Source: Actinomycetota bacterium
Lineage (GTDB): Bacteria > Actinomycetota > Thermoleophilia > Solirubrobacterales > 70-9
Assembly (NCBI GenBank): GCA_018268575.1
Contig: JAFDWF010000208.1
Span: 1,540-65,539, forward strand
Length of the DNA: 64,000 bases
Reading direction: 5' to 3'
Shown: positions 1-64,000 of the stretch, piece after piece
Position numbering within the stretch: position 1 is the first letter of the stretch
Layout: every line of letters starts with the position of its first letter
The notes under the pieces: generated by a model
Seen by the model: the letters and a program-made list of their open reading frames with translations, nothing else
Database searches by the model: none
Told to the model about the DNA's origin: nothing
Translations under genes and position numbers: made by a program

Positions 1-352
1 CGCGGGTCGCGAGGATCCGGTGGTCGGGCCCCTCGCCCCCGCCTTCGAGGCCTTTCAGTGGCACAGCTACGAGTTCCCGCTCCCGCCCGGGGCGGCGGCG
101 CTCGCGCGCAGCGAGGTCTCCTTGCAGGCCGCCCGCATCGGCGAGTCGGCCTGGGCGATGCAGTTCCACCCCGAGGTGACGAAGGCCGACGCGCTGCGCT
201 GGACCGCCGACTTCGGATCGGACGCCGACGCGGTCCGGATCGGGGTCGACCCCGACGCGCTGGCGCTCGAGATCGAGGCGAAGATGGATGCCTTCAACGA
301 GCTCGGCCGGGGTATCTGCCGACGCTGGCTGGACGTGGCGGCCGGCGCCTAG
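1..352 (+). CDS. Class I glutamine amidotransferase-like protein, C-terminal part (5' end cut by window edge)
   Basis: The frame is open from nt 2. The translation ...FQWHSYEF...AMQFHPEV... resembles the C-terminal His/Glu (xFHPE) region of GATase1-type amidotransferases. GC3 is high. Confidence 0.6.
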   Translation, partial: AGREDPVVGPLAPAFEAFQWHSYEFPLPPGAAALARSEVSLQAARIGESAWAMQFHPEVTKADALRWTADFGSDADAVRIGVDPDALALEIEAKMDAFNELGRGICRRWLDVAAGA

Positions 353-362
353 CCGGGGGCGC

Positions 363-1118
363 TCAGGGGGTTGCCGGCTCCGAGATGACCAGCCGCAGAG
401 CGCCCTGGTAGCTCTCCAGCTGCCGCAGCGTGCCGTTCTCCTCGTCCCACCTGCCCGATTCCAGATCAACGGCGAGGTGGGCGAAGATCGACTCCTCGAC
501 CTGAGGATCGACCAGTTCCCAGATCGATTGGGATGCGCGGACGGTCGGGTCGAGGAGCAGCTCGGGACGGTTCCAGTAGGACTCGAAGAAGCCGTCGGTG
601 CAGTCGGCCGGGGTCGGGATCGTCTCCACCCGCACCTTCCCGCCCAGCTCCGCGGCGACCTCCTCTACCGTGCCGAAGCGGGGCTGCTCGATCGCCACCG
701 CCTCGCGGAAGTGGTCACGCTGCCAGCCGATCAGGTGGTCGAGGTCGAAGGTGAAGACGACCACCGGGCCGCGGGCGACGCGGCGCAGCTCGGCGAGGCC
801 GGCGGCGCGGTCGCGCCAGTGGTGGATCGTCACGCAGGCCATCGCCGCGTCGACCGCGTCGTCGTCGAGCGGCAGCGATTCCGCGGTGGCGGCAAGGCAT
901 GGGGCGGCATCGATCGGCCGCTGGGCGCGCATCGTCGCGCTCGGCTCGGCCGCCAGCAGCCAGCGGTCGCGCGGCTCGTAGGAGCCCGCCCCGGCGCCGA
1001 CGTTCAGCACCGTCCGCGCATGCCCCAGCGCCGCCTGGATCCGCGCCGCGATCCGCGGATCGGCGCGCCGCCGCTGTGCGTATCCCTTGCCGTGGGTGTC
1101 GTAGTCGACCTGCGTCAC
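363..1118 (-). CDS. Class I SAM-dependent methyltransferase (Methyltransf_11-like)
   Basis: 251-aa ORF. 'VLNVGAGAGSYEP' matches SAM-binding motif I (GxGxG). It is the last gene of the minus-strand operon. Confidence 0.8.
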   Translation of the reverse strand: MTQVDYDTHGKGYAQRRRADPRIAARIQAALGHARTVLNVGAGAGSYEPRDRWLLAAEPSATMRAQRPIDAAPCLAATAESLPLDDDAVDAAMACVTIHHWRDRAAGLAELRRVARGPVVVFTFDLDHLIGWQRDHFREAVAIEQPRFGTVEEVAAELGGKVRVETIPTPADCTDGFFESYWNRPELLLDPTVRASQSIWELVDPQVEESIFAHLAVDLESGRWDEENGTLRQLESYQGALRLVISEPATP

Positions 1119-1131
1119 CGCAGGCCGAACG

Positions 1132-1908
1132 CTAGTCCACCTGCCCGGGCGTGATGTACGCAGAGCTCAGCCCGCCGTCGACCATGAAGGTCGAGGCGGT
1201 GACGAAGCTCGACTCCTCGCTCGCCAGGAAGAGCGCCGCGGCGGCGATCTCCTCGGGCTCGCCGAAGCGCCCCATCGGCACGTGCACGAGCCGCTTCGCC
1301 GCCCGCTCGGGGTCCTTGGCGAAGAGCTCCTTCAGGAGCGGCGTGTCGACCGGGCCCGGGCAGAGCGCGTTGACCCGCACCCCGCGGGCGGCGAACTCCA
1401 CCCCGAGCTCGCGGGAGAGCGACAGCACCGCCCCCTTGGAGGCGGTGTAGGAGGCCTGCGAGACCGCCGCGCCCATCACCGCGACGAAGCTCGCCACGTT
1501 GACCACCGAGCCGCCGCCCGCCTCGAGCATGTGCGGGATGGCGTGCTTGCAGCAGAGGAAGACGCCGCGCAGGTTGACGTCCTGGACGCGCTGCCAGGAC
1601 CCGAGGCTCGTCTCGGTCACCGAGCCGTCGTCGGTCGGGTTGATCCCGGCGTTGTTCATCAGCACGTCGATGCGGCCGTACTCCTCGACCGCCCGGTCCA
1701 TCGCCGCCCTCACCTCGGCCTCCTCGGCGACGTCGGCGGCGATCGTGAGGGCCCCGGCGGCCTGCTCGGCGTCGAGGTCGATCCCGACCACGGTCGCGCC
1801 CTCGTCGGCGAAGAGGCGCGCCGAGCAGGCGCCGATCCCGCTCGCCGTCCCGGTGATCACGCAGACCTTGCCCGCCAGCCGTCCCGCCGTGGTCCCCTCG
1901 CCGGTCAT
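1132..1908 (-). CDS. Short-chain dehydrogenase/reductase (SDR)
   Basis: 258 aa with 'VITGTASGIG' (TGxxxGxG), 'NNAG' and 'YTASKGAV' (YxxxK). The start overlaps the stop of the upstream ALDH gene (ATGA). Confidence 0.9.
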   Translation of the reverse strand: MTGEGTTAGRLAGKVCVITGTASGIGACSARLFADEGATVVGIDLDAEQAAGALTIAADVAEEAEVRAAMDRAVEEYGRIDVLMNNAGINPTDDGSVTETSLGSWQRVQDVNLRGVFLCCKHAIPHMLEAGGGSVVNVASFVAVMGAAVSQASYTASKGAVLSLSRELGVEFAARGVRVNALCPGPVDTPLLKELFAKDPERAAKRLVHVPMGRFGEPEEIAAAALFLASEESSFVTASTFMVDGGLSSAYITPGQVD

Positions 1909-3272
1909 CGGCCCTCCGCGGTCGCATAGTAGACGTTCTTCAGCTCGGTGTAGTGCTCGAGCGCGTCGGGGCCGAGCTCGCGGCCGACGCCCGACTGCTT
2001 GAAGCCGCCGAACGGGGTCGAGACCCGCACCGAGCTGTTCGAGTTGATCGAGATCACGCCGGTCTCGATCGCCCGGGCGACGCGCAGGGCGCGCGCCCCG
2101 TCGCGGGTCCAGACCGATCCGGAGAGGCCGTAGATGGTTGCGTTGGCGAGCTCGATCGCCTCCGCCTCGCCGCTGAACGGGATCACCGAGACGACCGGAC
2201 CGAAGATCTCCTCGCGGGCGGCGCGGTCCTCGTTGGCGACCGGGGCGAGGACGACCGGGGCGAACCAGTAGCCGTCACCGTCGGGGGCCGAGCCGCGGAT
2301 CGCGACCGGCGCGTCGTCGGGGACGAAGGAGGCGACCGACTCGCGCTGCCCGGCCGAGATCAGCGGCCCCATCTGGGTCGACTCCTCGAGCGGGTCGCCG
2401 ACCTTGATCCCCTCGACCACCGGCGCCATCGCGCTCAAGAAGTCGTCGAGGACCTCGCGCTCGACCAGGATCCGCGAGCGCGCGCAGCAGTCCTGCCCGG
2501 CGTTGTCGAAGACCGCCCAGGGCGCCGCCTGCGCTGCCGCCTCGATGTCGGCATCGGCGAAGACGACGTTGGCCGACTTGCCGCCCAGCTCGAGCGTCAC
2601 CCGCTTGATCGTCTCCGCCGCGCCGCGGGCGATCCCCCGGCCGACCTCGGTCGAGCCGGTGAAGGCGATCTTGGCGACGTCGGGATGCTCGACCAGCCGG
2701 CTGCCGCAGACGCTGCCCGGGCCGACGACGACGTTCAGGACCCCCTCCGGGATCCCCGCCTCGAGCGCGATCCGCTCCAGTCGGGTCGCCGTCAGCGGGG
2801 TCAGCTCGGCGGGCTTCAGCACGATCGTGTTGCCCGCCGCGAGCGCCGGCGCCACCTTCCAGGAGGCGATCGTCAGGGGGAAGTTCCAGGGCACGATCAG
2901 CCCGACCACGCCGAGCGGCTCGCGGAAGGTCATGTCGACCCCGCCCGCCACCGGGATCGTCTTGCCGAGCAGGCGCTCCGGCGCCCCCGCGTAGTAGCGG
3001 AAGGTGTCGATCGCCATGCCGATCTCCCCCCGGGCGGAGGCGATCGGCTTGCCCGCGTTACGCGCCTCGAGCTGGGCGAGCTCCTCGTGTCGGTCGGCGA
3101 GCGCGTCGGCGAGGCGGTGGATCAGCATCGCCCGGTCGCCGGGGGCGACGTCGCGCCAGGCCGGGAACGCCGCCTTCGCCCGCGCGACCGCGGCGTCGAC
3201 CTCTTCGACCCCGGCCCGCGGGAGCTCCGCCATCGGCCGGGCGGTCGCGGGCTCGATCACGGAGAGCGTCAT
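1905..3272 (-). CDS. NAD(P)-dependent aldehyde dehydrogenase
   Basis: 455 aa with 'ELGGKSA', 'GQDCCARSR' (catalytic Cys region) and 'PFGGFKQSGVGRE'. It has a 4-nt overlap with the upstream gene. Confidence 0.9.
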   Translation of the reverse strand: MTLSVIEPATARPMAELPRAGVEEVDAAVARAKAAFPAWRDVAPGDRAMLIHRLADALADRHEELAQLEARNAGKPIASARGEIGMAIDTFRYYAGAPERLLGKTIPVAGGVDMTFREPLGVVGLIVPWNFPLTIASWKVAPALAAGNTIVLKPAELTPLTATRLERIALEAGIPEGVLNVVVGPGSVCGSRLVEHPDVAKIAFTGSTEVGRGIARGAAETIKRVTLELGGKSANVVFADADIEAAAQAAPWAVFDNAGQDCCARSRILVEREVLDDFLSAMAPVVEGIKVGDPLEESTQMGPLISAGQRESVASFVPDDAPVAIRGSAPDGDGYWFAPVVLAPVANEDRAAREEIFGPVVSVIPFSGEAEAIELANATIYGLSGSVWTRDGARALRVARAIETGVISINSNSSVRVSTPFGGFKQSGVGRELGPDALEHYTELKNVYYATAEGR

Positions 3273-3997
3273 GCGCCGACCCGCTCCCGCGCCGCGTCCA
3301 CCAGCGCCGGGATGATCTCCGACGCCTCGTCCTCCTCGGGGTGCCAGACCACGCCGAGGGCGAAGCGGCGGTCGGGCAGCTCGATCGCCTCGACGATCTC
3401 GTCGTCGACCGACCAGCCGCTCACCTCGAGGCCCTCCCCCAGGCGGTCCACGCCCTGGTGGTGGTGCGACATCACCAAGAGCCCGTCGGCCCCCGCCGCA
3501 CCGCAGGCGAGCGACCCCTCCGCCAGGCGCACCCGGTGGGTGCCGAAGCTGCCGGCTATGGAGCGGTGGCGCCCGTCGCCGATCGATTCGGGCAGGTGCT
3601 GGTCGAGCGTGCCACCCAGCGCCACGTTGATCAGCTGCATGCCGCGGCAGATCCCCAGCACCGGCATGTCGCGCTCCAGCGCCCGCCGGGTAAGCGCCAG
3701 CTCGAAGCGGTCGCGGTCGGGCCAGGTCCCCTTCGTCTCCGGGTGCGGCTCGGCCCCGTAGCTCGCCGGATCGATGTCGGCGCCGCCCGCCAGGACCAGG
3801 CCGTCGATCCGGTCGAGCAACAGGTCGGGGTCCTCGACGGCGGCCTCGTCGGGCGGCAGCACCAGCGCGATCCCCCCCGCCCGCTGCACCGCGCGGACGT
3901 AGTTGCGCGGCGCCAGCGTCACTTCGTAGCCGTCCCAGACTCCCCAGGAGACGCGCTCCACGGCGGCACAGATCCCGACGGCAGGGGCGGCGCTCAA
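3269..3997 (-). CDS. Gamma-glutamyl-amine hydrolase (peptidase C26 / class I GATase, PuuD-like)
   Basis: Track ORF 3269..5047 was trimmed to the TTG at 3997, which overlaps the upstream stop (TTGA). Motifs are 'MPVLGICRGMQLINVALGG' (nucleophile Cys), 'SHHHQG' and 'GVVWHPE'. A GTG a few codons downstream is an alternative start. Confidence 0.8.
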   Translation of the reverse strand: MSAAPAVGICAAVERVSWGVWDGYEVTLAPRNYVRAVQRAGGIALVLPPDEAAVEDPDLLLDRIDGLVLAGGADIDPASYGAEPHPETKGTWPDRDRFELALTRRALERDMPVLGICRGMQLINVALGGTLDQHLPESIGDGRHRSIAGSFGTHRVRLAEGSLACGAAGADGLLVMSHHHQGVDRLGEGLEVSGWSVDDEIVEAIELPDRRFALGVVWHPEEDEASEIIPALVDAARERVGA

Positions 3998-5322
3998 AGT
4001 CGCTCGAACCCCCGGTAGCGCTCCCAGTCGGTGACCGCCCCCTCGAAGGCGTCGATCTCGACCTTGGCCCGGTTCAGGTAGTGCTCGATGACCTCGGCGC
4101 CGAAGGCCTCGGCGGCCACCGCGCTCGCGGCGAAGGCGGCGCGGGCGTCGTAGATGTTGTGCGGGACGCGCGGCTTGTCGGAGGTGTAGGCGTTGCCCTC
4201 GAAGGCGGGCTCGAGCTCCAGCTCCTGGTCGATCCCGTGCAGGCCGGCGGCGATCAGCGCGGCGAGCGCCAGGTAGGGATTGACGTCGGCGCCCGGCAGC
4301 CGGTTCTCCACCCGCAGCCCTTCGCCGTGGCCGACCACCCGCAGCGAGCAGGTGCGGTTGTCCTTGCCCCAGGCGATCGCGGTCGGCGCGAAGGAGCCGG
4401 CGGCGAAGCGTTTGTAGGAGTTGACGTGCGGCGCGTAGAGCAGGGTGAGCTCGCGCATGCAGGCGAGCTGGCCGGCGATGAAGCCCTCGAACAGCTTCTG
4501 GTCGGCGGCGAAGGCGTTGGTCCCGTCGGCGTTCGCCAGCGAGCAGTGGATGTGGCACGAGTTCCCCTCGCGGCCGTTGAACTTCGCCATGAAGGTGATC
4601 GCCATCTCCTCCTGGGCGGCGATCTCCTTGGCGCCGTTCTTGTAGACCGCGTGGTTGTCGGCGCTCGCCAGCGCGGTCTCGTAGCGGAAGTTGACCTCGT
4701 GCTGGCCGAGATTGCACTCGCCCTTGGAGTTCTCCACGGTCAGCCCGGCGCCGCCCATCTCGTTGCGGATCCGCCGGATCAGCGGCTCCACCCGGGCGGT
4801 CCCCAGCAGCGAGTAGTCGATGTTGTAGAGGTTGGCCGGCTCGAGGTCGTGGAAGCCCTTCTTCCAGGCCCCCTCGTAGGTGTCGCGGAAGACGATGAAC
4901 TCGAGCTCGGTGGCGGCGTTGGCGCTCATCCCGCGTTTCTCCAGGCGCTCCAGCTGCCGGCGCAGGATCTGCCGCGGCGAGGCGGCGACGTCGCGGCCGT
5001 CGGGCCACTGCAGGTCGGCGAGCAGCATCGCCGTCCCCGGCAGCCACGGCACCATCCGCAGGGTGGCGAGGTCGGGGACCATCTCGAAGTCGCCGTAGCC
5101 GGTCTCCCAGGAGGACATCGCGTAGCCGCCGACCGTTTCCATGTCGACGTCGACCGCGAGCAGGTAGTTGCAGCCCTCGGCGCCGTGCTCGAGCACCTCG
5201 CCGAGGAAGTGCGCGGCGGCCAGCCGCTTGCCCTGCAGGCGTCCCTCCATATCGGCGATCGCCAGCAGCACGGTGTCCACCGTGCCGTCGGCGACCGCCT
5301 TTTCGAGCTCTTCGACGGTCAC
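3994..5322 (-). CDS. Glutamine synthetase family protein (gamma-glutamyl-amine ligase, PuuA/GlnA-like)
   Basis: Trimmed to GTG 5322, 10 nt after the permease stop. GS catalytic-domain blocks are present: 'ELEFIVF', 'NSCHIHCSL', 'NSYKRF', 'NRTCSLRV' and 'ENRLPGADVNPYLA'. Confidence 0.85.
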   Translation of the reverse strand: MTVEELEKAVADGTVDTVLLAIADMEGRLQGKRLAAAHFLGEVLEHGAEGCNYLLAVDVDMETVGGYAMSSWETGYGDFEMVPDLATLRMVPWLPGTAMLLADLQWPDGRDVAASPRQILRRQLERLEKRGMSANAATELEFIVFRDTYEGAWKKGFHDLEPANLYNIDYSLLGTARVEPLIRRIRNEMGGAGLTVENSKGECNLGQHEVNFRYETALASADNHAVYKNGAKEIAAQEEMAITFMAKFNGREGNSCHIHCSLANADGTNAFAADQKLFEGFIAGQLACMRELTLLYAPHVNSYKRFAAGSFAPTAIAWGKDNRTCSLRVVGHGEGLRVENRLPGADVNPYLALAALIAAGLHGIDQELELEPAFEGNAYTSDKPRVPHNIYDARAAFAASAVAAEAFGAEVIEHYLNRAKVEIDAFEGAVTDWERYRGFERL

Positions 5323-5332
5323 GCGAAGAAGA

Positions 5333-6928
5333 CTACGGAGCAGAGGTCTGCGGGTCGGGGCTCTCTCCCAGCGCTTCCTCGATGTCGATCTCGCGGATCT
5401 GCCCGGTGAAGTGCCTGCGGGCACTGACCAGCCAGGTGATCGCGGCGCCGAGGATCACTACCGCGACAGCCAACGGCGCGTAGTTGAACGCCTCCCAGCT
5501 GAATTCGCTGTTCCACGGCACCGCTTCCGGCGTGAACGGCAGGCAGAAGATGATCGTGATCAGGATCACCCAGAAGGTCGCAAAGCTGTTCATCCACTTG
5601 TACTTGCGACCGTTGTTCCACGGGCCCGCCTGGAACTCGTCGCCTTTGCGCCAACGCAGGAAGATCGGGATCACGTAGGCGATGTAGAGGCCGATGACGG
5701 TGATCGAGACGACCGCGTAGAAGGCAAACGGGACGGCTTCGCCGTTGGACTTGCCCTGCAGCGCGGGCAGGGTGATGATCAAGGCGAGCGCCGCCATCAT
5801 CAGGACCGCATAGATGGGGACCCGCTTCGAGTTGACCGTGGAGAGTTTCGACGAGGCCCGTTTGCCGAAGCCGTTGTCGCGCGAGAACGCATAACACATG
5901 CGCGAGGCGCTGGTCAGACAGGCCGCGCCGCAGAAGAGCTGGCCGACGACGGAGATGATCAGGACGAACTTGCCCCAGCCACTGCCGAGCGCTTCGACCA
6001 GCAGCGTCGGTGCGAAGCCGAACGCTTCGTTGGCGCCTTTGACGTTGGTGACCGCGAAGGTGATCGCCAGCAGCACGATCCAGCCGATCACCGCCGAGTA
6101 GAAGATCGATCTCCAGACTCCCTTCGCGGCCGCGGTCGAGGCACCGTGGGTCTCCTCGGAGATGTGCGCCGAGGCATCGAAGCCGGTGATCGTGTATTGG
6201 GTCAGCAGGAAGCCGAGTGGCAGGACGTAGAACCAGAACATGCTGCCGCTGAAGCCACTTTGGTTGATCCGGTGGCCGAAGACGAAGCTGAAGCTCTGGT
6301 GGCCGCTGGGGACGAAGATCAGGACGACGACGATCGCCGCGACACCGATCACGTGCCACCAGACCGAGACGTTGTTGATCCGCGCCAGCAGGTGGGTGTT
6401 GCGGACGTTGAGGAAGACGTGGATCAGCAGGATGATCACGAAGAGCAGGAAGACCTCGGCGAGGACGTGGGATTCGTCGGCGAAGTTGATCCCGAAGATG
6501 TTCACTTCGTAGAGGCCGAGGACGACGTTGAGGAAGGTCGCGGCCGCGTAGTCGACCGAGGCGACGACGGCGATCAGGCCGATCAGGTTGAACCAGCCGG
6601 TGAACCAGGCCCAGACCGGGCCGCCGAGCCGGCCCGCCCACCAGTAGATGCCACCGGCGGTCGGGTAGGCGGAGACCAGCTCCGACATGCAGAAGCCGAT
6701 GATCAGGATCGGGATCGAGATCAGTGGCCAGCCGATCGAGATCGCGATCGGGCCGCCGTTGTTCCAGGCCTGGCCGTAGGTGGTGAAGCAGCCGGCCAGG
6801 ATCGAGATGATCGTGAACGAGATCGCGAAGTTGGAGAAGCCGCTCCAGGCGCGGTTGAGCGACTGCTTGTAGCCGAGTTCTGCGAGGCGCTTCTCGTCGC
6901 TGTCGATCGGAACGCTGCTGCTCTCCAC
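5333..6928 (-). CDS. APC-family amino acid/amine permease
   Basis: Track ORF 5333..8026 was trimmed to GTG 6928, which has GAGGAG about 6 nt upstream. The 531-aa product is highly hydrophobic (about 12 TM segments by eye) with APC-type N-terminal blocks ('FSNFAISFTIISILAG', 'ELVSAYPTAGGIYWW'). Confidence 0.85.
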   Translation of the reverse strand: MESSSVPIDSDEKRLAELGYKQSLNRAWSGFSNFAISFTIISILAGCFTTYGQAWNNGGPIAISIGWPLISIPILIIGFCMSELVSAYPTAGGIYWWAGRLGGPVWAWFTGWFNLIGLIAVVASVDYAAATFLNVVLGLYEVNIFGINFADESHVLAEVFLLFVIILLIHVFLNVRNTHLLARINNVSVWWHVIGVAAIVVVLIFVPSGHQSFSFVFGHRINQSGFSGSMFWFYVLPLGFLLTQYTITGFDASAHISEETHGASTAAAKGVWRSIFYSAVIGWIVLLAITFAVTNVKGANEAFGFAPTLLVEALGSGWGKFVLIISVVGQLFCGAACLTSASRMCYAFSRDNGFGKRASSKLSTVNSKRVPIYAVLMMAALALIITLPALQGKSNGEAVPFAFYAVVSITVIGLYIAYVIPIFLRWRKGDEFQAGPWNNGRKYKWMNSFATFWVILITIIFCLPFTPEAVPWNSEFSWEAFNYAPLAVAVVILGAAITWLVSARRHFTGQIREIDIEEALGESPDPQTSAP

Positions 6929-6992
6929 TGGATCTCCTCTTCCCCGGGGTCGACCTACGCGATAAAAGGTGTGGTGAGCCAACCTAAGGGCT

Positions 6993-7018
6993 CCGAACGA
7001 GACTAATGTTGCGTTCGG
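6993..7018. promoter_or_regulatory. 7-bp inverted repeat (ccgaacg-N12-cgttcgg) in the divergent permease/kinase promoter region
   Basis: Read directly from the sequence. It lies in a locally AT-richer part of the 108-bp divergent intergenic region. It is a candidate operator, for example for the nearby GntR regulator, but this is unproven. Confidence 0.2.
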
Positions 7019-7036
7019 GATCGTGTCAATGCCTAC

Positions 7037-7975
7037 TTGGAGAAATTTCTCCGAAGACCTTTGGCCCTGGCGGCAGACATCGTGGAGAGACTGGAGCAGC
7101 AGCTCGGCGCCGCCGAAGGCGAGCCGACCGTGCTCGGCGGCGGGATCACCAACCACAACTTCCGCGCCCGGTTCGGCGGCCGCGAGGTGGTGGTGCGGCT
7201 GCCCGGCAACGACACCGAGCTGCTCGGCTCCGATCGCCCGGGGGAGCGCGAGGCGAACTCGCTGGCGGCCGCGGTCGGGGTGGCGCCGGCGGTGCTCGCC
7301 CACCTCGAGGACCCGGTGGTGCTGGTGACCGAATTCGTCGAGGGGCCGACGATGGAGTCTGCCGAGCTGCGCGAGCCGCGGGCGCTCGCCGGGGTGGCGG
7401 CGGCGCTGCGGAAGATTCACAGCTGCGACGCCCGCCTGGCGGCCCGCTTCGACGCCTTCCGGCTGGTCGAGGAGTACGCCGCGACGAGCCGGTCGCGGGG
7501 CGGCGAGGTGCCGGCCGCCTACGAGCGCGCCCACGCCGCGGCGGCCCGGATCGAGGCGGCGCCGGCGCTCGACGGCGGCGCCCCGGTCCTCTGCCACGAC
7601 GACCTCCTCCCCGCCAACTTCATCGCCACGCCCGCCGGGATCCGGATCGTCGACTGGGAGTACGCGGGGATGGGCAACCGCTGGTTCGACCTCGGCAACT
7701 TCGCCGTCAACAACGAGCTCGGCCTGGCCGAGGAGGAGGTTTTCTTGAGCGTCTACCTGGGCACCGCGCCCTCCCCCGCCGACCTTGCCGCGCTGCGCTT
7801 GATGCGGCTGATGTCCGACTTCCGCGAGGCGATGTGGGGGGTCGTCCAGCAGGCGATCTCCGACCTCGACTTCGACTTTGAGGAGTACGCGACGAAGCAC
7901 TTCGACCGTCTGCTGGCGGCAATCGAGAGCCCCGGGTTCGAGGCGATGCTGGAGGACGCCGGTGCCGCGCGCTGA
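7037..7975 (+). CDS. Phosphotransferase, choline/ethanolamine kinase-like (APH fold)
   Basis: Motifs are 'GGGITNHNF', 'LCHDDLLPANF' (HxDxxxxN catalytic loop) and 'IVDWEYAG'. The start is TTG 7037 from the track; GTG 7082 is an in-frame alternative. Confidence 0.8.
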   Translation: MEKFLRRPLALAADIVERLEQQLGAAEGEPTVLGGGITNHNFRARFGGREVVVRLPGNDTELLGSDRPGEREANSLAAAVGVAPAVLAHLEDPVVLVTEFVEGPTMESAELREPRALAGVAAALRKIHSCDARLAARFDAFRLVEEYAATSRSRGGEVPAAYERAHAAAARIEAAPALDGGAPVLCHDDLLPANFIATPAGIRIVDWEYAGMGNRWFDLGNFAVNNELGLAEEEVFLSVYLGTAPSPADLAALRLMRLMSDFREAMWGVVQQAISDLDFDFEEYATKHFDRLLAAIESPGFEAMLEDAGAAR

Positions 7976-10511
7976 GCTGCCCGAGGCGGCCCGCTGCGTG
8001 ATAATCGGCGGCGGCGTCGGCGGCACCTCTCTCGCCTACCACCTGGCCGAGCTGGGTTGGGAGGACGTCGTGTTGGTCGAGCGCAACCAGCTCACCTCCG
8101 GCTCGACCTTCCACTCAGCGGGGCTGGTCGGGCAGCTGCGCGGCTCGGTCTCGCTGACCAAGATGATGATGCACTCGGTCGAGCTCTACCGGCGGATCGG
8201 GAAGGAGTCGGAGTTCGACCCGGGCTGGGTCGAATGCGGCGGCATCCGGCTCGCCGCGACCGAGGAGCGGATGGAGGAGCTGCGCCGGCAGGCGGGCTGG
8301 GCAAAGACGTTCGGGCTGCCGCTGGAGCTGATCTCGGCGGCGGAGGCGCAGGAGCTCTTCCCGCTGATGTCGACCGAGGGCGTGCTCGGCGCCGCCTGGC
8401 TGCCGACCGACGGCTACATCGACCCCTCGCAGCTGACCTACGCGCTCGCCGACGGGGCGCGGCGGGGCGGCTGCCGGATCTTCACCGACACCCGGGTGAC
8501 CGGGATCGAGGTGCGCCGGGGGCGCGTGCGCGGGGTGCGGACCAAGCGCGGCGAGATCGCGGCGGAGGTCGTGGTCGACGCGGGCGGCATGTTCGCCGCC
8601 GAGATCGGCCGCATGGCCGGCGTCCGCGTGCCGCTCCTGCCGATGTCCCACCAGTACCTGGTGACCCAGCCGCTGGACGCGGTGCGCGAGGCGCGAGCGG
8701 CGGCGGGCGGCCGAGCGCGTTCGCAGTTGCCCACAACTGTTGTGGGCAACTGCGAACGCACAGAGGGGGACGGCCGCGGGCATCTGCCGACGCTGCGCGA
8801 TCCCGACCTGCTCGTCTACTACCGCGAGGACGGCGACGGGCTGGTGATGGGCGGCTACGAGCGCCAGAGCGAACCGGCCTTCCTCCCCCGCGGCAGCGGC
8901 GATTTCGAGGCGATCCCGCCCGACTTCAACGGCCGCCTGCTGGAAGAGGAGTGGGACCGCTTCGAGGAGATCACCCGCAACTCCGAGCGCCGCGTCCCGG
9001 CGATGGCCGAGATCAAGGTGACCAAATTGATCAACGGCCCCGAGGCCTTCACCCCCGACAACGAGTTCTGCCTCGGCGAGTCGGAGGTGGCGGGCTTCTT
9101 CGTCTGCGCCGGCTTCTGCGCCCACGGCCTCGCGGGCGCGGGCGGGATCGGCAAAGTCCTCGCCGAGTGGGTCGTCGACGGCGAACCGAGCCTCGACCTC
9201 TGGCACATGGACATCCGCCGCTTCGGCCCCGCCTACCGCTCCCCCTCCTACACCCACAAGCGGATCCGCGAGACCTACGAGACCTACTACGACATCCGCT
9301 ATCCCAACCACGAGCGCGAGGCCAGCCGGCCGCTGCGCGTCTCCCCCGCCAACGCCTGGCATCGCGAACACGATGCCGCCTTCGGCGAGAAATCGGGCTG
9401 GGAGCGGGTCAACTGGTACGAGCCGAACGCCGCCGCCGGCGAGGAGGCGCTGCGCCCGCGCGGCTGGGCGGGGCAGAACTGGTCGCCCGCGATCGGCGCC
9501 GAGCACCGCGGCTGCCGCGAGCGGGTGGCGATCTTCGACGAGTCCTCCTTCGCCAAGCTGGAGATCGAGGGACCGGGCGCGGCCTCCTTCCTCGAAGTGC
9601 TCTGCGACAACCGCGTCGCCCGCGGGGTCGGCCAGATCACCTACACCCAGATGCTGAACCATCGCGGCGGGATCGAGTGCGACTTCACGGTCTCCCGCCT
9701 CGGCGAGGAGCGCTTCGGGATCGTCACCGGGACCGCCTTCGGCAACCACGACCGCGAATGGATGCGCCGTCACCTGCCCGACGGCGGCGAGGTGCGGATC
9801 CACGACGTCACCTCGCAGTGGGCCTGCTTCGGAGTCTGGGGACCGCGGGCGCGGGACGTGCTCCAGCCACTCACCCCGGCGGACCTCGGCAACGAGGCCT
9901 TCCCCTACATGACCGTGCAGGAGATCACCGTCGGCGACGTGCCGGTGCGGGCGCTGCGGGTCACCTACGTCGGCGAGCTCGGCTGGGAGCTCTACTGCCC
10001 GACCGAGTACGGGCTCGGGCTGTGGCGGGCGATCTGGGCGGCGGGCCAGGAGCACGGCATCCTCGCCGGCGGCTACCGGGCGATCGACTCGATGCGGCTG
10101 GAGAAGGGCTACCGGGTCTGGGGTGCGGACATCACCCCCGACGAGACCCCCTACGAAGGCGGCGTCGGCTTCTGCGTGAAGCTCGACAAGGGCGAATTCG
10201 TCGGCAGCGAGGCGCTCGGCGCGGCGGTGGAGGACGGCCCGCGCCACAAGCTCGTCTGCGTCACGCTCGCAGATCCGCGCCGGGTCGCACTCGGCAACGA
10301 GCCGGTGCGGTCGGGCGGCGACGTGGTCGGGCGGGTGACGACGGGGGGCTACGGCTACACGGTCGAGCGCTCGATCGCCTACGCCTACCTGCCGCCGGCG
10401 CTCGCCGTGCCGGGGACCGCGGTGGCGATCGAGATCTTCGGCAGCTGGGTCGAGGGCGAGATCGCCGCCGAGCCGCTCTTCGATCAGGCGGGCGAGCGGA
10501 TCAGGTCCTGA
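7962..10511 (+). CDS. FAD-dependent oxidoreductase fused to GcvT-type aminomethyltransferase domain (dimethylglycine/sarcosine dehydrogenase family)
   Basis: Trimmed to GTG 7962 (GGAGGA 6 nt upstream), which overlaps the end of the kinase gene. The N-terminal Rossmann motif is 'VIIGGGVGGTSLAYHLA' and 'HQYLVT' is present. The C-terminal half is folate-binding GcvT-like ('GYRAIDSMRLEKGY', 'GGYGYTV'). Confidence 0.85.
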   Translation: MPRAELPEAARCVIIGGGVGGTSLAYHLAELGWEDVVLVERNQLTSGSTFHSAGLVGQLRGSVSLTKMMMHSVELYRRIGKESEFDPGWVECGGIRLAATEERMEELRRQAGWAKTFGLPLELISAAEAQELFPLMSTEGVLGAAWLPTDGYIDPSQLTYALADGARRGGCRIFTDTRVTGIEVRRGRVRGVRTKRGEIAAEVVVDAGGMFAAEIGRMAGVRVPLLPMSHQYLVTQPLDAVREARAAAGGRARSQLPTTVVGNCERTEGDGRGHLPTLRDPDLLVYYREDGDGLVMGGYERQSEPAFLPRGSGDFEAIPPDFNGRLLEEEWDRFEEITRNSERRVPAMAEIKVTKLINGPEAFTPDNEFCLGESEVAGFFVCAGFCAHGLAGAGGIGKVLAEWVVDGEPSLDLWHMDIRRFGPAYRSPSYTHKRIRETYETYYDIRYPNHEREASRPLRVSPANAWHREHDAAFGEKSGWERVNWYEPNAAAGEEALRPRGWAGQNWSPAIGAEHRGCRERVAIFDESSFAKLEIEGPGAASFLEVLCDNRVARGVGQITYTQMLNHRGGIECDFTVSRLGEERFGIVTGTAFGNHDREWMRRHLPDGGEVRIHDVTSQWACFGVWGPRARDVLQPLTPADLGNEAFPYMTVQEITVGDVPVRALRVTYVGELGWELYCPTEYGLGLWRAIWAAGQEHGILAGGYRAIDSMRLEKGYRVWGADITPDETPYEGGVGFCVKLDKGEFVGSEALGAAVEDGPRHKLVCVTLADPRRVALGNEPVRSGGDVVGRVTTGGYGYTVERSIAYAYLPPALAVPGTAVAIEIFGSWVEGEIAAEPLFDQAGERIRS
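8717..8759. repeat. 43-nt perfect palindrome inside the dehydrogenase CDS
   Basis: The sequence is gcgttcgcagttgcccacaac-t-gttgtgggcaactgcgaacgc, with 21-nt arms that are exact reverse complements. Both strands translate to SQLPTTVVGNCER (compare antisense ORF 8438..8761). Confidence 0.95.
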
Positions 10512-11227
10512 GTCAGCGCCGGGAGGAGGCCGGCGAGGATATGCTCGGTGCCCTCGGTGTGCTCGCGGATCAGACGGACCGCGCGCGGTCCGTCTTCGCG
10601 GCGCAGCGCCTTGACGATCTTCGCGTGCTGGTCGTTGGCGCGGGCGAGCACCTCGGGCGGGTGGGCGATCAGCGCGATCAGGTCGGTCATCTGACCCTGC
10701 ACGTCGGTCATCGCCGCGACCAGGCGCGGCGAGCCGGCCGCCTCGGCGAGGCCGATGTGGAAGCGCAGGTCGGTGCGGCGGTACTCCTCGAAGTCCTCGG
10801 TCTGCGCGGCCATCGCCTCGATCAGCTCGTCGAGCCGATCGAGGCGCGGCGCCCGCGCCCGCTCGGCGGCGAGCAGGACCGACCCCGCCTCGATCGCCAC
10901 GCGTTGGTCGAGCACCTCCCAGGCACCAGCGTCGAGGGGCTCGCCCGTCGGGTCGACCAGCGGCGGTGCGTCGGCGACGAAGGTGCCCCCGGCGCGGCCG
11001 CGGAGGGAGACCAGGTGGCCGCTCTGGACCAGGGTGGTGAGCGCCTGGCGCAGGGTCGAGCGCGAGATCCGCAGCTGCTTGGCCAGCTCGCGCTCCGGCG
11101 GCAGGCGGCTGCCCGGGCCGAGGAGGCCGAGGCGGATCGCGGTACCGAGGCGCTCGACCGTCTCCTCGAAGGTGCTGGGCGGCTGGACCGGCATGAAGAC
11201 CGCCTCGAGGGCGGCGTCCTGCTCCAT
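10484..11227 (-). CDS. GntR-family transcriptional regulator (FadR/FCD subfamily)
   Basis: The N-terminal winged HTH is 'LPPERELAKQLRISRSTLRQALTTLVQSGHLVSLRGRAGGTFV', followed by a helical FCD-like C-terminal domain. It overlaps the dehydrogenase 3' end convergently by 28 nt. Confidence 0.85.
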   Translation of the reverse strand: MEQDAALEAVFMPVQPPSTFEETVERLGTAIRLGLLGPGSRLPPERELAKQLRISRSTLRQALTTLVQSGHLVSLRGRAGGTFVADAPPLVDPTGEPLDAGAWEVLDQRVAIEAGSVLLAAERARAPRLDRLDELIEAMAAQTEDFEEYRRTDLRFHIGLAEAAGSPRLVAAMTDVQGQMTDLIALIAHPPEVLARANDQHAKIVKALRREDGPRAVRLIREHTEGTEHILAGLLPALTQDLIRSPA

Positions 11228-11252
11228 ACCGTGAACGCTACTCCCGCCGGCA

Positions 11253-11302
11253 TGTTGATGGGCCTAAAACGCGGGGCAGCTTGAGTTCTCGGCCCATCAA
11301 CA
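11253..11302 (-). terminator. 12-bp inverted repeat (tgttgatgggcc-N26-ggcccatcaaca) just downstream of the MFS gene
   Basis: Read from the sequence. It lies 35 nt after the MFS stop and upstream of the GntR start. It could be a terminator or an operator. There is no U-tract. Confidence 0.3.
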
Positions 11303-11336
11303 CCGGGCCGCGAGCAGGTCGTGGCGCGTCAGGCGG

Positions 11337-12875
11337 CTACTCGAGGACGACGTGGGCGCCGTCGGGGCCGCCCGCCTCTTCGGCCGTCTCCCACTTGCCC
11401 AGCGCCATGAACAGCGCCGGGATGAAGGCGAGGCCGAGCAGGACCAGGGCCCAGACGAAGGTCGAGGCGAAGGCTTCGGCCAGCGGGCCTTTGGCCGCCA
11501 GCTGCTGGGCCGGGCTCAATTCCCGGATCGCTCCGATGCCGCCGCCGTGGGCCGCCGATCCGAAGGTCGCGGTGATCTCGGCGGTGAGGATGACCGAGAG
11601 GATCGCAGTGCCGATCGAGGCGCCGCCCTGGCGGATGATGTTCATCGCGGTCGAGGTGCGGGCAATCGCCGCGGCCGGCACCGCCTGCATCGCCGCGGTC
11701 ATCGTCGGCATCATCGAGAAGCCCATGCCGAGGCCGAGGATGAAGCCGAACGAGCAGAGCAGCCAGTAGGAGGTGGTCGCGGTGACAAAGGCAAACGGCG
11801 CGAGCCCGATCACCAGCAGCGGGATGCCGCAGGCGGGCCAGGGGTTCGGGCCGTACTTGTCGGTCAGCTTGCCCGCCAGCGGCATCGTGATCATCGCGCC
11901 GATCCCCTGGGGGGCGAGCAGCAGGCCGGCTTCCAGCGCCGAGGCGCCGCGGACCGTCTGGTAGTAGAGCGGGATCAGCAGCAGCGCGCCGAAGAAGGCG
12001 ATCGCGAACAGGGTGAAGACGCCGGCCGAGGCGCCCGCGCGGGTGTGGGTGAAGGTGCGGATGTCGATCAGCGCGCCGTCGCCCTTGCGCCAGCTGTGCC
12101 AGAAGAAGCCGATGATCAGGACCGCGCCGACGAGGATCGGGGCCCAGGACTTGAACTGGCCGAAGCCGCCGTTGGAGGACTCGGCGAGGCCGAAGATTGC
12201 CAGGGTGAGGCCGGGCGAGAGCAGCGCCATCCCGAGCCAGTCGAGCCGATGAGCCTTGTCGGAGACGTCGGGCTCGAGCTTGATCCAGGCGGTGATGATC
12301 GCGACGACGCCGATCGGGATGTTGATCAGGAAGATCCAGCGCCAGGAGGCGTTGTCGACCAGCCAGCCGCCTAGGATCGGGCCGAGGATCGGCGCGATCA
12401 GCATCGGCACGCCAAGGATCCCCATCACGCGGCCCATCCGGTGGGGGCCGGCCTTCTTGGTCATGATCGTCATCACCGCGGGCATGATCATGCCGCCGCC
12501 GATGCCTTGGAGGACGCGGAAGGCGATCAGCGCGTCGGCGCTCCAGGCCACCGCGCAGAGCGCCGAGCCGAGCATGAAGAGGGCGAGCGAGATGAGGTAG
12601 ATGCGCTTGTCGCCGAAGCGATCGGAGGCCCAGCCGGTCGCCGGGATCACCGCGGCGAGGGCCAGCGTGTAGCCGGTGACCACCCACTGGATCGTCGTCA
12701 GCGAGGCGTGGAAGTCGATCGAGAGGCGGTCGATCGCGACGTTGACGATCGTCGTGTCGAGGATCGACATGATCGCGCCGAGAAGGACGACGCCGGCGAT
12801 CACCATCGTCTCGCGGTCGAGGGCGTTGGGGTCGGCGGGCGCTGCAGCTGCTTCGGCCTGACTCACGCCGTACAC
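11337..12875 (-). CDS. MFS transporter, DHA2 (EmrB/QacA, 14-TM) drug:H+ antiporter family
   Basis: 512 aa. The N-terminal block 'LDTTIVNVAIDRLSIDFHASLTTIQWVVTGYTLALAAVIPATGWASDRFG' is typical of DHA2. It has many TM segments and a GTG start. Confidence 0.9.
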   Translation of the reverse strand: MYGVSQAEAAAAPADPNALDRETMVIAGVVLLGAIMSILDTTIVNVAIDRLSIDFHASLTTIQWVVTGYTLALAAVIPATGWASDRFGDKRIYLISLALFMLGSALCAVAWSADALIAFRVLQGIGGGMIMPAVMTIMTKKAGPHRMGRVMGILGVPMLIAPILGPILGGWLVDNASWRWIFLINIPIGVVAIITAWIKLEPDVSDKAHRLDWLGMALLSPGLTLAIFGLAESSNGGFGQFKSWAPILVGAVLIIGFFWHSWRKGDGALIDIRTFTHTRAGASAGVFTLFAIAFFGALLLIPLYYQTVRGASALEAGLLLAPQGIGAMITMPLAGKLTDKYGPNPWPACGIPLLVIGLAPFAFVTATTSYWLLCSFGFILGLGMGFSMMPTMTAAMQAVPAAAIARTSTAMNIIRQGGASIGTAILSVILTAEITATFGSAAHGGGIGAIRELSPAQQLAAKGPLAEAFASTFVWALVLLGLAFIPALFMALGKWETAEEAGGPDGAHVVLE

Positions 12876-12901
12876 CGTATCAGAACTTCGTACGCCGTAT
12901 C
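12870..12901. promoter_or_regulatory. Direct repeat gtacaccgtatc / gtacgccgtatc (11/12 identical, 20-bp spacing) in the 45-bp MFS/TetR divergent region
   Basis: Read from the sequence. The second copy contains the cgtacg palindrome, and the first copy overlaps the MFS start codon region. It is a candidate TetR operator. Confidence 0.3.
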
Positions 12902-12920
12902 GAGCCGATATGCTTTTCCC

Positions 12921-13661
12921 ATGGCAACTGGGATCGACACCGTTTGGACGCGCGACGACAAGGAGGCGGCGGGGCCGCAGCCGCTCTCGCGCGAGTCGAT
13001 CGTGGCGGCGGCGATCGAGATCGCCGACAGCGAGGGTCTCGAAGCTGTCTCCATCAGGAGACTTGCTACCAGGCTCGGCGCCCGCCCGATGAGCCTTTAC
13101 TCACACATCGAGCGCAAGGGCGATCTGATCGACCTGATGGTCGACGAGGTGATGGGCGGCTCGGTCGTCTCCGGGCCGTTGCCCTCCGGCGACTGGCGCG
13201 ACGACCTCCGCCGGATCGCCCAGCGCACCCGCGAGAACATCCGCTCCCATCCCTGGATGATCGCCGTCGCCTTCCGCCGCCCCTTCATCGGCCCCAACGC
13301 GCTTCGCCACATCGACCAGAGCCTCGCCGCGGTCTCCGGACTCCCCCTGCCGCCGGAGCGCAAACGCGCCGTCCTCCTCGCCGTCGACACCTACACCCTC
13401 GGCTTCGTGCGCTGGGAACTGAAGGCGATGGAGTCCGACGCCGACGATTCGGGCGAGTGCGGCGCCGGTCACGACGGCGGCCCGAGCGGCGCCGAGATCG
13501 ACGCCTACATCGCCGCCCAGGCGGCCAGCGGCGACTACCCCCACCTGCACGAACTCGGCGGCAAGAAGAACATGAGCCTCGGGGTCAAGGCCGAGGCCTT
13601 CGAAGCCGGCCTCAACTGGCTCCTCGCCGGCATCCAGGCCGAGGTCGGCGAGCAGGGCTAG
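12921..13661 (+). CDS. TetR/AcrR-family transcriptional regulator
   Basis: Track ORF 12441..13661 was trimmed to ATG 12921. The N-terminal HTH is 'IVAAAIEIADSEGLEAVSIRRLATRLGARPMSLYSHIERKGDL'. The gene is divergent from the MFS gene. Confidence 0.85.
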   Translation: MATGIDTVWTRDDKEAAGPQPLSRESIVAAAIEIADSEGLEAVSIRRLATRLGARPMSLYSHIERKGDLIDLMVDEVMGGSVVSGPLPSGDWRDDLRRIAQRTRENIRSHPWMIAVAFRRPFIGPNALRHIDQSLAAVSGLPLPPERKRAVLLAVDTYTLGFVRWELKAMESDADDSGECGAGHDGGPSGAEIDAYIAAQAASGDYPHLHELGGKKNMSLGVKAEAFEAGLNWLLAGIQAEVGEQG

Positions 13662-14246
13662 TCAGGCGGACCGCGGGCCCATGCGGCCCGCGCCGGGCGG
13701 CCGCCCTTCCCATTCGTCGAAGCGGTCGATCAGCTTGAGCACCGCTTCAGTCAGCGCGTTGATCGCGTCGGTCCCTTCGTGAACCTCGCGGCGAAGAGCG
13801 CGGAGTTCCTCGATAGCGATCTTGATCGCGGCCATGGTTTCGCTGTGGTTCTTGTCCAGTCGGTCCAGCAGCTCGGCATGACGTTCCTCCGATCGAACTA
13901 TGAATTCGTCCCATCGTGCGTCTGACTTCCGCATCGTCTCGGCGAATTCGGCTTCTTTGCGAGTGCAGTACTCGCGCCACTCGGCATCGGCCGCGGCGCG
14001 TTCCTCGTTCCGACCCTCTTCGGCTGCGACACGCTCTTCGCGCCGGGCCGCCTCTGCCATCGCTCGTTCTTCGCTCTGCCTTTCTTCCACCGCGGCGCGT
14101 TCTTCCCGCCATTTCGTATCGGCCTTCGCTCGCTCTTCGCTGCGCTCTTCTTCGACCGCGGCGCGTTCGTCACGCCATTTCGTATCGCGACGGTTCATCT
14201 CCTCCAGGAGGAGCTCCCACTTGCTTTTCCACAGGCCGAGCGGCAT
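13662..14246 (-). CDS. Hypothetical charged coiled-coil protein with three 22-aa tandem repeats
   Basis: 194 aa. The repeats are DTKWRDERAAVEEERSEERAKA, DTKWREERAAVEERQSEERAMA and EAARREERVAAEEGRNEERAAA. Local GC is lower. I recognise no family. Confidence 0.6.
   Translation of the reverse strand: MPLGLWKSKWELLLEEMNRRDTKWRDERAAVEEERSEERAKADTKWREERAAVEERQSEERAMAEAARREERVAAEEGRNEERAAADAEWREYCTRKEAEFAETMRKSDARWDEFIVRSEERHAELLDRLDKNHSETMAAIKIAIEELRALRREVHEGTDAINALTEAVLKLIDRFDEWEGRPPGAGRMGPRSA
13989..14186 (-). repeat. 3 x 66-nt coding tandem repeat
   Basis: This is the nucleotide counterpart of the 22-aa repeats. The first two units are near-identical (for example ccgcggcgcgttc..c.cgccatttcgtatc). 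Confidence 0.7.
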
Positions 14247-14357
14247 GGGACCGAGTGTGGCGGTACAAAACGCGCGAGTGGTGCGGAGAAAGTAAGAATT
14301 CGGCGCCGTCTGTGTGACGGAAGTGCGCCGGAGGGGCGGGCGCAGCGCGGCTGGGCG

Positions 14358-14918
14358 TCAGACGGCGAGCGCGCCGACCACCAGGAGGACGGCGCCGACG
14401 GCGGTGCCTGCGCTCAGCAGCCAGCGGCGGTGGGCGATGATCGAGACCGTCGCCAGGACGATGCCGACCTCAAGCGCGACCTCGGCCAGCTCGTCGAGGA
14501 GGTGCTTTTCGTTGTAGTGGTCGACGTGCTGTTCGTCGTGGTGCATCTCCTCGGTCAAGGCGCGGTCGGCGGGGACGAGCTCGTGGTCGATCCGCTGCTC
14601 GTGGGCGGACGCCGCCTTTGCCGCTTCGGCCTGATCGCGAGGGCCGTCGGCGAGGACGCGGAGCATCGTCGAGGCGCCGCCGGCGACGTCGATCTTCAGC
14701 TGGTTCGACTCCAGCTTCGAGGAAGTATCGGCGCGCTGGGTCTCGCCGGTGATCACTTCCTTCACCGCCTCGTTGGAGAGGAAGGTGGCGAGCGCGAGGA
14801 GCGCCGCCATCACCGCCACGATCAGCGCCGCCTGGCGCGCGAACTGGGGCGTGTCGAGCGCGCCGTCGGGCTCGCGGGAGCCGTGATCGAAGCGCTCTAC
14901 GGAGCGGTGCGCGGGCAT
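14358..14918 (-). CDS. DUF4337-like membrane protein
   Basis: 186 aa. It has one TM segment ('AALIVAVMAALLALATFL'), a helical central region and a C-terminal TM pair ('VALEVGIVLATVSIIAHRRWLL..AVGAVLLVVGALAV'). The architecture matches DUF4337 as I remember it. Confidence 0.55.
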   Translation of the reverse strand: MPAHRSVERFDHGSREPDGALDTPQFARQAALIVAVMAALLALATFLSNEAVKEVITGETQRADTSSKLESNQLKIDVAGGASTMLRVLADGPRDQAEAAKAASAHEQRIDHELVPADRALTEEMHHDEQHVDHYNEKHLLDELAEVALEVGIVLATVSIIAHRRWLLSAGTAVGAVLLVVGALAV

Positions 14919-14975
14919 CGAACGGGCAATCTACGCGGCGGCCGCGACGCCTTGCGGGGCGCTGAGGACCTGTCC

Positions 14976-15386
14976 TCAATCGGCCGCCGCCCAGCCGCTC
15001 CATCGCCTCACCTCGACGGCGAGCACCTCGCCCGCGCCGTGCTGGGCCGGATAGCGCTCACGCAGCAGCGCCGCCGACCGCGACGCCTCCGGCTCCCCTG
15101 CCGCCAGCACCCGCCCCTCGCCCTCGGCCCGCACCCACCAGAGCCGCGCCCAGTCGTCCTCATCCCAGTGGTCGACCAAGAGGGCGACGGCCGGGTTCTC
15201 GCGCACGTTGGCGAGGCGGCGGAGCGCCCGCGTGCGCTTGGGTTTCGCGTCGACCGTGCTGTAGACGGTGTCGCCGGCGACGACGAAGGCGATCGGCACC
15301 AGGTGGGGACGGCCCGACGCGTCGGCGGTGGCGAGGCGGGCGACGCGGGCCGCGGCGAACCGCTCGCGAGCCTCCTCCGGCGTCAC
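14976..15386 (-). CDS. PPOX-class F420-dependent oxidoreductase (TIGR03668-like)
   Basis: Trimmed to GTG 15386, which overlaps the upstream stop (GTGA). Blocks are 'RLATADASGRPHLVPIAFVVAGDTVYSTVDAKPK' and 'LLVDHWDEDDWARLWWVRAEG'. Confidence 0.75.
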   Translation of the reverse strand: MTPEEARERFAAARVARLATADASGRPHLVPIAFVVAGDTVYSTVDAKPKRTRALRRLANVRENPAVALLVDHWDEDDWARLWWVRAEGEGRVLAAGEPEASRSAALLRERYPAQHGAGEVLAVEVRRWSGWAAAD

Positions 15387-16213
15387 GCCTCGCCGGTGAA
15401 TTCGGCGATCGCCCGCTCGATCTTCTCCAGCCGCGGCTCGATCACGCTGAAGCCGGCGCTCGGCAGCCACCAGGAGACGCGACGGGTGCCGGCCTCGGCC
15501 AGCTCCTCGATCACCTCCGGCTTCGCCGGCGGCCCCATCGCCATGAAGTCGATCGGCCGCTCGGCCCGCGAGCGCAGCTCGGCGGCGCGGTCGAGGACGT
15601 CGGGGGTCCAGTTCGGGAACCAGGCGTCGCCGAAGGCGAGCACCCGATCGATCACCGTCGGCCCGTGCCCGCCGACCAGCACCGGCGGGTGCGGGCGCTG
15701 CACCGGCTTCGGCTCGCAGAGGATCCGCTCGAAGTCGACGAACTCGCCATGGAAGCTCGCCTCGCGCTCGGTCCAGATCGCCTTGATCGCTTCGACGCGC
15801 TCGGCGAAGAGGCGCATCCGCGTGCGCGGGTCGGTGCCGTGGTTGGCCATCTCCTCGCGGTTCCAGCCCGCGCCGACGCCGAACTCGAAGCGCCCGCCGG
15901 AGAGGACGTCGACGGAGGCGGCCTCTTTGGCGGTGATGATCGGATCGCGCTCGATCACCAGGGCGATGCCGCTGCCGACCCGCAGCCGGTTCGTCGCCAG
16001 CGCCGCCGCGGTGAGCGCGACGAAGAGGTCGAGCGTCGCCGTGTACTTGCGCGGCAGCTCGCCGCCGCCGGGGTAGGGCGACTCGCGGCTCGCCGGGATG
16101 TGGGTGTGCTCGGCGAAGACCAGCGACTCGAAGCCGCGCTCCTCGACGAAGGCGGCGAGCTCGCCCGGCCCGACCGCCTCGGCGGTGGGGAAATATCCGA
16201 TGCCGAAGTCCAC
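15383..16213 (-). CDS. LLM-class F420-dependent oxidoreductase
   Basis: Track ORF 15383..17614 was trimmed to GTG 16213 ('VDFGIGYFP...'). Luciferase-like monooxygenase blocks are present: 'ESLVFAEHTHIP', 'GGRFEFGVGAGWNREE' and 'PHPPVLVGG'. Confidence 0.85.
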   Translation of the reverse strand: MDFGIGYFPTAEAVGPGELAAFVEERGFESLVFAEHTHIPASRESPYPGGGELPRKYTATLDLFVALTAAALATNRLRVGSGIALVIERDPIITAKEAASVDVLSGGRFEFGVGAGWNREEMANHGTDPRTRMRLFAERVEAIKAIWTEREASFHGEFVDFERILCEPKPVQRPHPPVLVGGHGPTVIDRVLAFGDAWFPNWTPDVLDRAAELRSRAERPIDFMAMGPPAKPEVIEELAEAGTRRVSWWLPSAGFSVIEPRLEKIERAIAEFTGEA

Positions 16214-16222
16214 CCTGCCCGT

Positions 16223-17527
16223 ATGTTTAGCAACGTGAGCGACGCGGCGGCGACGATCGTCTTCTTCCCCGAGGGGGCGTTCGGCCCGACCAACAACTGC
16301 GTCGGCATCGGCGACGTGCTCCGCCGGCGCGGCCACCGCGTCGTCTTCATCGTCGAGGAGTCCTTCGCCGGGACGCTCGAGGCGCAGGGGTTCGAGGAGC
16401 GGACGATGCGGCTCACCCCGCCGCCGCAGACCGAGGAAGCGCCGGGGCAGTTCTGGAAGGACTTCATCCGCGACACCGCGCCGGTCTTCCGCAAGCCGAC
16501 GATCGACCAGCTCGGCGAGTTCATCGCGCCGACCTTCCAGGCGCTGATCGACGGCGCCAAGTACGTCGACGCCCAGCTGGTCGAGATCATCGGCGGGCTC
16601 GAGCCCGACCTGGTGGTCGAGGACAACGTCGTCACCTTCCCGGCGCTCTTCGCCGCCGGGGCGCCCTGGGCGCGGATCGCCTCCTGCAACCCGCTCGAGA
16701 TCAAGGACCCCGACCTGCCGCCGGTCTTCTCCGGCCTGGCGACCGAGGGCCGCTCCGGCTGGGAGGAGTTCTGGGACGCCTACCGCGCCGCCCACGCCGA
16801 GATGCACGCCGACTTCGACGAGTTCTGTCGCGAGCGCGGCGCCCCACCCCTCCCCCGCGACGACTTCATCCACGCCAGCCCGACGCTGAACCTCTACCTC
16901 TACCCCGAGGAGGTCGACTACCGGCGGCGCGAGCCGCTCGGCCCGACCTGGCACAACCTCGGGGCGAGCGTGCGGGCGACCGACCCCGACTGGCAGCTGC
17001 CCGACGAGCTGGTGGGTGGCGAGGGGGCACTCGTCTACCTCAGCCTCGGCTCGCTCGGCTCCGCCGACGTGGCGCTGATGCGGACCCTGGTGGCGGAGCT
17101 CGCCGAGGCGCCCTACCGCTTCGTCGTCTCCAAGGGCCCGCAGGCGGACGAGTTCGAGCTGGCGCCGAACATGGCCGGCGCCGAGTTCCTCCCCCAGACC
17201 TCGGTCCTCCCCCAGGTCGACCTGGTGATCACCCACGGCGGCAACAACACCGTCACCGAGTCGCTCTTCTTCGGCAAGCCGATGGTGGTGCTGCCGATCT
17301 TCTGGGACCAGCACGACAACGCGCAGCGGATCGAGGAGACCGGCTTCGGGATCCGGCTCGATACCTACGCCCACGGGGCGGACGAGCTGCGCACCGCGAT
17401 CGCCCGCCTGCTCGACGACGGCGACGTGGCCGACCGGCTCGCCAGGACCTCGCGGCGGCTGCAGAGCGCCCGCGGGACCGAGCTCGCCGCCGGCCTGATC
17501 GAGCGCGCCGCCCGCGGCGCGGACTGA
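16223..17527 (+). CDS. GT1-family glycosyltransferase (UDP-glycosyltransferase / MGT-like)
   Basis: Trimmed to ATG 16223. The C-terminal sugar-donor motif is 'VITHGGNNTVTESLFFGKPMVVLPIFWDQHDNA'. Confidence 0.85.
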   Translation: MFSNVSDAAATIVFFPEGAFGPTNNCVGIGDVLRRRGHRVVFIVEESFAGTLEAQGFEERTMRLTPPPQTEEAPGQFWKDFIRDTAPVFRKPTIDQLGEFIAPTFQALIDGAKYVDAQLVEIIGGLEPDLVVEDNVVTFPALFAAGAPWARIASCNPLEIKDPDLPPVFSGLATEGRSGWEEFWDAYRAAHAEMHADFDEFCRERGAPPLPRDDFIHASPTLNLYLYPEEVDYRRREPLGPTWHNLGASVRATDPDWQLPDELVGGEGALVYLSLGSLGSADVALMRTLVAELAEAPYRFVVSKGPQADEFELAPNMAGAEFLPQTSVLPQVDLVITHGGNNTVTESLFFGKPMVVLPIFWDQHDNAQRIEETGFGIRLDTYAHGADELRTAIARLLDDGDVADRLARTSRRLQSARGTELAAGLIERAARGAD

Positions 17528-17606
17528 CCTCCACGCATCCGCGCGGTACTGGTTCCACAGCTGTGACGTTCTGCGTGCCACGCGTGCGGATTCGCGACCT
17601 AGCGTC

Positions 17607-17999
17607 ATGCGCATGCCTTGGCCACCGCAAGTCGGCGAACTGCTCCCACGCTTTGACGAACCTGAAGGAATCGAACGAAGGTTGCGAGACTACGCCCTCG
17701 ATCTGTCACACGACCGCGGCGGGCCGAAGGCAAGAGGATTCCTGGTCATGCTTGGAATCGGACTGGATTCCATCGACTACCTCGAGCGTGTGATTCGCTC
17801 AGGCATAGCGACCACTTCAATCTCGGCGGTACGACCTCGCCCATCGGGTGAGAAGCGCTGCACGGTTCAGTTTCGAATAGCGGGACCCGATCGCTACAGT
17901 CACAGGACGGCATCGCTGAGGACGGTATGGGTGGTGGCCGGACCCGGAGCGCGGCCGCGCCTGGTCACGGCCTTCCTTCGAGGAAAGGAACGTCGATGA
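17607..17999 (+). CDS. DUF6883-like protein
   Basis: 130 aa in a lower-GC stretch. 'RLRDYALDLSHDRGGPKARGFLVMLG' resembles the K/R-L-x-D-Y-L-L-x(3)-H-x-x-G-G-x-K-A core of DUF6883, as recalled from memory. Confidence 0.55.
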   Translation: MRMPWPPQVGELLPRFDEPEGIERRLRDYALDLSHDRGGPKARGFLVMLGIGLDSIDYLERVIRSGIATTSISAVRPRPSGEKRCTVQFRIAGPDRYSHRTASLRTVWVVAGPGARPRLVTAFLRGKERR

Positions 18000-18214
18000 G
18001 CATCACGGGAACGGAGATCGGTGAACTCGACGTGGTCGTCCTGCTCAATTCGGTCGACGGGTGGCCGGTCGGGACCAAAGGAACGGTCGTCAGCGACGAC
18101 CCGGCCCTCAAACTCATCGAGGTATCCAACGAGCTCGGCGAAGCGATCGCCTTCCTCGATGTCCCACCGGAGCAGTTGCGGCTGGTCTGGAAGTGCCCGC
18201 CGCCGACCCGCTGA
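17996..18214 (+). CDS. DUF4926-like protein
   Basis: 72 aa. The start overlaps the upstream stop (ATGA). 'LDVVVLLNSVDGWPVGTKGTVVSD..ALKLIEVSNELGEAIAFLDVPPEQL' fits the small SH3-like DUF4926 pattern. Confidence 0.6.
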   Translation: MSITGTEIGELDVVVLLNSVDGWPVGTKGTVVSDDPALKLIEVSNELGEAIAFLDVPPEQLRLVWKCPPPTR

Positions 18215-18305
18215 AATCGCTGTCGATTATTTTCGCGGCGCTTCGTCGTCTCAGTAGCAAGCGGCGAGAAGCGACCTCGCCCGCAACTACCTGAAGGAGG
18301 ACATC

Positions 18306-18887
18306 ATGGGGAAGATCGTCGCCACCGAGTTCATCTCGCTGGACGGGGTGATCGAGGATCCAGGCGGGTCCGAGGACTACGTGCACGGCGGCTGGACCTT
18401 CGAGATCGACCGCGGTGAAGAGGGGGACAAGTTCAAGCTCGAGGAGCTCGAGGAGGCCGCCGCGCAGCTGCTCGGGCGGGTGACCTACGAAGGCTTCGCC
18501 GCCGCCTGGCCCGACCGCGAAGGCGACCCCCAGATGGGCGACTTCGCGAAGACGATGAACACGATGCCGAAGTACGTCTACTCGACCACGCTGGGGTCGG
18601 CCGATTGGCAGAACACGACCGTCCTCGCGGGCGACTTCGCCACCGACATCGCCAAGGTCAAGGAGGAGGTCGACGGCGTGATCCTCGTCGCCGGCTCCGC
18701 CCAGCTGGTCCAAGGGCTGATCGCCGCCGACCTGCTCGACGAGCTGCGGCTGATGGTCCTCCCGGTGGCCCTTGGCGGCGGCAAGCGGCTCTTCCCCGAG
18801 GACGGCCGCAAGGTCCCACTGACCCTGACCGACTCCCGCACGGTCGGCGCCGGCGTCCAGATCGTCACCTACGAGCGGGCCGCCTGA
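18306..18887 (+). CDS. Dihydrofolate reductase family protein (RibD C-terminal domain type)
   Basis: 193 aa with 'FISLDGVIEDPGG', 'LLGRVTYEGFAAAWP' and 'DELRLMVLPVALGGGKRLF'. Confidence 0.85.
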   Translation: MGKIVATEFISLDGVIEDPGGSEDYVHGGWTFEIDRGEEGDKFKLEELEEAAAQLLGRVTYEGFAAAWPDREGDPQMGDFAKTMNTMPKYVYSTTLGSADWQNTTVLAGDFATDIAKVKEEVDGVILVAGSAQLVQGLIAADLLDELRLMVLPVALGGGKRLFPEDGRKVPLTLTDSRTVGAGVQIVTYERAA

Positions 18888-18925
18888 GTGTCGACGGCGT
18901 CACGGCGAGACGCGGTGCCAGCGAC

Positions 18926-20527
18926 CTACCTACCGGTCTGTTCGTAGGTGTGCTGGTACTGCGTCTTTTCGCCGGTGCCGTAGATCGATTCGAAGGTGCC
19001 TTGCGCGTTGCAGGGTGGGGTCGGCGCGCCGGCGGTGCCCGACTGGCCGCCGAAGGCGTACTGCTTGACGTGGTTGAGAAGTTCTTCGGCTTCTTTGTGG
19101 AGTTCTTCCTGCGTCAGTTCGGTCGTTTCTTCTTTTTGCGTTTCGGTGTTGAATTTCGTCCTCGTCTTCGGGATGCGTTCGAGGAATGCTGACGATTCGG
19201 CGGTGGTCGGGTTCAGGGTCACCGAGCCGCCCGCCGTGCACTGACGCGTGTCGTAGCCGGGCAGCGAGCCGTTCTTCAGCAGCTCGGCCCAGCCGGGCGG
19301 GCTGTAGGGGCTGTTGCGGTTGTTGGCCAGCCGGGTCGGATAGGTGGAGAGCGTTTCGGCGGTGATCGGGCCGATCACGCGCAGGTAGTGCTGGCCGTTC
19401 ACCAGGCGCGCGTGGAAGGTCGTGGCGAGGTTGCCGAAGGTCGCGGCGACGTCCTTCTTGTAGAGACCGAGGCCGGTGACCAAGGGGTTCAGGTTGCGGA
19501 CGAGCGGTTCCGAGGCCCGCAGCAGCGGCGGGAAGTCGTCGCGGAAGAGCTTGCGCAGGGCCGAGAAGCCGCTCGGCGCCTCCTTCTCCACCGCGGGCAG
19601 CGCTTCGAAGAGCTGCTTCGTTTCCGGCGCCAGCTTGCCGAAGGCGACCAGCGTCGGCGAGAGTTCTTCGGCCACCGGCACCAGCTGCCTGGAGAGCGGG
19701 TCGGCGTTTTCGGCGAAGCCCTGCAGGCGGGCGATGGTGAGGCGCGACTCGTCCTGGAAGGTCGGGAAGGCGCGGAAGAGGGCTTCGATGTCCTGGTTGC
19801 GCGCCGCCGTCGTCTTGAACAGCTCGTTGGAGCTGCGGATCAGGTCGGCGAGCTGGCCTTCGCGGCCGCGCAGCGATTCGAACGTCTTCGCCCCGTTGCT
19901 GAACAGCTGCGCGACCGCGACCTTCTGGCTGTTGAGGACGCGGAAGAGGTTTTCGAATTGCTGGAAGGTCGGTTCGAGGTTGCCGATCGCGTAGGAGAGG
20001 TTCTGGCCCTGTCCTTCGATCGCCACCGCCGCTTCCTGCATCCAGGTCTGGAAGGCGCGGCGGGTACGCGGGTCGAAGGCCTGGAAGATCTCGTCGAGCT
20101 GCACCGATTCGGTCACCTGCGCCGCCGGCAGCGTGGCGCCGTCCTCGAGCGGCGGTTCGCCGCTCGAGCCCGGGGAGAGTTCGACGTAGGTCTCGCCGAG
20201 CAGCGTCTTCGTCCGCAGCATCGCCCGGGTCGAGGCGGGCAACGGCGCGTATTTGTCGTCGATGTTCAGCAGCGCCATCGCTTCCTTGCCCTTGGGCCCC
20301 AGTTCGATGCTTTCGACTTTGCCGACGTCGACGCCGGAGATCCGCACGTCGGACTGTTCGGCCAGCTGCGAGGCCTCGGTGAACGGCACCTTGACCTGGT
20401 AGCTCCTCGCTTTGAACGGGGTCGGCCCGCCGAAGGTGATCCAGAGGAAGAGCAGGATCCCGAAGCAGGACAGGGCGAAGGCGGTGATCGCGAGCAGCTG
20501 CGTGGTGCTGGGGGCGCGCTTGCTCAT
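18926..20527 (-). CDS. MCE/MlaD-family protein (6th of 6)
   Basis: 533 aa. An N-terminal TM segment is followed by an MlaD domain ('VRISGVDVGKVESIEL', 'LRTKTLLGETYVELSPG'). The start overlaps the upstream stop. Confidence 0.9.
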   Translation of the reverse strand: MSKRAPSTTQLLAITAFALSCFGILLFLWITFGGPTPFKARSYQVKVPFTEASQLAEQSDVRISGVDVGKVESIELGPKGKEAMALLNIDDKYAPLPASTRAMLRTKTLLGETYVELSPGSSGEPPLEDGATLPAAQVTESVQLDEIFQAFDPRTRRAFQTWMQEAAVAIEGQGQNLSYAIGNLEPTFQQFENLFRVLNSQKVAVAQLFSNGAKTFESLRGREGQLADLIRSSNELFKTTAARNQDIEALFRAFPTFQDESRLTIARLQGFAENADPLSRQLVPVAEELSPTLVAFGKLAPETKQLFEALPAVEKEAPSGFSALRKLFRDDFPPLLRASEPLVRNLNPLVTGLGLYKKDVAATFGNLATTFHARLVNGQHYLRVIGPITAETLSTYPTRLANNRNSPYSPPGWAELLKNGSLPGYDTRQCTAGGSVTLNPTTAESSAFLERIPKTRTKFNTETQKEETTELTQEELHKEAEELLNHVKQYAFGGQSGTAGAPTPPCNAQGTFESIYGTGEKTQYQHTYEQTGR

Positions 20528-21969
20528 TCTTCCTTTTCCTTCGATTCGCAGTGGCCGGATTCGGTCTTGAACGGGACCGGGATTTCCGTCTTGCGGGGAA
20601 CGTTCACCAGGTTGAGAAGGGTTTCGAGGTACGGCTTCCCAAGGCTGCGTTGGCTTGCCGCGAGGCCGTACCCGAGGTCCGCGCCGGTGCAGCTGATCAT
20701 CAGGATGCTGCGCAGCGCCGGGCCACTCGCGTCCTGGAGGCTGAAGGCGCTGTTCAGGTTGTGGTTTGCCCAGGGCAGGTAGAAGAGGTAGCTCTGCGCG
20801 GCGCCCTTCGGCTTGTAGGCGAGCTCGTTGAAGAACGAGTTGAGGCCGCCGAGGCTGTTGCCGAAGCTGGTGACGGTCTTTTCCAGCGGTTCGGAGCCGC
20901 GCCTGGCGGCGCTCAACAGCGGCCGGATTTCGCGGGTGAAGGGCCGCACGCCGTCCTTGATCGGCGCGGTCGTTTCGCGGAAGAGCTTCTCGGTCGCCTT
21001 GAAGGCCGGGGTCGAGGCCTGCGCCTGGGGGATCAGCTTGGTCAGCGTCGGCAGCGCCACCCGGGAGAATTCGTTCGAGCTCGCCAACCCTTCCCCCGCC
21101 GTGCGCAGCGTCTCCGGGAACCGTTCGAAGGCTTCTTCGAGCGCCCGCTGCTGGTTGGCGAAGCTGCCGAGCGCCTTGTCGGATTCGCTGACGAAGCTGC
21201 GCACCTGGGCGTCGTGCCTGCCCAGTTCGGTGGTCAGCTCGCCGAAGTCGTGGATCACCTTGGCCAGCGCTTCGCGCCGTTCGGCGATCGGCTTGTTCAG
21301 CTTGGCGACGTACTCGACGAAGGGCGCGAAGCGGCGCAGCGCGTTGCCGAGCTGCTTGCCGCGGCCGCCGATCCCCTGCGCCCCGCCCGCGACCAGCAGC
21401 TGGATGTACTGGCGGGTGTCGGCGTCGAGGCTGGCGAGGAACTGGTCGAGCTGGACGTTCGGTTCGGTCTGCGAGAGCCCGAAGACGTGCCCTTCCTTCA
21501 CCTCGCCGGTGCCGCTGCCCGGTTCGACCTCGACGATCATGTCGTTGAGCCCGGTTTTCGGCCGCAGCAGGAACTGCGCGTCGGGGTGGATCAGTTCCAT
21601 GTACTTCGGCTCGATCTCCATCCCGACCACCGCGTGGCCGTCTTCGAGGCTTACCGAGGCGACCTTGCCGATCTGGATCCCGGCGATGTCGACGGCCTGG
21701 CCCTGGCCCGGGGTGACCGCCTGGGCGGTGGTGAACTCGGCCGAGATGTGGTCGAATTCTTCACCGACGACGGGGAGCCACGACGGCAGCGACGCTTTCT
21801 GCTGGGTGAAGATCCCGAGCATCATCACGATCCCGACGAAGGCGAGGACGAGGATCGCGATCGTGTCGGTGCGGTGGCCGCGCGCCTGCCGGCTGATCCA
21901 GGCGCGGAAGTGGCCGAGGCGGCTGCGCCGTTCCGGGGTCGGGGTGGGTCTCGGCGCCTGGGCGCTCAA
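20524..21969 (-). CDS. MCE/MlaD-family protein (5th of 6)
   Basis: Trimmed to TTG 21969 (TTGA overlap with the upstream stop). It has a TM segment 'IAILVLAFVGIVMMLGIF' and an MlaD block 'VDIAGIQIGKVASVSL'. Confidence 0.85.
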   Translation of the reverse strand: MSAQAPRPTPTPERRSRLGHFRAWISRQARGHRTDTIAILVLAFVGIVMMLGIFTQQKASLPSWLPVVGEEFDHISAEFTTAQAVTPGQGQAVDIAGIQIGKVASVSLEDGHAVVGMEIEPKYMELIHPDAQFLLRPKTGLNDMIVEVEPGSGTGEVKEGHVFGLSQTEPNVQLDQFLASLDADTRQYIQLLVAGGAQGIGGRGKQLGNALRRFAPFVEYVAKLNKPIAERREALAKVIHDFGELTTELGRHDAQVRSFVSESDKALGSFANQQRALEEAFERFPETLRTAGEGLASSNEFSRVALPTLTKLIPQAQASTPAFKATEKLFRETTAPIKDGVRPFTREIRPLLSAARRGSEPLEKTVTSFGNSLGGLNSFFNELAYKPKGAAQSYLFYLPWANHNLNSAFSLQDASGPALRSILMISCTGADLGYGLAASQRSLGKPYLETLLNLVNVPRKTEIPVPFKTESGHCESKEKEE

Positions 21970-23483
21970 TGGACCACTCCGGCGGTCGAGGGGGAGGCGG
22001 GGCCGACCTGCCCGAGGCCGCCGTTCACGTCCGGAACCGGGTTCGTGTAGCAGCGCACTTCGGGCTTGAACGGGGGCTGGGCGCCGAGCTGAGGCTGCGT
22101 CCCCAGCGGGTTTTCGGCGACGTGCGAGTAGTTGATCTTGTCGCTCAGCTGATTGCCGTGGACGTTCGGTTCGCCGACCAGGATCGGGCCGGCGGCGATC
22201 TGCGCGTGAAGCATCGGCCCATTGCCGTCGTAGTTCTGAGCAGCGCCGGCGAAGTTGGTCAGGTCGTAGAGGAATTCGCGGTAGTTCGGCTGGCCGGTGC
22301 TGAACCGGTCTCCGATCACCTCGTTGCCGGTCGGCACCAGCACCTTCGAGGTGCAGAGGCTGAGCCGGTTGATCTGCGGCAGCGTGTTCGCCTTGCCCGC
22401 CTGCGCCACCCCGGCCAGGCCCGGCGTCGATTCGGCCAAGAGCTTCGCCGTGCCGCCGGCCTCCTTGCCGGAGAGCAGCGGGCGGACCTGGGCGAGCCAC
22501 GGTTTCGAGGCGCTGATCAGGCCGGGCAGCTCGGCCACCGCCGGGGTCAGCTCGATCGCGTAGGTGCGCAGCGGCGGCAGCGACTTGTCGAGGCTGACGA
22601 GGGAGCTGTGCGCGGTCTTCAGCGTCGGCGCCAGCAGGTGGACCGTGGTCGCCAGGTTTTCCGACTGGTTGGCGAGCGCCCCGGTGAAGGTGTCGAAGTT
22701 TTCGATCAGCCCTTCCAGGTCCGCCTGGTTGGCGGCGAAAGCGGATGCGGTGCGGGCCGTCCCGGCGACCATCCGGGCGAGGTCGCCCGGTTCGGTCCCG
22801 GTCAGCGCCTGGGTCACCTGGGCGCTGTACTTGCCGGCTGCGCCGCCGTACTGGAAGGCCCGGTTCAGCGCTTCGCCACCGGAGAGCCCGTGCACCTGGG
22901 GCAGCTGGCCGAGATCTTCGGCGGCGGTCGGTTCGTGGGTCAGCGCGGTGCCGTAGCTCTCCAGCAGCCGGCCGAGGTCGGCGCGGACCGGCGACTGCAG
23001 CGCGGTCAGCACTTGGTCGATCTGCACCGCGGTGGAGGTGTGACTGACCGGGATCGTCCCGCCACTCGCCAGTTCGGGCGAGCTCGGGCTGCCCGGGTCG
23101 AGTTCGACGAAGTAGTTGCCTTCGAGGAAGATCCGCGGCCGGATCGAGGCGAAGGCGTCCTCGTGGATCGGCCTGCCGGTGTCGTCGACGGTGAAGGTGA
23201 CCGTGGTCGCGTCGCCGTCGCGTTCGGAGCCGATCACTTTGCCGACTTCCACCCCCGCGATCCGCACCGGCGATTTCGGCGCGATGTTGGCCGAGTTGGC
23301 GAAGGTCGCCTTCAGTTCGTAGCCGTAGCTGGTGAAGGGGATGTGTTTGGTGAAGGCTATGTAGGGGCCGATCGTGAAGACGAGGATGAAGATCACCGCG
23401 ATCAGCCAGTTCGGCACCCGCTCGCGCCCGCGGCGGCGCGGCTTCCTCCCCGGGGCGGCTCTCTTCGGCGCGGGCGTGCTCAT
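21966..23483 (-). CDS. MCE/MlaD-family protein (4th of 6)
   Basis: 505 aa with a TM segment 'WLIAVIFILVFTIGPYIAF' and 'VRIAGVEVGKVIG'. Confidence 0.9.
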   Translation of the reverse strand: MSTPAPKRAAPGRKPRRRGRERVPNWLIAVIFILVFTIGPYIAFTKHIPFTSYGYELKATFANSANIAPKSPVRIAGVEVGKVIGSERDGDATTVTFTVDDTGRPIHEDAFASIRPRIFLEGNYFVELDPGSPSSPELASGGTIPVSHTSTAVQIDQVLTALQSPVRADLGRLLESYGTALTHEPTAAEDLGQLPQVHGLSGGEALNRAFQYGGAAGKYSAQVTQALTGTEPGDLARMVAGTARTASAFAANQADLEGLIENFDTFTGALANQSENLATTVHLLAPTLKTAHSSLVSLDKSLPPLRTYAIELTPAVAELPGLISASKPWLAQVRPLLSGKEAGGTAKLLAESTPGLAGVAQAGKANTLPQINRLSLCTSKVLVPTGNEVIGDRFSTGQPNYREFLYDLTNFAGAAQNYDGNGPMLHAQIAAGPILVGEPNVHGNQLSDKINYSHVAENPLGTQPQLGAQPPFKPEVRCYTNPVPDVNGGLGQVGPASPSTAGVVH

Positions 23484-24934
23484 TTGCCGCCGCCTTCCGA
23501 TCCGGATTCGCCGCCCTTGCTTTCTTCCTGACCGCCCTTGACTTCGACGGTCGAGGTGCTGAAGGTCTTCGGCGCTGGGCCGATCACGGTCTTGCCGCGA
23601 ACGTATTCCGCGTTCCCCGCTTCACAGCCGCGCGCCTGGCCCGGCGCCCCGGTCGCGGGCAGCGGGTTGTAGTGCAGGTGGTTGCGCGGTTCAGGCCCGT
23701 TGGCCGGCGCCGCCGCTTGGCCGGACTCGCTGTTCGGGCCTTCCGGCGGGGCGAAGGAGATGAAGTTGAGCCAGCGGCCGTACTGGTTCCCCTGGCCCGA
23801 GGCGCTGGCGATCTGATCGAAGGTTTCGGCGAAGTAGTTGCAGGTGGTCTGGGCGGGGGTGATGTAGCGGAGCGGGGCTTCGAGGTTCTTGTTCAGGTCG
23901 GTGAGCAACTGCAGCCCGGTCATCGTGCCTTCGGCGTCCTGGAAGGCGACCAGCGCTTCCGCCGTCGGCAGCAGCTGGTTGTTCAGCACCGGCGAGTTGT
24001 TCAGCGCCGGGATTCCGGCGCGCAGCGATGCGGCGATGATCGGCGAGGTTTCCGCCAGCGCCTTGGCCCCCGGCCGCAGGGCGGTGAAGAAGCGTGCGGT
24101 GTCGTGCAGGAAGGGGTTGATCCGCGGCAGGCCGGCGTTGACCGTTTCCAGGGTCGGCGGGCCTTTTTCGATCGTTTCTTCGATGTAGGGGCTGGAGACG
24201 TGGGCGAAGGCGGCGAAGGTCTGGTCGAGGACGGCGAACATGCTCGCCTGCTCCTGGGCCACCGGGGCGACCGTCGCCGAGAGGTCCTCGAGCGCGCGGA
24301 AGAAGCCGCCGAAGTTCGTTCCCGGGGCGACCAGGGTCGCCGCCGCCGGTTCGCCTTCTTCGACCAGGCCGCGCAGCGCCCCGAGCGCCTCGTTCAGCTG
24401 CGGGCCGCGACCGGCGAGCGCGTTGCCGAAGCCCGCCAGGTTGCGCTGGATCGCCGTCCGCGTCGGCGCGTTGAACATGTCGAAGAATTTGTCGATGTCC
24501 CCCGGTTCGGGCTTCGCATAACGGACCGGGATCGTTTCGCCGGCCTTGAAGCCGACGGTCGAGCTGCCCGGGGTGATCTGCAGGTACTTGAGGCCGAGCG
24601 GCGATTTCGGCCGCACCTCGATGGTCGAGTCGTTGGGCACCGGTTCGGCGCTCTTGTCGAGGCTGAGGGTGATTTCGGCCTCGACTTTGCCGTTCTTCAG
24701 CTGCACCGGCACCACCGACTTGACCACGCCGACGCGGGCGCCGCCGATCCGCACCTCGTTCGCTTTGACCAGCGCGTCGGCGTTCGGCAGCCGCGCCTTG
24801 AGGTCGTAGGTGGAGACGAAGGGCAGCCCGTTGTTGGCGTTGTAGGCGAGGAAGACGGCGACGATGATCACCAGCACGGTCACCGCGCCGACCAGCACCG
24901 GGCTCACCGCGAGGCCGCCGTTGCGGTTCCTCAT
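23480..24934 (-). CDS. MCE/MlaD-family protein (3rd of 6)
   Basis: Trimmed to ATG 24934 (ATGA overlap). It has a TM segment 'VLVGAVTVLVIIVAVFLAY' and 'VRIGGARVGVVKSV'. Confidence 0.9.
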   Translation of the reverse strand: MRNRNGGLAVSPVLVGAVTVLVIIVAVFLAYNANNGLPFVSTYDLKARLPNADALVKANEVRIGGARVGVVKSVVPVQLKNGKVEAEITLSLDKSAEPVPNDSTIEVRPKSPLGLKYLQITPGSSTVGFKAGETIPVRYAKPEPGDIDKFFDMFNAPTRTAIQRNLAGFGNALAGRGPQLNEALGALRGLVEEGEPAAATLVAPGTNFGGFFRALEDLSATVAPVAQEQASMFAVLDQTFAAFAHVSSPYIEETIEKGPPTLETVNAGLPRINPFLHDTARFFTALRPGAKALAETSPIIAASLRAGIPALNNSPVLNNQLLPTAEALVAFQDAEGTMTGLQLLTDLNKNLEAPLRYITPAQTTCNYFAETFDQIASASGQGNQYGRWLNFISFAPPEGPNSESGQAAAPANGPEPRNHLHYNPLPATGAPGQARGCEAGNAEYVRGKTVIGPAPKTFSTSTVEVKGGQEESKGGESGSEGGGK

Positions 24935-26478
24935 CGTCCTTGCCCCAGGAGGTAGTTGAGCAGCGGTTCGGTGCCTTCGGCGCTCGTCGCTTCGCCCAGT
25001 TCCGGTTCGCCGGCGGCGGAGCCGCGCCGGGTCGGGGCCGTGCCTTCGGCCGAGTGGGCGGTGCCCAGCGTCGCGCCCGTGCCTGCCGGTTCCGTGCCAC
25101 CGTTTTCGGCGGTGAGGAGCCCGGCCTTTTCGCGCATCCGGTTGAGCAGCTCGACCAAGGCGCGGGCACTGGTTTTGGTCGGTTCGTTGGCCTGTGGACC
25201 GTGGTAGCGGGCCACGCAACCGCTGAACCCTTCGACGTTCGCTTCGTACTGCACACAGGTCGTCAGCGTCACCAGGGTGCGACCGAAGTGACCGAATTTG
25301 TCGAAGCCGTTGAGCGATGCCGCGGTGTTGTAGATCAGTTCGGTGAGGCCGTCCCAGCCACCGTTCTCCCTCAGGCTGACGAGGAGCTTCGCCAGTTCAC
25401 CCGTCGGCACTTCACCGGAGATCGCCAGGTTGCTCGCCTGCTTCACCACCGGAGTCGCTGCGGCGAAGACCGGGCCCGATTCTTCGCCCGCCTTGCCGAG
25501 GCTCTTTAGCGCCACCGTGGTCGCTTCCGAGAACGGGGTCAGCGTGCCGGTGGCGTCGGTCAGCGAGGGAGCGGCAACGCCGAGCTCTTCGAGCAGCGGC
25601 GTGCCCGCGTCGGAGAACGCCTTCAGGTTCACCATCGTCTGCCGGAACTCGGTCAGGAAGCGGGGGAACTTCTGCAGCGCCGCTTCCAGTTCGGGCCCGT
25701 GCGCGGCGGTCGCCCGGGCCGATTCGCCCGCGTGCGCGAGGAAGCCGACCACGCGTTCCTTTTCCAGCGTCAGCGGTTCGAGGATTTCCTGCGAGTCGGA
25801 GGCCAGCTGGGCGAGCTGGTCCTTCTGTTCGGTCAGCGTCTTGAACAGGAGGTCGACGTCGCGCAGGGTCGGGTTGGCCCGCTTGATCGTCGCTTCGAGG
25901 TCTTCGCCGCGGCCCGCCAGGCCCGCCCCGAGTTCGTTGAAGATCAGCCGGAAGCGCTGCGCGTAGGGGAGCGAGTTGATGTTGTTGATCAGGTCGGGGT
26001 CGACGCTGGTCGTGTTGCTGCCCAGCGGCAGCAGGTACTGGCCCGCGCCCGGTTCGCCTGCGGGGATCTGCTTCAGCGGCGGCGCCGGCTGCTGGCCCGG
26101 GGCCCGTGGCACGGTCGGCGTGCAGTTGACGTACTTCTCGCCGATCAGCGACTGCGGGCGGATTTCGCAGCTGGCGTCCTGGCGGAAGTCCTGGAAGCTC
26201 GGATCCGAGATTTCGAGCTCGATGATCGCCTTGCCGGGGACGTCCTTGAACTTGCCGTCTTCGATCGCGGTCGGTTCGCCCGGCAGCGAGACGCCGACCG
26301 ACTTGATTTCCCCGACGTTGGCGCCGGCGACGCGCACCTGCTCGCCGCTGACCATGAACGAGCCCTGGTCGAAGATCGCCCGCACGACGTAGCCGTTGCC
26401 CCCGCTGCCGCCCGCGATCAGGATGATCGCGACCACGATCGCCGCGACCACGGCGACCCCTGCGATCAGCTTCTTCAC
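24931..26478 (-). CDS. MCE/MlaD-family protein (2nd of 6)
   Basis: Trimmed to GTG 26478 (GTGA overlap). It has a TM segment 'LIAGVAVVAAIVVAIILIAG' and 'VRVAGANVGEIKSVGV'. Confidence 0.9.
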   Translation of the reverse strand: MKKLIAGVAVVAAIVVAIILIAGGSGGNGYVVRAIFDQGSFMVSGEQVRVAGANVGEIKSVGVSLPGEPTAIEDGKFKDVPGKAIIELEISDPSFQDFRQDASCEIRPQSLIGEKYVNCTPTVPRAPGQQPAPPLKQIPAGEPGAGQYLLPLGSNTTSVDPDLINNINSLPYAQRFRLIFNELGAGLAGRGEDLEATIKRANPTLRDVDLLFKTLTEQKDQLAQLASDSQEILEPLTLEKERVVGFLAHAGESARATAAHGPELEAALQKFPRFLTEFRQTMVNLKAFSDAGTPLLEELGVAAPSLTDATGTLTPFSEATTVALKSLGKAGEESGPVFAAATPVVKQASNLAISGEVPTGELAKLLVSLRENGGWDGLTELIYNTAASLNGFDKFGHFGRTLVTLTTCVQYEANVEGFSGCVARYHGPQANEPTKTSARALVELLNRMREKAGLLTAENGGTEPAGTGATLGTAHSAEGTAPTRRGSAAGEPELGEATSAEGTEPLLNYLLGQGR

Positions 26479-27875
26479 GGGCCGCCCACCTGCTCGGAGG
26501 GGTTGCATTCGGAGCTCGAGACGGCGCTGCCGCCGTGCGGCGGGTTGACGTAGGGGGCCGAGTTGTCGCCCGGGGCCTGCGCGGCGCCCCCCGGGCAGCG
26601 GGTCGGCGTCGCCGCCGGGTTGCCGAAGGGCACGAACTGTTCGGACTTCGGGATCGCCGTCAGCGTCCCGCCTTCGTCCTTGAAGACGTTCTCCAGCGCG
26701 GTCGCGCCGCGCACGTAGTTGCCATTGCCGTCGTAGTAGCCGCTGACCTGGCCGAGCTTCGAGATCCCGTTGAAGAAGTCGGGCGTGTAGGAGCGGATGA
26801 AGTTCAGCTGCGGCTGGAAGTCGGCGATCGCGGTCTGGGCGTGCGGGAAGGTGGTCGAGGCGAGCTGCTGGACGCTCGGCAGGATCGCCAGCAGTTCCCG
26901 CGAGTCGTTGTGCGGGCCGGGACGGTCCAGCGCCAGGGTGAGGTTGCGGGTGAAGGGGATGAACTTGGTCAGCACCGGGCGCAGTTCGGCGAGGAAGGGC
27001 GCCAGGTTCTTGGTCGCGGGCTTGGCCGTGTTGATCAGCGGTTCGACGTCGTCGAGCGCGGCGCGCAGGTTGACGAAGGTGGTGTTCGCCTGGCGCAGGA
27101 CCGGGGGCAGCTCCTGCAGCGATTCGTCGAGGGCGACGTTCTGGGTGTTGATCGCGTCGAAGGCGGTGGTCGCGTTGCCGATCGCGCTCGAGAGCTGGGA
27201 GCCGCGGTTGGCGACCGCCGTGGTCAGCTTCGCCGAGCTGACCAGGAACCGCGAGAGCAGCTGTTCGTCGGCGTTCAGTTCGGCGGCGAAGTTGGTGGCC
27301 CGGTTCAGCGCCGTGCCGAAGTATTCGTAGCTTTCGTTCGCTTCGTTGCCGCGCCCGGCGTAGATCTCCCCGTTGCCCTTGATGAAGTTCTGCAGCCCTT
27401 CGCGCACCTTCGGCGGGAAGCTGTTGAAGAGCTGGTCGATGTCGACGGGAGTCGTGGTCGAGGAGAGGCCGAGCGTCGCCCCTTCTTCCAGCGACGGGCT
27501 GCTGTTCGGGCCGGGGCTGATCGAGAGGTAGTGGTTGGCGACCCCGGAGAGCGAGGTCGCCCGGATCACCGCGGTCGTCCCTTCGTGCAGTTCCTGTTCG
27601 ACTTCGACGTTGACTTCGGCCAGATTTTCCGGGCTCAGTTCGATGCTCGAGACGGTCCCCACCGGGGAGCCGCCGATCAGCACCTGGTTGTCGTTGACGA
27701 GCTGGCCCGCGTTCTGGAACATGAACGTGTACTTGTGGCCACCGCCGCCGGTGAAGAGGAGGATCGCAAGCACGATCACGACGACCAGCAGCGCCCCGAT
27801 CGCCGCCAAGCGGGCTGGGGTGGTCCCTCGGCTCGGAGCCGAGCGTTTCTCCTCGCCTTGGGGTTTCGCAGCCAC
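26475..27875 (-). CDS. MCE/MlaD-family protein (1st of 6)
   Basis: 466 aa with a GTG start, a TM segment 'LAAIGALLVVVIVLAILLF' and 'VLIGGSPVGTVSSIEL'. Confidence 0.9.
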   Translation of the reverse strand: MAAKPQGEEKRSAPSRGTTPARLAAIGALLVVVIVLAILLFTGGGGHKYTFMFQNAGQLVNDNQVLIGGSPVGTVSSIELSPENLAEVNVEVEQELHEGTTAVIRATSLSGVANHYLSISPGPNSSPSLEEGATLGLSSTTTPVDIDQLFNSFPPKVREGLQNFIKGNGEIYAGRGNEANESYEYFGTALNRATNFAAELNADEQLLSRFLVSSAKLTTAVANRGSQLSSAIGNATTAFDAINTQNVALDESLQELPPVLRQANTTFVNLRAALDDVEPLINTAKPATKNLAPFLAELRPVLTKFIPFTRNLTLALDRPGPHNDSRELLAILPSVQQLASTTFPHAQTAIADFQPQLNFIRSYTPDFFNGISKLGQVSGYYDGNGNYVRGATALENVFKDEGGTLTAIPKSEQFVPFGNPAATPTRCPGGAAQAPGDNSAPYVNPPHGGSAVSSSECNPSEQVGGP

Positions 27876-27924
27876 GGGTCGTCGCTCTGCCCATCCCCGG
27901 CCCCCTCGACCCTGCGGACGGGCG

Positions 27925-27950
27925 CGGGAATCGTATCCGAGGGATTCCCG
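27925..27950. promoter_or_regulatory. 8-bp inverted repeat cgggaatc-N10-gattcccg in the 190-bp mce / secreted-protein divergent region
   Basis: Read from the sequence. It is only a candidate operator. Confidence 0.2.
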
Positions 27951-28065
27951 GCCAAACGGCGCCTGAGCGGGGACTTAACTGGAAATCAACGCGCTACTCT
28001 GGCGCCACGGACCGGTTGGGGAAGTGGGAGGCGCGTCCGCAAATTTTCGATCCAGGAGCGACTCA

Positions 28066-28854
28066 ATGCGCAAACGTTTCACTCTGATCGCGGGCCTCGC
28101 CGCCGTGGTGGCGATCGCGATCCCGGTTTCGGCCGCGATCGCCGGGGAAACCGTGACCGGGCCCGACGGCAACACGCAGTCGATCGAAGCGACGATCACG
28201 CCAAAGGCCCTCTACAAGAAGACCTTCTCGCCGGCGACGCTGAGCGTCGACGTCAAGACCGGCTCCTCGAGCGGCGGGATCCCGAGCCCGGCCGTCCACG
28301 ACGTGATCGATTTCGACAAGAACCTGACGCTGGCGACCAAGGGCCTGCCGACCTGCAACGCGTCGCAGCTGCAGAACACCTCGACCGAAGTCGCCGAAAA
28401 AGCCTGCGGCAAGGCCAAGATCGGCTCCGGCGAAGCGCAGACGCTGCTGCCGCTGGGCACCCTCTACAACGAGCCGACCAAGGTGACCGCCTTCAACGGC
28501 GCCCCGCAGGGCGGCAAGCCGGTGGTGCTGCTGCACGCCTACGGCACCTCGCCGGTGCAGACCACGCTGGTCTTGGTCGGCACGGTCAGCAACCTGAACA
28601 AGGAAGGCTACGGGCCGCGCCTCGACGTGACGATCCCGCCGCTGGCCGGCGGCGTCGGCGTGATCACCGACTTCCAGGTCAAGATCAACAAGACCTGGAC
28701 CTACAAGGGCAAGAAGATGAGCTTCATCTCGGCCAAATGCCCGGCCTCGAAGAAGCTCAAGTACCGCGGCGCCTTCACCTACAAAGACGGCACCACGATC
28801 GAAGCCACCCACAGCCAGGCCTGCGCGCCGAAGGCCGAACCGAAGAAGAAGTAG
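28066..28854 (+). CDS. Secreted four-Cys protein, paralog 1 (unassigned family)
   Basis: ATG 28066 has AGGAG upstream. The signal-peptide-like N terminus is 'MRKRFTLIAGLAAVVAIAIPVSAAIA'. It aligns end to end with the ORFs at 32249, 33013, 33759 and 42084 (GLPxC-x16-C, FNG..G.P, two Cys pairs). Confidence 0.8.
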   Translation: MRKRFTLIAGLAAVVAIAIPVSAAIAGETVTGPDGNTQSIEATITPKALYKKTFSPATLSVDVKTGSSSGGIPSPAVHDVIDFDKNLTLATKGLPTCNASQLQNTSTEVAEKACGKAKIGSGEAQTLLPLGTLYNEPTKVTAFNGAPQGGKPVVLLHAYGTSPVQTTLVLVGTVSNLNKEGYGPRLDVTIPPLAGGVGVITDFQVKINKTWTYKGKKMSFISAKCPASKKLKYRGAFTYKDGTTIEATHSQACAPKAEPKKK

Positions 28855-28890
28855 TCCGCCGACGCGAGGGTGCTGCCGTAACCAGACGTC

Positions 28891-31800
28891 CTAGACGTCG
28901 AAGCGCGGCAGCACCCGCGCCAGCGGGCGCGGCAGCCACCAGACGCGGTCGCCGAGCAGCAGCATCAGGGCCGGCAAGAGGACGATCCGCACCACGGTGG
29001 CGTCGAGCACCACCGCGACGGTAAGCCCGATCCCGAGCTGGCTCACCGTCGCCACCGGTGCGGCGGCGAAGACGATGAAGACGGCGAGCATGATCGCCGC
29101 GGCGCCGGTGATCACCCGGGCCGTCTTCTCCAGCCCGAAGCGGACCGCGGTCGCGTTGTCCTCGCCGGCGTCGTAGCGCTCCCGCATCCGGGTCAGCAGG
29201 AAGACCGCATAGTCGATCGAGAGGCCGAAGACGACGGCGAAGATCATGCAGGCGCCGACCGCGTCGACGTAGTGGTGGCCGCCCAGCGGCCAGCTCGCGG
29301 GCACGTGGAAGAGCAGGGTGAGGATGCCGAAGGCGACCGCCACCGTGAGCAGGTTGAGGCCGACCGCGATCGCCGCCAGCGGCAGCGCCCGCAGCACCAC
29401 CACGAGGACCAGGAAGGTGACCAGGGTGATCGTCGCGATGATCCAGGGGATCCGGTCGCGGGTGATCTGGTTGTAGTCGTTCAGCTGCGCGGCGCTGCCC
29501 GCCACCCCGGTCGACAGTTCCGCATCTTGGCCCAGTTCGCCCGCCGCGGTGGCGAGCTTCTGGTTCAGTTCGATCGAGCCGGGCGAGTTGAATTCGTACT
29601 TCGAGATCACCAGGATCGAGGCCGCCTGGCCGCCGTGGTTCAGGTCGATCGTCGCCCCCACCTTTTCGCGCGTCGCGGGCGGCGCCCCGTCGAGCGCCGA
29701 GAGGACGAAGTAGCCGGAGTTGAAGAGCCCGGGCGAGGCTTCCTGGACCTTGCCCGCACGACGGCGGATCTTCGACTTGCCTTCGAGCACCTTGACGCTC
29801 GCTTCCGCCAGCCCGGTTTCCAGCGGTTCGGATTTCGGCACCCCCGCGGCAAGGCTCTGTTCCAGCGCTTCGGCGCCGCCGACCAGCTTGCCGAGGCCGG
29901 TGGCAAGCGCGGTGGCGCCACTGCTCAGGCGTTCGATCCCCTTGCCCAGGCCGCCCGCCGCCGTGGCCAGCTTGTTCGCCCCGTGGGCGAGCGTGTTCGT
30001 CCCTTTGTGGATCTTGTAAAGGCCTTCGATCAGCCGGCCCATACCACGCCCGACACGGTGCAATTCGCGAACCGACGAGTAGATGAAGGACGACGTCCTC
30101 TGATTGAGTTCGGCATCCTCGCCCAGCCGTTCCCGCAGCCCTTCGAGTTCGGCGGGAAGGCCCGCGTAGCCAGCTTCGTAGGGTGCCCCGGTCGCCGGGT
30201 CGGTGCCGGTCACCGCCGCCAGCGCGCCCTGCACCGATTCGAGCGTCGCCGCCGCGGCCGGGTCGCCCGGCGCCGCTTCCTTCAGCTTCGCTTCCGCAGC
30301 CTGCAGCTTCTCCACGCTTGCCGCCACCGGTGCGAGGAGGCGTGGCAGCGTTTCGTTCTGGTCGGCACGCAGCGCGCGCAGCTGCTCGCGCTGCGCTTTT
30401 CCACCGTTGTAGTGGAGGGAGCTCATGATCGAATTGATCCCGCTGACCCTGACCTGCTGGGCGCCGATCGCCGCTTCCAGCTCGGCTTCGACCAGTTTTT
30501 CGGAGCCTTCGGCAAACCGTTCCAGGGCCTTGATCGCCCGCTCGCTGCCGCCCGCCGCCCGGGCCAGGCCGCGGGCGATCAGCTGCGCGCCTTCGGTCGC
30601 GTGTTCGGAGCCGAGCGCGAGGAGGCCGGCGCCGTCGCTCGCTTCGCCGATCCCCGCCCGCAGTGCCCCGACCCCGCCCGCGGCGACGTTCAGTTCCTTG
30701 CCCAGGTGGCCGAGCTGCTTGACCGGGCCGATGTTCCCGTGCGAGGAGAGCACCGCGTTGCCGAGTTCCTGCAGCGGTTCGACCCGCTTGGTCGCCGCCT
30801 GCGGGCCGATCACCAGGTTCACCCCTTCGAAGGAGGCGACCTTGTGCTGGAAGTGTTCGATCGCCGCCATGCTGCCGGGGTCGGTGATCGGCCCGTTCGC
30901 GTTGGCGGCGACGACCTGGAAGGGCGCTTCCCAGCCGGGGCCGATCGTGTCGGCGATCAGTTCGGCGTCCTTGCGCGCGGGGGCGTCCCTGGCGAGCTGT
31001 TCGGTGCTCGGCGGGCCGAGCTTCAGCCCCATCGCGGGCGCCGCCAAGGCGAGCAGGATCGCCCCGATCACCACCGCCGCCACCAGCGGTCGGCGCAGCG
31101 CCGCGTTGACGAAGCGCATCACGCCGGAGCGCTCGGCGCTCGCCGGCCGGCCGATCCGCCAGCGGTTCACGTTCTCCCCGGCCAGGGTGAGGATCGCCGG
31201 GCCGACCAGGGTCGCCACGGTGACGCTGAGGACGACCACCATCGCCACCGTCCCCGCCAGCGAGATCAAGAGCGACCCGGGCAGGATCAGCAGCGAGACG
31301 AGCATCGAGAGCAGCAGGGTCGAGCCCGCGAAGGCGACGGTCCGCCCGGCGTGTCGCCTGGTTCTTCGCGCCGCCTCGACCGGCTCGGCCCCGGTCGCCA
31401 GCTCCTCGCGGAAGCGCGAGACCATCAGCAGGGCGTAGTCGACCCCCAGCGCCAGCCCGATCATCGTGCAGACGGTCAGCGCGAAGGCGTCGATCGAGAA
31501 CCAGGAGGTGAGGAAGTAGAGGATCCCACGCGAGGAGAGCACCGTGATCGCGCCGAAGCCGAGCGGGATCACGGCCGCGATCGGCGAGCGGAAGACCAGC
31601 AGCAGGACGATCAGCAGGATCGGCAGGGCGACCAGCTCGTCGTGCTCGGCGGAGTCGATCGATTCCTGCTGCAGGGCGCGGGAGAGAGTGGCGAAGCCGG
31701 TCTGGGTCACCGCCACCGGCGCTTTCACCGATTCGTTCAGCAGTTCTTCCAGGTGCGGCACGGTTTCGTTGACCGCGGTTTTCGTGCCGACCGGGAAGTT

Positions 31801-32205
31801 GGCGATGATCAGCGCCTTCCCCGGGCTCGGCCGCAGCGCCCCGACCGAGCCGTTGTCCCAAGGGGAAAGCGTCGACACCCCCGGTTCTTCGCGCAGCGCT
31901 TCGACCAGCTGCGGGCCCTGCTTTTCCACCGCGGCCCGCGGGCCGCGCAGCAGGATCACGAACGGGGTCGAGGGCCCGAAGTGCTCTTCCAACATCGCGT
32001 TGGCTTCCGCCGAGGCGCTGCCGGGGACGTCGAGCGTGGTCGGGTCGAGCCGCGAGGTGACGCCGGTGCCGATCACCGCCAGGGCGGCGAGGACGATCGC
32101 CGCCGCGAGCAGGATCTCGCGCGGGTGCCGCAGCAGCCACGGCTGCCGCCTCCGGGAACCCGAGGCCCGGGACCGCTCCCCTCCCCTGCTCCTGCTGCTT
32201 CCCAC
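28891..32205 (-). CDS. MMPL-family (RND superfamily) transporter with large XXXLXXG heptad-repeat insert
   Basis: 1104 aa. Two MMPL-type TM bundles are present ('GLALGVDYALLMVSRFREE', 'FGLSIDYAVFLLTRMRE'). They flank an insert of about 350 aa containing 'TNTLAHGANKLATAAGGLGKGIERLSSGATALATGLGKLVGGAEALEQSLAAG'. The GTG start at 32205 is uncertain. Confidence 0.85.
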   Translation of the reverse strand: MGSSRSRGGERSRASGSRRRQPWLLRHPREILLAAAIVLAALAVIGTGVTSRLDPTTLDVPGSASAEANAMLEEHFGPSTPFVILLRGPRAAVEKQGPQLVEALREEPGVSTLSPWDNGSVGALRPSPGKALIIANFPVGTKTAVNETVPHLEELLNESVKAPVAVTQTGFATLSRALQQESIDSAEHDELVALPILLIVLLLVFRSPIAAVIPLGFGAITVLSSRGILYFLTSWFSIDAFALTVCTMIGLALGVDYALLMVSRFREELATGAEPVEAARRTRRHAGRTVAFAGSTLLLSMLVSLLILPGSLLISLAGTVAMVVVLSVTVATLVGPAILTLAGENVNRWRIGRPASAERSGVMRFVNAALRRPLVAAVVIGAILLALAAPAMGLKLGPPSTEQLARDAPARKDAELIADTIGPGWEAPFQVVAANANGPITDPGSMAAIEHFQHKVASFEGVNLVIGPQAATKRVEPLQELGNAVLSSHGNIGPVKQLGHLGKELNVAAGGVGALRAGIGEASDGAGLLALGSEHATEGAQLIARGLARAAGGSERAIKALERFAEGSEKLVEAELEAAIGAQQVRVSGINSIMSSLHYNGGKAQREQLRALRADQNETLPRLLAPVAASVEKLQAAEAKLKEAAPGDPAAAATLESVQGALAAVTGTDPATGAPYEAGYAGLPAELEGLRERLGEDAELNQRTSSFIYSSVRELHRVGRGMGRLIEGLYKIHKGTNTLAHGANKLATAAGGLGKGIERLSSGATALATGLGKLVGGAEALEQSLAAGVPKSEPLETGLAEASVKVLEGKSKIRRRAGKVQEASPGLFNSGYFVLSALDGAPPATREKVGATIDLNHGGQAASILVISKYEFNSPGSIELNQKLATAAGELGQDAELSTGVAGSAAQLNDYNQITRDRIPWIIATITLVTFLVLVVVLRALPLAAIAVGLNLLTVAVAFGILTLLFHVPASWPLGGHHYVDAVGACMIFAVVFGLSIDYAVFLLTRMRERYDAGEDNATAVRFGLEKTARVITGAAAIMLAVFIVFAAAPVATVSQLGIGLTVAVVLDATVVRIVLLPALMLLLGDRVWWLPRPLARVLPRFDV

Positions 32206-32248
32206 CCGTGGTAGTTTGGCGGTCAGGGGCTACGGGAGGAGCGAACCT

Positions 32249-33016
32249 ATGCGGAAGAATGTGTTAAGGACGTCAGTCCTGACCGTCGTCGCGCTGTTGG
32301 CGATGAGCGGAGCGGCATTGGCGATCGTGTTACGAACCGGTCCGATCGAAGTCGTCGGCGAAGGCGGCTTCTCGCCGACGACGCTGCCGAAACAGCACAC
32401 GGCACCGATCATCCTGCACGGCGAAGGCCGGATCGGGACCACCGACGGCTCGCTGCCGCCGATCCTGAAGACGCTCACGGTCTGGTTCGACAAACACGGC
32501 GCGGTGGTGACGAAAGGCCTGCCCTACTGCACCAAAGGCAAGCTGGCGGCGACCACCACCGCGGTCGCGCGCAAGGTCTGCGCGGGCTCGATCGTCGGCG
32601 AGGGATCCGGCACCGCCCTGATCGCCTTCCCCGAACAGAAGCCGTTCAAGGCGAGCTCGCCGATCACGATCTTCAACGCGGCGCCGCACGACGGCAACCC
32701 GACCGTGCTCGCCCACGCCTACCTGAGCGTGCCCGCGCCGACCACCTACATCGTCCCGGTGGAAATCCAGAAGGTGCACAACGGGCCGTTCGGCTTCCGC
32801 ACCGAAGCGCAGATCCCGAAGATCGCGGGCGGGTCCGGGATTCCCCTCGAAGGACGCCTGACCATCGGCAAAAAATGGACCTACAAGGGCAAGAAGCTGA
32901 GTTATGCCAACGCCAGCTGCCCGAGCGGCAAGTTGCAGGCGAAAGTGGAAACCGAATTCACCGACACGACCCGGCTCAGCGGCGTGATCCTCAAACACTG
33001 CACGGGAGTCAATTGA
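32249..33016 (+). CDS. Secreted four-Cys protein, paralog 2
   Basis: ATG 32249 has GGGAGGAG upstream. The signal-like N terminus is 'VLTVVALLAMSGAALA'. It carries the paralog-family blocks. Confidence 0.8.
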   Translation: MRKNVLRTSVLTVVALLAMSGAALAIVLRTGPIEVVGEGGFSPTTLPKQHTAPIILHGEGRIGTTDGSLPPILKTLTVWFDKHGAVVTKGLPYCTKGKLAATTTAVARKVCAGSIVGEGSGTALIAFPEQKPFKASSPITIFNAAPHDGNPTVLAHAYLSVPAPTTYIVPVEIQKVHNGPFGFRTEAQIPKIAGGSGIPLEGRLTIGKKWTYKGKKLSYANASCPSGKLQAKVETEFTDTTRLSGVILKHCTGVN

Positions 33017-33777
33017 GGCGCCGGTTCGCAGCGGTCGGGCTCGCCGCGGTGGCGGCGGCGCTCGTCCTGGCCGCCGCGGCGGTCGCGGTCAGCACCCAGA
33101 TCGGCAACCTGAAGGTCAGCGCCACGGCGGAATTCATGCCGCGCGCCTTCCCCGCAAAGGGCACGCTGCCCGCCCGGTTCAGCAGTATCGTGCGGATCAA
33201 GACCGTGAACGGCGAACAGCCGCCGCCGCTGAAGACGCTGATCTTCGAATTCGACAAGCACGGCAAGCTGAACTTCAAGGGCATGCCCACCTGCACCGTC
33301 GCCCAGCTCGAAGGGACGACGCCGGCGGAGGCGCGCAAGCGCTGCGCCGGGGCGCTGCTCGGCACCGGCATCGGCAAGGCGCGGGTCGAATACCCGGGCA
33401 AGGCGCCGTTCAAGATCAGCTCGCCGATCTCGATCTTCAACGCGCCGCCGGAAGGGGGCGAGCCGACGCTGATCGCCCACGCCTACGAGACCGTGCCCTC
33501 GCCGCAGGCGCTGCTGGTCCCGTTCACGATCGAAAAGATCAACCACGGCCGCTACGGCTACCGGACCGAGCTCGAACTGCCGCCGATCGCCGAAGGCCAC
33601 GGGGCGGCGATCTTCGCCGAAGCCTCCTTCGGCCGCACTCGAAAAGAACACGGCCAGGAGGTCGGCTACGTCGAAGCCGAATGCTCCGGCGGCCGCCTGC
33701 AGGTCCACGGCGAGATGATCTTCGCCGAAAGCCACCTCGAATCGCTGCTCACCTCGCCATGTCACACCGAAGGCTGA
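33013..33777 (+). CDS. Secreted four-Cys protein, paralog 3
   Basis: TTG 33013 overlaps the upstream stop (TTGA). It has a hydrophobic N terminus and the paralog-family blocks. Confidence 0.75.
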   Translation: MRRRFAAVGLAAVAAALVLAAAAVAVSTQIGNLKVSATAEFMPRAFPAKGTLPARFSSIVRIKTVNGEQPPPLKTLIFEFDKHGKLNFKGMPTCTVAQLEGTTPAEARKRCAGALLGTGIGKARVEYPGKAPFKISSPISIFNAPPEGGEPTLIAHAYETVPSPQALLVPFTIEKINHGRYGYRTELELPPIAEGHGAAIFAEASFGRTRKEHGQEVGYVEAECSGGRLQVHGEMIFAESHLESLLTSPCHTEG

Positions 33778-34544
33778 GAAGGGGCCTCAGGCGCAGCCTC
33801 CCCTTCCTCGCGATCCTGCTCGCCTTCGCCATCGCCGCCGCCACCGCGAGTGCCACCGCGATGGTCGAAACGCGGGAACTGCGGATCGAACTGAACGCCG
33901 CCTTCCAGCCCCGCGACCTGCCGGTCCACAGCTTCGCCCCGGTCCGGTTCGAGGGCTCGCTCGAGATCTCAAAGCCCGGCGGCGGAGTGCCCCCGGCGCT
34001 GCAGCAGATCGTCCTCGACTTCGACCGCGACGGCCGCCTCGACGTCTCCGGCCTGCCCACCTGCGCGCCCGAATCGATCGCCCAGGCGAGCGTCGACGAA
34101 GCGCGGGCGATCTGCAAGGGCGCGATCGTCGGCACCGGCGAGATCGAAGCCCTGGTCGCCCTCCCTTCCGGCCCGGTCCCGACCAGCTCGCCGCTCACCC
34201 TCTTCAACGGACCGCGCCTCGAAGGCAAGCCGACCGTGATCGTCCACGCCCGCACCACGGTGCCGACGCAGCAGACCTACGCCTTCACCGTGCCGATCGA
34301 AAAGCGCCGCGGCGAATTCCGCTACCGGGCGACCGTGAATATCCCGCCGCTAGCCGGCGGCCTCGGCGCGGTCACCAAGATCAGCGTCAAGGTCGGCCGC
34401 CGCTACAGCGCCGGGGGGGTGAAGCGCAGCTACGTCGCCGCCCGCTGCAGCGACCACATCCTGCGCAGCCACGGCGCCTTCAGCTTCGCGGGCGGCCTGG
34501 TGATCGAAGGCGTCGGCCTGGAAAAGTACTGCGCCCAGCGCTGA
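33759..34544 (+). CDS. Secreted four-Cys protein, paralog 4
   Basis: ATG 33759 overlaps the upstream gene by 19 nt. The signal-like N terminus is 'LPFLAILLAFAIAAATASA'. It carries the paralog-family blocks. Confidence 0.75.
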   Translation: MSHRRLRRGLRRSLPFLAILLAFAIAAATASATAMVETRELRIELNAAFQPRDLPVHSFAPVRFEGSLEISKPGGGVPPALQQIVLDFDRDGRLDVSGLPTCAPESIAQASVDEARAICKGAIVGTGEIEALVALPSGPVPTSSPLTLFNGPRLEGKPTVIVHARTTVPTQQTYAFTVPIEKRRGEFRYRATVNIPPLAGGLGAVTKISVKVGRRYSAGGVKRSYVAARCSDHILRSHGAFSFAGGLVIEGVGLEKYCAQR

Positions 34545-34596
34545 GCCCCAGGCGGCCGCGCACCGAGCGGCGCCCGCTTCCTATAATCCGCCGTTC

Positions 34597-34669
34597 GGGC
34601 CGTTAGCTCAGTTGGTAGAGCAGGAGACTCTTAATCTCAAGGTCGTAGGTTCGAGCCCTACACGGCCCA
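34597..34669 (+). tRNA. tRNA-Lys (anticodon CTT)
   Basis: I folded a 73-nt cloverleaf by hand: acceptor GGGCCGT/ACGGCCC, D arm GCTC-AGTTGGTA-GAGC, anticodon loop CTCTTAA, and T arm GTAGG-TTCGAGC-CCTAC. No CCA is encoded. Confidence 0.9.
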
Positions 34670-34683
34670 CTCGCTCCGGTCGG

Positions 34684-35100
34684 TCAGTCCTCGATCTGGA
34701 TCGGATCGGCTCCCGTGAGATCTTCCTCTTGGCTGACGATGTCCCAGGCCATCGCCGCCGCCTCCTTGAACGTCACTCTGCCGGCGACCACCCTGCGATG
34801 CCCGATGGTGTGTCCGTGGTACCCGTGAATCGGATCGAAGTCCCGAGCCCAGTACTCGCGACCGTCCAAGACCAGGTAGTAGGCATATTCGAGGCGATGG
34901 ACATGGCTGCCCCGGATTTCGACCACCCCGCTGACCTGAAGGTTTGCGCGCTCGGTCATATTGAGCGTCAGGAGTATCCGGCCTCGTTTCTCTCCCGATC
35001 CCGCCTCGATGGAATAGACGGGGTGCTCGTTGTGATGCAGGGAGAGTTCCTTGCACTCGCGCCTTCGCTCCTCCATGTACTCGCCGATCGAGGCCGCCAT
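34684..35100 (-). CDS. Hypothetical protein, possibly DUF6516/TumE-like toxin
   Basis: 138 aa in a lower-GC islet. 'RLEYAYYLVLDGREYWARDFDPIHGYHGH' resembles the Y-x-Y-H...R-x-D-N-x-P-H-H core of DUF6516. This is a memory-based and tentative match. Confidence 0.45.
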   Translation of the reverse strand: MAASIGEYMEERRRECKELSLHHNEHPVYSIEAGSGEKRGRILLTLNMTERANLQVSGVVEIRGSHVHRLEYAYYLVLDGREYWARDFDPIHGYHGHTIGHRRVVAGRVTFKEAAAMAWDIVSQEEDLTGADPIQIED

Positions 35101-35159
35101 CGGATCGAAGCGTACCCATAGGCAACCGGTGCCTGGCCCGAGTTGTCACGCCCGGCGCG

Positions 35160-35447
35160 CTAGTGAAGCGCGAGCGCCCGGTCCACGCCATCCACGAACG
35201 CCGAGGGGGCGGGGCCATTACCCTGCATGCGCTCGACATCGAGGAAAAGGCTGGCCCACAGGTGCCGGGCGAAGCCGGGTATGGCGGCTACTGTCGGATC
35301 ATCACACCGATGGGCAAGCATGAACTGCTCTGAAGACAGGCCGTAGCGCTCCTCGAGTTTCCCGAGAGCGCGGGAGAGCGAATCGATGTCGTAGTAGTTC
35401 ATGTAGCTGCCCTTCATCATCGGCCAAGCTCGGGGGTCCTTGAGCAA
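35160..35447 (-). CDS. Hypothetical small protein, antitoxin-like
   Basis: At most 95 aa; internal ATGs are possible starts. 'LGKLEERYGLSSEQFMLAH' resembles the E-x-(K/R)-Y-G-M-S-S-E-E-F helix seen in many small antitoxin-like proteins. It lies upstream of, and on the same strand as, 34684..35100. Confidence 0.4.
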   Translation of the reverse strand: MLKDPRAWPMMKGSYMNYYDIDSLSRALGKLEERYGLSSEQFMLAHRCDDPTVAAIPGFARHLWASLFLDVERMQGNGPAPSAFVDGVDRALALH

Positions 35448-35665
35448 AGATTCCCACGAACTTCGGCGGAAGGCCAGTTTATTCCTCCGCGATTACCCGC
35501 TTTTGCGAATCGATGGTTTCTCCCGCCGTTCTCGCTCGATGTCCTGGTCGGCAGTTACGAGCGTACGAACATGGATGCCGTAACTAGGCGATCCGTGGCC
35601 ACCCAACATCTGTTTAGTTTCCTACTAAGAAGTAGGTAGACGTTCTAAAAGTGAGCGAGACGTAA

Positions 35666-35932
35666 ATGGAAGAGGGAGCCCGGGAGATGCGGCTCGTCTC
35701 CCATCCACGCGACGAGCCACCGTCCGTCGATGGTCGCGGCGAGTCGGGCCTGACCGCCGCCGACCTCGACGCCGCAGCCGAGCTGGCCGAGTTCCACCGC
35801 CTGCTCGCCGCCGAGCTGGCGCCGCGATCGCAGCTGCGCGGCCTGGTCCTGCGCTGCGCCGGCCACTGGTCCCGCCTCGGTGCGATCCCGCGCAACGGCC
35901 TGGCCGAGGTCGAACGCCGCGACGCCGAGTAG
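35666..35932 (+). CDS. Hypothetical protein (weak call)
   Basis: 88-aa ORF with very high GC3 in this frame. I recognise no family. It could be a gene remnant. Confidence 0.3.
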   Translation: MEEGAREMRLVSHPRDEPPSVDGRGESGLTAADLDAAAELAEFHRLLAAELAPRSQLRGLVLRCAGHWSRLGAIPRNGLAEVERRDAE

Positions 35933-36012
35933 CCGTTCGCGCGGGCGCCCGAACTCGACCGGCGCGCCGCCTTGACCTCCAGCCGCCGCGGGGCGGCGCC
36001 GCTTGGTACCTC

Positions 36013-36819
36013 TTATCCGCCGAGCGTGGTGCCGCCGAGGCCCTGCAGCGGGTGTTCCAGCGATTCCTTGCCGGCCGAGCTTGACTTGCTCTTCGCCGCT
36101 TTTTCGGCCTGCAGCTGTTTGCCGAATTCTTTGGCGTTTTTTTCGACTTCTTCGTATTTGTTTTCGAAGGATTCGCGTTCGAACTTCGTGTTCGCGAATT
36201 TGGCCGCTTCTTCCTTGGCCTTTTCGGCGGCCTTGTAGTTCTGGGCGAAGAGCGTGTAGAAGGCGAGCGTGCTCCAGCTGTTGAGGCTCGGGCGCGCTTT
36301 GGCGACGATTTCCTGCGCTTCGACCCCGGCCTTCACGTTTTCCAGGGCTTCCCCGCCGCTGGTCGAGAGTTCGGCCAGCTGGAACAGCGCCGGAGCGACC
36401 TGGATCGCCAGGCCGGCCGCCGGTTCGTTTGCCGCCTTCACGTATTCGGACCAGTCTTCGCTCGCCTGCGCCAGCTGCTGCTTGACTTCTTCGACCCCGC
36501 TCTGGCCGCTGACCCCGTTGGTGATCATCGTGTTGGCGACGTTGATCCGGGTGCGCGTCAGGCTCGCCAGCAGGTCTTCGTCGCCAGGCGATTTGGCCAG
36601 CTTCGCTTCGATGTTTTCAGCCTGCTTTTCGAAGCTCGAGGTAGCGCTTTCCCCGCTCGAGGCGGAGCCGAAGATCGAGTTGATGTTGATCGCGCCGGTG
36701 ACCAGGAAGAGGCTGGCCGCCATCAGGAAGGCCAGGATCGCGTAGACGACTTTGACCACGTGCCGCCTGCGGCCGCGGATGTCGAAGACCATCCTGTGCT
36801 CTTTGCTCCCCTGCGCCAT
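36013..36819 (-). CDS. Hypothetical membrane-anchored Ala/Glu/Lys-rich protein
   Basis: 268 aa. It has a single N-terminal TM segment ('VVKVVYAILAFLMAASLFLV') followed by a helical charged region. It lies 9 nt downstream of tatC on the same strand. Confidence 0.6.
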   Translation of the reverse strand: MAQGSKEHRMVFDIRGRRRHVVKVVYAILAFLMAASLFLVTGAININSIFGSASSGESATSSFEKQAENIEAKLAKSPGDEDLLASLTRTRINVANTMITNGVSGQSGVEEVKQQLAQASEDWSEYVKAANEPAAGLAIQVAPALFQLAELSTSGGEALENVKAGVEAQEIVAKARPSLNSWSTLAFYTLFAQNYKAAEKAKEEAAKFANTKFERESFENKYEEVEKNAKEFGKQLQAEKAAKSKSSSAGKESLEHPLQGLGGTTLGG

Positions 36820-36828
36820 CGCCCCTTC

Positions 36829-37599
36829 TCACTCCTGCGTGGAGGGCTCGGCCGCGCCTGCCCCTTCGCTCGGTCGGCCGAACCACCGAGCAAGCAAGAT
36901 ACTCAACTCGAACAGGACGAGCAGCGGAACCATCTCCAGCAGCATCGAGATCGGGTCGACACCGGGCAGCGCCGCGGCGATGATCGCGATGACCAGGTAG
37001 GCGTAGCGGCGGTTCTGGCTGAACCACTGGACCGGCACGATCCCCAGGCGGGTGACCGCCAGGATCGCCATCGGCAGCTGGAAGACGAGGCCGCAGGCGA
37101 GCATCGTCATCGAGAAGAACGAGTAGTAGTCCCCCGCCCTGACCTGGACGTTGAACTGTTCGTCGTTGAAGTTGAGCAGGAAGTGCAGGGCGGCGGGCAT
37201 CACCGCGAAGTAGCCGAAGGCGATCCCGGCGATGAAGAGGATCGGGAAGAGCAGCAGGATCGGCAGCACCACCCGCTTCTCCGCCGGGCTGAAGGCGGGC
37301 AGGATGTAGGCGTAGAGCTCCCAGAGGACGAACGGCGCCGAGAGGATCGCCGCGCCGTAGGCGCTCACCGTCAGCGTCGTCGTGAACGGCTCGGTGACCG
37401 AGAAGGTGGTCAGTTTCTTGTGGCCTTCGGGCAGCGGGTGCTGGGCGATTTCCAGCAGCAGGTGGTTCTGCCAGAAGCAGAGCGCCAGGGCGACGGCGAA
37501 GACGACGAGGCAGACGACGAGCCGGTGGCGGAGCTCGTCGAGGTGCTCGACCAGGCTGAGGCGATCCTCGTGGGAGACCGCTCGGACGCGACGCGGCAT
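36829..37599 (-). CDS. tatC: Twin-arginine translocase subunit TatC
   Basis: 256 aa with 'SLVEHLDELRHRL' and six TM segments ('FVLWELYAYILPAF', 'GLVFQLPMAILAVTRLGIV'). Confidence 0.9.
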   Translation of the reverse strand: MPRRVRAVSHEDRLSLVEHLDELRHRLVVCLVVFAVALALCFWQNHLLLEIAQHPLPEGHKKLTTFSVTEPFTTTLTVSAYGAAILSAPFVLWELYAYILPAFSPAEKRVVLPILLLFPILFIAGIAFGYFAVMPAALHFLLNFNDEQFNVQVRAGDYYSFFSMTMLACGLVFQLPMAILAVTRLGIVPVQWFSQNRRYAYLVIAIIAAALPGVDPISMLLEMVPLLVLFELSILLARWFGRPSEGAGAAEPSTQE

Positions 37600-37612
37600 C
37601 CCTCAGGGCTCC

Positions 37613-37894
37613 TCAGGCGTTTTTGTCGTTGACGACCTCGGCCTCGTCCGCCTCGACCTGGGGGGTCGTCGACGGCGCGACCGGCGTGGTGGTGGCCTTC
37701 GAAGCAGCGATCGTCTTCACGTCGGGATCCTCCACGACGTCATCGTCCTCCTTCTCTCCGGTGACCGAGTCTTTGAACTCGCGGATGCCTTTGCCGAGGC
37801 TGTTGCCGAGCTCCGGCAGCCGTTTGGGACCGAAGACGATGAGGGCGATGATGAGGACGATGATGATCTCGAGGGGGCCGATATTGCCAAGCAT
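37613..37894 (-). CDS. tatA: Twin-arginine translocase subunit TatA/E
   Basis: Trimmed to ATG 37894. 'MLGNIGPLEIIIVLIIALIVFGPKRLPELGNSLGKGIREFK' is the canonical TatA N terminus. Confidence 0.9.
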   Translation of the reverse strand: MLGNIGPLEIIIVLIIALIVFGPKRLPELGNSLGKGIREFKDSVTGEKEDDDVVEDPDVKTIAASKATTTPVAPSTTPQVEADEAEVVNDKNA

Positions 37895-37938
37895 CAGCCA
37901 ATGGTAACGAGAGTTGCCTGAATCTGGATCAGATTGGA

Positions 37939-38904
37939 TCAGCTGTAGCGCTGAACCACTCCGTCCGCCACCAATTCGAGCAGGCGGCGGCGTTCGGGGT
38001 CGAAGCCGGCGTGGGCCAGCCGGCGCTTCCCGTCGGCGACCAAATCGAGCGCCCGCGCCCTCACCGTCGCCAGCGCGCCGGTCACCGCGATCCGCTCGCA
38101 GACCTCCTCGGCGCCCGCCGGATCGAGCCCCGGCAGGTCGATCTCGCGCAGCCCCGGGTCGCGCTCGGCGGCGGCGATCAGCGGCAGGGTGACGGTGCCG
38201 TCGAGCAGGTCGGTGCCGCGCGCCTTGCCGGTCCGCTCGGGCGGGCCGGTCACGTCGAGGACGTCGTCGAGGAGCTGGAAGGCAAGCCCGACCTGGGCGC
38301 CGAAGCGGCGCAGCTCGGCGTCGTCGCGGCCGAGCGAGACGGCGCACTCGAAGAGCGCCGCGGTCTTCAGCCGGCAGCGGTGCAGGTAGCGCTCCTCGCC
38401 GATCGTCAGGTCGAAGGCGTCCTGGCGCTGGGCCAGCTCCCCCCGAGCCAGGGAGACGGCCGCGTCGGCGAGCAGCAGGACGGCGCGCTCGTCGCCCGCC
38501 TCGCTGAGCAGGGCGAAGGCGCGCGAGAGCAAGAGGTCGCCGGTCGCCAGCGCCCGCGCCCGGCCCGAGCTCGCCGCCACGGTCGGCAGCCCGCGGCGCA
38601 GCGGCGCCTCGTCGAGCACGTCGTCGTGGACCAGGGTCGCCATGTGGACGAGCTCGATCGCGCTTGCCGCCCGCACCGCCTCCGGCCCGCCGTCCTCGCC
38701 CGCGCAGAGCAGCACCAACATCGGCCGCAGCCGCTTGCCGCCCGCCGCCAGGGTCGCGCCCGCGTCCTCGCCGAGCGGCTCCCCCCACCCCGCGATCGAG
38801 GCGCGCAGCGTGTCCTCGACCTCGCCGAGGCGCACCGGCAGCCAACGCTGGGAGGCGTCGAGGACCGCCGTCACCGGCGGCGGCACGGCCGACCCGGGGG
38901 CCAT
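37939..38904 (-). CDS. Polyprenyl diphosphate synthase (trans-IPPS, menaquinone side chain)
   Basis: 321 aa with both Asp-rich motifs: 'LVHDDVLDE' and 'FQLLDDVLDV'. Confidence 0.9.
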   Translation of the reverse strand: MAPGSAVPPPVTAVLDASQRWLPVRLGEVEDTLRASIAGWGEPLGEDAGATLAAGGKRLRPMLVLLCAGEDGGPEAVRAASAIELVHMATLVHDDVLDEAPLRRGLPTVAASSGRARALATGDLLLSRAFALLSEAGDERAVLLLADAAVSLARGELAQRQDAFDLTIGEERYLHRCRLKTAALFECAVSLGRDDAELRRFGAQVGLAFQLLDDVLDVTGPPERTGKARGTDLLDGTVTLPLIAAAERDPGLREIDLPGLDPAGAEEVCERIAVTGALATVRARALDLVADGKRRLAHAGFDPERRRLLELVADGVVQRYS

Positions 38905-39629
38905 CAGGACTTGGCGCCGCTGTGGATCGCGATGATCCCGCCCGCCAGTACCGTGTAGCGGATCGCGGCGAAGCCGGCGCGGTCCATCTGCTCGGCTAGC
39001 CGGTGCGGCGTGGGGAAGCTGCGCACCGATTCGGGCAGGTAGCTGTAGGCCTCGGGCTCATCGGAGAGGGCGCCTAGCAACGGCACGATGCGGTCGAACC
39101 AGAGCGAGAAGAAGGAGGAGAGCGGCGGCCGGGTCGGCTGCGTGATCTCGAGGATCACCAGGCGCCCGCCCGGCTTCAGCACCCGCCCCATCTCGCGCAG
39201 GCCGCGGTCGAGGTCGGCGAGGTTGCGGACGCCGAAGCCGACCGTCACCGCGTCGAAGCGCTCGCCGTCGTAGGGCAGCTCGAGCGCATCGGCCCACTCG
39301 AAGCGCACCCCCTCGACCCCGCGCGTCGCCGCCTTCTCGCGAGCGAGGTCGAGCATCGGCTCGGAGAAGTCGCAGCCGACCACGCGGCCGCCGGGCGCGA
39401 CCCGCCCGGCCAGCTCGAGGGCGAGGTCGCCGGTGCCGCAGCAGACGTCGAGGGCCGACTCGCCCGGCCCCAGCGCCGCCCGCGCGGCGGCCCGCTCGCG
39501 CCAGCGGTGGTGAAGGCCCGCGGTCATCACCTCGTTCAGCCAGTCGTAGTGGCCGGCGACGCGGTCGAACATCCGGTTGACCTGCCCGGCGAAGTCGGGC
39601 GAGGAGCGGTTGTCGTTGATCGTGTCCAT
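38904..39629 (-). CDS. ubiE: Demethylmenaquinone/ubiquinone methyltransferase (UbiE/MenG)
   Basis: 241 aa with 'VNRMFDRVAGHYDWLNEVMTAGLHHRWR' and the SAM motif 'LDVCCGTGDLA'. Confidence 0.9.
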   Translation of the reverse strand: MDTINDNRSSPDFAGQVNRMFDRVAGHYDWLNEVMTAGLHHRWRERAAARAALGPGESALDVCCGTGDLALELAGRVAPGGRVVGCDFSEPMLDLAREKAATRGVEGVRFEWADALELPYDGERFDAVTVGFGVRNLADLDRGLREMGRVLKPGGRLVILEITQPTRPPLSSFFSLWFDRIVPLLGALSDEPEAYSYLPESVRSFPTPHRLAEQMDRAGFAAIRYTVLAGGIIAIHSGAKS

Positions 39630-39635
39630 CTCGCT

Positions 39636-39660
39636 GGGGAAGACGTTACCCGTCCTCCCC
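39636..39660 (-). terminator. Hairpin (10-bp stem with one G-U, 5-nt loop) between qcrC stop and ubiE start
   Basis: The minus-strand RNA ggggaggacg-ggtaa-cgtcttcccc lies 29 nt after the qcrC stop. There is no U-tract, so it may be a terminator, an attenuator or a processing site. Confidence 0.3.
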
Positions 39661-39688
39661 GTCCCGACCTACGTCGCCGCGGCGCGGG

Positions 39689-40390
39689 TCAGTTCAGAGA
39701 AGAGAGGAAATCGGCTATCTCGTTCAGCTTCTTCTGCGGCAGTTCGCGGAACGAGGGCATGATGCTGGGCCCGATTTCGATCGAGCGGATGATCGCCGCG
39801 CGCGGGATGCGGGCGCCGATGTGGGTCAGTTCGGGGCCCGGGCCGTTGTTGCCGTTCTCGCCCAGTTTGTGGCAGGCGAGGCAGCCCGAGGATGCGATCA
39901 CCTCGGCCCCGGGCTTGTATTCGGGCGCCACCTTCATGTCGACCTCGGTCGGCGAGCCCGAGGTGGCGCCGGCGTAGGTCAGGTAGCCCATCGCGAGGAT
40001 CGTCAGGATCCCGGCGGTGGTCGCCAGCGGGCGGCGCTCCGGGCGGCGCTCCGGGCCGCGGTCGTAGAACGGCAACAGCAGCAGCAGGACCATGCAGACG
40101 GTCGGGATCCCGATCGTCGCCACCGGCACCAGCTCCGGCGGTTTGATCACGCGCAGGACCTCGAAGAGGAAGAAGAAGTACCACTCGGGACGTGGCACGT
40201 AGGTGGTCGTCGTCGGGTCGGCCTTCGGGCCCTGCTCGGCGCCGAGGATCAGCGACATCGCGATGATCACGCCGACCACGATCAGCGCCATCGTCGAGTC
40301 TTTGAGCACGGCGTAGGGGAAGAAGGGCTTGCCCTTCTTCTTCAGGACCTCGTATTCCTCCAGGTATGCCTGCTTGTCGGCGGGCTTCAT
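39689..40390 (-). CDS. qcrC: Menaquinol-cytochrome c reductase cytochrome b/c subunit (subunit IV fused to c-type cytochrome)
   Basis: 233 aa. It has three TM segments with 'PEWYFFFLFEVLR' and a C-terminal heme-c site 'CLACH'. This is the Bacillus-type QcrC architecture. Confidence 0.85.
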   Translation of the reverse strand: MKPADKQAYLEEYEVLKKKGKPFFPYAVLKDSTMALIVVGVIIAMSLILGAEQGPKADPTTTTYVPRPEWYFFFLFEVLRVIKPPELVPVATIGIPTVCMVLLLLLPFYDRGPERRPERRPLATTAGILTILAMGYLTYAGATSGSPTEVDMKVAPEYKPGAEVIASSGCLACHKLGENGNNGPGPELTHIGARIPRAAIIRSIEIGPSIMPSFRELPQKKLNEIADFLSSLN

Positions 40391-41349
40391 CAGGCAGGCC
40401 CCATCCCGTCGTTGTCGGTGGTCTCGAGTTGCACGCCGGCGATCGTCCCGGCGCCGCCGGGCCGGTACCCGTTGCCGGAGGAGACGCCGGCGTCGAGGTT
40501 CGCGGTCGGCTCGGCGACCCGAGGTTTGTCGACCTTGGTCCAGGGCGGCGCGGTCGTGCCGAGCTTCACGACCAGGTACAGGTGGGCGCCGATCAGCGCG
40601 ATCAGCGCGCCTGGCACCAGCAGCATGTGGATCGCGTAGAAGCGCGACAGCGTCGTCGCCCCGAGCTCCGGCCCGGCGCGCAGGAAGTCGCTCAGGTACG
40701 GGCCGACGATCGGGCCGGTGCCGTTGATGTTGATGCCGACGATCGAGGCCCAGTAGGAGCGCTGGTCGAACGGCAGCAGGTAGCCGGTGAAGGCCATCGT
40801 CATCGTCAGGATCAGGATCACGACGCCGATCACCCAGTTGAGCTCACGCGGGTACTTGTAGGCGCCGAAGAAGAAGGTCCGACCCATGTGGAGGAAGACC
40901 AGGATCACCATCACGCTGGCGCCCCACTTGTGCATCCCGTGCACCAGCTGGCCGAGGAAGACGTCGTTGTTGATGTGGGCGATCGAGGTGTAGGCCTGGG
41001 TGGTCGAGGGCGTGTAGAACATCGCCAGGAACACCCCGGTGACCGCCTGCACGATGAAGGCGAAGAGCGCCGCCGAGCCGAGCGTGTAAAACCAGTTGGT
41101 CCCTTTCGGCACCTTGCGGTAGAGCATCCCGGTGAGGAAGCCGCTCGCCGCCAGCCGCTGGTCGACCCAGGCGAGCCCCTCGGTCGGCGCTTCCAGCGCC
41201 TGCTGGCCGAGCCGCTCGTGGTCGGTCGGCCGCCGCGGCGGGTCCGTCTTCAGGTCCTGCGGCGCAGGCTGGTTGGGCACGCCGGCTTCGCCGGGCTTCG
41301 GCGTCTTGCGCAACGGCGCGGGAACTAGTAAGTCGGAGAACTTGGGCAT
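40390..41349 (-). CDS. qcrB: Cytochrome b (b6-type) subunit of menaquinol-cytochrome c reductase
   Basis: 319 aa with 'VHGMHKWGASVMVILVFLHMGRTFFFGAYK' and 'FYAIHMLLVPGALIALIGAHL' (heme-ligand His pairs). Confidence 0.9.
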   Translation of the reverse strand: MPKFSDLLVPAPLRKTPKPGEAGVPNQPAPQDLKTDPPRRPTDHERLGQQALEAPTEGLAWVDQRLAASGFLTGMLYRKVPKGTNWFYTLGSAALFAFIVQAVTGVFLAMFYTPSTTQAYTSIAHINNDVFLGQLVHGMHKWGASVMVILVFLHMGRTFFFGAYKYPRELNWVIGVVILILTMTMAFTGYLLPFDQRSYWASIVGININGTGPIVGPYLSDFLRAGPELGATTLSRFYAIHMLLVPGALIALIGAHLYLVVKLGTTAPPWTKVDKPRVAEPTANLDAGVSSGNGYRPGGAGTIAGVQLETTDNDGMGPA

Positions 41350-41354
41350 CTAGA

Positions 41355-42032
41355 TCAAGGTGGCGGGAAGGTCGAAGGCCGCGGCGGGTAGAGGTATTCC
41401 CAGATCCCGCCGGTGAACTCTCCGGGGTCGCGGGCGCGGACGGGCTTCAGCTGCGAGGTGACGCTGTAGCGCGGCCCGACCTGGACCTGGCCCTTTTCCA
41501 CGCGGGTCTGGAAGCGGTCGAGTGGGCGCACCGGGGGGCCGCCGATCCGCTTGCCCTGGAAGTCGTAGACACCGCCGTGGCACGGGCAGATGAAGTTGCC
41601 CGCCGCCTCGACGAAGCGAACCGGGCAGCCGAGGTGCGCGCAGCGGTTGGAGACGGCGACGTAGAGACCCGGTTCTTCGCCCAGTTCCTTCGAGCTTTTG
41701 CGCACGTAGGCGAGCGTCTTGCCGGCGTCGCCGATCCCGGGCACTTCGGTGAAGGTGACCTGGCGGTAGGTGTCTTCGACGAAGTTCGAGGTCGGGCCGA
41801 TGTCCTCCCAGCGCTCCTTGCCGCGGTGGAAGATCGGCGCCACGGCGAAGCCGACCGCGGGCAGCACGATCGCCAGTCCCGCCAGGCCGCCGATACCCTG
41901 CGCCGCGATCGTGAAGACCTTGCGGCGGGTCATCGACTCACCCTCGAAGTAGCCGGGGGGAGGCGGTTCGTTCCGCACCTGCTCTGGTGCCCGATAGGGC
42001 ACGTTGGTGATGTTGTCCGCGTCGTCTGCCAC
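41355..42032 (-). CDS. qcrA: Rieske 2Fe-2S subunit of menaquinol-cytochrome c reductase
   Basis: 225 aa with the Rieske boxes 'CAHLGCPV' and 'CPCHGGVY'. Confidence 0.9.
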   Translation of the reverse strand: MADDADNITNVPYRAPEQVRNEPPPPGYFEGESMTRRKVFTIAAQGIGGLAGLAIVLPAVGFAVAPIFHRGKERWEDIGPTSNFVEDTYRQVTFTEVPGIGDAGKTLAYVRKSSKELGEEPGLYVAVSNRCAHLGCPVRFVEAAGNFICPCHGGVYDFQGKRIGGPPVRPLDRFQTRVEKGQVQVGPRYSVTSQLKPVRARDPGEFTGGIWEYLYPPRPSTFPPP

Positions 42033-42083
42033 GTTCGGTCGCTGCTCGGCCGCGCAGTCTATTCAAAAGGGAGACTGTCGAGG

Positions 42084-42896
42084 ATGCCGCGGGGGCTACG
42101 ACTTGTGACGTTTTCGACTACCGGGTTGATCGCCGTGCTCGGGGTGGCCTTGGCCTGGGGGCTACCGGCCGGGGGGGCGAGGGCCGAGACGGTGCGACAG
42201 GGCGGACTGCAGGTCTCCTTCGGCGGCAGCGTCGCGCCGCAGCTGCTACCGCGCAGCGGCTCCACCCCGGTCTCGGTGGCGATCCGGGGGAGCGTCGGCG
42301 CGCTCGCCGGCGGCCCGCCGCCGTCCCTGCGCCGAATCGTCGTCGAAGTCAACCGGATCGGGGTGCTCGACCGGCGGGGCCTGCCGGTCTGCCCGGTCGG
42401 TCGGCTGCGCGCCGCGAGCACCGCCGACGCGCTCGCCGCCTGCGGGCGCGCCCTGGTCGGCGCAGGCCACGTCGGCGGCGTCATCGTCCTGCCCGAACAG
42501 GCGCCCTCGGAATTCGGCGGTCGCGTGGTCGCCTTCAACGGCAGGCTGGCCGACGGCCGGCCTGCGATCCTCGCCCAGCTCTACACCACCCGCCCCGCGC
42601 CGCTCGCCTTCGTCCTCGCCTTCGCGATCGGCCCCGCCCACGGCGCCTACGGCACCCGCCTGGTCGCCATCGTGCCCGCGAAGACGCGGCGCACCGCCCA
42701 CATCACTTCGTTCTCCCTGCGCCTCCACCGCCTCTTCGACGTCGACGGCGAACGGCACAGCTACCTGAGCGCCGGCTGCCCGGCGCCGGCAGGCTTCACC
42801 AGCGCCACCTTCCCGCTGCTGCGCGCCAGCTATGGCTTCGTCGGCGAGGCGACGGTCAGTGACACGCTGGTGCGAACTTGCCGCGTCGCGCCTTGA
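42084..42896 (+). CDS. Secreted four-Cys protein, paralog 5
   Basis: Track ORF 41577..42896 was trimmed to ATG 42084. The signal-like N terminus is 'GLIAVLGVALAWGLPAGGARA'. It is the most divergent member but keeps GLPVC-x16-C, 'AFNG..DGRP' and the C-terminal Cys pair. Confidence 0.7.
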   Translation: MPRGLRLVTFSTTGLIAVLGVALAWGLPAGGARAETVRQGGLQVSFGGSVAPQLLPRSGSTPVSVAIRGSVGALAGGPPPSLRRIVVEVNRIGVLDRRGLPVCPVGRLRAASTADALAACGRALVGAGHVGGVIVLPEQAPSEFGGRVVAFNGRLADGRPAILAQLYTTRPAPLAFVLAFAIGPAHGAYGTRLVAIVPAKTRRTAHITSFSLRLHRLFDVDGERHSYLSAGCPAPAGFTSATFPLLRASYGFVGEATVSDTLVRTCRVAP

Positions 42897-42992
42897 GTAC
42901 CCGCCAGTACCCTGGGGCGCCGGACGGGTGGTCGAGGAGAAGTTCTAGCCCAACCGTTAAAGGTTTCTTAGGGAACTGGCGAATTAGGCGCC

Positions 42993-44330
42993 ATGACGAA
43001 CGCTCCCGATGCCACCCGGCCCCTGTCCCCCCGCCGCCTTCTCGGCCTGACGCTCGCCTTGATCGCGCTCTGCGCGCTGGCGCTGCCGTCCCTGGCCGCC
43101 GCCCGGCCGAAGCTCTCGCTGCCGAAGCCCGCGGTGCTGACCTTCACGGTCGCCAAGGTCGGCAAGCCGAACAACCCGTCGGTGGCGATCGTGCCCTTCA
43201 CCAACGCCGTCTACCCCAACTGCGCCGCGGCGCCGGCGGAACCGAAGGTCGAACCGACCAACCTGCCAGACCCCTGCCAGGAACTCGGCAGCGTCGGCTA
43301 CGAATACGGGATCGGCGAAGTCGAAGTGACGGTCGAACAGTACGTCGCCTTCCTCAACACGGTCGATCCGTTCGGCCGCAACCAGCTCGGCCTCTACTAC
43401 GAAGACGAGAGCGGCACCGCCTGGCCGAAGTACGGCCAGATCGACTATTCGGCGCTTGCGCGGGCCGGCCGGCACTACAGCGCCGCGGCGCCGGAATGGA
43501 ACGATAAGCCCTACGGCTTTGCCGACTTCCTCCGCGCCGCCCGCATCGACAACTCGGTCGCCAACGGCAAGGTGCTCTCGAAGACCGAATCGAGCCGCGG
43601 CTCCGGCAGCACCGAATTCAAGTACGTCACCTATCGAATTCGACTCTCGCGCGTGACGGGGACCGGCATGTACGACATGCACAAGCGGGCTCCGGTGCGG
43701 ACCCGCGAAACGGGCTTCGTGATCCCGAGCCAGAACGAGTGGATCAAGGCGGCCTACTACGACCGGAGCGGCGGCGGCACCTACTCCTACTGGCAGTACC
43801 CGACCAACGAAGGCGAATTCGGCAAGATCACCGCGACGAACCCGGCGGTGCCCTTCTCGGCGCAGCTCAACCCGCTGACCGGCGACGTGACCAACGCGAG
43901 CACCCAGCCGCTGGCCAACTTCCACGCCGAAGGCCAGGCGGCGCCCTCCTGGTGCCCGTCGAACCAGACCCAGGAAGCGTGCGAAACGGTCAATCCGTTC
44001 CACATGCCGGCGAAGGCCTACGAGAAGGCCTTCCAGGGCAGCCTCAACACGGTCGGCCAGGCGCAGACCTACGGGCCTTGGGGCACGCTCGAACAGGGTG
44101 GCAACGCGGTCGAGTGGACCGACACGATCACCCCGCCCCCGTTCGGGGCGAAGGGCCACCGCGTCTGGCGGCGCCTCCACGGCGGCGTCCCCAACGCGCC
44201 CGTATACCAGCTCTGGCTCTCGGCGATCGGCCTGCAGCCGCAGAAGAACACCTTCTTCGTCAAGACCTACCCGTGGCTCGGTTTCCGGATCGGCGTGATC
44301 GGGTCGCTGCTGAATGAAGGCTCCAAGTGA
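42993..44330 (+). CDS. Formylglycine-generating-enzyme (SUMF1/FGE) domain protein, divergent, secreted
   Basis: 445 aa with a signal-like N terminus. FGE-type blocks are present: 'GEVEVTVEQYVAFLN', 'VIPSQNEWIKAAYY', 'GGNAVEWTDT', 'RVWRRLHGG' and 'WLGFRIG'. Confidence 0.65.
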   Translation: MTNAPDATRPLSPRRLLGLTLALIALCALALPSLAAARPKLSLPKPAVLTFTVAKVGKPNNPSVAIVPFTNAVYPNCAAAPAEPKVEPTNLPDPCQELGSVGYEYGIGEVEVTVEQYVAFLNTVDPFGRNQLGLYYEDESGTAWPKYGQIDYSALARAGRHYSAAAPEWNDKPYGFADFLRAARIDNSVANGKVLSKTESSRGSGSTEFKYVTYRIRLSRVTGTGMYDMHKRAPVRTRETGFVIPSQNEWIKAAYYDRSGGGTYSYWQYPTNEGEFGKITATNPAVPFSAQLNPLTGDVTNASTQPLANFHAEGQAAPSWCPSNQTQEACETVNPFHMPAKAYEKAFQGSLNTVGQAQTYGPWGTLEQGGNAVEWTDTITPPPFGAKGHRVWRRLHGGVPNAPVYQLWLSAIGLQPQKNTFFVKTYPWLGFRIGVIGSLLNEGSK

Positions 44331-44422
44331 GGGGCCGAAAAAGAACGGAAATTCCGTCCGACCGCGGGAGGACATTTCTCCCCGGTCAGACGTCGGGGCA
44401 GGGCGACGGGGGCCGGCGGACC

Positions 44423-45904
44423 ATGATCGATCGTCTCCCCTATCGCTCGCTGCTCGGCCTCCTGGCGGCGCTCGCGCTGCTCGCCTTCCCGGCGCTCGCC
44501 TCGGCGGCCGGCAAAGAAGGCAACAAGCACGCCCAGCCGCCGCTCTCCACCGCCGCCGGCAGCCTCGAACAGCTGCCCGGCCGGCTCGGCTGCCTCTCCT
44601 CCGGCAAAGCGGCGAAAAAGGTCTGCGGTCGGGCACGGGCGCTGAAAGGGGCGGGCCCCGGGGTCGGCTCGCGCGCCGTCGCGATCAGCCCTGACGGGCG
44701 CAACGTCTACGTCGCCGCCTCGGGCAGCAACGCGATCGCCGTCTTCGACCGCAACCCGGTCACCGGCGCGCTGACCCAGCCGCAGGGCAAAGCGGGCTGC
44801 GTCGCCGCGGTGGTCAAAGGCAAAGGCGACGGCTGCGGACTGGCGATCGGCCTGCTGGCGCCGAATTCGGTCGCGGTGAGCCCCGATGGGCGCAACGTCT
44901 ACGCGACCTCGCGCGACGGCTCCTCGCTCACCACCTTCATCCGCAACCGTCGCACCGGGCAGCTGCGCCAGCTGCCGCCGGGCGCCTCCGGCTGCATCTC
45001 CGGCCTGCCGATCCCGACCTGCACCGCGGGCCGGGCGATGAAGTGGCCGGACGTGGTCGTCGTCTCCCCCGACGGCAAGAACGTCTACGTCGGCGACTTC
45101 GCCGGGAGCGGCGTGATCTCGTTCTCGCGCGCCGGCAAAGCGGGAGCGCTGACCCAGCTCCCCGGCAGCGAAGGCTGCGTCACCGAAGCCGGGGAAGAAG
45201 GCTGCGCCCAGGGCAGGGAGATGGACCACGTCGAGGGCATGGCGATCAACCCGAGTGGCACCACCGTCTACAGCGCGGCGGCCTTCTCGAGCGCGATCGG
45301 CATCCTGCAGCGGAACGCCTCGACCGGCGCGCTCACCCAGGCGTCGAACCCGAACGGCTGCATCACCGTCGAAGCGGTGGGTGGCTGCGCCCAGGGCTAT
45401 CAGTTCGCGGGCGTCAACGCGCTGGTCGTATCGCCCAAGGGCGGCAACGTCTACGCCACCTCGCTGACCAGCAACAGCGTGACGATGTTCCGGGTGACCG
45501 CGGAAGGCGGGCTCGCCCAGCCCGCCCGACCGGAAGGGGAAAACATCCCCGCAGGGCTGGGCAATCCGGAAGGCTGCCTGGTCTACCTGCGCTCGCCCGG
45601 CTGCTCGTTCGGCCGCGCGATGTCGGTGCCGGAGGGCCTGGCGCTCTCGCCAGCCGGGGACAATCTCTACGTCAGCGCGTTCATCAGCGGCGCGATGGAC
45701 GTCCTCGACCGCAACCTGCGCAGCGGCGCCGTCACCCAGAAGCCGGGTGAGCGGGGCTGCCTCGCCTCGCCGAAAGTCGGCGGCTGCGGCCCGGGTCGGG
45801 CGCTCGGCCTGACCGGCTCGGTGGTCGTCAGTCCCGACGGCCGCAACGTCTACTCGACCTCGCAGGAGAGCTCTGCGGTCGACGTCTTCAGGAGGATTCG
45901 ATGA
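44423..45904 (+). CDS. Secreted 7-bladed beta-propeller repeat protein (lactonase/YVTN-like) with a Cys pair per blade
   Basis: Trimmed to ATG 44423, giving the signal peptide 'LLGLLAALALLAFPALASA'. There are seven repeats of about 60 aa ('V(A/V)VSPDGRNVY..S..S..(I/V)..F.R....G.L.Q'), each followed by a G-C-x(6-12)-C loop. Confidence 0.75.
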   Translation: MIDRLPYRSLLGLLAALALLAFPALASAAGKEGNKHAQPPLSTAAGSLEQLPGRLGCLSSGKAAKKVCGRARALKGAGPGVGSRAVAISPDGRNVYVAASGSNAIAVFDRNPVTGALTQPQGKAGCVAAVVKGKGDGCGLAIGLLAPNSVAVSPDGRNVYATSRDGSSLTTFIRNRRTGQLRQLPPGASGCISGLPIPTCTAGRAMKWPDVVVVSPDGKNVYVGDFAGSGVISFSRAGKAGALTQLPGSEGCVTEAGEEGCAQGREMDHVEGMAINPSGTTVYSAAAFSSAIGILQRNASTGALTQASNPNGCITVEAVGGCAQGYQFAGVNALVVSPKGGNVYATSLTSNSVTMFRVTAEGGLAQPARPEGENIPAGLGNPEGCLVYLRSPGCSFGRAMSVPEGLALSPAGDNLYVSAFISGAMDVLDRNLRSGAVTQKPGERGCLASPKVGGCGPGRALGLTGSVVVSPDGRNVYSTSQESSAVDVFRRIR

Positions 45905-47565
45905 GTGATGGTGACCGCCGCGAAGGCGGCCTGACCCGCAAACAGCTGCTCGGCACCGGGGCCGGTGCCGCGGCGGCGGCGGCGGCGATGCTCTCGCCCT
46001 CGCTGGGGCTGGGCAAGGCGTTCGGCGCGAACGTCGGCGGAGAAGGGCTGAACGGCAAGAACGTCATCCTCTTCCTCACCGACCAGGAGCGGGCGATCCA
46101 GCACTTCCCCGCCAACTGGATGCGGGAAAACCTGCCGGGCATGCGGCGCCTGCGGCGTCACGGGCTGAGCTTCGAAACCGCCTGCACCGCCGCCTGCATG
46201 TGCTCGCCGTCGCGCTCCAGCCTGATGACCGGCTACTTCCCCGCCCAGCACGGGGTCAAATACACGCTCGAGTCGAACATGCCCTACCACCGCTACCCGC
46301 AGGTCGACCTGCCGCTGCCGGAATCGCTGCCGAACCTCGGCACGGTGATGAAGGCGGCGGGCTACGAGGTCGTCTACAAGGGCAAGTGGCACTGCGCCAA
46401 ACCGGCGCACGAAAAAATCGGCGACACCCCGCAGGACCTCGCGCGCTACGGCTTCGAACGCTGGGATCCGCCGGACGCGGGCGCCAACCAGTCGATCCCG
46501 CAGGCGGGCGGCGGCTACACCAACAACGACGGCCGGATCATCGAAGACAAAGGGCCCTACCAGCTGGCCAAGGAGGGGGCGCTGCAGTACATCGACTCGG
46601 TCGCCTCGGGCCAGCAGCCGTTCTTCCTGGTGATCTCACTGGTCAACCCGCACGACGTGCTCTTCTACCCGAGCAAGACGTTCGAAGAATCGGGTTACGA
46701 CTCCTCCTGGCTGGCGGGCGACATCGAAGTGCCGCCGACCAACGAAGAAGACCTTGCCACCAAGCCGACGGTCCAGGAAGAGTTCCTGAAAATATTCAAC
46801 CTCACCGGCAAGCCGAAGAAAGAAGCCGAAAAACGCGCTTACCTGAACTTCTACGGCAACCTGATGCGGAGCTCCGACAACTACCTGGTCGAAGTGCTGA
46901 ACAAGCTGGAAGCGAAAGGCCTCTACGAAGACACGCTGATCATCCGCACCTCCGACCACGGTGAGATGGGCCTCAGCCACGGCGGCCTGCGGCAGAAGAA
47001 CTTCAACTTCTACGAGGAGTCGCTGAAAGTCCCGCTGGTCTACTCGAACCCGAAGATGTTCCCGCGGCCGGAGACCTCCGACGCCCTGATCTCCCACGTC
47101 GACCTCCTCCCCACCCTGGCGACCCTCGCCGGGGCGCCGGAGTCGGCTCGCAGCAACTGGCAGGGGGTCGACTACTCGAACATCATCCTCAACCCCGGCA
47201 AGGGCAAGGAGCCGCAGGACTACGTCGCCTTCACCTACGACGATTTCCAGTCCGGCCAGAGCCACGGGCCCTACCCCAAACAGCCCAACCACGTCCGCAG
47301 CATCCGCGAAAAGCGCTGGAAGCTGGCCAAATACGTCGACATCAAGACCGAAGTGGTGGAAGGCAAGCCGGTCGAAAAGGCGGGTCCGAAACCCCCCCAG
47401 TGGGAGATGTACGACCTCAAAACCGACCCCGAAGAGGAAATCAACCTCGCCTTCGAGGGCTACGAACGGACCCCCTACCAGGAGGCCCAGTTCCGGCGCC
47501 TGAAAAAGAAGCTGGCGAAGGTCGAAAAGACCCGCCTGAAGCCGCTGGCGAAGCAGCCGGCGTAA
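45901..47565 (+). CDS. Cys-type sulfatase (alkaline-phosphatase superfamily)
   Basis: 554 aa. The FGly signature is 'CMCSPSRSSLMTG' (C-x-P-x-R). It also has 'NVILFLTDQ', 'RTSDHGE' and an N-terminal export-signal-like 'LTRKQLLGTGAGAAAAAAA'. The start overlaps the propeller gene stop (ATGA). Confidence 0.9.
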   Translation: MSDGDRREGGLTRKQLLGTGAGAAAAAAAMLSPSLGLGKAFGANVGGEGLNGKNVILFLTDQERAIQHFPANWMRENLPGMRRLRRHGLSFETACTAACMCSPSRSSLMTGYFPAQHGVKYTLESNMPYHRYPQVDLPLPESLPNLGTVMKAAGYEVVYKGKWHCAKPAHEKIGDTPQDLARYGFERWDPPDAGANQSIPQAGGGYTNNDGRIIEDKGPYQLAKEGALQYIDSVASGQQPFFLVISLVNPHDVLFYPSKTFEESGYDSSWLAGDIEVPPTNEEDLATKPTVQEEFLKIFNLTGKPKKEAEKRAYLNFYGNLMRSSDNYLVEVLNKLEAKGLYEDTLIIRTSDHGEMGLSHGGLRQKNFNFYEESLKVPLVYSNPKMFPRPETSDALISHVDLLPTLATLAGAPESARSNWQGVDYSNIILNPGKGKEPQDYVAFTYDDFQSGQSHGPYPKQPNHVRSIREKRWKLAKYVDIKTEVVEGKPVEKAGPKPPQWEMYDLKTDPEEEINLAFEGYERTPYQEAQFRRLKKKLAKVEKTRLKPLAKQPA

Positions 47566-47644
47566 CGTCGGCGGCCCCAAACTCGCCGCGCGCTGCGGCC
47601 TTCGCGGCGCGCGAGGGGGGCGAAATGCAGCCCTGCGTGGATTC

Positions 47645-47662
47645 ACCACACCATGGTGTGGT
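47645..47662. promoter_or_regulatory. 18-bp perfect palindrome accacacca|tggtgtggt centred on the start codon of the next gene
   Basis: Read from the sequence. The ATG at 47653-47655 lies in the centre. Confidence 0.3.
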
Positions 47663-48573
47663 CAAAACACGCAGCGCGCGGTCCGACGGGCGAGGAGCGC
47701 GGGCGGGCGGCTTGGTCGCTCGCGCGACGCCAGCACTGGGTGCTGACGCGTGCGGATCTCGAGTCGCTCGGCTTCGGTCATCGGAGCATCGAGCATCGGG
47801 TGGCGAGCGGTCGCCTGCACCTGGTCTCCCGTGGGGTCTATGCGGTCGGTCGGCGGGAGCTGACGCCTGACGGACGCTGGATGGCGGCGGTGCTCGCCTG
47901 CGGCGACGGGGCCGTGCTCAGTCACTGCAGCGCGGCCGAGCTCTGGGGGATCGGTCACGAGGTCCGGGGACGGATCGACGTCACCATCAGGCGGCGCAGC
48001 AAGATCACACGTCGCGGGATCAAGGTCCGAGCCCGGCCCTCCCTCGCCAGCCGGTCCCTCACCCGGCGGCACGGCATCCCGGTGACCAACGTGGTCCAGA
48101 CCTTGATCGACCTGGCGACCGAACTTCCGCCACTCCGCCAGGAGCGGGCGGTCAACGAGGCGGACAAGCTCGACCTGGTCGACCCGGAGACGCTCCGCCA
48201 CGAGCTTCACGGCCACAAAGGCCAACCCGGCGTGAAGACCCTGGCGACGCTGCTCGATCGCCACACCTTCCGGCTCTCGGACTCTGACTTGGAGATCCTC
48301 TTCCGGCCCCTGGCGCTCGCCGCCGGGCTCCCGCTACCGCTCACCAAGCACCGGGTCCTCGACTACGAGGTCGACTTCTTCTTCCCCGACCACGACCTGA
48401 TCGTCGAGACCGACGGCCTGCGCTACCACCGCACCCCGTCACAGCAAGCTCGTGCCGCCAAACGGGATCAGGTCCACACCGCGGCCGGATTCGCCGTCCT
48501 TCGCTTCACGCACTGGCAGATCGCCCACGGCGCCGACGAAGTCACGGCGATCCTCAGGCGATTCCGCTCCTAG
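47653..48573 (+). CDS. DUF559 / Vsr-like endonuclease-domain protein with AbiEi-like N-terminal domain
   Basis: 306 aa. The N-terminal part is 'RQHWVLTRADLESLGFGHRSIEHRVASGRLHLVSRGVY'. The C-terminal part 'YEVDFFFPDHDLIVETDGLRYHRTPSQQARAAKRD' is typical of DUF559. Confidence 0.75.
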   Translation: MVWSKHAARGPTGEERGRAAWSLARRQHWVLTRADLESLGFGHRSIEHRVASGRLHLVSRGVYAVGRRELTPDGRWMAAVLACGDGAVLSHCSAAELWGIGHEVRGRIDVTIRRRSKITRRGIKVRARPSLASRSLTRRHGIPVTNVVQTLIDLATELPPLRQERAVNEADKLDLVDPETLRHELHGHKGQPGVKTLATLLDRHTFRLSDSDLEILFRPLALAAGLPLPLTKHRVLDYEVDFFFPDHDLIVETDGLRYHRTPSQQARAAKRDQVHTAAGFAVLRFTHWQIAHGADEVTAILRRFRS

Positions 48574-48582
48574 CTCCCTGCC

Positions 48583-48962
48583 CTACCTGGCGATCCTCCG
48601 GGCGGCAGCTTCCCAGTGCCCCTCCACCTCCCCGTCCCTTCCCTCCGCGTGCAACTGCGCGCTCCGGGCGATCAGCTCGGAGAGGACCGCCACCGCCTCG
48701 GTATCGCCGAGCGCCGCCAGCCGGTCGAGCCCGAGCGCGTACAGGTAATCGCCCGCCAGCAACCCGAGGTCCGCATCGTGCCCCGCCATCAGCCGCGACT
48801 CGCCGTAGTGCAGGAGGTAGCCCTCGCGCACCGCCTCGAACACCAGCGCGTACTCGTCGCTCATCCCCGGCGCGCCGGAGGTCGGCCCCACCGGGTCGAT
48901 CACGTGCTCGGCGATCGGCGTGTCCTCCTGCCGCAGCTGCTCGGCCAGGACCTGCAGCGCGC

Positions 48963-48966
<4 letters not shown>
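48583..48966 (-). CDS. Hypothetical 127-aa protein, polyprenyl-synthase-like fragment without Asp-rich motifs
   Basis: Trimmed to ATG 48966, which overlaps the hemL stop (ATGA). 'DLGLLAGDYLYALGLDRLA' resembles the helix following the first DDxxD motif of trans-IPPS enzymes, but no DDxxD is present. Confidence 0.5.
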
Positions 48967-50215
<1,249 letters not shown>

Positions 50216-50237
<22 letters not shown>

Positions 50238-51292
50238 TCGGCGTAGTCCGGGGTGAAGTAGTGGAGGCGGATCTTCTTGTACTCGGTCGAGGAGTAGAGC
50301 GTGGCGCGGTCGTCGGGGCCCATCTCGCACTTCTCGGCGATCGAGTCGAGCACCGCGTCGCACTCCTCCTTCGAGCGGCCGTGGGCCATCGTGAAGACGC
50401 TGTAGGGCCAGTCCTCGTAGGTCGGCCGCTGGTAGCAATGGCTGATCCCGCGGGTCGCCGCCATCCGCCCGCCGACCTCGAGGATCTGGTCCTCGGGGAC
50501 CTTCCAGACGCCCATCCCGTTGGCCGAGAAGCCGGCCCGGCGGTGGTAGAGGATCGCGGCGACACGGCGGAGGAGCTTGCGGTCGACCATGTCGCCGAGC
50601 TTGCCGAGGAAGTCCTCGGTCGAGAGCCCGACCGCGGCCGCCGCCTCGTCGTAGGGACGCCGGGCCGCCTTCATCGGTCCCTGCAGGGCCTTGATGATCG
50701 CGATGTCCCGATCGTCGTAGGGCTGCGCTTCGAGCTCGCGCGGCGGGGCCGCCTCGACCGTCGCCGCGAGCGCCTCGGTGTCGCCCTCCATCTCCAGGTT
50801 CATGTTGATCTTGAACAGGGTCAGGGTCGGCAGTTCGCGCATCGAGACCGCGCCGGTCTCCTCCATCAGCGCCTCGATCGACCCCTTCAGCCCGAGCTTC
50901 GAGTCGGGCGGCGTGGCGATCGTGAACCAGAGGTTGAAGTCGTGGGTGCGCAGGTAGTTGTGGGAGACGCCGGGGTGGGCGTTGACCAGCTTCGCCGCCC
51001 GCTGGGGGTGCTCTGAGTCGACTTTGGCGGCGACCAGCATCGATTCGTAGCCGAGCGCGCGGGTGTCGAAGATCGGCGTGATCTCGCGGATGATCCGGTT
51101 GTCGAGCAGCCGCTGGGTGCGGCCGAGCAGGTCGTCGAGCTCCAGGTCGGCCTCGCCGGCGACCAGCGCGAACGGCTCGGGGTCGAGCGGAAAGCTCGAC
51201 TGCAGCAGGTTCATCAGCCGCTTGTCGGCCTCGTCGAGCGGGATCGCGGCCCCGTCCTTGCGCGAGCGCGCCTTCGACTGCGGAACTTTCAC
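50216..51292 (-). CDS. Fused AhbA/AhbB (NirD/NirL)-like siroheme decarboxylase-type protein, two AsnC-like modules
   Basis: Trimmed to GTG 51292 (GTGA overlap with the hemB stop). There are two repeats of HTH plus ligand domain: 'LMNLLQSSFPLDPEPF...HPGVSHNYLR' and 'IIKALQGPMKAARRPY...RGISHCYQRP'. Confidence 0.7.
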
Positions 51293-52263
51293 TGAAGCCA
51301 ACCTGCGGCCTCCTTCGCGTAGTAGGTGATGATCGCGTCGGCGCCGGCGCGGCGGATGCCGGTCAGCGTCTCGAGGACGGCCTGGCGCTCGTCCAGCCAG
51401 CCGTTGAGCGCGGCGGCCTTGAGTGCCGAGTACTCGCCGGAGACATGGTAGGCGGCGAGCGGCGCCCCGGTCGCCTCCTTCACCCGGCGGATGATGTCCA
51501 TGTAGGGAGTGGCGGGCTTCACCATCAGCATGTCGGCGCCCTCCTCGAGGTCGAGCTCGGCCTCGCGCACGGCTTCGGCGGCGTTGGACGGATCCATCTG
51601 GTACCCGCGCCGGTCGCCGAAGCCGGGGGTCGACTCGGCGGCGTCGCGGAACGGGCCGTAGAAGGCCGACGAATACTTGGCGCTGTAGGCGAGGATCGGC
51701 ACGTCGGGGTGGCCCTCCTCGTCGAGCTGGAAGCGGATCGCGCCGACCCGCCCGTCCATCATGTCGCTCGGCGCCACCGCGTCGGCGCCCGCGTCGGCGT
51801 GGGAGATCGCGGTTTTCGCGATCAGCTCGACGCTGAGGTCGTTCTGGATCTTGCCGTCGGCGTCGGGGATGCCGCAATGGCCGTGCGAGGTGTACTCGCA
51901 GAGGCAGACGTCGGTGATCACGGTGAGGTCGGGGTGGGCCTCCTTCAGCGCCCGGACCGCCATCTGCACGATGCCCTCGTCGTCGTAGGCGCCGGAGCCG
52001 ACCTCGTCCTTGTCGGCGGGGATGCCGAAGATCAGCATCGTCCCGATCCCGGCCGCGACCACCTCGCCCGCGTGCTCGACCAGGTTGGAGATCGAGTAGC
52101 GCTCGACGCCCGGCATCGAGGGGATCTCCTCGCGGATGCCCTCGCCGGCAATGACGAAGGCGGGCATGATCAGGTGGGCGGGGGAGAGCTCGGTTTCGCG
52201 GACCAGGGCGCGGAAGGTGTCGGTCCCGCGCAGGCGGCGCATGCGGGTGGCGGGGAAAGGCAT
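51289..52263 (-). CDS. hemB: Porphobilinogen synthase (delta-aminolevulinate dehydratase)
   Basis: Trimmed to ATG 52263. Motifs are 'RMRRLR', 'ITDVCLCEYTSHGHCG' (Zn-Cys site), 'SDMMDGRV' and 'MVKPATPYMDII' (Schiff-base Lys). Confidence 0.9.
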   Translation of the reverse strand: MPFPATRMRRLRGTDTFRALVRETELSPAHLIMPAFVIAGEGIREEIPSMPGVERYSISNLVEHAGEVVAAGIGTMLIFGIPADKDEVGSGAYDDEGIVQMAVRALKEAHPDLTVITDVCLCEYTSHGHCGIPDADGKIQNDLSVELIAKTAISHADAGADAVAPSDMMDGRVGAIRFQLDEEGHPDVPILAYSAKYSSAFYGPFRDAAESTPGFGDRRGYQMDPSNAAEAVREAELDLEEGADMLMVKPATPYMDIIRRVKEATGAPLAAYHVSGEYSALKAAALNGWLDERQAVLETLTGIRRAGADAIITYYAKEAAGWLQ

Positions 52264-52303
52264 CGATTGCGAGTCTACGGAAGGGTTGGTTGGGGTTTGC
52301 CAG

Positions 52304-52384
52304 GGAGGGTCAGGGGTGTCCCTCCCCGGACAAGCCTCGCTTCGCGGGCTTTGAGTGTCCGGGGAGGGACACCCCTGACCCTCC
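52304..52384. repeat. 81-nt nested perfect inverted repeat (29-nt arms, 23-nt spacer)
   Basis: Arm 1 (52304-52332) is ggagggtcaggggtgtccctccccggaca. Arm 2 (52356-52384) is its exact reverse complement. Each arm also contains its own ggaggg...ccctcc hairpin. It lies in the 145-bp hemB/ABC divergent intergenic region. Confidence 0.95.
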
Positions 52385-52408
52385 TCACCGGCCGTTACGT
52401 TTCTTCCC

Positions 52409-53113
52409 GTGCGGGCACGGGGCTTGAACAAGCGGTTTGGGGAGCGACAGGCGCTTAAAGATGTCGGCTTCGAGGCCGCGGCGGGGGAGCTGGTGGCGGT
52501 GATCGGGCCGAATGGGGCGGGAAAGACGACGCTGTTGTCGATTCTTGCCGGGATTCAGGCTGCGGACGGAGGGGAGGTCGAGACCGGGGCCGGGGCGGTC
52601 GGCTGGGTGCCCCAGCAGGCGGCGCTCTACCGGCGGCTGACGGTGGAGGAGAACCTGCTGCTGTTCGCGCGCCTAGAGAAGCTCCCGGACCCGCGCGCCT
52701 CGGTCGAGGAGATGCTGGCGCTGACCGGGCTCGGCGAGCGGCGCGGCGAGATCGTCGCCCGCCTCTCCGGCGGCAACCAGCAGCGGATCAACATCGCGAT
52801 CGGGTTGATGGCGCGCCCGAGCGTGCTGCTCCTCGACGAGCCTAGCGTCGGCCTCGACCCGCGCCAGCGGGCCCGCCTCTGGGAGTTCGTCTCCGGCCTC
52901 GCCGGGCGGGGGACGACGGTGATCTTCTCCACCCACGACATCCAGGAGGCGGAGCGCTACGGCAACCGGATGCTGGTGCTGGCCGACGGCGAGGCGCTCT
53001 TCGACGGCTCCGCCGAGGAGCTCCGTGAGGCCGTCCGCGGCGAGGCGGCGGAAGCCGCCGACCGCGACTTCGAGACCGCCTTCGTCGCCTACCTCCACCA
53101 CCGGGGGCACTGA
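52409..53113 (+). CDS. ABC transporter ATP-binding protein
   Basis: 234 aa with a GTG start. Motifs are Walker A 'GPNGAGKTT', signature 'LSGGNQQR' and Walker B 'LLLDEP'. Confidence 0.9.
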   Translation: MRARGLNKRFGERQALKDVGFEAAAGELVAVIGPNGAGKTTLLSILAGIQAADGGEVETGAGAVGWVPQQAALYRRLTVEENLLLFARLEKLPDPRASVEEMLALTGLGERRGEIVARLSGGNQQRINIAIGLMARPSVLLLDEPSVGLDPRQRARLWEFVSGLAGRGTTVIFSTHDIQEAERYGNRMLVLADGEALFDGSAEELREAVRGEAAEAADRDFETAFVAYLHHRGH

Positions 53114-53115
53114 GC

Positions 53116-54468
53116 GTGCGCTGGCTGCTGCTGAAGGACCTGCAGATCCTCCGCCGCTCGCCGCTGCAGGCGGCGCTCCTGGTCGTCTACCCGGTGCTGA
53201 TCGCGATCCTGGTCGGGCTGGCCGTCTCGCGCGGGCCGGAAAAGCCGCGGGTCGCGTTCCTGAACGAAGTGCCGGAGAACTCGCGGATCAGCCTCAGCGG
53301 CAAGAGGCTCCCCTCCGCCAACGTCCAGGAACGGATCTGCGAAAAGGTCGAGTGCGTCCAGGTCCACTCCCGTGAGGAAGCGGTGGCGAAGGTCGAATCG
53401 GGGGACGTGCTCGCGGCGCTGGTCCTGCCCGAAGACCTGATCAACAAGATCAACTCGCTCTCCACCCTCTCCCCCGGCACGCCGAAGGTGGAAGTGCTGG
53501 TCAACGAATCCGACCCCTTGAAGGCGGGGCAGGTGGACGACAAGATCAGCGCCCTGCTCGCCCAGGCGAACCTGGCGATCGCCAAGCGGATCGCGGTCGA
53601 AGGCAGCAAATACCTGAACCTGGTGATCAGGGGCGGCGAGCTGCCGGTGCTGGGGAGCCAGATCCACATCCTCGGCCTCGAGGCGAGCGCCCACATCCTC
53701 GAAGCGATCGAACCGGCGGTGCCCCGGGGGCCGCTGCGGGTGGCGCTCTCCCAGGTGACCGAATTCGCCAACCAGGCGGGGCAGAATCTCGACATCGCCG
53801 GGCCGCTGATCAAGCGGCTGGCGCAGCCGATCGAGGTCCACAAGGTCGCGGTCGGGGGGTCCTCGCCACCGCTCGAAACCTTCGCCATCGCGGTGGCCGC
53901 GACGCTGACCCTGGCCTTCGTCACGGTGCTCCTGGTGGCCGGGTCGCTGGCACTGGAGCGGGAGGAGAACGCCTACCCGCGGCTGACCCGCGGGCTGGTC
54001 TCGTGCGAGGCGCTGCTCGGCGAGAAGGTCCTGCTCGGGACGGTCGTCGGGCTGGTGGTGACGATCCTGATGATGGCCGGGCTGACGATCTTCACGCCGA
54101 TCGAGTGGAGCCGCTTCGGCCTCTGGCTGGCGGCGATCGTGGTCGGGGGGGCGGCGCTGGCAACGGCCGGGGCGGCGCTCGGGGCGGTGGCCCGCGAGGT
54201 CCGGGCGGTCTCCCTGCTCGCCTTCATGGTCACGCTGCCGGTGGCGTTCCTCTCGCTGGTCCCGGCGGGGGCGGTCGGCAAGGGCCTCTTCGACGTGATC
54301 AAGGTGATCACCGCGCTCTTCCCGTTCAAGCCGGCGCTGGAAGCGATCACCGCCGGGCTCGACCCGTCCGGTGGCGCGCTCGGCGGCCCGCTGCTGCACC
54401 TGGCGATCCTGATCGTCGCCTACGCGATCCTCGCCCGGGTCGGGCTCCGCCGCTTCGCCCGCGTCTAG
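53116..54468 (+). CDS. ABC-2 type transporter permease with large extracytoplasmic loop
   Basis: 450 aa. An N-terminal TM segment is followed by a soluble loop of about 190 aa and then five TM segments. It lies immediately downstream of the ATPase gene. Confidence 0.75.
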   Translation: MRWLLLKDLQILRRSPLQAALLVVYPVLIAILVGLAVSRGPEKPRVAFLNEVPENSRISLSGKRLPSANVQERICEKVECVQVHSREEAVAKVESGDVLAALVLPEDLINKINSLSTLSPGTPKVEVLVNESDPLKAGQVDDKISALLAQANLAIAKRIAVEGSKYLNLVIRGGELPVLGSQIHILGLEASAHILEAIEPAVPRGPLRVALSQVTEFANQAGQNLDIAGPLIKRLAQPIEVHKVAVGGSSPPLETFAIAVAATLTLAFVTVLLVAGSLALEREENAYPRLTRGLVSCEALLGEKVLLGTVVGLVVTILMMAGLTIFTPIEWSRFGLWLAAIVVGGAALATAGAALGAVAREVRAVSLLAFMVTLPVAFLSLVPAGAVGKGLFDVIKVITALFPFKPALEAITAGLDPSGGALGGPLLHLAILIVAYAILARVGLRRFARV

Positions 54469-55166
54469 TCACAAAGCGCCGCGCCACCCATGTCGATGGG
54501 CGGGATCGGGCGGAGGCCGCCGCGTTTCACGTGGTGGAGGACGAACTCGGGCAGGCTGAGCTCGGGGTGGAGTGCGGCGCGGGCGCGGTCGAGCATCTGC
54601 GGGGTCGTCAACTCGGGGAAGGTGCGGTCGCGCGCCGGGATCGCGGCTAGGGCCACGGGGGTGCCGTCGAGGAGCAACGGGCCGTGGACGCTGACGAAGG
54701 CATCGATCTCCGTCGGCCCCTCGCCACCGATCGCGGGCTCGGCCGAGAAGTCGACGAGCTGCTCGAGCCGGTAGTTCTCGCCCTCGGTCGCCGCGAGCGC
54801 CTCGAGCTGCTCGTCGTCGGGGAAGACCAGGTGGACGGCGGCGACGGTGCCCGGGCTCGGCACCACCGCGGCGGGCACCGATCCATAACGGGTGACGTGG
54901 GACGAGTAGACGACGTCCCAGCCGCCGAGCGCCACCCGCAGCGCCGCGAGCGGCCGCGGCGGCAGGTGGGCGAGCTTGCGGGCCAATGCCTCCGGCGAGG
55001 CGTTGGCCCCGTAGGCGAGCAAGGCCCGGCGGCCGTCGACCTCGATCTCCTCCGGTGGCACCGGCAGGGTGCGCTCGCCGATCTGGACGAAGGACCCGGC
55101 CGGTGGGTCGTACGGGTAGGCGAGCGCCCGGCGCACGAGCTCCTCGGTGTCCGGCCCTGCCGCCAC
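54465..55166 (-). CDS. Hypothetical protein (possibly gamma-glutamylcyclotransferase-like fold)
   Basis: The track ORF was trimmed to GTG 55166 so that it does not cover the ymdB start region. 'ALLAYGANASPEAL' weakly resembles the GGCT/AIG2 N-terminal motif. The function call is weak. Confidence 0.4.
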   Translation of the reverse strand: MAAGPDTEELVRRALAYPYDPPAGSFVQIGERTLPVPPEEIEVDGRRALLAYGANASPEALARKLAHLPPRPLAALRVALGGWDVVYSSHVTRYGSVPAAVVPSPGTVAAVHLVFPDDEQLEALAATEGENYRLEQLVDFSAEPAIGGEGPTEIDAFVSVHGPLLLDGTPVALAAIPARDRTFPELTTPQMLDRARAALHPELSLPEFVLHHVKRGGLRPIPPIDMGGAALCD

Positions 55167-55224
55167 GCGCCCACACTGGCACAACCGCGGGCGCGCCCTC
55201 GGGTCAACGTCTAGGCTCGCCGCC

Positions 55225-56004
55225 ATGCGGCTGCTCTTCATCGGCGACGTGGTCGGCGGGCCTGGGCGGCGCGGGCTGCGCGAGACGATGCCCTCGCTGC
55301 GCGAGCGCTACTCGCCCGACCTGATCGTCGTCAACGGGGAGAACTCGGCGGGCGGCATGGGGATCACCGAGCGCACCGCCAACGACATCTTCGACGCCGG
55401 CGCCACCGTGATCACGACCGGCAACCACGTCTACCGCCACCGCGACGCCTACCCCTACCTCGAACGCGCCGAGCGGGTGATCCGCCCCGCCAACTACCCG
55501 AGCGCCAACCCGGGCCGCGGCCACACGGTGGTCGAGGCGGGCGGGATGCGGATCGGGGTGGTCAACCTCTCCGGCGGGGTCGGGCTGAAGGTGGCGCGCT
55601 CGCCCTTCGACGCGGTCGACGCGATCCTCGACCGCCTCGACGCCGACGCGGCGATCGTCGACTTCCACGCCGAGGTGACCAGCGAGAAGGTGGCGATGGG
55701 CTGGCACCTCGACGGCCGCGTCGCCGGCGTGCTCGGCACCCACACCCACGTACCGACCGCCGACGCGCGGGTGCTGCCGAAGGGCACCGCGTTCATCTCC
55801 GACGTCGGCATGACCGGCGCGCGGGAGAGCATCCTCGGGGTGCGGATCGAGGACGCGCTCGGCGCCCTCGTCACCCAGATGCCGACCCGCTTCGAGACCG
55901 CCGACCGGGACGTCTGGGTGATGGGCGCGGTGGTCGACGTCAACCGGCGGGGACTGGCGGACTCGATCGAGCCGCTGATGGTTCCGGCTCCCGCCGCCGC
56001 CTGA
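55225..56004 (+). CDS. ymdB: YmdB-family metallophosphoesterase (TIGR00282)
   Basis: Trimmed to ATG 55225. Motifs are 'MRLLFIGDVVG', 'VVNGENSAGG', 'TTGNHV', 'DFHAEVTSEK' and 'GTHTHVPTAD'. Confidence 0.9.
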   Translation: MRLLFIGDVVGGPGRRGLRETMPSLRERYSPDLIVVNGENSAGGMGITERTANDIFDAGATVITTGNHVYRHRDAYPYLERAERVIRPANYPSANPGRGHTVVEAGGMRIGVVNLSGGVGLKVARSPFDAVDAILDRLDADAAIVDFHAEVTSEKVAMGWHLDGRVAGVLGTHTHVPTADARVLPKGTAFISDVGMTGARESILGVRIEDALGALVTQMPTRFETADRDVWVMGAVVDVNRRGLADSIEPLMVPAPAAA

Positions 56005-57670
56005 GCCGCCATCTGAGGCTGGGGACGTCGGCGCGCTCCGGCTCCTCGGTCGGCTCGAGCAGCGCCAGCGCGATCAGCATCAGCGGGAAGAACCAGACGA
56101 TGTAGAGGTAGAACCAGTGGTGCAGGGTGATCTGCACGCCCAACATCAGCGCGGCCGAGAAGGCGGCGACCTGGAGCAAGGACTTCTTGCGCGGGACGAA
56201 GGCGAGGGCGATCGCGAGGGCGCCGGTGGCGGCGAGGATCGCGACGCGGATCGGTTCCAGCGATTCGTCCTGCCCCCAGATGCTGAACGGGGAGACGCGT
56301 CCGGCCTGGGCGGCGATCGTGCGTTCGTAGAAGGTGTGTAGGCCGGGGTTGATCGCGGGCCAGGTCATCGCGGCAAGGGTTACGGCGGTGAACCCGCCGA
56401 CGAAGAGGAGCGCACGGCGGGAGAACACGGCATCCTGCGCGCGACGTATACGTGCTCGGACGCCGCGTTCTCCCGACTCGGATCCGACGTCCGGGTTCGG
56501 GTCGTAAGTCAGAAGCATGGGGGCCAACATGAGAGGGATGAACTTCGCCCACGTGGCGAGGGACACCATCGCGCCCCGCCAGAAGGGCCGAGCTAAGACG
56601 ACCATCGTCGCCACCAGGAGGGCGGCTATGAGCGCGTCGTTCGAATCCGACTCAAGCACGTAGGCGGTGTATGGAAAGGCGGCCCAGCCGAAGCCGAGGA
56701 TCGCGCCGAGGCGACGGCCCGAAGGGCCGGGGCGGATCCGCATGCCGAGCACGATCAGCAGCAGGAAGGTGGCGATGTCGAAGGCGATCGAGGCGCCGTG
56801 GGCGGCGGGCAGGGTGTCCCATTCGCCGGTGTAGGGCCAGATCAGCTCGAAGGGGACGTAGGCGGCGTAGTTGACCGGGCCGTAGGTGTCGCCGGAGCGG
56901 ATGTCTTCGGGCCAGTCGCCGTAGAGCTGCTCGCCGTGGAGGATCCGGTGGGCGCCGGTGACGCCCGCGTAGCCGACGTCGATCGCGCCCGCGTCGGCCA
57001 TGTTCAGCCCGACCCGGAAGCCCATCAGGAAGAGCGCCGCGACCAGCAGCCAGATCGTCGGCCAGACCGGTCGCAGCCCGGTGCCGCGGCCGCGGAAGCC
57101 GATCCACAGGCAGCGGGCCAGGAGGTAGACCAGCACCGGGTAGGCGAGCGGCACCGAGACGCCGATGTTCCCCTGGTTGAAGAAGAAGTGCGAGGCGCCG
57201 AAGCCGAGCAGCACCAGCAGGTCGAGGTTGGCGGCGCGTCGCCACCGCTTCCAGTCAAAGAGGCCGACGAGGAAGATGGCGCAGAGCGGCAGCCAGATGA
57301 ACGGCGAGTTGAGCGAGTGGGCGAACTCGCCCGAGTAGCCCCGCGCCATTTCCCAGGCGACCTGGTAGCCGGTCCAGGATTCGGTCACCTTGCCGGTTTT
57401 CGGGTCGACCATCACCAGCGCGTACTCGTGGTCGCCTTCGAACCAGCCGACTTCCCACTTTTCGTGGTGGAAGGTCGGGCTCGGGGCCAGGTGCGGGTGC
57501 TCGGCTTCCTCCTTGTGGACGTTCGGGTCCTTCGACGCGGCGGCCTGCGCTTCGGCCGCAGTGATGTCGTTAGGCCCCGGCCTTTCCTCCTTTGCGGCGG
57601 CCGCCGGCGGCGGCGCGAGCAGGGCGAGGGCGAGCACCAGCGCGAGCAGGGCCGCCGGCCGCCGGCCCAT
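55940..57670 (-). CDS. Integral-membrane GT-C-type glycosyltransferase (DUF2029/GT87-like)
   Basis: Trimmed to ATG 57670 (TGATG junction with the upstream gene). It has an N-terminal signal/anchor followed by about 12 TM segments. The family call rests on architecture and hydrophobic pattern only. Confidence 0.6.
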   Translation of the reverse strand: MGRRPAALLALVLALALLAPPPAAAAKEERPGPNDITAAEAQAAASKDPNVHKEEAEHPHLAPSPTFHHEKWEVGWFEGDHEYALVMVDPKTGKVTESWTGYQVAWEMARGYSGEFAHSLNSPFIWLPLCAIFLVGLFDWKRWRRAANLDLLVLLGFGASHFFFNQGNIGVSVPLAYPVLVYLLARCLWIGFRGRGTGLRPVWPTIWLLVAALFLMGFRVGLNMADAGAIDVGYAGVTGAHRILHGEQLYGDWPEDIRSGDTYGPVNYAAYVPFELIWPYTGEWDTLPAAHGASIAFDIATFLLLIVLGMRIRPGPSGRRLGAILGFGWAAFPYTAYVLESDSNDALIAALLVATMVVLARPFWRGAMVSLATWAKFIPLMLAPMLLTYDPNPDVGSESGERGVRARIRRAQDAVFSRRALLFVGGFTAVTLAAMTWPAINPGLHTFYERTIAAQAGRVSPFSIWGQDESLEPIRVAILAATGALAIALAFVPRKKSLLQVAAFSAALMLGVQITLHHWFYLYIVWFFPLMLIALALLEPTEEPERADVPSLRWRLRRRREPEPSAARSSPPVPAG

Positions 57671-59205
57671 CACTCGCCGCCCAGCCCGAAGTGGGCGAGG
57701 ACCGCGGTGGCGACGTCGCGCAGGGACCACTGCTCGCGCTCGTCGGCCGACTCGGGCCCGCAGCCGACGAAGAGCAGCGGCCCGAGGCTGTCGCCGGCGT
57801 GCAGGGCGCCGTGGCTGCCGCCACCCGCGTGGCCGGCGCCGCCCCAGTCGACCGCCTCGTAGCCGTCAGCGAGCGAGAGCACGAAGTCGCCCGCGTGCGG
57901 CGCGGTGAGCGCCGACCACACCCGCTGCAGCGGATCGGGGTAGGCGTCGCTGCGCAGCTTGCCGTCCTCGACCCGCGCCTCCAGCACGCCGAGCTCCCCG
58001 TCGACATCCCAGCACCCGCCGCGCAGGTCGGCGACGCCCTCGCCGGGACGAAAGCGCACCGCCTCCCCCGCCCGCTCGACGGCCGCCCAGCCCTCGCCGC
58101 CCGCCGGCATCCCCGGCTCGGGCCGGTAAAGCGGCGCGCCCTCGGCGTCGAGCAGCCGGCAGACCAGGTCGATCCCCTCGATCTCGGCCAGCCGCTCCCC
58201 CACCGCCCGCGGGTCGGCGCGCTCGCCCTCCCCGGGCAGGAGGTAGACGTGCGCCGCCCGCCCGGTCGGGCTGACCGCCAGCTGGGCAAGCTCCGGTTTC
58301 AGCTCCGAGGGCTGCAGCACCGACCACTCGGCGGCGAGGATGTCAGTCAGCGGCAGGCCGCGGTGGACGGCGGTCTGGGCGTGGTCGGCGACCAGGATCA
58401 CCGCGTGGGTGGCGAGGAAGTCGTCGATCCCGCCCGCCGCCTTGACCAGCGTGCCGAAGCACTCGTCCGCGCGGGCGATCGACTCGACCGAGGCCTCCGG
58501 CCCGTGGCGGTGCGAGTAGTTGTCGTTGTCGGGCAGCGAGAGCAGGAGGAAGTCGAAGCCGTCCTCCTTGATCAGCTCGACCGCGCAGCAGGCCGCGTAG
58601 GGATCGCGCGCGCCGGGGATCGAGGTCGACTTGCAGGGGACCTCGAGGCTGGCGTAGAGGTCGCCGTAGAAGAGCTCGGCCGGCCCCCAAGTGTGGTGGC
58701 GGAACTTCAGCCGGGTGGCGTCGACCGCGCGGCGCAGCAATCCGTCGAGCGAGACTTCGTGCCGGTGGCGGCCGCGGTAGATCAGGTACGGCGTGCAGGC
58801 GGTCCGCGCGCCGGCGTCGTCGAGCTGCTCCCAGAGCGTCTCGATCTCCGGGCTCAGGTGGGCGAGGTTCATGTTGTAGACGAGGTCGTAGAGGGCGCGG
58901 AAGACGCCGAAGGCGCGGGTCGCCTCGAGCGAGGAGCCGTACTCGACGTAGCGCCGCTCGAGCCGGTGGTACCAGTTCATCCCGCTGATCCAGTGCTCGT
59001 CGGCGCCGACCCCGGTGACCATCTCCGCGCAGGCGACCGGGGTCACCGAGGGGAAGCTGGAGACGCAATCGTCAATTAACACCCCGCGCTTCACCAAGGC
59101 CTCGAAGCTTGGCGCGCGCCCCTCGTCGATCGCCCGCCGCAGCATGTCGGTGCGCAGCGAGTCGACGTAGGTGAGGATCAGCTTCTTGCGGCGGGGGCCG
59201 GGCAC
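57670..59205 (-). CDS. Alkaline-phosphatase-superfamily protein (nucleotide pyrophosphatase/phosphodiesterase-like)
   Basis: 511 aa with 'YVDSLRTD', 'SFPSVTPVACAEMVTG', 'LSLPDNDNYSHRHGP' and 'LVADHAQT', consistent with AlkP-core metal and nucleophile sites. Confidence 0.6.
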   Translation of the reverse strand: MPGPRRKKLILTYVDSLRTDMLRRAIDEGRAPSFEALVKRGVLIDDCVSSFPSVTPVACAEMVTGVGADEHWISGMNWYHRLERRYVEYGSSLEATRAFGVFRALYDLVYNMNLAHLSPEIETLWEQLDDAGARTACTPYLIYRGRHRHEVSLDGLLRRAVDATRLKFRHHTWGPAELFYGDLYASLEVPCKSTSIPGARDPYAACCAVELIKEDGFDFLLLSLPDNDNYSHRHGPEASVESIARADECFGTLVKAAGGIDDFLATHAVILVADHAQTAVHRGLPLTDILAAEWSVLQPSELKPELAQLAVSPTGRAAHVYLLPGEGERADPRAVGERLAEIEGIDLVCRLLDAEGAPLYRPEPGMPAGGEGWAAVERAGEAVRFRPGEGVADLRGGCWDVDGELGVLEARVEDGKLRSDAYPDPLQRVWSALTAPHAGDFVLSLADGYEAVDWGGAGHAGGGSHGALHAGDSLGPLLFVGCGPESADEREQWSLRDVATAVLAHFGLGGE

Positions 59206-59251
59206 GGCGCTACATGATCACGGACGACCGGGGCCGGTCGGTGGCGGCCGG

Positions 59252-59656
59252 CTAGCGGAGGACGCGGAGGCCGGCGTGCTTGCGCTGCGCGCGGCGGTGG
59301 CGCGACCAGCCGAGCCAGGCCAGCGCGATCGCGACGACGACGATCGCGATCGGCACCAACAGCGCGATCGCCAGCACGACCAGGGCGGCCAAGGCGATGA
59401 TGAACGCGAGCGCGCCGCCGCCGCTCCCCTCCCTTCGCGAGGCGCCGAAGACGAGGTCGGAGATCACCACGCAGGCGGCCGCGCCGCCGAGCGCCGTGAG
59501 GACCGCGCCGAGCGGACCGTCGATCAGGAAGCCGACGACGAGGCCGACGACCGCGGCGAGGATCGCCATCCGCCCACGGGCGCCGCCCTGGGTCCCGGTG
59601 GTGCCGGCGAGCATGCCGATCGCGATGCCGACGCCGATGTCCTGAAGAAAATGCAC
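59252..59656 (-). CDS. Small Gly/Ala-rich membrane protein
   Basis: Trimmed to GTG 59656, giving 134 aa with four hydrophobic segments. Confidence 0.5.
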   Translation of the reverse strand: MHFLQDIGVGIAIGMLAGTTGTQGGARGRMAILAAVVGLVVGFLIDGPLGAVLTALGGAAACVVISDLVFGASRREGSGGGALAFIIALAALVVLAIALLVPIAIVVVAIALAWLGWSRHRRAQRKHAGLRVLR

Positions 59657-59710
59657 GGCCGGAAACCTAACGCGGCAGGCACCTGGGCGGCAATCCGGCA
59701 CACTTTGCGC

Positions 59711-61180
59711 ATGACCGAGGTACCGCAGCCGCCGCACAAACGCCGTGCCCACACCTCGACCCGCGACCTCGAGCGCTACGCCGGGCTCTTCGCCGAGCGC
59801 ACCACCGTGATGCGCTCCTCGGCGATGCGCGACCTGATGGCGGTGACCGCGCGGCCGGAAGTTATCTCGCTGGCGGGCGGCCTGCCCGACACCTCGACCT
59901 TCCCGCCGCAGAGCTTCGCCGCGCAGATGACCCGGATCGCCCAGGAGTCCGCGGCGGCGGCGCTCCAGTACGGGCCGACCGAGGGCTTCGAGGAGACCAA
60001 GGACTGCATCGTCGAGGTGATGGCGGCCGAGGGGATGCTGCCCGACCCCGACGACATCGTCGTCACCACCGGCGGCCAGCAGGCGATCGACCTGGTGACC
60101 AAGACGCTGGTCGATCCCGGCGACGTGGTGATCACCGAGGCGCCGACCTACCCGGGCGCGGTGCCGGTCTTCTGCAGCTACCAGGCCGACGTCCGCCAGG
60201 TCGAGATGGACGCCGATGGGATGCGCATCGACCTGCTCGAAGCGCTGCTGGAGGAGCTGCGCGCCGCAGGCCGGCGGCCGAAGTTCGTCTACACGGTGCC
60301 GAGCTTCCAGAACCCGGGCGGCGTCACACTCTCGCTCGCCCGGCGGCTGCGGCTGGTCGAGCTGGCCCAGGAGCACGAGTTGCTGGTGGTCGAGGACAAC
60401 CCCTACGGGATGCTCCGCTACGGCGGCGAGGCGCTGCCGCCGCTCTACCAGCTCGACGGCGGCGATTTCGTCGTCTACCTGGGGACGTTCTCGAAGATCC
60501 TCTCGCCCGGGATCCGGCTCGGCTGGGTGGTGGCGCCGCCGCCGGTGCTGGAGAAAGTGGTGCTGGGCAAGGGCGCCGCCGACCTCTGCACCTCGACCCT
60601 GACCCAGTTCTTCGTCCGCCAGTACTTCGGCGAGGGCGGCTGGCGGCGCTACGTCGAGGACCTGGTCGGGCTCTACCGCGGCCGGCGCGACACGATGCTC
60701 GAGGCGCTCCACGAGCACTTCCCGACGGCGGCGAGCTGGACCGAACCCGAAGGCGGCCTCTTCATCTGGGCGACCCTGCCCGACTACATCGACACCGAAG
60801 ACCTGCTGGCAAAGGCACTGCGCAGCGACGTGGCGTTCGTGCCGGGGCGGGCTGCGTACGTCGACGGCCGCGGCGGCAACTCGATGCGCCTGAACTTCAG
60901 CGGCGTGACCGACGAGGAAATCCGCGAGGGGATCAAGCGGATCGGCGCCGTGATCACGGAGCAGGTCGAGCTGTATGAAACCCTGGCGCCCTCGGAGGGT
61001 TCCGCCCAAGCCGCGCCCGGCATGCCCGGACGCGAAGCGGAGGACATGCCGGTTGATGCAAAAACCAAGTCCGCCTCCGGCGACGATCGCAATCTGACTC
61101 CTTCGGCGCCGGAGGCGGACCGGCGTGCGGCGGACGAAGGTGGGGACGTCCTCCCCTTCCGCCGGGCCGAGGGCGCGTGA
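59711..61180 (+). CDS. PLP-dependent aminotransferase, class I/II (2-aminoadipate/aromatic aminotransferase-like)
   Basis: Trimmed to ATG 59711. Motifs are 'ISLAGGLPD', 'YGPTEGF', 'VEDNPYG' and 'TFSKILSPGIRLGW' (PLP Lys). It has a low-complexity C-terminal tail. Confidence 0.85.
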   Translation: MTEVPQPPHKRRAHTSTRDLERYAGLFAERTTVMRSSAMRDLMAVTARPEVISLAGGLPDTSTFPPQSFAAQMTRIAQESAAAALQYGPTEGFEETKDCIVEVMAAEGMLPDPDDIVVTTGGQQAIDLVTKTLVDPGDVVITEAPTYPGAVPVFCSYQADVRQVEMDADGMRIDLLEALLEELRAAGRRPKFVYTVPSFQNPGGVTLSLARRLRLVELAQEHELLVVEDNPYGMLRYGGEALPPLYQLDGGDFVVYLGTFSKILSPGIRLGWVVAPPPVLEKVVLGKGAADLCTSTLTQFFVRQYFGEGGWRRYVEDLVGLYRGRRDTMLEALHEHFPTAASWTEPEGGLFIWATLPDYIDTEDLLAKALRSDVAFVPGRAAYVDGRGGNSMRLNFSGVTDEEIREGIKRIGAVITEQVELYETLAPSEGSAQAAPGMPGREAEDMPVDAKTKSASGDDRNLTPSAPEADRRAADEGGDVLPFRRAEGA

Positions 61181-62112
61181 AGGTCGCCGTCCTCAAAGGC
61201 GGCCGCTCGCTCGAGCGCGGGGTCTCGCTCCGCTCCGCCGCCCGGGTCGAGGACGCGCTCGAGCGGCTCGGCCACGAGGTGGTGCCGATCGACGTCGGCT
61301 CCGACCTGGTGAGGCGCCTCCGTGCCGAGCAGCCCGACGTCGCCTTCGTCGCCATGCACGGGGTCGGTGGCGAGGACGGGACCGCGCAGGAGCTGCTGGA
61401 GATCCTCGGCATCCCCTTCACCGGCCCCGACGCCGCCGCCTGCGCCCGCTGCATCGACAAGGTCCTCGCCAAGGCGGCGATGAGGGACGCGGGCATCCCC
61501 ACCCCCGATTCCTTCGCCTTCACCCAGACCGCCTTCCGTGAGCTCGGCGCCGGTGATGCGCTTGCCGACCTCGAGGACACGCTCGGCTTCCCGCTGGTGG
61601 TCAAGCCGAGCCGCGGCGGCTCCTCGCTAGGGATCAAGTTCGCGAGCGCGCCCGCCGAGGTCCCCGGCGCCCTCGTCGCCGCCTTCTCCTACGACGACCG
61701 GGTGATGCTGGAGCGCTTCGCCTCGGGCCGTGAGCTGGCGGTCAGCGTGCTCGGCACAGAGCCGCTGCCGATCGTCGAGGCGATCCCGGCCGAGGGCGAC
61801 CGCTACGACTTCGAGGCCCGCTACGAGATCGGCCGCACCCGCTTCGTCTGCCCCGCCGACCTCTCCCCCACCGAGCGCGCCGCGGTCACCGACGCCGCCC
61901 TCGCCACCTGCCGGGCGCTTGGCTGCGAGGGCTTCGCCCGGGTCGACCTGATCCTCGCCGCCGACGGCCCCTGGGTCCTCGAGGCCAACGCGATCCCCGG
62001 CCTGACGGATACGAGCCTCCTCCCCCAGGCCGCCGAGGCCGCGGGAATGTCCTTTGAGGATCTCGTCACGCGGATCCTTGACATGGCGCTCGCCCCGAGC
62101 GGCGTTTCCTAG
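61177..62112 (+). CDS. ddl: D-alanine--D-alanine ligase
   Basis: 311 aa with 'VAVLKGGRSLERGVSLRSA', 'HGVGGEDGTAQELLEILGIPFTG' and 'EANAIPGLT'. The GTG start overlaps the upstream stop. Confidence 0.9.
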   Translation: MKVAVLKGGRSLERGVSLRSAARVEDALERLGHEVVPIDVGSDLVRRLRAEQPDVAFVAMHGVGGEDGTAQELLEILGIPFTGPDAAACARCIDKVLAKAAMRDAGIPTPDSFAFTQTAFRELGAGDALADLEDTLGFPLVVKPSRGGSSLGIKFASAPAEVPGALVAAFSYDDRVMLERFASGRELAVSVLGTEPLPIVEAIPAEGDRYDFEARYEIGRTRFVCPADLSPTERAAVTDAALATCRALGCEGFARVDLILAADGPWVLEANAIPGLTDTSLLPQAAEAAGMSFEDLVTRILDMALAPSGVS

Positions 62113-62200
62113 GGCGAAAACCAAGCAGGTCTAGGACGACCGAGGGAGTGTGCTCTGCACATGACCGAGGGAGGACAACGACATGCGCCGGTTTGCAGCC

Positions 62201-62683
62201 CTAGGAATCGCCGCTGGCGAAGTCCTCGGGACTCACTTCGTCCAAGAAGTCTTTGAACTTGTCGACCACTTCCTCGGTGTCCTCAACCTCGTGCTCGAAC
62301 TCGATCGCCGACTCCTCGATCACCTCCTCGGCGGCGAAGATCGGCGCGGCGACGCGGACCGCGAGGGCGAGGGCATCGGAGGGGCGCGAGTCGATCTCGA
62401 TCTCCGAGCCGCCGACCGAGACCGTGATCGAGGCGTAGAAGGTGTTGTCGCGCAGTTCGGTGACCGCCACCCGCTCGCACTTCGCGTCCAGGTTCTCGAG
62501 CACGTCGGAGAGCAGATCGTGGGTCATCGGCCGCGGGGTCGAGGCGCCTTGCAGCTTCATCAGGATCGCCGCCGCCTCCGGGTGGCCGATCCAGATCGGC
62601 AGGAAGCGGTTGCCGTCGACGGTCTTCAGCAAGACGATCGGCTGCTTGCCGACCATGTCGAAGCTGACGCCGTAGATCTGCAT
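62201..62683 (-). CDS. Bifunctional nuclease family protein (DUF151)
   Basis: Trimmed to ATG 62683. Motifs are 'PIVLLKTVDGNRFLPIWIGHPEAAAI', 'RPMTHDLL' and 'IDSRPSDALALAVR'. Confidence 0.8.
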   Translation of the reverse strand: MQIYGVSFDMVGKQPIVLLKTVDGNRFLPIWIGHPEAAAILMKLQGASTPRPMTHDLLSDVLENLDAKCERVAVTELRDNTFYASITVSVGGSEIEIDSRPSDALALAVRVAAPIFAAEEVIEESAIEFEHEVEDTEEVVDKFKDFLDEVSPEDFASGDS

Positions 62684-62753
62684 CTGCTGCAAGAGGTTGC
62701 TCCCGCCGTACGTGGACCTGGGCCAAAAAGTGTACGGGGCGGGCCGGGAGGGC

Positions 62754-64000
62754 TCAGGGCGAGGACAGGTCGGGCTTCGACTTCGACTCGAGCGCGATGA
62801 AGTCGAAGTACCCGGCGACGTAGAGGTGGCGCCCGTCGGAGACGACCGGGGTGTAGCCGGAGGTCCCGATCGAGAAATCGCGCCGGTGGGTGCGGACGTT
62901 GATCCCGATCGACTTTTTGGTCGCGAAGCTGGAGGTGAAGACGGTGTCGCCGACGACGGTGGCGGTGCCGGGGACCGGGCCGCCCACCTCGTCGGCCCAC
63001 TCGACCTTGCCGGTGCGGGCGGCGAGCGCATAGAAGCGGCCGGTTTCGGAGCCGATGTAGACGGTCGGCGGCGTGCCCGGGACGCGCGCCACGGCGGGCG
63101 AGCCGTAGATCGCGCCGCCGGTCGGGTAGGACCAGTCGACCTTGCCGGTCTTCTGGTCGAAGGCGAACACCACGCCGTCGTCGCGGGCCGAGTAGACGTG
63201 GCCGAAGGCGATCGCCGGGGACGAGTAGAAGCCGCCCCTGCCGAACGGCGCCTGGGTGCTCGTGTTGGTCCGCCAGAGCACCCTGCCGGTGCGGGCGACG
63301 AGCGCGAACATCCCGCTCTGGTAGTCGGGGACGAAGAGGACGCCGCGGTCATAGGAGGGGCTGGCCTTGATCGGGGCAGGCGCGTCGAAGCGCCAGCGGA
63401 TGCGGCCGGTGGCGGTGTCGAGCGCCAGTAGCTGCGAGCTGTCGGTGCCGATGTAGAGCGTCCTGCCGACCACCAGGGGCGAGGACTCCAGGTGCGCGTG
63501 CAGGTCGCGCATCCAGACCACCTTGCCGGTGCGGGAGTCGAGCGAGATCAGGTAGCCGCCGAGGCCGGCGTAGTAGACGCGGCCCGCGTGGTACACGGGT
63601 CCGGTGACGTCGGTCGGGTTGCCGTGCTGGCGGGGGCGAGTGATGTGGTACCAGAGGGTCTTCTGGTCGCTGAGCCGGATCGCGGCGGTGTTGCCGAACT
63701 TGTTGACGATGTAGGCGACCCCGCCCGCGATCGCGGGTGGGAACTCGATCAGCGCGTGGGTGTCGATCGTCCAGGCGACCTTCAGCGGCGGATTGAGATC
63801 CCCCATCGGCAGCGGCAGGTAGTGGGTGCGCTGGGGGACCCGGCCGAAGAGCGGCCAGTTGGCCACATGGGTGTTGGCATCGGGGGACGGGCTGGGCGAG
63901 CGCGCCGGGTGGGTGGGCGCGGTCGCGGTCGTCGTCGACGAGCCGCCGGTGGCACCTCCCCCGCCCCCTCCGCCACAGCCGGCGAGCGCCAGCAGGAGGG
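62754..64000 (-). CDS. PQQ-like beta-propeller repeat lipoprotein (5' end beyond window)
   Basis: It has repeated 'G.vyag...G.l.ald..tGk..W' blades. The frame stays open to nt 64000 and reads ...LLLALAGCGGGGGG..., which is a lipobox. The true start is therefore outside the window, and the track start at 63866 is probably internal. Confidence 0.75.
   Translation of the reverse strand, partial: LLLALAGCGGGGGGGATGGSSTTTATAPTHPARSPSPSPDANTHVANWPLFGRVPQRTHYLPLPMGDLNPPLKVAWTIDTHALIEFPPAIAGGVAYIVNKFGNTAAIRLSDQKTLWYHITRPRQHGNPTDVTGPVYHAGRVYYAGLGGYLISLDSRTGKVVWMRDLHAHLESSPLVVGRTLYIGTDSSQLLALDTATGRIRWRFDAPAPIKASPSYDRGVLFVPDYQSGMFALVARTGRVLWRTNTSTQAPFGRGGFYSSPAIAFGHVYSARDDGVVFAFDQKTGKVDWSYPTGGAIYGSPAVARVPGTPPTVYIGSETGRFYALAARTGKVEWADEVGGPVPGTATVVGDTVFTSSFATKKSIGINVRTHRRDFSIGTSGYTPVVSDGRHLYVAGYFDFIALESKSKPDLSSP

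Follow-up and report, generated by a model that had tools for sequence, protein, structure and literature searches.

How does a perfect 43-nt palindrome come to lie, in frame, inside the coding sequence of a bacterial oxidoreductase, and does it serve that gene? The question is raised by a 64,000-nt stretch of DNA (the window) from a 4.3-Mb metagenome-assembled genome (MAG) of the Solirubrobacterales, here called G000. The comparisons described below make it very probable that the palindrome belongs to a REP-like hairpin family of uncultured Solirubrobacterales and is one of its resident, non-autonomous copies, housed in a loop of variable length within the FAD domain of a dimethylglycine-oxidase-like enzyme and having no gene-specific role. 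We infer the history of the site and the overwriting of its contents, and a nuclease is put forward as a lead to the agent.

Structure of the palindrome

A sequence-only reading of this DNA had described a perfect palindrome that is locally AT-rich and flanked on both sides by cggccg, and each of these points was confirmed. Two 21-nt arms, 8717-8737 and 8739-8759, pair with 100% complementarity about a 1-nt centre. By our own arithmetic, a perfect palindrome with 21-bp arms is expected by chance ∼3e-6 times per 64 kb at 70% GC. The features concerned are as follows.

8717-8759, no strand assigned: perfect palindrome, GCGTTCGCAGTTGCCCACAAC-T-GTTGTGGGCAACTGCGAACGC, defined by arm pairing and folding
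8715-8761, no strand assigned: full repeat unit, GCGCGTTCGCAG...CTGCGAACGCAC, defined by family-profile match and pairing profile
8708-8713, no strand assigned: left cggccg, a common GC-rich hexamer outside the element, no target duplication
8771-8776, no strand assigned: right cggccg, a common GC-rich hexamer outside the element, no target duplication

The boundaries of the element were taken from the pairing profile. Within the unit, the outer arms are those conserved in the family described below, and the inner stem (CCCACAAC/GTTGTGGG) is of the type found in G000; the nhmmer family profile matches the unit at 49.9 bits (C120:10254-10300, equivalent to window 8715-8761). The GC content of the 43-mer is 60.5%, compared with 70.2% genome-wide, and falls to 0.65 in 60-nt windows at the palindrome against 0.72-0.85 nearby. 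Folded as RNA, the hairpin has a predicted energy of −50.5 kcal/mol (z −6.4); the corresponding value for DNA is −34.2 kcal/mol (z −7.5). Comparison with Rfam returned no family at threshold, only sub-threshold miRNA-precursor hairpin models, and no terminator-like T tail was found at the hairpin. An attC-like reading was rejected on sequence, the GTT...AAC boxes being in the wrong order for R''/R'. The two cggccg hexamers were considered as a target-site duplication, and this too was rejected because direct repeats do not flank the family's copies, whatever the offset, and filled relatives lack the second cggccg; the flanks are coincidental.

Host gene and insertion site

The gene that contains the palindrome, and the segments of it that are relevant here, are listed below.

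7962-10511, plus strand: host gene, FAD oxidoreductase and GcvT folate-binding fusion, 849 aa, intact, from Pfam and structure alignment
8715-8762, plus strand: 16 codons encoded by the element, ARSQLPTTVVGNCERT, in the RSQ..CER frame
8649-8801, plus strand: variable segment HQYLVT...LPTLRD, 51 aa, from orthologue comparison

The palindrome lies in frame within the open reading frame 7878-10511, as previously noted, and the peptide encoded around it (...GRARSQLPTTVVGNCERTEGDG...) is the one given earlier; the real start is the GTG at 7962, which yields the 849-residue product. The domains recognized are DAO, FAO_M, GCV_T, and GCV_T_C, and the closest solved relative is dimethylglycine oxidase (1PJ5). 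In the predicted translation, read-through of the element would add a loop of 16 residues to an enzyme that is otherwise intact. The predicted peptide across the element is RSQLPTTVVGNCER.

Alignment with orthologues shows the element as an insertion relative to the outgroup sequences, which read QPFRERxxxxLPTLRD at the site. The HQYLVT-LPTLRD segment has a length of 22-23 aa in these outgroups; empty alleles have 23-31 aa and filled ones 36-59 aa. The 39 residues counted between the two blocks in the sequence-only reading stand (51-aa span), and the figure of ∼15 that it gave for DMGDH/SARDH-type enzymes is close to the 10-18 found in orthologues that do not carry the element and to the ∼17 in 1PJ5. 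Depending on the reference, the size of the insertion is 21-29 aa, where ∼25 aa had been suggested. Empty orthologues, which that reading had proposed to look for, exist: a 30-aa empty site is present in 54 of the 120 closest homologues. Elsewhere, the site is filled with a palindrome of the same family or with differently armed palindromes, another arm type being found in L034, L036, L043, and L097, and in L060, a single arm remains. The Gly/Ala-rich linkers beside the element (AAAGG and EGDGRG) also vary among relatives.

When the protein is aligned with 1PJ5, 4PAB, and 5L46, the insertion site coincides with a gap; taken together with the freedom of the segment to vary in length and sequence, this suggests a surface loop. 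An AlphaFold2 model of the 849-residue protein, built with 36 close homologues, all of ≥69% identity, had a mean pLDDT of 44.9 and a pTM of 0.33, values too low for structural interpretation. The 48-nt unit amounts to 16 codons, which would be translated as ARSQLPTTVVGNCERT together with Gly/Ala-rich linkers and would have no role specific to the host gene; the element would be tolerated because its frame holds no stop codon and the loop accepts almost any sequence.

A dispersed family of hairpin repeats

The 43-nt palindrome is one of >110 copies of a previously undescribed hairpin repeat in soil Solirubrobacterales. The family profile has 131 matches in G000, 117 of them at ≥30 bits, so that the count of relatives of the 43-mer proposed in the sequence-only reading comes to ∼117. 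The consensus is (G)GTGCGTTCGCA[C/G]TT-21 nt-AA[C/G]TGCGAACGCAC(C), with conserved arms, a fixed 39-nt core, and a unit of 47-49 nt; covariation is seen in the stem. Five other Solirubrobacterales genomes (G195-G199) hold 5-232 copies each, and at least 111 family-matching stretches were found in ∼25 species-representative MAGs, closed long-read chromosomes included. The repeat had at first been taken as specific to one genome, as 150 sampled genomes of the order contained no exact-arm match; scanning every species-representative genome overturned this view and attributes the absence to sampling. A search of the literature consulted for Solirubrobacterales repeats returned nothing relevant. 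At least 10 palindrome families are present within G000.

Most copies lie 3' of genes. By a rough GC3-based gene prediction, 34 copies are placed between convergent, 40 between tandem, and 8 between divergent genes, against a background of 290, 956, and 331, respectively. These ∼117 mostly extragenic copies 3' of genes, as judged from approximate gene calls, give the distribution expected of REPs.

Two proposals made for the palindrome in isolation can be judged against these data. The first, that the hairpin acts in cis as a selected signal of the host gene (pausing the ribosome between subdomains for co-translational folding, governing mRNA stability, or binding a protein), is in keeping with the great stability of the hairpin and with the persistence of a palindrome with complementary arms at this codon position in many lineages. 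Membership of a repeat family means, however, that the palindrome is not a special signal of this gene: the ∼117 copies in unrelated, mostly intergenic places behave alike, the outgroups and solved homologues are devoid of the element, at least 10 independent losses have probably occurred in orthologues that are still 85-90% identical, and the hairpin corresponds to no Rfam family at threshold and has no terminator tail. A gene-specific structured signal, which the sequence-only reading had entertained, is therefore very unlikely. The second proposal, an assembly artefact such as a fold-back chimera made by the assembler, draws on the nature of G000, a fragmented short-read MAG (226 contigs, 87% complete) in which the repeats are located at many contig ends. 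Against this, palindromes of the family recur at this codon position in separately assembled metagenomes (L030, L035; P0002-P0016), the family occurs in closed long-read chromosomes, and the reading frame is preserved, such that next to no credence can be given to an artefact.

In-frame copies in other genes

The RSQ..CER frame is free of stop codons in 102 of 108 family copies. At least 9 further in-frame copies were found between or inside the Pfam domains of other genes (MurT, MurC, an OYE/dienoyl-CoA-reductase-like protein, GT2-TPR, YjeF_N/Carb_kinase, SpoU, rhodanese, AddB, and GNAT), which with the host gene makes at least 10 unrelated, intact protein genes. Among MurC orthologues, a single site is found in empty, single, tandem-double, and other-family states.

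The precedent invoked in the sequence-only reading is that of the Rickettsia palindromic elements, RPE-1 to RPE-10, which, in the accounts of them in PMC10969869 and PMC3733652 (Ogata et al. 2000/2002), occur both between genes and in frame within intact genes. Its favoured interpretation, an in-frame insertion of a miniature palindromic repeat that the protein tolerates as a loop, is borne out by the copy number, the empty sites, and the other in-frame copies. As far as those accounts describe the RPEs, the present family resembles them in having both intergenic copies and in-frame copies in many unrelated, intact housekeeping genes, where an extra peptide would be added to permissive regions. 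By contrast, its hosts are free-living soil Actinomycetota of 70% GC rather than AT-rich obligate intracellular Alphaproteobacteria, and its unit, at 47-49 nt, is much shorter, the likeness to the RPEs as there described being one of behaviour. Also distinct are the presence of several families per genome, the genome-specific inner stems, and a candidate DUF559 partner gene. In-frame “selfish” palindromes are not peculiar to Rickettsia and occur also in free-living, high-GC soil bacteria, where they reach essential cell-wall genes. Such palindromes inflate and diversify loops in orthologue alignments and may be mistaken for functional inserts or assembly errors; the family also helps to fragment short-read MAGs and offers a natural map of insertion-tolerant protein sites.

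Comparison with known mobile hairpins

In copy number, hairpin form, and placement 3' of genes, the family is like classical REPs (PMC3733652), and it might be supposed that it is a REP/REPIN mobilized by a RAYT or a MITE mobilized by a DDE transposase encoded elsewhere. The Y1_Tnp domain of RAYT and IS200 proteins (PF01797) is, however, absent from G000 (87% complete) and from the five other carriers G195-G199, while control genomes respond. TnpB (PF07282), sought by profile, is absent, as is reverse transcriptase (PF00078) from the 232-copy genome. The consensus has neither a GTAG nor a CGTC tag and ends (G)GTGCG...CGCAC(C). Direct repeats of 2-6 nt on the two sides of the copies, counted at offsets of 0-8, did not exceed the shuffled expectation, and no conserved target motif was found around the copies. 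A search of the draft genome for a larger element bounded by half-arms gave none, and no half-arm bounds a transposase gene; the unpaired half-arms that do occur are degenerate copies or chance 9-mers. Mobilization by either type of transposase is consequently regarded as highly improbable.

The likeness to REP/REPIN-RAYT systems nonetheless extends to the number of short GC-rich hairpins (dozens to hundreds) and their usual placement 3' of genes, to vertically inherited positions with a dominant master sequence within the genome, and to a gene that is single-copy and inherited vertically and has its own repeats on either side (PMC3116915, PMC3337134, PMC5581495). The family differs in having no Y1/HUH transposase in six carrier genomes and no GTAG head, in that its unit is one long near-perfect hairpin rather than a doublet of small imperfect ones, and in that the flanked gene encodes an AbiEi-wHTH and DUF559 nuclease with its start codon in a hairpin loop. 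According to Di Nocera et al. (2013, PMC3733652), known genes of several species harbour REPs, the main locations of REPs are between convergent and unidirectional ORFs, and longer palindromes enclose some REP dimers; the article makes no mention of Actinomycetota (‘Actinobacteria’ has 0 occurrences). Compared with the CGTC-tagged REPs described there, the present repeats have no CGTC tag and no CCA tail, and their stems are of 21-23 bp rather than 8-9 bp. With MITEs such as the Correia elements of Neisseria (PMC10969869), they share small size, a non-autonomous nature, inverted repeats, and occasional read-through in genes, but they differ in showing no target-site duplication and in consisting entirely of a single hairpin with hardly any internal sequence, and the draft genome yielded no related full-length insertion sequence.

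Concerted evolution and proposed history of the site

Other genomes have copies at 45 syntenic positions, and at 23 of these G000 has one too. Orthologous copies in different genomes keep the outer arms, while the inner stems are genome-specific and self-complementary. Over the inner 21 nt, identity is 50% between orthologous copies and 51% between non-orthologous pairs from different genomes, against 65% between paralogues in G000; the flanks of orthologous copies are 85% identical. This pattern points to concerted evolution, in which positions would be inherited and sequences homogenized within each genome, and the family may offer an unusually clear case of this behaviour among dispersed short repeats.

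On the tree of the host gene, filled versus empty requires 12 changes, and the deepest branches of the clade in which orthologues read QPLDAVREAR are all filled. It may be that filling of the site dates from the base of this clade, that the element was then deleted at least 10 times, and that the site was repeatedly overwritten in step with the repeat population of each genome. Overwriting would account for arms that are both complementary and genome-specific, and selection on the host gene is then not needed. Recurrent, lineage-specific insertion into one hot spot fits the gene tree equally well as does a single gain with overwriting. Here, a preferred site, like that in MurC, would be hit independently by different lineage-specific palindromes, and nothing would be overwritten in place. 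The 12 changes and the 3-4 origins that the tree requires for each of arm types B to E favour this model, as do the tandem double copies at the MurC site and elsewhere and the ≥10 palindrome families in G000, which could compete for sites. Evidence to the contrary includes the failure to find a conserved target motif or target duplication and the one-arm remnants, which point to loss. Moreover, half of the intergenic positions are common to genomes with 85%-identical flanks and yet have genome-specific inner stems, for which a hot-spot model would need re-insertion at dozens of identical positions. Independent insertion is for these reasons rather unlikely. For the preferred model of a single gain with overwriting, it should be noted that arms of 12-13 nt, as anchors of gene conversion, are short for RecA-type recombination.

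A DUF559 nuclease as candidate partner

A protein comprising AbiEi_4 and DUF559 domains is encoded outside the window at C98:9819-10739, a gene that the GC3-based gene caller had missed. Family copies flank this gene (9795-9843 and 10725-10770), the ATG falling within the loop of one copy and the stop codon inside another. Orthologues in six other genomes, making seven in all, have the same hairpin-bracketed layout, although the loci are syntenic and therefore do not constitute independent cases. Identity between nuclease orthologues tracks family copy number. Paralogues of the nuclease start inside palindromes of other families, and the arm type of one such start palindrome is that which fills the host-gene site in the four orthologues of differing arm type named above. 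A search of the literature consulted for DUF559 in connection with repeats, and for concerted evolution of REPs, yielded nothing relevant.

From arrangement and correlation, the AbiEi-wHTH/DUF559 (Vsr-like) gene is the most likely agent of the family and is offered as a lead. Such a nuclease would cleave resident hairpins, and repair would copy other members into the break, with the result that the family spreads and is homogenized. The more general proposal, that each palindrome family is maintained by its own AbiEi-wHTH/DUF559 nuclease, the gene of which begins in a hairpin of that family, and that repair of the cut hairpins from other copies rewrites them, is possible but tentative. If it is correct, >100 dispersed 48-nt repeats evolve in concert genome-wide, including copies translated in the essential murC and murT genes, and the nuclease-repeat partnership would parallel REPIN-RAYT with a different enzyme, providing the missing partner for transposase-less REP-like repeats. 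The link would be a concrete candidate for the upkeep of REP-like repeats in genomes that have no RAYT and may supply a function for a large family of uncharacterized nucleases.

Genes lying between two family copies within 3.5 kb of each other are all ordinary housekeeping genes with the exception of the DUF559 gene. Seven other stretches of G000 lie between two family copies, each having either no called gene or one or two ordinary ones, and the copy in the window is itself a gene-less member of the family.

Palindrome in the Dimethylglycine Oxidase-like Gene

The palindrome at 8717-8759 belongs to an undescribed REP-like repeat family, of which it is an ordinary copy carrying no gene, and an intact enzyme tolerates it within a permissive loop. 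It was located as follows.

8717-8759: perfect palindrome GCGTTCGCAGTTGCCCACAAC-T-GTTGTGGGCAACTGCGAACGC; arms of 21 nt each, exact reverse complements
7878-10511: host ORF, dimethylglycine oxidase-like (DAO/GcvT); palindrome in frame within it

The sequence-only reading had described a 43-nt perfect palindrome that is open in frame and locally AT-richer than its surroundings. All of this was borne out: the arms are 100% reverse-complementary, the palindrome is open within the ORF, and the GC content of the 43-mer is 60.5% compared with 70.2% genome-wide, with local composition falling to 0.65. By our own arithmetic, the chance expectation per 64 kb at 70% GC is ∼3e-6 palindromes of this kind. 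Folding energies of -50.5 kcal/mol (z -6.4) and -34.2 kcal/mol (z -7.5) were obtained for the RNA and DNA, respectively. Homologue N-termini place the true start of the host gene at GTG 7962, giving an 849-residue protein with DAO, FAO_M, GCV_T and GCV_T_C domains that is matched over its full length by the dimethylglycine oxidase 1PJ5 (E 1e-158).

The suggestion that the palindrome is the core of an insertion was upheld by the length of the HQYLVT-to-LPTLRD segment, which is 22-23 residues in outgroup orthologues versus 51 in the window.

Length of the HQYLVT-LPTLRD segment in host-gene orthologues
Outgroup orthologues (QPFRERxxxxLPTLRD): 22-23 aa
Same-genus genome G190: 28 aa
54 of the 120 closest homologues (87-88% identical): 30 aa
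Other homologues: 31-59 aa
Window: 51 aa

This site is a gap in solved homologues, with a short, unrelated loop in 1PJ5, and HMMER alignments to mammalian DMGDH split exactly there. In many filled alleles (those with a palindrome), the conserved arms are translated as RSQ....NCERT around a variable middle. At the DNA level, palindromes of the same architecture, with a TTT/AAA shoulder and a CG[G/C]ATAGCG centre, occupy the same place in other lineages, and their arms are quite unlike (e.g. GGTGTCCCCTTCCTTTG.., AAGTCCGCCGGACCTTTG.., GGTGTGGTTGAGCTTTGG.., ACGCATTTGTCCCCG..). At locus L060, one arm is left (KVRRTLGH), a collapsed palindrome.

On an IQ-TREE phylogeny of 46 orthologues, built with the variable segment left out, 12 changes are required between filled and empty states, at least 10 of these being forced by well-supported branches. 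Each arm type requires 3-4 origins, no fewer than with shuffled labels. Given that every deepest branch of the QPLDAVREAR clade is filled, a one-gain history and repeated insertion at this site fit the tree equally well. The former would consist of one old gain followed by many deletions and in-place sequence turnover.

A Family of 47-49-nt Hairpin Repeats

The genome of the window (G000; 4.30 Mb in 226 contigs, the window being C120:1540-65539) contains at least 45 related copies by blastn-short. With a profile made from 110 regex-anchored copies, 131 sites were returned, and the 117 that score ≥30 bits substantiate by copy number the earlier proposal of a repeat element. The consensus is (G)GTGCGTTCGCA[C/G]TT, a variable inner stem with a 3-5-nt loop, and AA[C/G]TGCGAACGCAC(C); GTTCGCA-to-TGCGAAC spacing is 39 nt in 109 of the 110 copies. 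Just beyond the consensus termini, complementarity is at chance level, which gives a unit of 47-49 nt. Inner-stem positions covary: pair 15-25, with four pair types, is Watson-Crick in 84% of other-genome copies compared with 34% after shuffling. Pair 8-32 of the 39-nt core (the C/G of GCA[C/G]TT...AA[C/G]TGC) is paired in 55% across all genomes, no more than by chance; the stem is strict elsewhere, so this is a tolerated mismatch, which could serve in recognition. At least 10 other palindromic families of 33-51 nt are present in G000.

No direct repeat of 2-6 nt stands out around family copies at any offset. The cggccg hexamers noted on both flanks of the palindrome were confirmed; as a target duplication they are ruled out, since the family lacks such repeats. 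For lack of a target-site duplication, the palindrome does not qualify as a MITE; nor does it qualify as REP/RAYT, given that no RAYT and no GTAG or CGTC tag was found. Y1 transposases were not found in G000 or five other carrier genomes, nor reverse transcriptase in the genome with 232 copies, TnpB in any tested genome or a larger element bounded by half-arms.

The 117 copies were sorted by rough gene calls from GC3.

Placement of family copies in G000 (background intergenic spaces ≥50 nt in parentheses)
Between convergent genes: 34 (290)
Between tandem genes: 40 (956)
Between divergent genes: 8 (331)
Inside ORFs: 25
At contig ends: 10

Compared with background (chi-square ∼30, own arithmetic), the copies therefore prefer gene 3' ends, a preference common to the family and REPs. 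Besides the window copy, nine in-ORF copies were checked with Pfam, and all nine belong to real genes whose domains flank or surround the insert, which extends the in-frame insertion claim: MurT, MurC (inside Mur_ligase_M), an Oxidored_FMN/Pyr_redox_2 reductase, a GT2-TPR protein, YjeF_N/Carb_kinase, a SpoU methylase, a rhodanese, AddB and a GNAT protein. The frames encoding RSQLPTTVVGNCER, VRSSPHIVWGTAN and AFAVSHTGWGKVRT are free of stops in 102, 81 and 45 of 108 copies, respectively, and their use by in-gene copies is roughly proportional to these counts. In-frame reading inside genes is known for Rickettsia palindromic elements and intragenic REPs (PMC3733652); the in-gene copies behave like these, and the palindrome at 8717-8759 works in the same way.

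Distribution among Genomes

The exact arms were not matched in a 150-genome sample of the order. When all species-representative genomes were scanned, at least 111 matching stretches were found in ∼25 MAGs, almost all Solirubrobacterales or unclassified Actinomycetes and including closed long-read chromosomes. Five carriers hold 232, 174, 66, 29 and 5 copies. Since the family also occurs in independent assemblies and long-read genomes, in some of them at the same codon position, there is very little likelihood of an assembly artefact. The dominant inner stem differs per genome (CCCACAC..GTGTGGG in 80 of 112 copies in G000, CTGCTCGCATGGCGAGCGAA in G199, CTCCGCGCATAGCGCGGAGA in G195), and the 39-nt architecture recurs in more distant relatives with other arms, e.g. 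GTTCGTCCTT.. in G190. Tandem pairs have a period of 60-61 nt. At L201 (CAVWCG010000001.1, 5525-5687), three tandem copies with a 60-nt period, units 1 and 2 identical, are read through at the 3' end of tgt (queuine tRNA-ribosyltransferase) and lengthen its C-terminus by ∼70 residues.

Concerted Evolution of Orthologous Copies

Both flanks of 73 other-genome copies were mapped onto G000. Of these, 45 map collinearly, and a family copy is present in G000 at 23 of the 45. Pairwise alignments revealed truly orthologous positions, e.g. directly 3' of orthologous stop codons, at which the outer arms are kept and the inner stems are different yet self-complementary in each genome.

Sequence identity for 17 tight pairs
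Flanks: 85%
Inner 21 nt, orthologous copies: 50%
Inner 21 nt, non-orthologous between-genome pairs: 51%
Inner 21 nt, same copies within G000: 65%

The same pattern is seen at the MurC site at both the DNA (L202 versus C136) and peptide levels. Given the orthologous positions and an inner identity of 50% against 85% in the flanks, copy positions have therefore been inherited and sequences homogenised within genomes. Exact re-insertion into resident copies is a formal alternative. Such clear concerted evolution of positionally conserved copies, essential-gene copies included, goes beyond the known picture. The present window contributes one further family member and the orthologous-position analysis.

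Two palindrome-encoded peptides stand in tandem in MurC orthologues P0131, P0145, P0147, P0155, P0158, P0161, P0167 and P0221, and further orthologues have a different repeat peptide, GVRRASLSGPPSAGVPGEGRP, at the same site.

DUF559 Genes and Palindrome Families

Two such genes of G000 are located as follows.

C98:9819-10739 (G000): AbiEi_4 + DUF559 protein gene, 306 aa
47653-48573 (window): AbiEi_4 + DUF559 gene; ATG central in the 48-nt palindrome 47631-47678

The C98 gene has its ATG in the loop of one family copy (..CCCCCACT ATG CGTGGGG..). The right arm of that copy thus encodes the N-terminal residues MRGELRTH, and the TGA stop of the gene falls within a second copy. The two copies bracket the gene at C98:9795-10770 (L234 496-1471), outside the window, and a third lies 800 bp further on, 3' of a thioredoxin-like gene. 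Orthologues of 55-75% identity occur in G195, G199, G196, G197, G198 (degraded) and DATJUK01, and the order in all six is a copy, ∼33 nt with GGGGGGAGAAC, the ATG-in-loop copy, the gene, and a stop codon with a copy. Orthologue identity and copy number fall together (74%/232, 71%/174, 57%/66, 55%/29 and 45%/5, the last a broken gene), these loci being syntenic and thus not independent cases. Both the gene and the family are missing from G177.

All nine DUF559 paralogues in G000 start inside a palindrome of 35-52 nt, several of which match multi-copy families; that of the C224 paralogue matches the CCATGTCCTTTGT.. family. The window palindrome 47631-47678, GCCCTGCGTGGATTCACCACACC ATG GTGTGGTCAAAACACGCAGCGC preceded by GAGGGGGGCGAA, of which the sequence-only reading had described just the central 18 bp, has arms resembling a 15-copy family of G000 (CGCTGCGTGGATCGACCCTGCCATGG..), and the 47653 gene matches the CTGCGTGGAT.. 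family. A G190 paralogue starts inside GCGCTCCCTTCCTTTGTTCCGCT ATG .., and palindromes with arms of this type occupy the DMGDH-like site in L034, L036, L043 and L097. That palindrome families are systematically paired with DUF559 nuclease genes is a second point beyond the known picture, and no literature linking DUF559 to such repeats was found. Arrangement and correlation make nuclease action on the repeats a candidate mechanism.

Other Repeats

The 81-nt nested perfect inverted repeat at 52304-52384 of the window is single-copy in G000 (self-match only by blastn-short) and thus falls outside the repeat families described. Outside the window, a ∼600-bp mosaic intergenic repeat with several hairpin modules has an SDR gene on one side and a TPP riboswitch on the other (C189:97360-97970; L027 about 863-1470). 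It has >150 partial copies in G000, many at contig ends, which probably explains the fragmentation of this assembly.

Follow-up and report, generated by a model that had tools for sequence, protein, structure and literature searches.

Research on MmpL transporters and on Mce systems has been almost entirely mycobacterial. MCE proteins are known to work with partners other than ABC transporters, namely PqiA/LetA. MmpL5 cannot do without its coiled coil, which MmpS stabilises (PMC12501195). The canonical actinobacterial mce locus is described as carrying two yrbE genes, with the ATPase gene often unlinked (PMC1810536).

We analyzed a window of 64,000 nt (contig JAFDWF010000208.1 of GCA_018268575.1, positions 1,540-65,539, forward strand) from an Actinomycetota bacterium of Solirubrobacterales 70-9. 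The source organism is a soil actinobacterium. The mce operon, the MMPL gene and the secreted paralogs that the initial annotation had placed at 18926-34544 were all found there, and a block of Rieske, cytochrome b, MenG, polyprenyl synthase and TatC genes adjoins the cluster. The sole match of an Rfam scan was a tRNA-Lys, and consensus promoter and terminator scans stayed at chance level. The mce operon (18926-27875) is composed as follows.

26475..27875, minus strand: mce gene 1 (mceA, operon start), 466 aa; PF02470 E 1.9e-9, PF11887 E 1e-9
24931..26508, minus strand: mce gene 2, ~525 aa; PF02470 E 7.4e-9
23480..24934, minus strand: mce gene 3, 484 aa; PF02470 E 2.2e-12
21966..23483, minus strand: mce gene 4, 505 aa; PF02470 E 4.8e-14
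20524..21969, minus strand: mce gene 5, ~460-480 aa, start uncertain; PF02470 E 9e-10; 4-nt overlap on each side
18926..20527, minus strand: mce gene 6 (operon end), 533 aa; TM helix and MlaD domain; PF02470 E 2.6e-19

The six tandem MlaD/Mce genes are translationally coupled, with a 4-nt overlap in 5/6 of the junctions. Each product has an N-terminal TM helix, an MlaD domain (PF02470, summary range E 2e-9 to 3e-19) and a helical region. With 67-131 bits all six were found below the curated cutoff of 140.5 for TIGR00996 (Mtu_fam_mce); the highest score, 131 bits, belongs to gene 6, whose top PDB sequence match is Mce1B (E 1e-11). One-to-one orthology to Mce1A-F was not established: Mce1B was the best match for four of the six products and LetB/YebT for one, while gene 2 had no PDB sequence match at E<=1e-3.

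The operon had been described as permease-less, and this was confirmed. The cluster and the scanned genes of 363-59205 (four genes at 59171-63866 lie outside the scan) contained neither MlaE/YrbE nor an Mla-type ATPase, and the ~40 related loci examined, with flanks of +-10 kb, likewise lacked yrbE and mceG. Where two yrbE genes would be expected, 5' of mceA, lies P1 or the MMPL gene, and the related loci have no space for an MlaE-type permease gene. By analogy with Mce1 (8FEE), the products of this divergent, actinobacterial-type operon would most likely form a heterohexameric MCE tunnel with a ring and a needle. Since it has no yrbE genes, the operon would most likely rely on a YrbE/MceG ABC module from another part of the genome, much as a single MceG serves the mycobacterial mce operons, and it is probably a separate transporter. 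Because yrbE and mceG were absent from the scanned genes and from the related loci, supply in trans is an assumption.

The gaps at 27876-28065 (mceA/P1) and 32206-32248 (MMPL/P2) are divergent, as the initial annotation held. The first contains a conserved region.

27876..28010, minus strand: conserved region 5' of mceA, ~125-135 nt, from an alignment of 21 sequences

The alignment contains the invariant blocks GCGCGTTGATTTCC.GTTAAGTCCCCGC and TCGGATACGATTC. The region was kept in lineages with and without P1 and is probably the mce promoter/operator. No covariation indicative of a structured RNA leader was found (term +0.44, double change in only 4/19 pairs), and the region had no Rfam match. 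A comparison by eye of the two divergent regions for a common operator gave nothing in common with the mce side; the only likeness seen was between the -10-like sequences TAGTTTGGCG / TACTCTGGCG of P2 and P1.

The transporter gene follows on the same strand as mce.

28891..32205, minus strand: MMPL (RND-type) transporter, 1104 aa; PF03176 twice, 217 bits
29737..30729, minus strand: MMPL stalk insert, residues ~493-823; long antiparallel helices with xxxLxxG heptads in periplasmic domain 2

The protein contains the two PF03176 half-domains of the MMPL family, and PDB sequence matches to MmpL3/4/5 span both halves. Its AF2 model, predicted as a monomer, had a mean pLDDT of 83.4 and a TM score of 0.8 against MmpL structures (normalised to the target). 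The top Foldseek matches were MmpL5-S5-AcpM 9mvz_D (E 1e-30) and MmpS4-MmpL4 9syt, both structures with a resolved coiled coil. In the model the insert is placed between TM7 and TM8, and its helices span residues 493-530, 533-647, 649-666, 683-769, and 775-823. The pLDDT of the stalk is mostly ~80-93 and falls to ~60 around residues 760-780. The insert also matches the xxxLxxG heptads of TIGR03057 (heptad consensus in A5/A6). On the basis of this model, the MMPL is a predicted stalked exporter of the MmpL4/5 architectural type. The stalk, previously regarded as unusual, is thus a feature already known from that type, with MmpL5 and MmpL4 as best structural matches. To call the transporter atypically large was an overstatement, as full-length-alignable MMPLs of 1060-1140 aa make up most of the best 150 representatives. 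No MmpS (PF05423) match was found among the neighbours of the MMPL gene.

The neighbours that were found belong to a family of secreted paralogs, here termed P.

28066..28854, plus strand: P1, 262 aa, four Cys; divergent from mceA, convergent with MMPL
32206..32248, no strand: MMPL/P2 divergent intergenic region, 43 nt; TGGTAGTTT, extended -10-like, plus strand; GGGAGGAG, Shine-Dalgarno of P2
32249..33016, plus strand: P2, 255 aa, secreted, four Cys; family profile E 2.5e-124
33013..33777, plus strand: P3, 254 aa, secreted, four Cys
33759..34544, plus strand: P4, 261 aa, secreted, four Cys; alternative start 33681
42084..42896, plus strand: P5, outside 18926-34544; family profile E 1.2e-40; divergent from the Rieske gene

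The four paralogs of the initial annotation are present in the cluster, but four is not their total, as P5 is a fifth. P2-P4 share 30-33% identity with P1, and all four proteins have a signal peptide with an AXA site and the four Cys, which are invariant. P1 and the MMPL gene are separated by 36 nt, and P1 was found in part of the lineage only; it is missing in L017, L019, L023-L027, and most of the metagenome group A loci defined below. P3 is the most conserved member (75-87% identity to 25 homologues). P5 is more divergent, with the P genes of a second MMPL group (group B) as its nearest relatives. Altogether the family had at least 1604 homologues, none with a Pfam domain, and the few with a named source came from Solirubrobacterales or Actinobacteria MAGs. 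P1-P4 were not assigned to any Pfam or NCBIfam family; an NCBIfam BagZ/FevE match on P1 (E 0.004) was dismissed because it covers the signal peptide. The AF2 model of P3 (pLDDT 88.6) is all-beta past the signal helix. Foldseek against the PDB gave at best E 6e-3 and TM <= 0.36 for this fold, and the P3 profile found nothing under E 0.25 among PDB sequences. The family is characterized by a length of ~250 aa, a signal peptide, four conserved Cys and a predicted all-beta fold.

Related loci were sought with an alignment of P3 orthologs as query, and by a metagenome scan that was anchored on the MMPL and blind to P. The scan gave two paralogous groups, A (with the MMPL of the window) and B; the tree took in spurious long GC-rich ORFs and was used for coarse grouping only. 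A divergent P gene was located at most 112 nt upstream of the MMPL gene in all 19 group A loci. The MMPL/P2 spacer was nearly invariant in sequence and length, with 42-43 nt in 23/26 loci, the 59% clade included. In group B, 23/23 loci with adequate flank had a P5-like gene on the same strand as the MMPL gene and no more than 600 nt from it, in an operon-like order; these loci resemble each other and represent fewer independent lineages than loci. In L059 MMPL-P units stand in tandem, and in L056 the order is MMPL, an overlapping ORF for a 161-aa secreted protein, and P. A P-P-MMPL unit without mce recurred in no fewer than three further contexts (L035/L036, L093, and L018). The orphan P5 of the window is the exception to this adjacency. 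Since P genes accompany MMPL genes in arrangements independent of one another, including loci that lack mce, the P-MMPL link is well supported. P is a previously unnamed secreted family that accompanies stalked MMPL pumps, and this link is the new result of the analysis. Gene adjacency alone points to P proteins as partners of the MMPL, and the two very likely constitute one system analogous to MmpS/MmpL.

The position of mce is different. Mce, MMPL and paralogs were contiguous in 21/22 informative genome loci and in 15 metagenome loci, with MMPL identity down to 50-52%, so that the order of MMPL followed by mceA-F was retained in 36 related loci. Adjacency to mce was kept in three of the four group A subclades. 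The Rieske/cytochrome b/MenG/polyprenyl synthase/TatC block was conserved in the same loci, and synteny in group A extends over a whole ~25-kb block with the cytochrome bc, menaquinone and Tat genes. Because this adjoining block was kept equally well, the mce-MMPL synteny does not discriminate between the explanations. The only metatranscriptome run sharing words with the window (soil, 6% of words) gave no usable co-expression signal; its contigs were short low-identity pieces over all genes at a depth of 2-10, with many chimeric joints. The DNA runs sharing words with the window came without exception from soil metagenomes and reached no more than 29% of words.

On balance, we lean towards reading the region as two envelope transporters that are long-standing neighbours, a P+MMPL module and a separate mce operon. 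The MMPL would be an exporter driven by the proton motive force, and its antiparallel helical stalk of ~330 residues would extend ~17 nm or more beyond periplasmic domain 2, entering or crossing the cell wall, which we take to be of the Gram-positive type in the host lineage. It would act with dedicated secreted, disulfide-bonded, beta-rich P proteins. These would probably dock on the periplasmic domains or the stalk as adaptors or stabilisers, or take lipid cargo, in a role resembling that of MmpS or Rv0455c with MmpL4/5. From their adjacency, the P+MMPL module and mce may serve the same lipid economy in export and retrieval.

The initial annotation had instead proposed a three-part system. 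In its strongest version the Mce hexamer, the stalked MMPL and the P proteins would form one composite machine, in which the MMPL replaces YrbE/MceG to give a tunnel driven by the proton motive force, with the P proteins as adaptors or carriers. Such a machine would fit the absence of yrbE, the contiguity of the cluster in 36 loci, and the precedent of MCE proteins with non-ABC partners. It would also fit the genomes without P1, where the MMPL gene lies directly 5' of mceA, in the yrbE position, on the same strand and 124-145 nt away. Many group A loci carry a further P gene after mceF, so that mce is bracketed by a family linked to the MMPL. On the other hand, the adjacent housekeeping block is at least as syntenic, and mce keeps a separate conserved region at its 5' side. 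The MMPL-mce junction is interrupted by P1 or, in L023, by an unrelated gene for a 383-aa ATPase. Mce is not found downstream of the MMPL in L018, L035, L036, and L093, where the P-MMPL unit persists, and it was never found near group B MMPLs; six more distant stalked MMPLs (35-43% identity) had neither Mce nor P within 10 kb. The solved MmpL4/5 complexes are, moreover, self-contained assemblies of MmpL and MmpS. We therefore consider one composite machine unlikely: the P-MMPL part of the proposal stands, while mce, with its own 5' region and separable from the rest, probably falls outside it. Slightly less likely again is a yrbE-less Mce hexamer for which the stalked MMPL serves as docking site or as an RND engine using the proton motive force, with the P proteins as joining adaptors. 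Such an arrangement would fit the MMPL in the yrbE position where P1 is missing, the lack of yrbE in the accessible sequence and the P genes bracketing mce.

The P proteins could also be exported accessories of the Mce system, functional analogues of the mycobacterial Mam/Mas proteins. P1 is divergent from mceA, and the P gene right after mceF in many group A loci has the position of mam/mas in mycobacteria (PMC1810536). We find this improbable, as P lies beside the MMPL without Mce genes in all 23 group B loci and in L018, L035, L036, and L093, as the best-conserved P2-P4 are tied to the start of the MMPL gene by the nearly invariant 43-nt spacer, and as P has no Pfam match to known families, Mce-associated ones included. 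Just as improbable are three functionally unrelated gene sets in an order inherited throughout, which the synteny of the whole ~25-kb block in group A would suggest, but which is already contradicted for the P-MMPL pair by the P genes that adjoin the MMPLs of a paralogous group in another orientation and other neighbourhoods, and by the relocated P-P-MMPL units.

The locus shows that a deep-branching lineage of non-mycolate actinobacteria has stalked MMPL pumps, and the P family is a concrete candidate for the 'missing' extracytoplasmic partners still sought for MmpL4/5. The analysis also points to an entire clade whose six-gene mce operons lack permease genes, which raises the question of whether an MCE tunnel could be powered by anything but an ABC transporter.

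Compared to known systems, YhgE/Pip and EsaA-type proteins of Firmicutes have the same TIGR03057 heptad type in a long extracytoplasmic helical hairpin. Their membrane core is ABC-2-like and not RND/MMPL, and the likeness to the MMPL is confined to the stalk repeat. PqiAB(C) and LetAB of E. coli set a precedent for MCE proteins that are not beside an MlaE-type permease, but in these diderm systems multi-MCE-domain proteins form homohexamers and pair with PqiA/LetA-family partners, whereas the present locus has six single-domain paralogs and no PqiA-like gene.

The actinobacterial Mce1-4 systems likewise have six tandem coupled genes, each product with a TM helix, an MlaD domain and a helical region. 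In contrast to their loci (YrbEA/B, MceA-F, MceG, Mam), the locus described here has no yrbE or mam genes, its sequences are very divergent (E 1e-5 to 1e-11 against Mce1 chains), and where P1 is missing the MMPL gene takes the place of yrbEAB.

For the P+MMPL module, the comparison is with mycobacterial MmpS4/5-MmpL4/5 and MmpL10, whose MMPL core likewise carries an antiparallel coiled coil inserted in periplasmic domain 2; in MmpS4/5-MmpL4/5 the transporter gene also adjoins one for a small, beta-rich protein whose N-terminus is a hydrophobic helix. Here the insert has ~330 aa and xxxLxxG heptads, compared to 196 aa in MmpL5. The partner P is ~250 aa with two predicted disulfides, and it matches neither MmpS in sequence nor any PDB entry in fold. 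Whereas MmpS is co-transcribed with MmpL, P genes occur in 2-5 paralogous copies and are divergent from the MMPL gene in group A.

GC3-based gene calling combined with family scans found the gene content described in the initial annotation, and added a fifth, more distant member of the secreted four-Cys family (P1 to P5). The features are as follows:

18926-27875, minus strand: mceA-F, six-gene mce operon
27876-28010, read on the minus strand: conserved region of about 125 nt 5' of mceA, with invariant blocks GCGCGTTGATTTCC.GTTAAGTCCCCGC and TCGGATACGATTC
28066-28854, plus strand: P1, secreted four-Cys paralog
28891-32205, minus strand: 1104-aa MMPL protein
32206-32248, divergent: 43-nt MMPL/P2 spacer, holding TGGTAGTTT (extended -10-like) and the Shine-Dalgarno sequence of P2
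32249-33016, plus strand: P2, secreted four-Cys paralog
33013-33777, plus strand: P3, secreted four-Cys paralog
33759-34544, plus strand: P4, secreted four-Cys paralog
42084-42896, plus strand: P5, more divergent family member, transcribed divergently from Rieske/cytochrome b genes
remainder of the neighbourhood: housekeeping genes (tRNA-Lys, TatA/TatC, polyprenyl synthase, MenG/UbiE, cytochrome bc)

Every mce product has an N-terminal transmembrane helix and an MlaD domain (PF02470, E 2e-9 to 3e-19), and the genes overlap by 4 nt at five of six junctions and therefore form a single operon. The TIGR00996 scores (67-131 bits) were below the cutoff of 140.5, and the matches to Mce1 chains in the PDB sequence search, at only E 1e-5 to 1e-11, gave no A-F correspondence. 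The six proteins are divergent Mce proteins. Actinobacterial mce loci of the canonical kind carry a pair of yrbE genes, and their ATPase gene is often unlinked (PMC1810536). No MlaE/YrbE and no Mla-type ATPase turned up in the cluster or elsewhere in the scan, which covered genes across 363-59205 and stopped short of four called ones (59171-63866), so that the description of the operon as permease-less was borne out within this range. The region 5' of mceA was conserved in loci with and without P1. It had no Rfam match and no covarying RNA structure, and is therefore presumably a promoter/operator for some regulator. Where P1 is missing, as in several lineages, 124-145 nt separate the MMPL stop codon from the start of mceA, with both genes on one strand.

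The MMPL protein had been regarded as atypically large with an unusual stalk, and this view was not upheld. Its insert carries xxxLxxG heptads (TIGR03057 match), which were also seen in the consensus. In the AlphaFold2 model (39-sequence alignment, mean pLDDT 83.4) the stretch 493-823 is made up of long helices (533-647, 683-769, and 775-823) flanking a short tip, and one 115-residue stalk helix alone would be about 17 nm long. The top Foldseek matches were the MmpL5-MmpS5-AcpM complex (9mvz_D, E 1e-30) and MmpS4-MmpL4 (9syt), the latter with a "long" coiled coil. The 196-aa coiled coil of MmpL5, for which a 13-nm tube was modeled, is essential, and the Ig-like domain of MmpS5 stabilises it (PMC12501195). 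The predicted stalk is therefore of a known architectural type, here about 130 aa longer than the coiled coil of MmpL5. MMPLs of this size are common: among the best 150 MMPL representatives (50% clustering) the majority are 1060-1140 aa long and alignable from end to end. Across clades the MMPL/P2 spacer hardly varied in length or sequence (same place in related loci L001-L027). Since the annotated GTG start of MMPL lies only 3 nt from this spacer, its mRNA would be either leaderless or begin further downstream; in many homologues the annotated protein is shorter by about 20 aa.

The P proteins carry a signal peptide and four invariant cysteines, with paralogs 30-33% identical to P1. P1-P4 matched no family in Pfam or NCBIfam scans. 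A profile search returned at least 1604 homologues without any domains; the few with a source name were from Solirubrobacterales or Actinobacteria MAGs. P3 is strikingly conserved (75-87% identity to 25 homologues) and is predicted to be all-beta past the signal helix (AlphaFold2, pLDDT 88.6). The model had no fold match among solved structures (TM <= 0.36), nor did a profile search against PDB sequences give a match. The closest relatives of P5 are P genes accompanying a second, paralogous group of MMPLs (group B). In a clade with 57-59% MMPL identity an MMPL gene adjoins the Rieske gene at the place corresponding to P5, and P5 may thus be what is left of an MMPL-P unit that was lost. Genes for a 445-aa secreted protein without a Pfam domain, a lactonase-like beta-propeller and a sulfatase lie 3' of P5.

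In 27 genome loci retrieved with the P3 alignment the order mce/(P1)/MMPL/P2 P3 P4 was kept, and so was the housekeeping block g36013-TatC-TatA-polyprenyl synthase-MenG. The synteny therefore reflects background gene order. In one MAG (L023, 4491-5642, minus strand) an unrelated gene for a 383-aa P-loop ATPase-like protein ("...GLRGVGKTVLL...") lies between MMPL and mceA, at the site holding P1 or nothing in other genomes. Another MAG contig (L018, 1-5860) encodes an MMPL 80% identical to that of the window together with P2-P4, and has LigA, SurE, TruA, and RpoA downstream of MMPL, with no P1 and no mce. This arrangement could be a genuine rearrangement or an assembly chimera. A perfect 20-bp inverted repeat is found close to the junction (about 5727-5790).

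The interval 34545-36012 between P4 and g36013 carries tRNA-Lys(CTT) (34597-34670), with no convincing gene in the 1.3 kb past it. It spans about 1.5 kb in the window and about 0.15-9 kb in relatives (L003, L004, L009, L014, and L017), and looks like an insertion hotspot. The neighbouring gene g36013 (36013-36819, minus strand) encodes a 268-aa protein with a weak SurA_N_2 match; its position beside TatC is constant in all relatives, and it is fast-evolving (34-50% identity where TatC has 67-80%). The product of 47653-48573 (plus strand; 306 aa) combines AbiEi-antitoxin-like and DUF559 domains and may belong to a defence or mobile element.

Identities to the window MMPL fell into two sets, >= 52% and <= 47%. 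Six stalked MMPLs with 35-43% identity had no Mce gene and no P gene at a distance of up to 10 kb. In a clade with 53% identity (loci L035, L036, and L093) two P genes are divergent from MMPL, and no mce was found near it; downstream of MMPL is a dodecin gene (joined in L036 by a PAPS reductase gene) or a gene for another secreted protein (L093). A metagenome scan anchored on MMPL gave 56 loci, which were annotated with HMMs. MMPLs of the window's type (group A; 50-66% identity, alignable full-length) had a divergent P gene <= 112 nt upstream in 19/19 loci. All 15 group A loci with enough downstream sequence had six mce genes directly downstream of MMPL, many with an additional P gene past mceF. 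The cytochrome bc through TatC block was likewise kept, up to the contig limit, in 15/15 group A loci with several kb upstream of the P genes. Group B MMPLs (about 1020-1040 aa) had a co-directional P5-like gene no more than 600 nt away in 23 of 23 loci with adequate flank, and no Mce genes. Arrangements in this group included P preceding MMPL by 38-93 nt, and L059 has the unit in tandem repeats. In a further group B locus (L056) a 161-aa secreted ORF (13041-13526, plus strand) overlaps the MMPL stop and precedes P; its product may be a third component of the operon.

Whether or not mce is present, the P family thus accompanies MMPL genes of two paralogous groups, in two orientations and in several neighbourhoods, which is strong comparative evidence that P and MMPL would form a functional pair. 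The link between Mce and MMPL rests on an adjacency no better conserved than that of neighbouring housekeeping genes. Several genomes have lost this adjacency or have it interrupted, and mce has a conserved 5' region to itself. The single lipid-trafficking system proposed initially was partly supported, namely for P with MMPL. We find it most likely that two transporters lie side by side in the region and that the mce operon relies on a YrbE/MceG module, which we assume to be encoded elsewhere in the genome. That MMPL instead drives Mce is improbable but worth retaining, because MMPL occupies the exact yrbEAB position, no yrbE was found in any accessible sequence, and mce is bracketed by P genes.

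Full-text literature searches found no description of a Mce-MmpL composite system or of a P-type partner family. MmpL4/5 with MmpS (or Rv0455c) is the natural analogy for the P-MMPL pair, although P has neither a sequence match to MmpS nor a fold match to a solved structure. The orphan Mce-associated genes omamA/B of M. tuberculosis lie near mmpL11/mmpL3, which is another case of loose Mce/MmpL co-localisation.

Follow-up and report, generated by a model that had tools for sequence, protein, structure and literature searches.

Five genes in the DNA analyzed here (a stretch of 64,000 nucleotides, hereafter the window) very probably code for a previously undescribed family of exported, non-enzymatic beta modules. 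All five ORFs, par1 to par5 (Table 1), are present on the plus strand, and their products of 254-270 aa are, as the first-pass annotation had claimed, paralogs that align end to end, with 27-39% identity. Pairwise BLASTP comparisons of par1-par5 gave 78-174 bits (E 1e-21 to 1e-58), and orthologs with 54-97% identity were found in more than 60 species (75-93% for par1, 54-97% for par2, and 70-89% for par5). In addition, small contigs from an RNA-labelled soil run span par2, par3, the par3/par4 junction, and par5, which is weak evidence of real genes. Taken together, these results indicate that the par genes are real and homologous. A profile search of the six-frame translation found exactly five copies in the 64-kb window. 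The par1 ORF can be extended to an upstream GTG at 28024; its start was placed at the ATG at 28066, because the orthologs begin with MRKRF or MHKRF and a GGAG ribosome-binding site is present.

Table 1. Positions of the par genes and of the neighboring features discussed in the text.
Feature	Position	Strand	Description
Six consecutive Mce (MlaD-domain) genes	18926..27875	-	Downstream of the MMPL gene, same strand; sixth gene predicted
par1	28066..28854	+	262 aa, predicted exported four-Cys beta protein; from ORF, alignment, and orthologs
MMPL-family RND transporter	28891..32205	-	1104 aa; PF03176, E 4.6e-64
Divergent intergenic region	32206..32248	.	43 bp, from MMPL GTG start to par2 ATG start
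par2	32249..33016	+	255 aa, leads the par2-par3-par4 operon, head to head with MMPL
par3	33013..33777	+	254 aa
par4	33759..34544	+	261 aa
tRNA-Lys(CTT)	34597..34670	+	53 bp downstream of par4, same strand; marks the operon end
par5	42084..42896	+	270 aa, most divergent of the five copies

Extent and distribution of the family

The family can be recognized by a mature domain of about 230 aa with the motifs G(L/M)P.C-x16-C..(A/S).(V/I/L)G.G and FN(G/A)....G.P, followed at the C terminus by two Cys with a spacing of 25-33 residues, and this working definition describes all five window proteins. The annotation had seen no recognizable domain in them. Our searches led to the same result: no Pfam family matched any of the five proteins at E <= 10, their NCBIfam matches were far below threshold (the highest score was 17 bits, where 200 are required), and a 70-sequence profile had no match among PDB sequences. 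The family itself is large, with 2,684 cluster representatives at E <= 1e-3 and about 2,700 clusters at 50% identity. A scan of the GTDB reference genomes with the 70-sequence alignment as query gave 209 confirmed matches and returned 80 loci, all of which belong to Solirubrobacterales, Conexibacteraceae, or unclassified actinobacterial MAGs, in agreement with the lineage-specific distribution proposed before. Because the scan patterns favor par2-like genes, par2 and its sister clade serve as the anchors of these loci. A third homolog search, with par5 as query, returned orthologs only and no further domain architectures, and nothing specific was found in the literature on Solirubrobacterales with MmpL or Mce proteins. 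The par family resembles, by description only, the conserved signature proteins of class Thermoleophilia, which are likewise lineage-restricted, conserved, and hypothetical (PMC6544083); the par genes, however, are multi-copy paralogs and not a single-copy marker.

Export signals, conserved residues, and predicted fold

The par proteins are likely exported via Sec-type signal peptides. Their N termini had been described as signal-peptide-like, and they indeed consist of a K/R-rich stretch, a hydrophobic core, and then A-x-A, which are the features of Sec/signal peptidase I substrates (basic stretch, core of 12-20 residues, and small residues at -3 and -1, as in A-x-A). All five paralogs have Ala at positions 24 and 26 (par1 numbering), and the A-x-A pattern is conserved in the orthologs of all five par classes. 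In the AF2 models, residues 1-23 of par2 and 1-25 of par1 are disordered or of low confidence, and the fold begins just after. Since the N terminus ends in this conserved A-x-A, the signal peptide is probably cleaved by signal peptidase I, which would release the protein outside the membrane. The lipobox, reported as missing, is absent because the N termini contain no Cys; the first Cys of any paralog does not come before residue 94, and the bacterial lipoprotein pattern L-[AS]-[GA]-C was found in none of the five. Export by the Tat route, prompted by the nearby tatAC genes, was rejected: the twin-arginine of the motif S/T-R-R-x-F-L-K is not conserved in any paralog class, and the ortholog N termini read RKR, HKR, RK, RGR, KR, or HR.

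Each paralog contains exactly four Cys, with the first pair 16 residues apart in all five and the last pair 25-33 residues apart (33 in par5), as had been observed. To describe the whole family, 121 full-length domains were taken from the top 150 cluster representatives. Exactly four Cys were present in 95 of these 121 domains and the 16-residue first spacing in 92, while the second spacing is bimodal, with 26 or 33 residues in 108. The four Cys on which the claim of disulfide stabilization had been based are thus conserved family-wide, and they would presumably pair 1-2 and 3-4 to form two disulfides.

The invariant positions comprise nothing but Gly, Pro, Cys, Ala, and one Asn. Because of this composition the par proteins are not enzyme-like, and the same set of residues points to a binding or scaffold role. 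It has to be considered whether they could nevertheless be secreted enzymes, for example hydrolases acting on wall or environmental polymers. The proteins are predicted to be secreted, genes for a sulfatase and a lactonase-like propeller are found close to par5, and one weak Foldseek match was the glutamic peptidase neprosin (E 0.05). However, neither the five paralogs nor the 70-sequence alignment has an invariant Asp, Glu, His, or Ser, par4 and par5 have lost the HAY motif (HAR and QLY, respectively), and no enzyme family matched in Pfam, NCBIfam, or the PDB sequences, making an enzymatic function extremely unlikely.

The earlier suggestion of a beta-rich fold agrees with the AF2 models of par1 (pLDDT 88.4) and par2 (pLDDT 89.3, pTM 0.85), which are all-beta with about 18 strands. 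The mature protein of about 230 residues is predicted to be almost entirely beta, with a short helical loop between Cys1 and Cys2, and the par2 model has long up-and-down strands. No Foldseek match below E = 1e-3 was obtained with the par1 and par2 models against PDB or with one model against BFVD. The recurrent best neighbors of both models were TTHA1873 of Thermus thermophilus (7wwo), the Sgo0707 N-domain (4igb), CppA (5xcb), and a cohesin (2vo8), at E 1.7e-3 to 0.3, query-normalized TM 0.27-0.35, rmsd 6.6-9.4 A, and 8-12% identity. The weak resemblances are thus to adhesin, cohesin, pilin, and macroglobulin-type sandwiches and to TTHA1873, and the literature on TTHA1873 was uninformative for par function. 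TTHA1873 and the Gram-positive adhesin, pilin, and cohesin modules are large antiparallel beta-sandwich or jelly-roll-like domains that serve for binding outside the cell, and the likeness of the par models to them would at most reflect a similar fold class, not membership. In contrast to sortase-anchored pilins and MSCRAMM adhesins, which combine an Ig-like or DEv-IgG fold with a C-terminal LPXTG signal and hydrophobic tail, the par proteins have no LPXTG sorting signal, stopping 1-9 residues past the last Cys, and the query TM is only 0.15-0.35.

The annotation had also proposed a substrate-binding or shuttle role for the adjacent MMPL/Mce machinery, and this proposal gained no structural support, as Foldseek revealed no meaningful likeness to lipid carriers. 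In such a role, a soluble beta domain with a hydrophobic cavity would carry the substrate of MMPL/Mce through the wall zone, in the manner of LppX/LprG or LolA, whose fold is an open beta half-barrel. In mycobacteria, carriers of the LppX/LprG type are functionally tied to MmpL or other exporters. Like these carriers, the par proteins are exported (as predicted), have about 230 residues, and are mostly beta, with long up-and-down strands; they lie beside MMPL and mce genes, and the par2 Foldseek list includes small lipid or ligand barrels (nitrobindin, Rv2717c, ApoD, LolA) at E 0.003-0.07. However, these barrel matches have a TM of 0.14-0.25 and an rmsd above 10 A (LolA: E about 0.04, TM 0.16) and are mostly gone with the par1 model, and LppX and LprG were not among the 50 matches listed for either model. 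The par proteins also differ from these carriers in lacking both a lipobox and any Pfam match to LppX_LprAFG or LolA and in having two conserved disulfide-type Cys pairs, and their occurrence as tandem repeats and as C-terminal modules of propellers is unusual for carriers. A lipid carrier therefore seems improbable.

The par2-par3-par4 operon and the MMPL/mce region

The product of the MMPL gene has a large extracytoplasmic insert carrying xxxLxxG heptad repeats, and its NCBIfam matches were MmpL3, actII, and HAE3, under the curated cut-offs, plus TIGR03057. In the mce cluster, PF02470 was found in five of the scanned ORFs, and a sixth mce gene, at about 24931-26480, can be inferred from an ORF and from mceA-like tblastn matches in related loci. 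No MlaE/YrbE permease was detected among the window ORFs scanned, and the MlaD domain (PF02470), though present in the neighboring mce genes, is absent from the par proteins. The par genes lie on the strand opposite to the MMPL and mce genes, outside their operon; par1 and mceA are divergent, par1 and the MMPL gene convergent. The fifth gene, par5, is divergent from the Rieske gene (qcrA), and downstream of it lie, in this order, the genes of an unknown secreted protein, a beta-propeller, and a sulfatase. The tRNA-Lys gene keeps its position in all 11 loci checked, and it was the only RNA element that Rfam detected in the intergenic regions.

The two overlaps within the operon had been described correctly: par3 starts with a TTG that shares bases with the TGA stop of par2 (TTGA junction), and par3 and par4 overlap by 19 nt. 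The -4 overlap of par2/par3 recurs in 36 other species loci and the -19 overlap of par3/par4 in 41, and the gene calls of one locus (L001) show the par2/par3 overlap; par3 is missing in four species loci. A strong ribosome-binding site, GGGAGGAG, precedes par2 at 32234-32241. The 19-nt overlap of par4 with par3 and its lack of a ribosome-binding site of its own suggest that these two genes are translationally coupled.

In 62 of 62 species loci par2 is divergent from MMPL, with 42-43 bp from start to start in most, and the MMPL-adjacent par2 genes form one clade. The intergenic region contains a conserved 13-nt motif, TGGTAGTTTGGCG, at 32209-32221, which is kept down to 54% protein identity (28-sequence alignment). 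This motif may be an extended -10 element (TGn-TAGTTT) for par2; the promoter reading is put forward as a candidate because a strict sigma-70 consensus scan called no promoter in the par2/MMPL region, and the motif TGGTAGTTTG came from the comparative alignment, not from the promoter scan. In addition, in one locus (L063) a paralogous par gene precedes an MMPL gene on the same strand, with a gap of 63 bp, in the opposite relative orientation to the usual pair. The head-to-head arrangement in 62/62 loci, the 42-43 bp spacing, the conserved motif, and this second pair speak for a local link of par1-4 with MMPL.

The adjacency of par1-4 to MMPL could also be inherited gene order, because synteny within the order extends over the entire 25-kb region (mce, MMPL, tatAC, menaquinone genes, qcr). 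The presence of tatAC near the par genes is part of this general synteny. In favor of a link, par1 and par2 diverge at about the rate of their neighbors: median identities of par1/par2 were 80/84 compared with 79/78 for MMPL/mceA in closer species, and 59/62 compared with 62/67 in distant species. The par1 gene is absent from about 18 species loci and thus dispensable there, which speaks against the link, as do the loci without par3 and the position of the par genes on the opposite strand.

Possible roles in the cell envelope

The annotation had regarded an occurrence independent of MMPL/mce loci as evidence against a role with this machinery, and this was found in part: par1-4 are neighbors of MMPL/mce genes, and par5, the par2 sister clade, tandem forms, and NHL fusions occur elsewhere. 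In the sister clade, 16 of 17 copies stand beside unrelated genes (saccharopine dehydrogenase, FtsH, MFS, TetR). Tandem two-domain par proteins exist, in which the second domain has no signal peptide, and the par domain is also found at the C terminus of NHL/SBBP-propeller proteins with an InlB B-repeat. It is the par5 subtype that is fused to NHL propellers, and the neighbors of par5-type genes and of the fusions encode giant secreted proteins or are ftsEX instead of MMPL genes; par5-like genes are co-transcribed with secreted proteins of 950-1400 aa, and one par cluster also holds PKD, TIG, Big_13, and S8-peptidase genes. It is nearly established that the par domain is modular, occurring alone, in tandem pairs, or at the C terminus of NHL propellers. 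Two further relationships were rejected. The NHL propeller of the fusions has no significant BLASTP similarity to the window propeller (44327-45904) or to the unknown protein (42993-44330), and the repeated weak HMMER matches of the 950-1400 aa proteins to G-L-P-x-C...C, which might have been diverged par repeats, had an hhalign probability of 1.9%.

These contexts bear on the possibility that the par domain is a general structural, adhesion, or anchoring module of the cell surface, which binds a wall polymer or surface proteins and has no functional tie to MMPL/Mce, its position being inherited order. In this reading, the copies that stand alone would be wall-associated proteins of high abundance. 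The propeller fusions, the co-transcription and clustering with large secreted proteins, the many unrelated contexts together with the synteny of the whole region, and the weak adhesin-, pilin-, cohesin-, and macroglobulin-type Foldseek matches are in its favor, as are the basic mature proteins and the Lys-rich C-terminal tail of par1 (PKAEPKKK), which is kept in its orthologs. However, the 42-43 bp head-to-head spacing and the motif are kept in 62/62 loci even at about 55% protein identity, the second par-MMPL pair has a different orientation, and neither an LPXTG signal nor a Pfam match to a known wall-binding domain was found. A surface module without any tie to MMPL is possible but not probable.

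A possible functional parallel is provided by the MmpS accessory proteins, which act with mycobacterial MmpL4/MmpL5, as in the (MmpS4)3-(MmpL4)3 complex (PMC12803245). Like the par proteins, they are small and extracytoplasmic, and their genes neighbor that of an RND transporter of the MMPL family whose long insert is of the coiled-coil or heptad type. More than one subunit per transporter is plausible for par2-4 too, whose genes are three and coupled. There is no sequence relationship to MmpS (PF05423), because no par protein has a Pfam match, and Foldseek showed no resemblance to known transporter accessory proteins. MmpS proteins retain an uncleaved membrane anchor. The par proteins, in contrast, have a predicted cleavable A-x-A signal peptide and are about twice the size of MmpS. 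Moreover, MmpS genes lie upstream in the mmpL operon, whereas par2 is divergent from MMPL (except for the co-directional L063 pair), and many par copies, unlike MmpS, have no MMPL neighbor.

We see roughly even chances that the par proteins are envelope binding modules of a new family of which par1-4 possibly serve as MMPL/Mce accessory proteins; the accessory role specifically is a tentative and less probable part of this reading. In the mechanism we propose for these envelope modules, the par domain would serve the cell envelope in binding or as a scaffold, without catalytic activity. The three proteins par2, par3, and par4 would be produced in a constant ratio from a single operon with translational coupling, whose conserved promoter-like element would abut the MMPL start codon. 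They may come together at the outer membrane surface of the exporter, the MMPL (RND) protein, and act as its accessory subunits, possibly also as those of the Mce proteins encoded downstream, in a role functionally analogous to that of MmpS with MmpL4/5, without homology. With its basic character and Lys-rich tail, par1 might be a surface-retained variant at the MMPL/mce junction, and par5 might be a subtype serving other surface proteins. A bolder version, which we consider very unlikely, is that par2-4 form a heteromeric extracytoplasmic cap or adaptor on the coiled-coil-bearing MMPL, and that MMPL, not a YrbE/MceG ABC engine, partners the six Mce proteins in a hybrid RND-Mce lipid machine specific to Solirubrobacterales; such a machine would be new, and the par family would be the part of it that is confined to this lineage.

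Solirubrobacterales are abundant soil actinobacteria that have hardly ever been cultured, and, to our knowledge, little is known about the construction of their cell envelope. Since no relative, by sequence or by structure, turned up in Pfam, NCBIfam, PDB, or BFVD, the par family represents a large and clearly delimited unknown of soil-bacterial biology, and it merits a profile-database entry and an experimental structure whichever role holds. Should par1-4 cooperate with MMPL and Mce, they would be accessory subunits of RND-type lipid exporters of a kind not seen before; otherwise, the family would be a new extracellular binding module.

Family size, sequence pattern and architecture

The par family is large, with no previous entry in the curated databases or the PDB. 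An exhaustive HMMER search over 1.84 billion cluster representatives recovered 2,684 proteins at E <= 1e-3, of which 658 also pass E <= 1e-30; the source names seen were 'hypothetical' or otherwise described only a fused propeller. None of the five par proteins matched Pfam even at E <= 10, NCBIfam matches all fell far below threshold (the best scored 17 bits, with a cut-off of 200), and a 70-sequence family profile matched no PDB chain, in agreement with the first-pass annotation, which had found no recognisable domain. The features tested also exclude the par proteins from MmpS, the LppX/LprG/LolA carriers, Mce/MlaD, bacterial lipoproteins, Tat substrates, and sortase-anchored pilins or adhesins. 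Scanning a single genome from each GTDB species, with patterns biased toward par2-like genes, returned 80 loci and 209 confirmed family matches. The proposed lineage specificity held in these loci: the titles of all 80 name Solirubrobacterales, Conexibacteraceae or unclassified actinobacterial MAGs. Sequencing runs with the locus were mostly soil metagenomes, along with mine and plant samples. Lineage-specific secreted paralog families of unassigned function beside envelope transporters are not without precedent.

When the six-frame translation was searched with a profile, exactly five copies came up in the 64-kb window (see the table of features). As had been read from the sequence, they align end to end (27-39% identity; pairwise BLASTP scores of 78-174 bits, far beyond chance), and each contains exactly four Cys, with 16 residues between Cys1 and Cys2 in all five and 25-33 between Cys3 and Cys4. 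The wider family shows this pattern too. Of 121 full-length domains, exactly four Cys are present in 95 and the 16-residue spacing in 92, and the second pair is separated by 26 residues in 67 and by 33 in 41. Most of the top 150 representatives (120) are single-domain proteins. At least four are genuine tandem pairs, in which the second domain has no signal peptide, and in 14 the par domain forms the C-terminal end of a longer protein (~460-920 aa). Those fusions that were scanned have an NHL/SBBP-type propeller as their N-terminal part, in many cases together with an InlB B-repeat. Some apparent fusions (P0123, P0298 and P0307) look like artefacts of frameshifts or gene calling.

Coordinates of the par genes and neighbouring features in the window
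Feature	Position	Strand	Remarks
Six Mce (MlaD-domain) genes	18926-27875	-	Pfam matches in five
Sixth of these mce genes (putative)	~24931-26480		suggested by an ORF and mceA-like matches in related loci
par1	28066-28854	+	ORF, 262 aa
MMPL-family transporter	28891-32205	-	1104 aa; same strand as mce genes
par2	32249-33016	+	ORF, 255 aa
par3	33013-33777	+	ORF, 254 aa
par4	33759-34544	+	ORF, 261 aa
tRNA-Lys(CTT)	34597-34670		after par4
268-aa conserved protein	36013-36819	-	N-terminal membrane segment
par5	42084-42896	+	ORF, 270 aa
445-aa protein	42993-44330	+	signal peptide; downstream of par5
AbiEi antitoxin-like N-terminal domains, DUF559 endonuclease-like C terminus	47653-48573	+	after sulfatase

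Predicted fold and export

The AlphaFold2 models of par2 (pLDDT 89.3, pTM 0.85) and par1 (pLDDT 88.4, pTM 0.83) have the same order of secondary-structure elements. Apart from the signal peptide, modelled as disordered (residues 1-23 in par2 and 1-25 in par1), each is predicted to contain about 18 beta strands, many of 10-15 residues and joined by tight hairpins, which bears out the earlier description as beta-rich. Two short helices sit between Cys1 and Cys2, and the last three strands are bounded by Cys3 at the start and Cys4 at the end. Foldseek returned nothing below E = 1e-3 against the PDB for either model, or against BFVD for par2. The recurring weak neighbours were TTHA1873 (7wwo; TMq 0.27-0.35), the Sgo0707 adhesin N-domain, cohesin, macroglobulin receptor-binding domains and Gram-positive pilins, and these would share the fold class at most. 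Confident models without a significant match and with such weak neighbours therefore point to a large antiparallel beta sandwich or barrel without a solved relative. The lipid shuttle suggested in the first-pass annotation found no structural support in these models: the small ligand-binding barrels nitrobindin, LolA and ApoD reached a Foldseek TM of only 0.14-0.25, mainly for one model.

The N termini consist of a K/R-rich stretch, a hydrophobic core and an A-x-A motif that is invariant across the five paralogs and kept in orthologs. No Cys occurs in the N termini of par1-par5, so a lipobox is absent, as had been noted together with the signal-peptide-like character. The straightforward reading is that the proteins would be exported by Sec and cleaved by signal peptidase I. 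Tat export, considered because tatAC lies nearby, was rejected as the twin-arginine is not conserved. Invariant positions in the 70-sequence alignment are limited to Gly, Pro, Cys, Ala and a single Asn, and the HAY motif is missing from par4 and par5; judged by sequence, the proteins do not appear enzyme-like. The mature proteins are basic (net charge +1 to +14), and the PKAEPKKK tail of par1 is conserved.

Locus organization and linkage to the MMPL gene

The gene positions agree with the earlier description of copies bracketing the MMPL gene. The par1 gene lies between the mce cluster and MMPL on the opposite strand to both, par2-4 are head to head with MMPL, and par5 and the Rieske gene of the qcr operon are likewise divergent. 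Downstream of par5 are the 445-aa secreted protein of no assigned family (no Pfam or NCBIfam match; kept in closer relatives at 68-82% identity), a lactonase/NHL-like propeller and a sulfatase. The AbiEi/DUF559 gene beyond them is probably an insertion, either mobile or related to defence. About 60 of the 80 species loci keep the order of six mce genes, (par1), MMPL, par2, par3, par4, tRNA-Lys, the 268-aa protein, tatC/tatA, polyprenyl synthase, ubiE, qcrCBA and par5. Since synteny covers the entire block, adjacency is by itself a weak sign of shared function.

The tRNA-Lys(CTT) follows par4 in the window and in 11 of 11 related loci checked. The stretch beyond it, to 36012, contains no convincing gene and differs in length from genome to genome, with par4 and the 268-aa gene ~0.1 to 8 kb apart, and metagenome depth collapses at 35015-35615; the region looks like an integration or variable hotspot at the tRNA. 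The 268-aa protein, which has a coiled-coil-like body rich in Ala/Glu/Lys and no Pfam or NCBIfam match, adjoins tatC in nearly every related locus reaching that far (43-81% identity).

The junctions of par2-4 are conserved. The TTG start of par3 overlaps the TGA stop of par2, and the par4 start precedes the par3 stop by 19 nt, as first described; the -4 nt overlap recurs in 36 loci and the -19 nt overlap in 41. GGAG-type ribosome-binding sites precede par1, par2, par3 and par5. No such site of its own was found for par4, consistent with translational coupling. A GTG at 28024 was rejected as the par1 start, since orthologs begin MRKRF or MHKRF.

The par2 gene is divergent from MMPL in 62 of 62 loci, with a projected start-to-start spacing of 42-43 bp in most of them. 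The spacer holds TGGTAGTTTGGCG, kept even where the proteins are only ~55% identical; this sequence adjoins the MMPL GTG directly and lies upstream of the par2 ATG by about 30 nt. It is a candidate extended -10 element (TGn + TAnnnT), which a strict consensus promoter scan did not call. The divergence rate of par1 and par2 is about that of MMPL and mceA. In L063, a second locus of one genome, a par5-like and then a par2-like gene are followed 63 bp downstream by a paralogous MMPL on the same strand, so par-MMPL adjacency is kept in a different orientation. Four other species loci (L066, L070, L077 and L080; ~18200-20750) carry a second MMPL beside the Rieske gene, at the position of par5 in the window, and lack par3 and par5; this MMPL is 45-48% identical to that of the window in three of the four (L066 had no score).

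Linkage to MMPL is strict within the par2 clade but not in the family as a whole. In a neighbour-joining tree, all MMPL-adjacent par2 genes form one clade, whereas 16 of the 17 copies in its sister clade have no MMPL nearby; neighbours there include saccharopine dehydrogenase, an MpaB/Lcp-type oxygenase, FtsH, an MFS transporter, TetR and MerR. The par1 gene is missing from ~18 species and par3 from four. The par5-type genes and propeller fusions are co-transcribed, with 4-nt overlaps, with a separate secreted family of 950-1400 aa mostly without Pfam match, and are found beside ftsEX-ctpB or clustered with PKD, TIG, Big_13 and S8-peptidase genes. One tandem-domain member is surrounded by genes for amidotransferase and aldehyde dehydrogenase. 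This distribution points against a link to MMPL for the whole family. Under the main rival explanation, the module would be a general surface or wall-binding domain and its position by MMPL would be historical; the strict linkage of par2 stands on the other side.

Genes of the 950-1400 aa family lie directly upstream of par5-like or NHL-par fusion genes (L060:12407-19922, L063:18-7611, L078:2130-8785, L082:7167-10004, L085:152-8004 and L087:4720-8004), with the 4-nt overlap in three called loci (L082, L085 and L087). Its members are 35-60% identical to each other, mostly without Pfam match, and have many conserved Cys and Lys-rich C-terminal tails; no homology to the par domain was detectable (hhalign probability 1.9%).

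Possible roles of the par proteins

We consider it probable that par is a new family of exported, non-enzymatic modules. Such a disulfide-braced, non-catalytic beta module would act outside the cytoplasmic membrane, and it may work by binding a protein or an envelope polymer. The observation made in the first-pass annotation was confirmed and its inferences on structure and location were supported, but its functional proposal of substrate-binding or shuttle partners for MMPL/Mce was not established.

In other actinobacteria, mce genes occur in yrbEAB-mceA-F operons, and an MMPL-mce operon would be unusual by comparison. No MlaE/YrbE permease or MceG ATPase was found among the window ORFs scanned to go with the six-gene mce cluster (minus strand), and the next gene upstream on that strand is MMPL, the cluster and MMPL together spanning 18926-32205. 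In the ~18 species without par1, only 125-240 bp separate the MMPL stop from the mceA start, which suggests that MMPL and the mce genes form one operon. On these grounds par2-4 might cap a hybrid RND-Mce machine, a reading that we regard as improbable. In the centre of the MMPL protein, ~330 aa form an extracytoplasmic insert with xxxLxxG heptad repeats (TIGR03057), reminiscent of coiled-coil stalks reported for MmpL4/5/10 (PMC12803245, PMC12183618).

An accessory role of par2-4 at the MMPL exporter is favoured, tentatively, because of the conserved coupling, the promoter-like element shared with the MMPL start and the strict linkage of the par2 clade. The three proteins would be made in fixed proportions through translational coupling, and their role would be analogous, not homologous, to that of MmpS with MmpL4/5 (PMC12803245).
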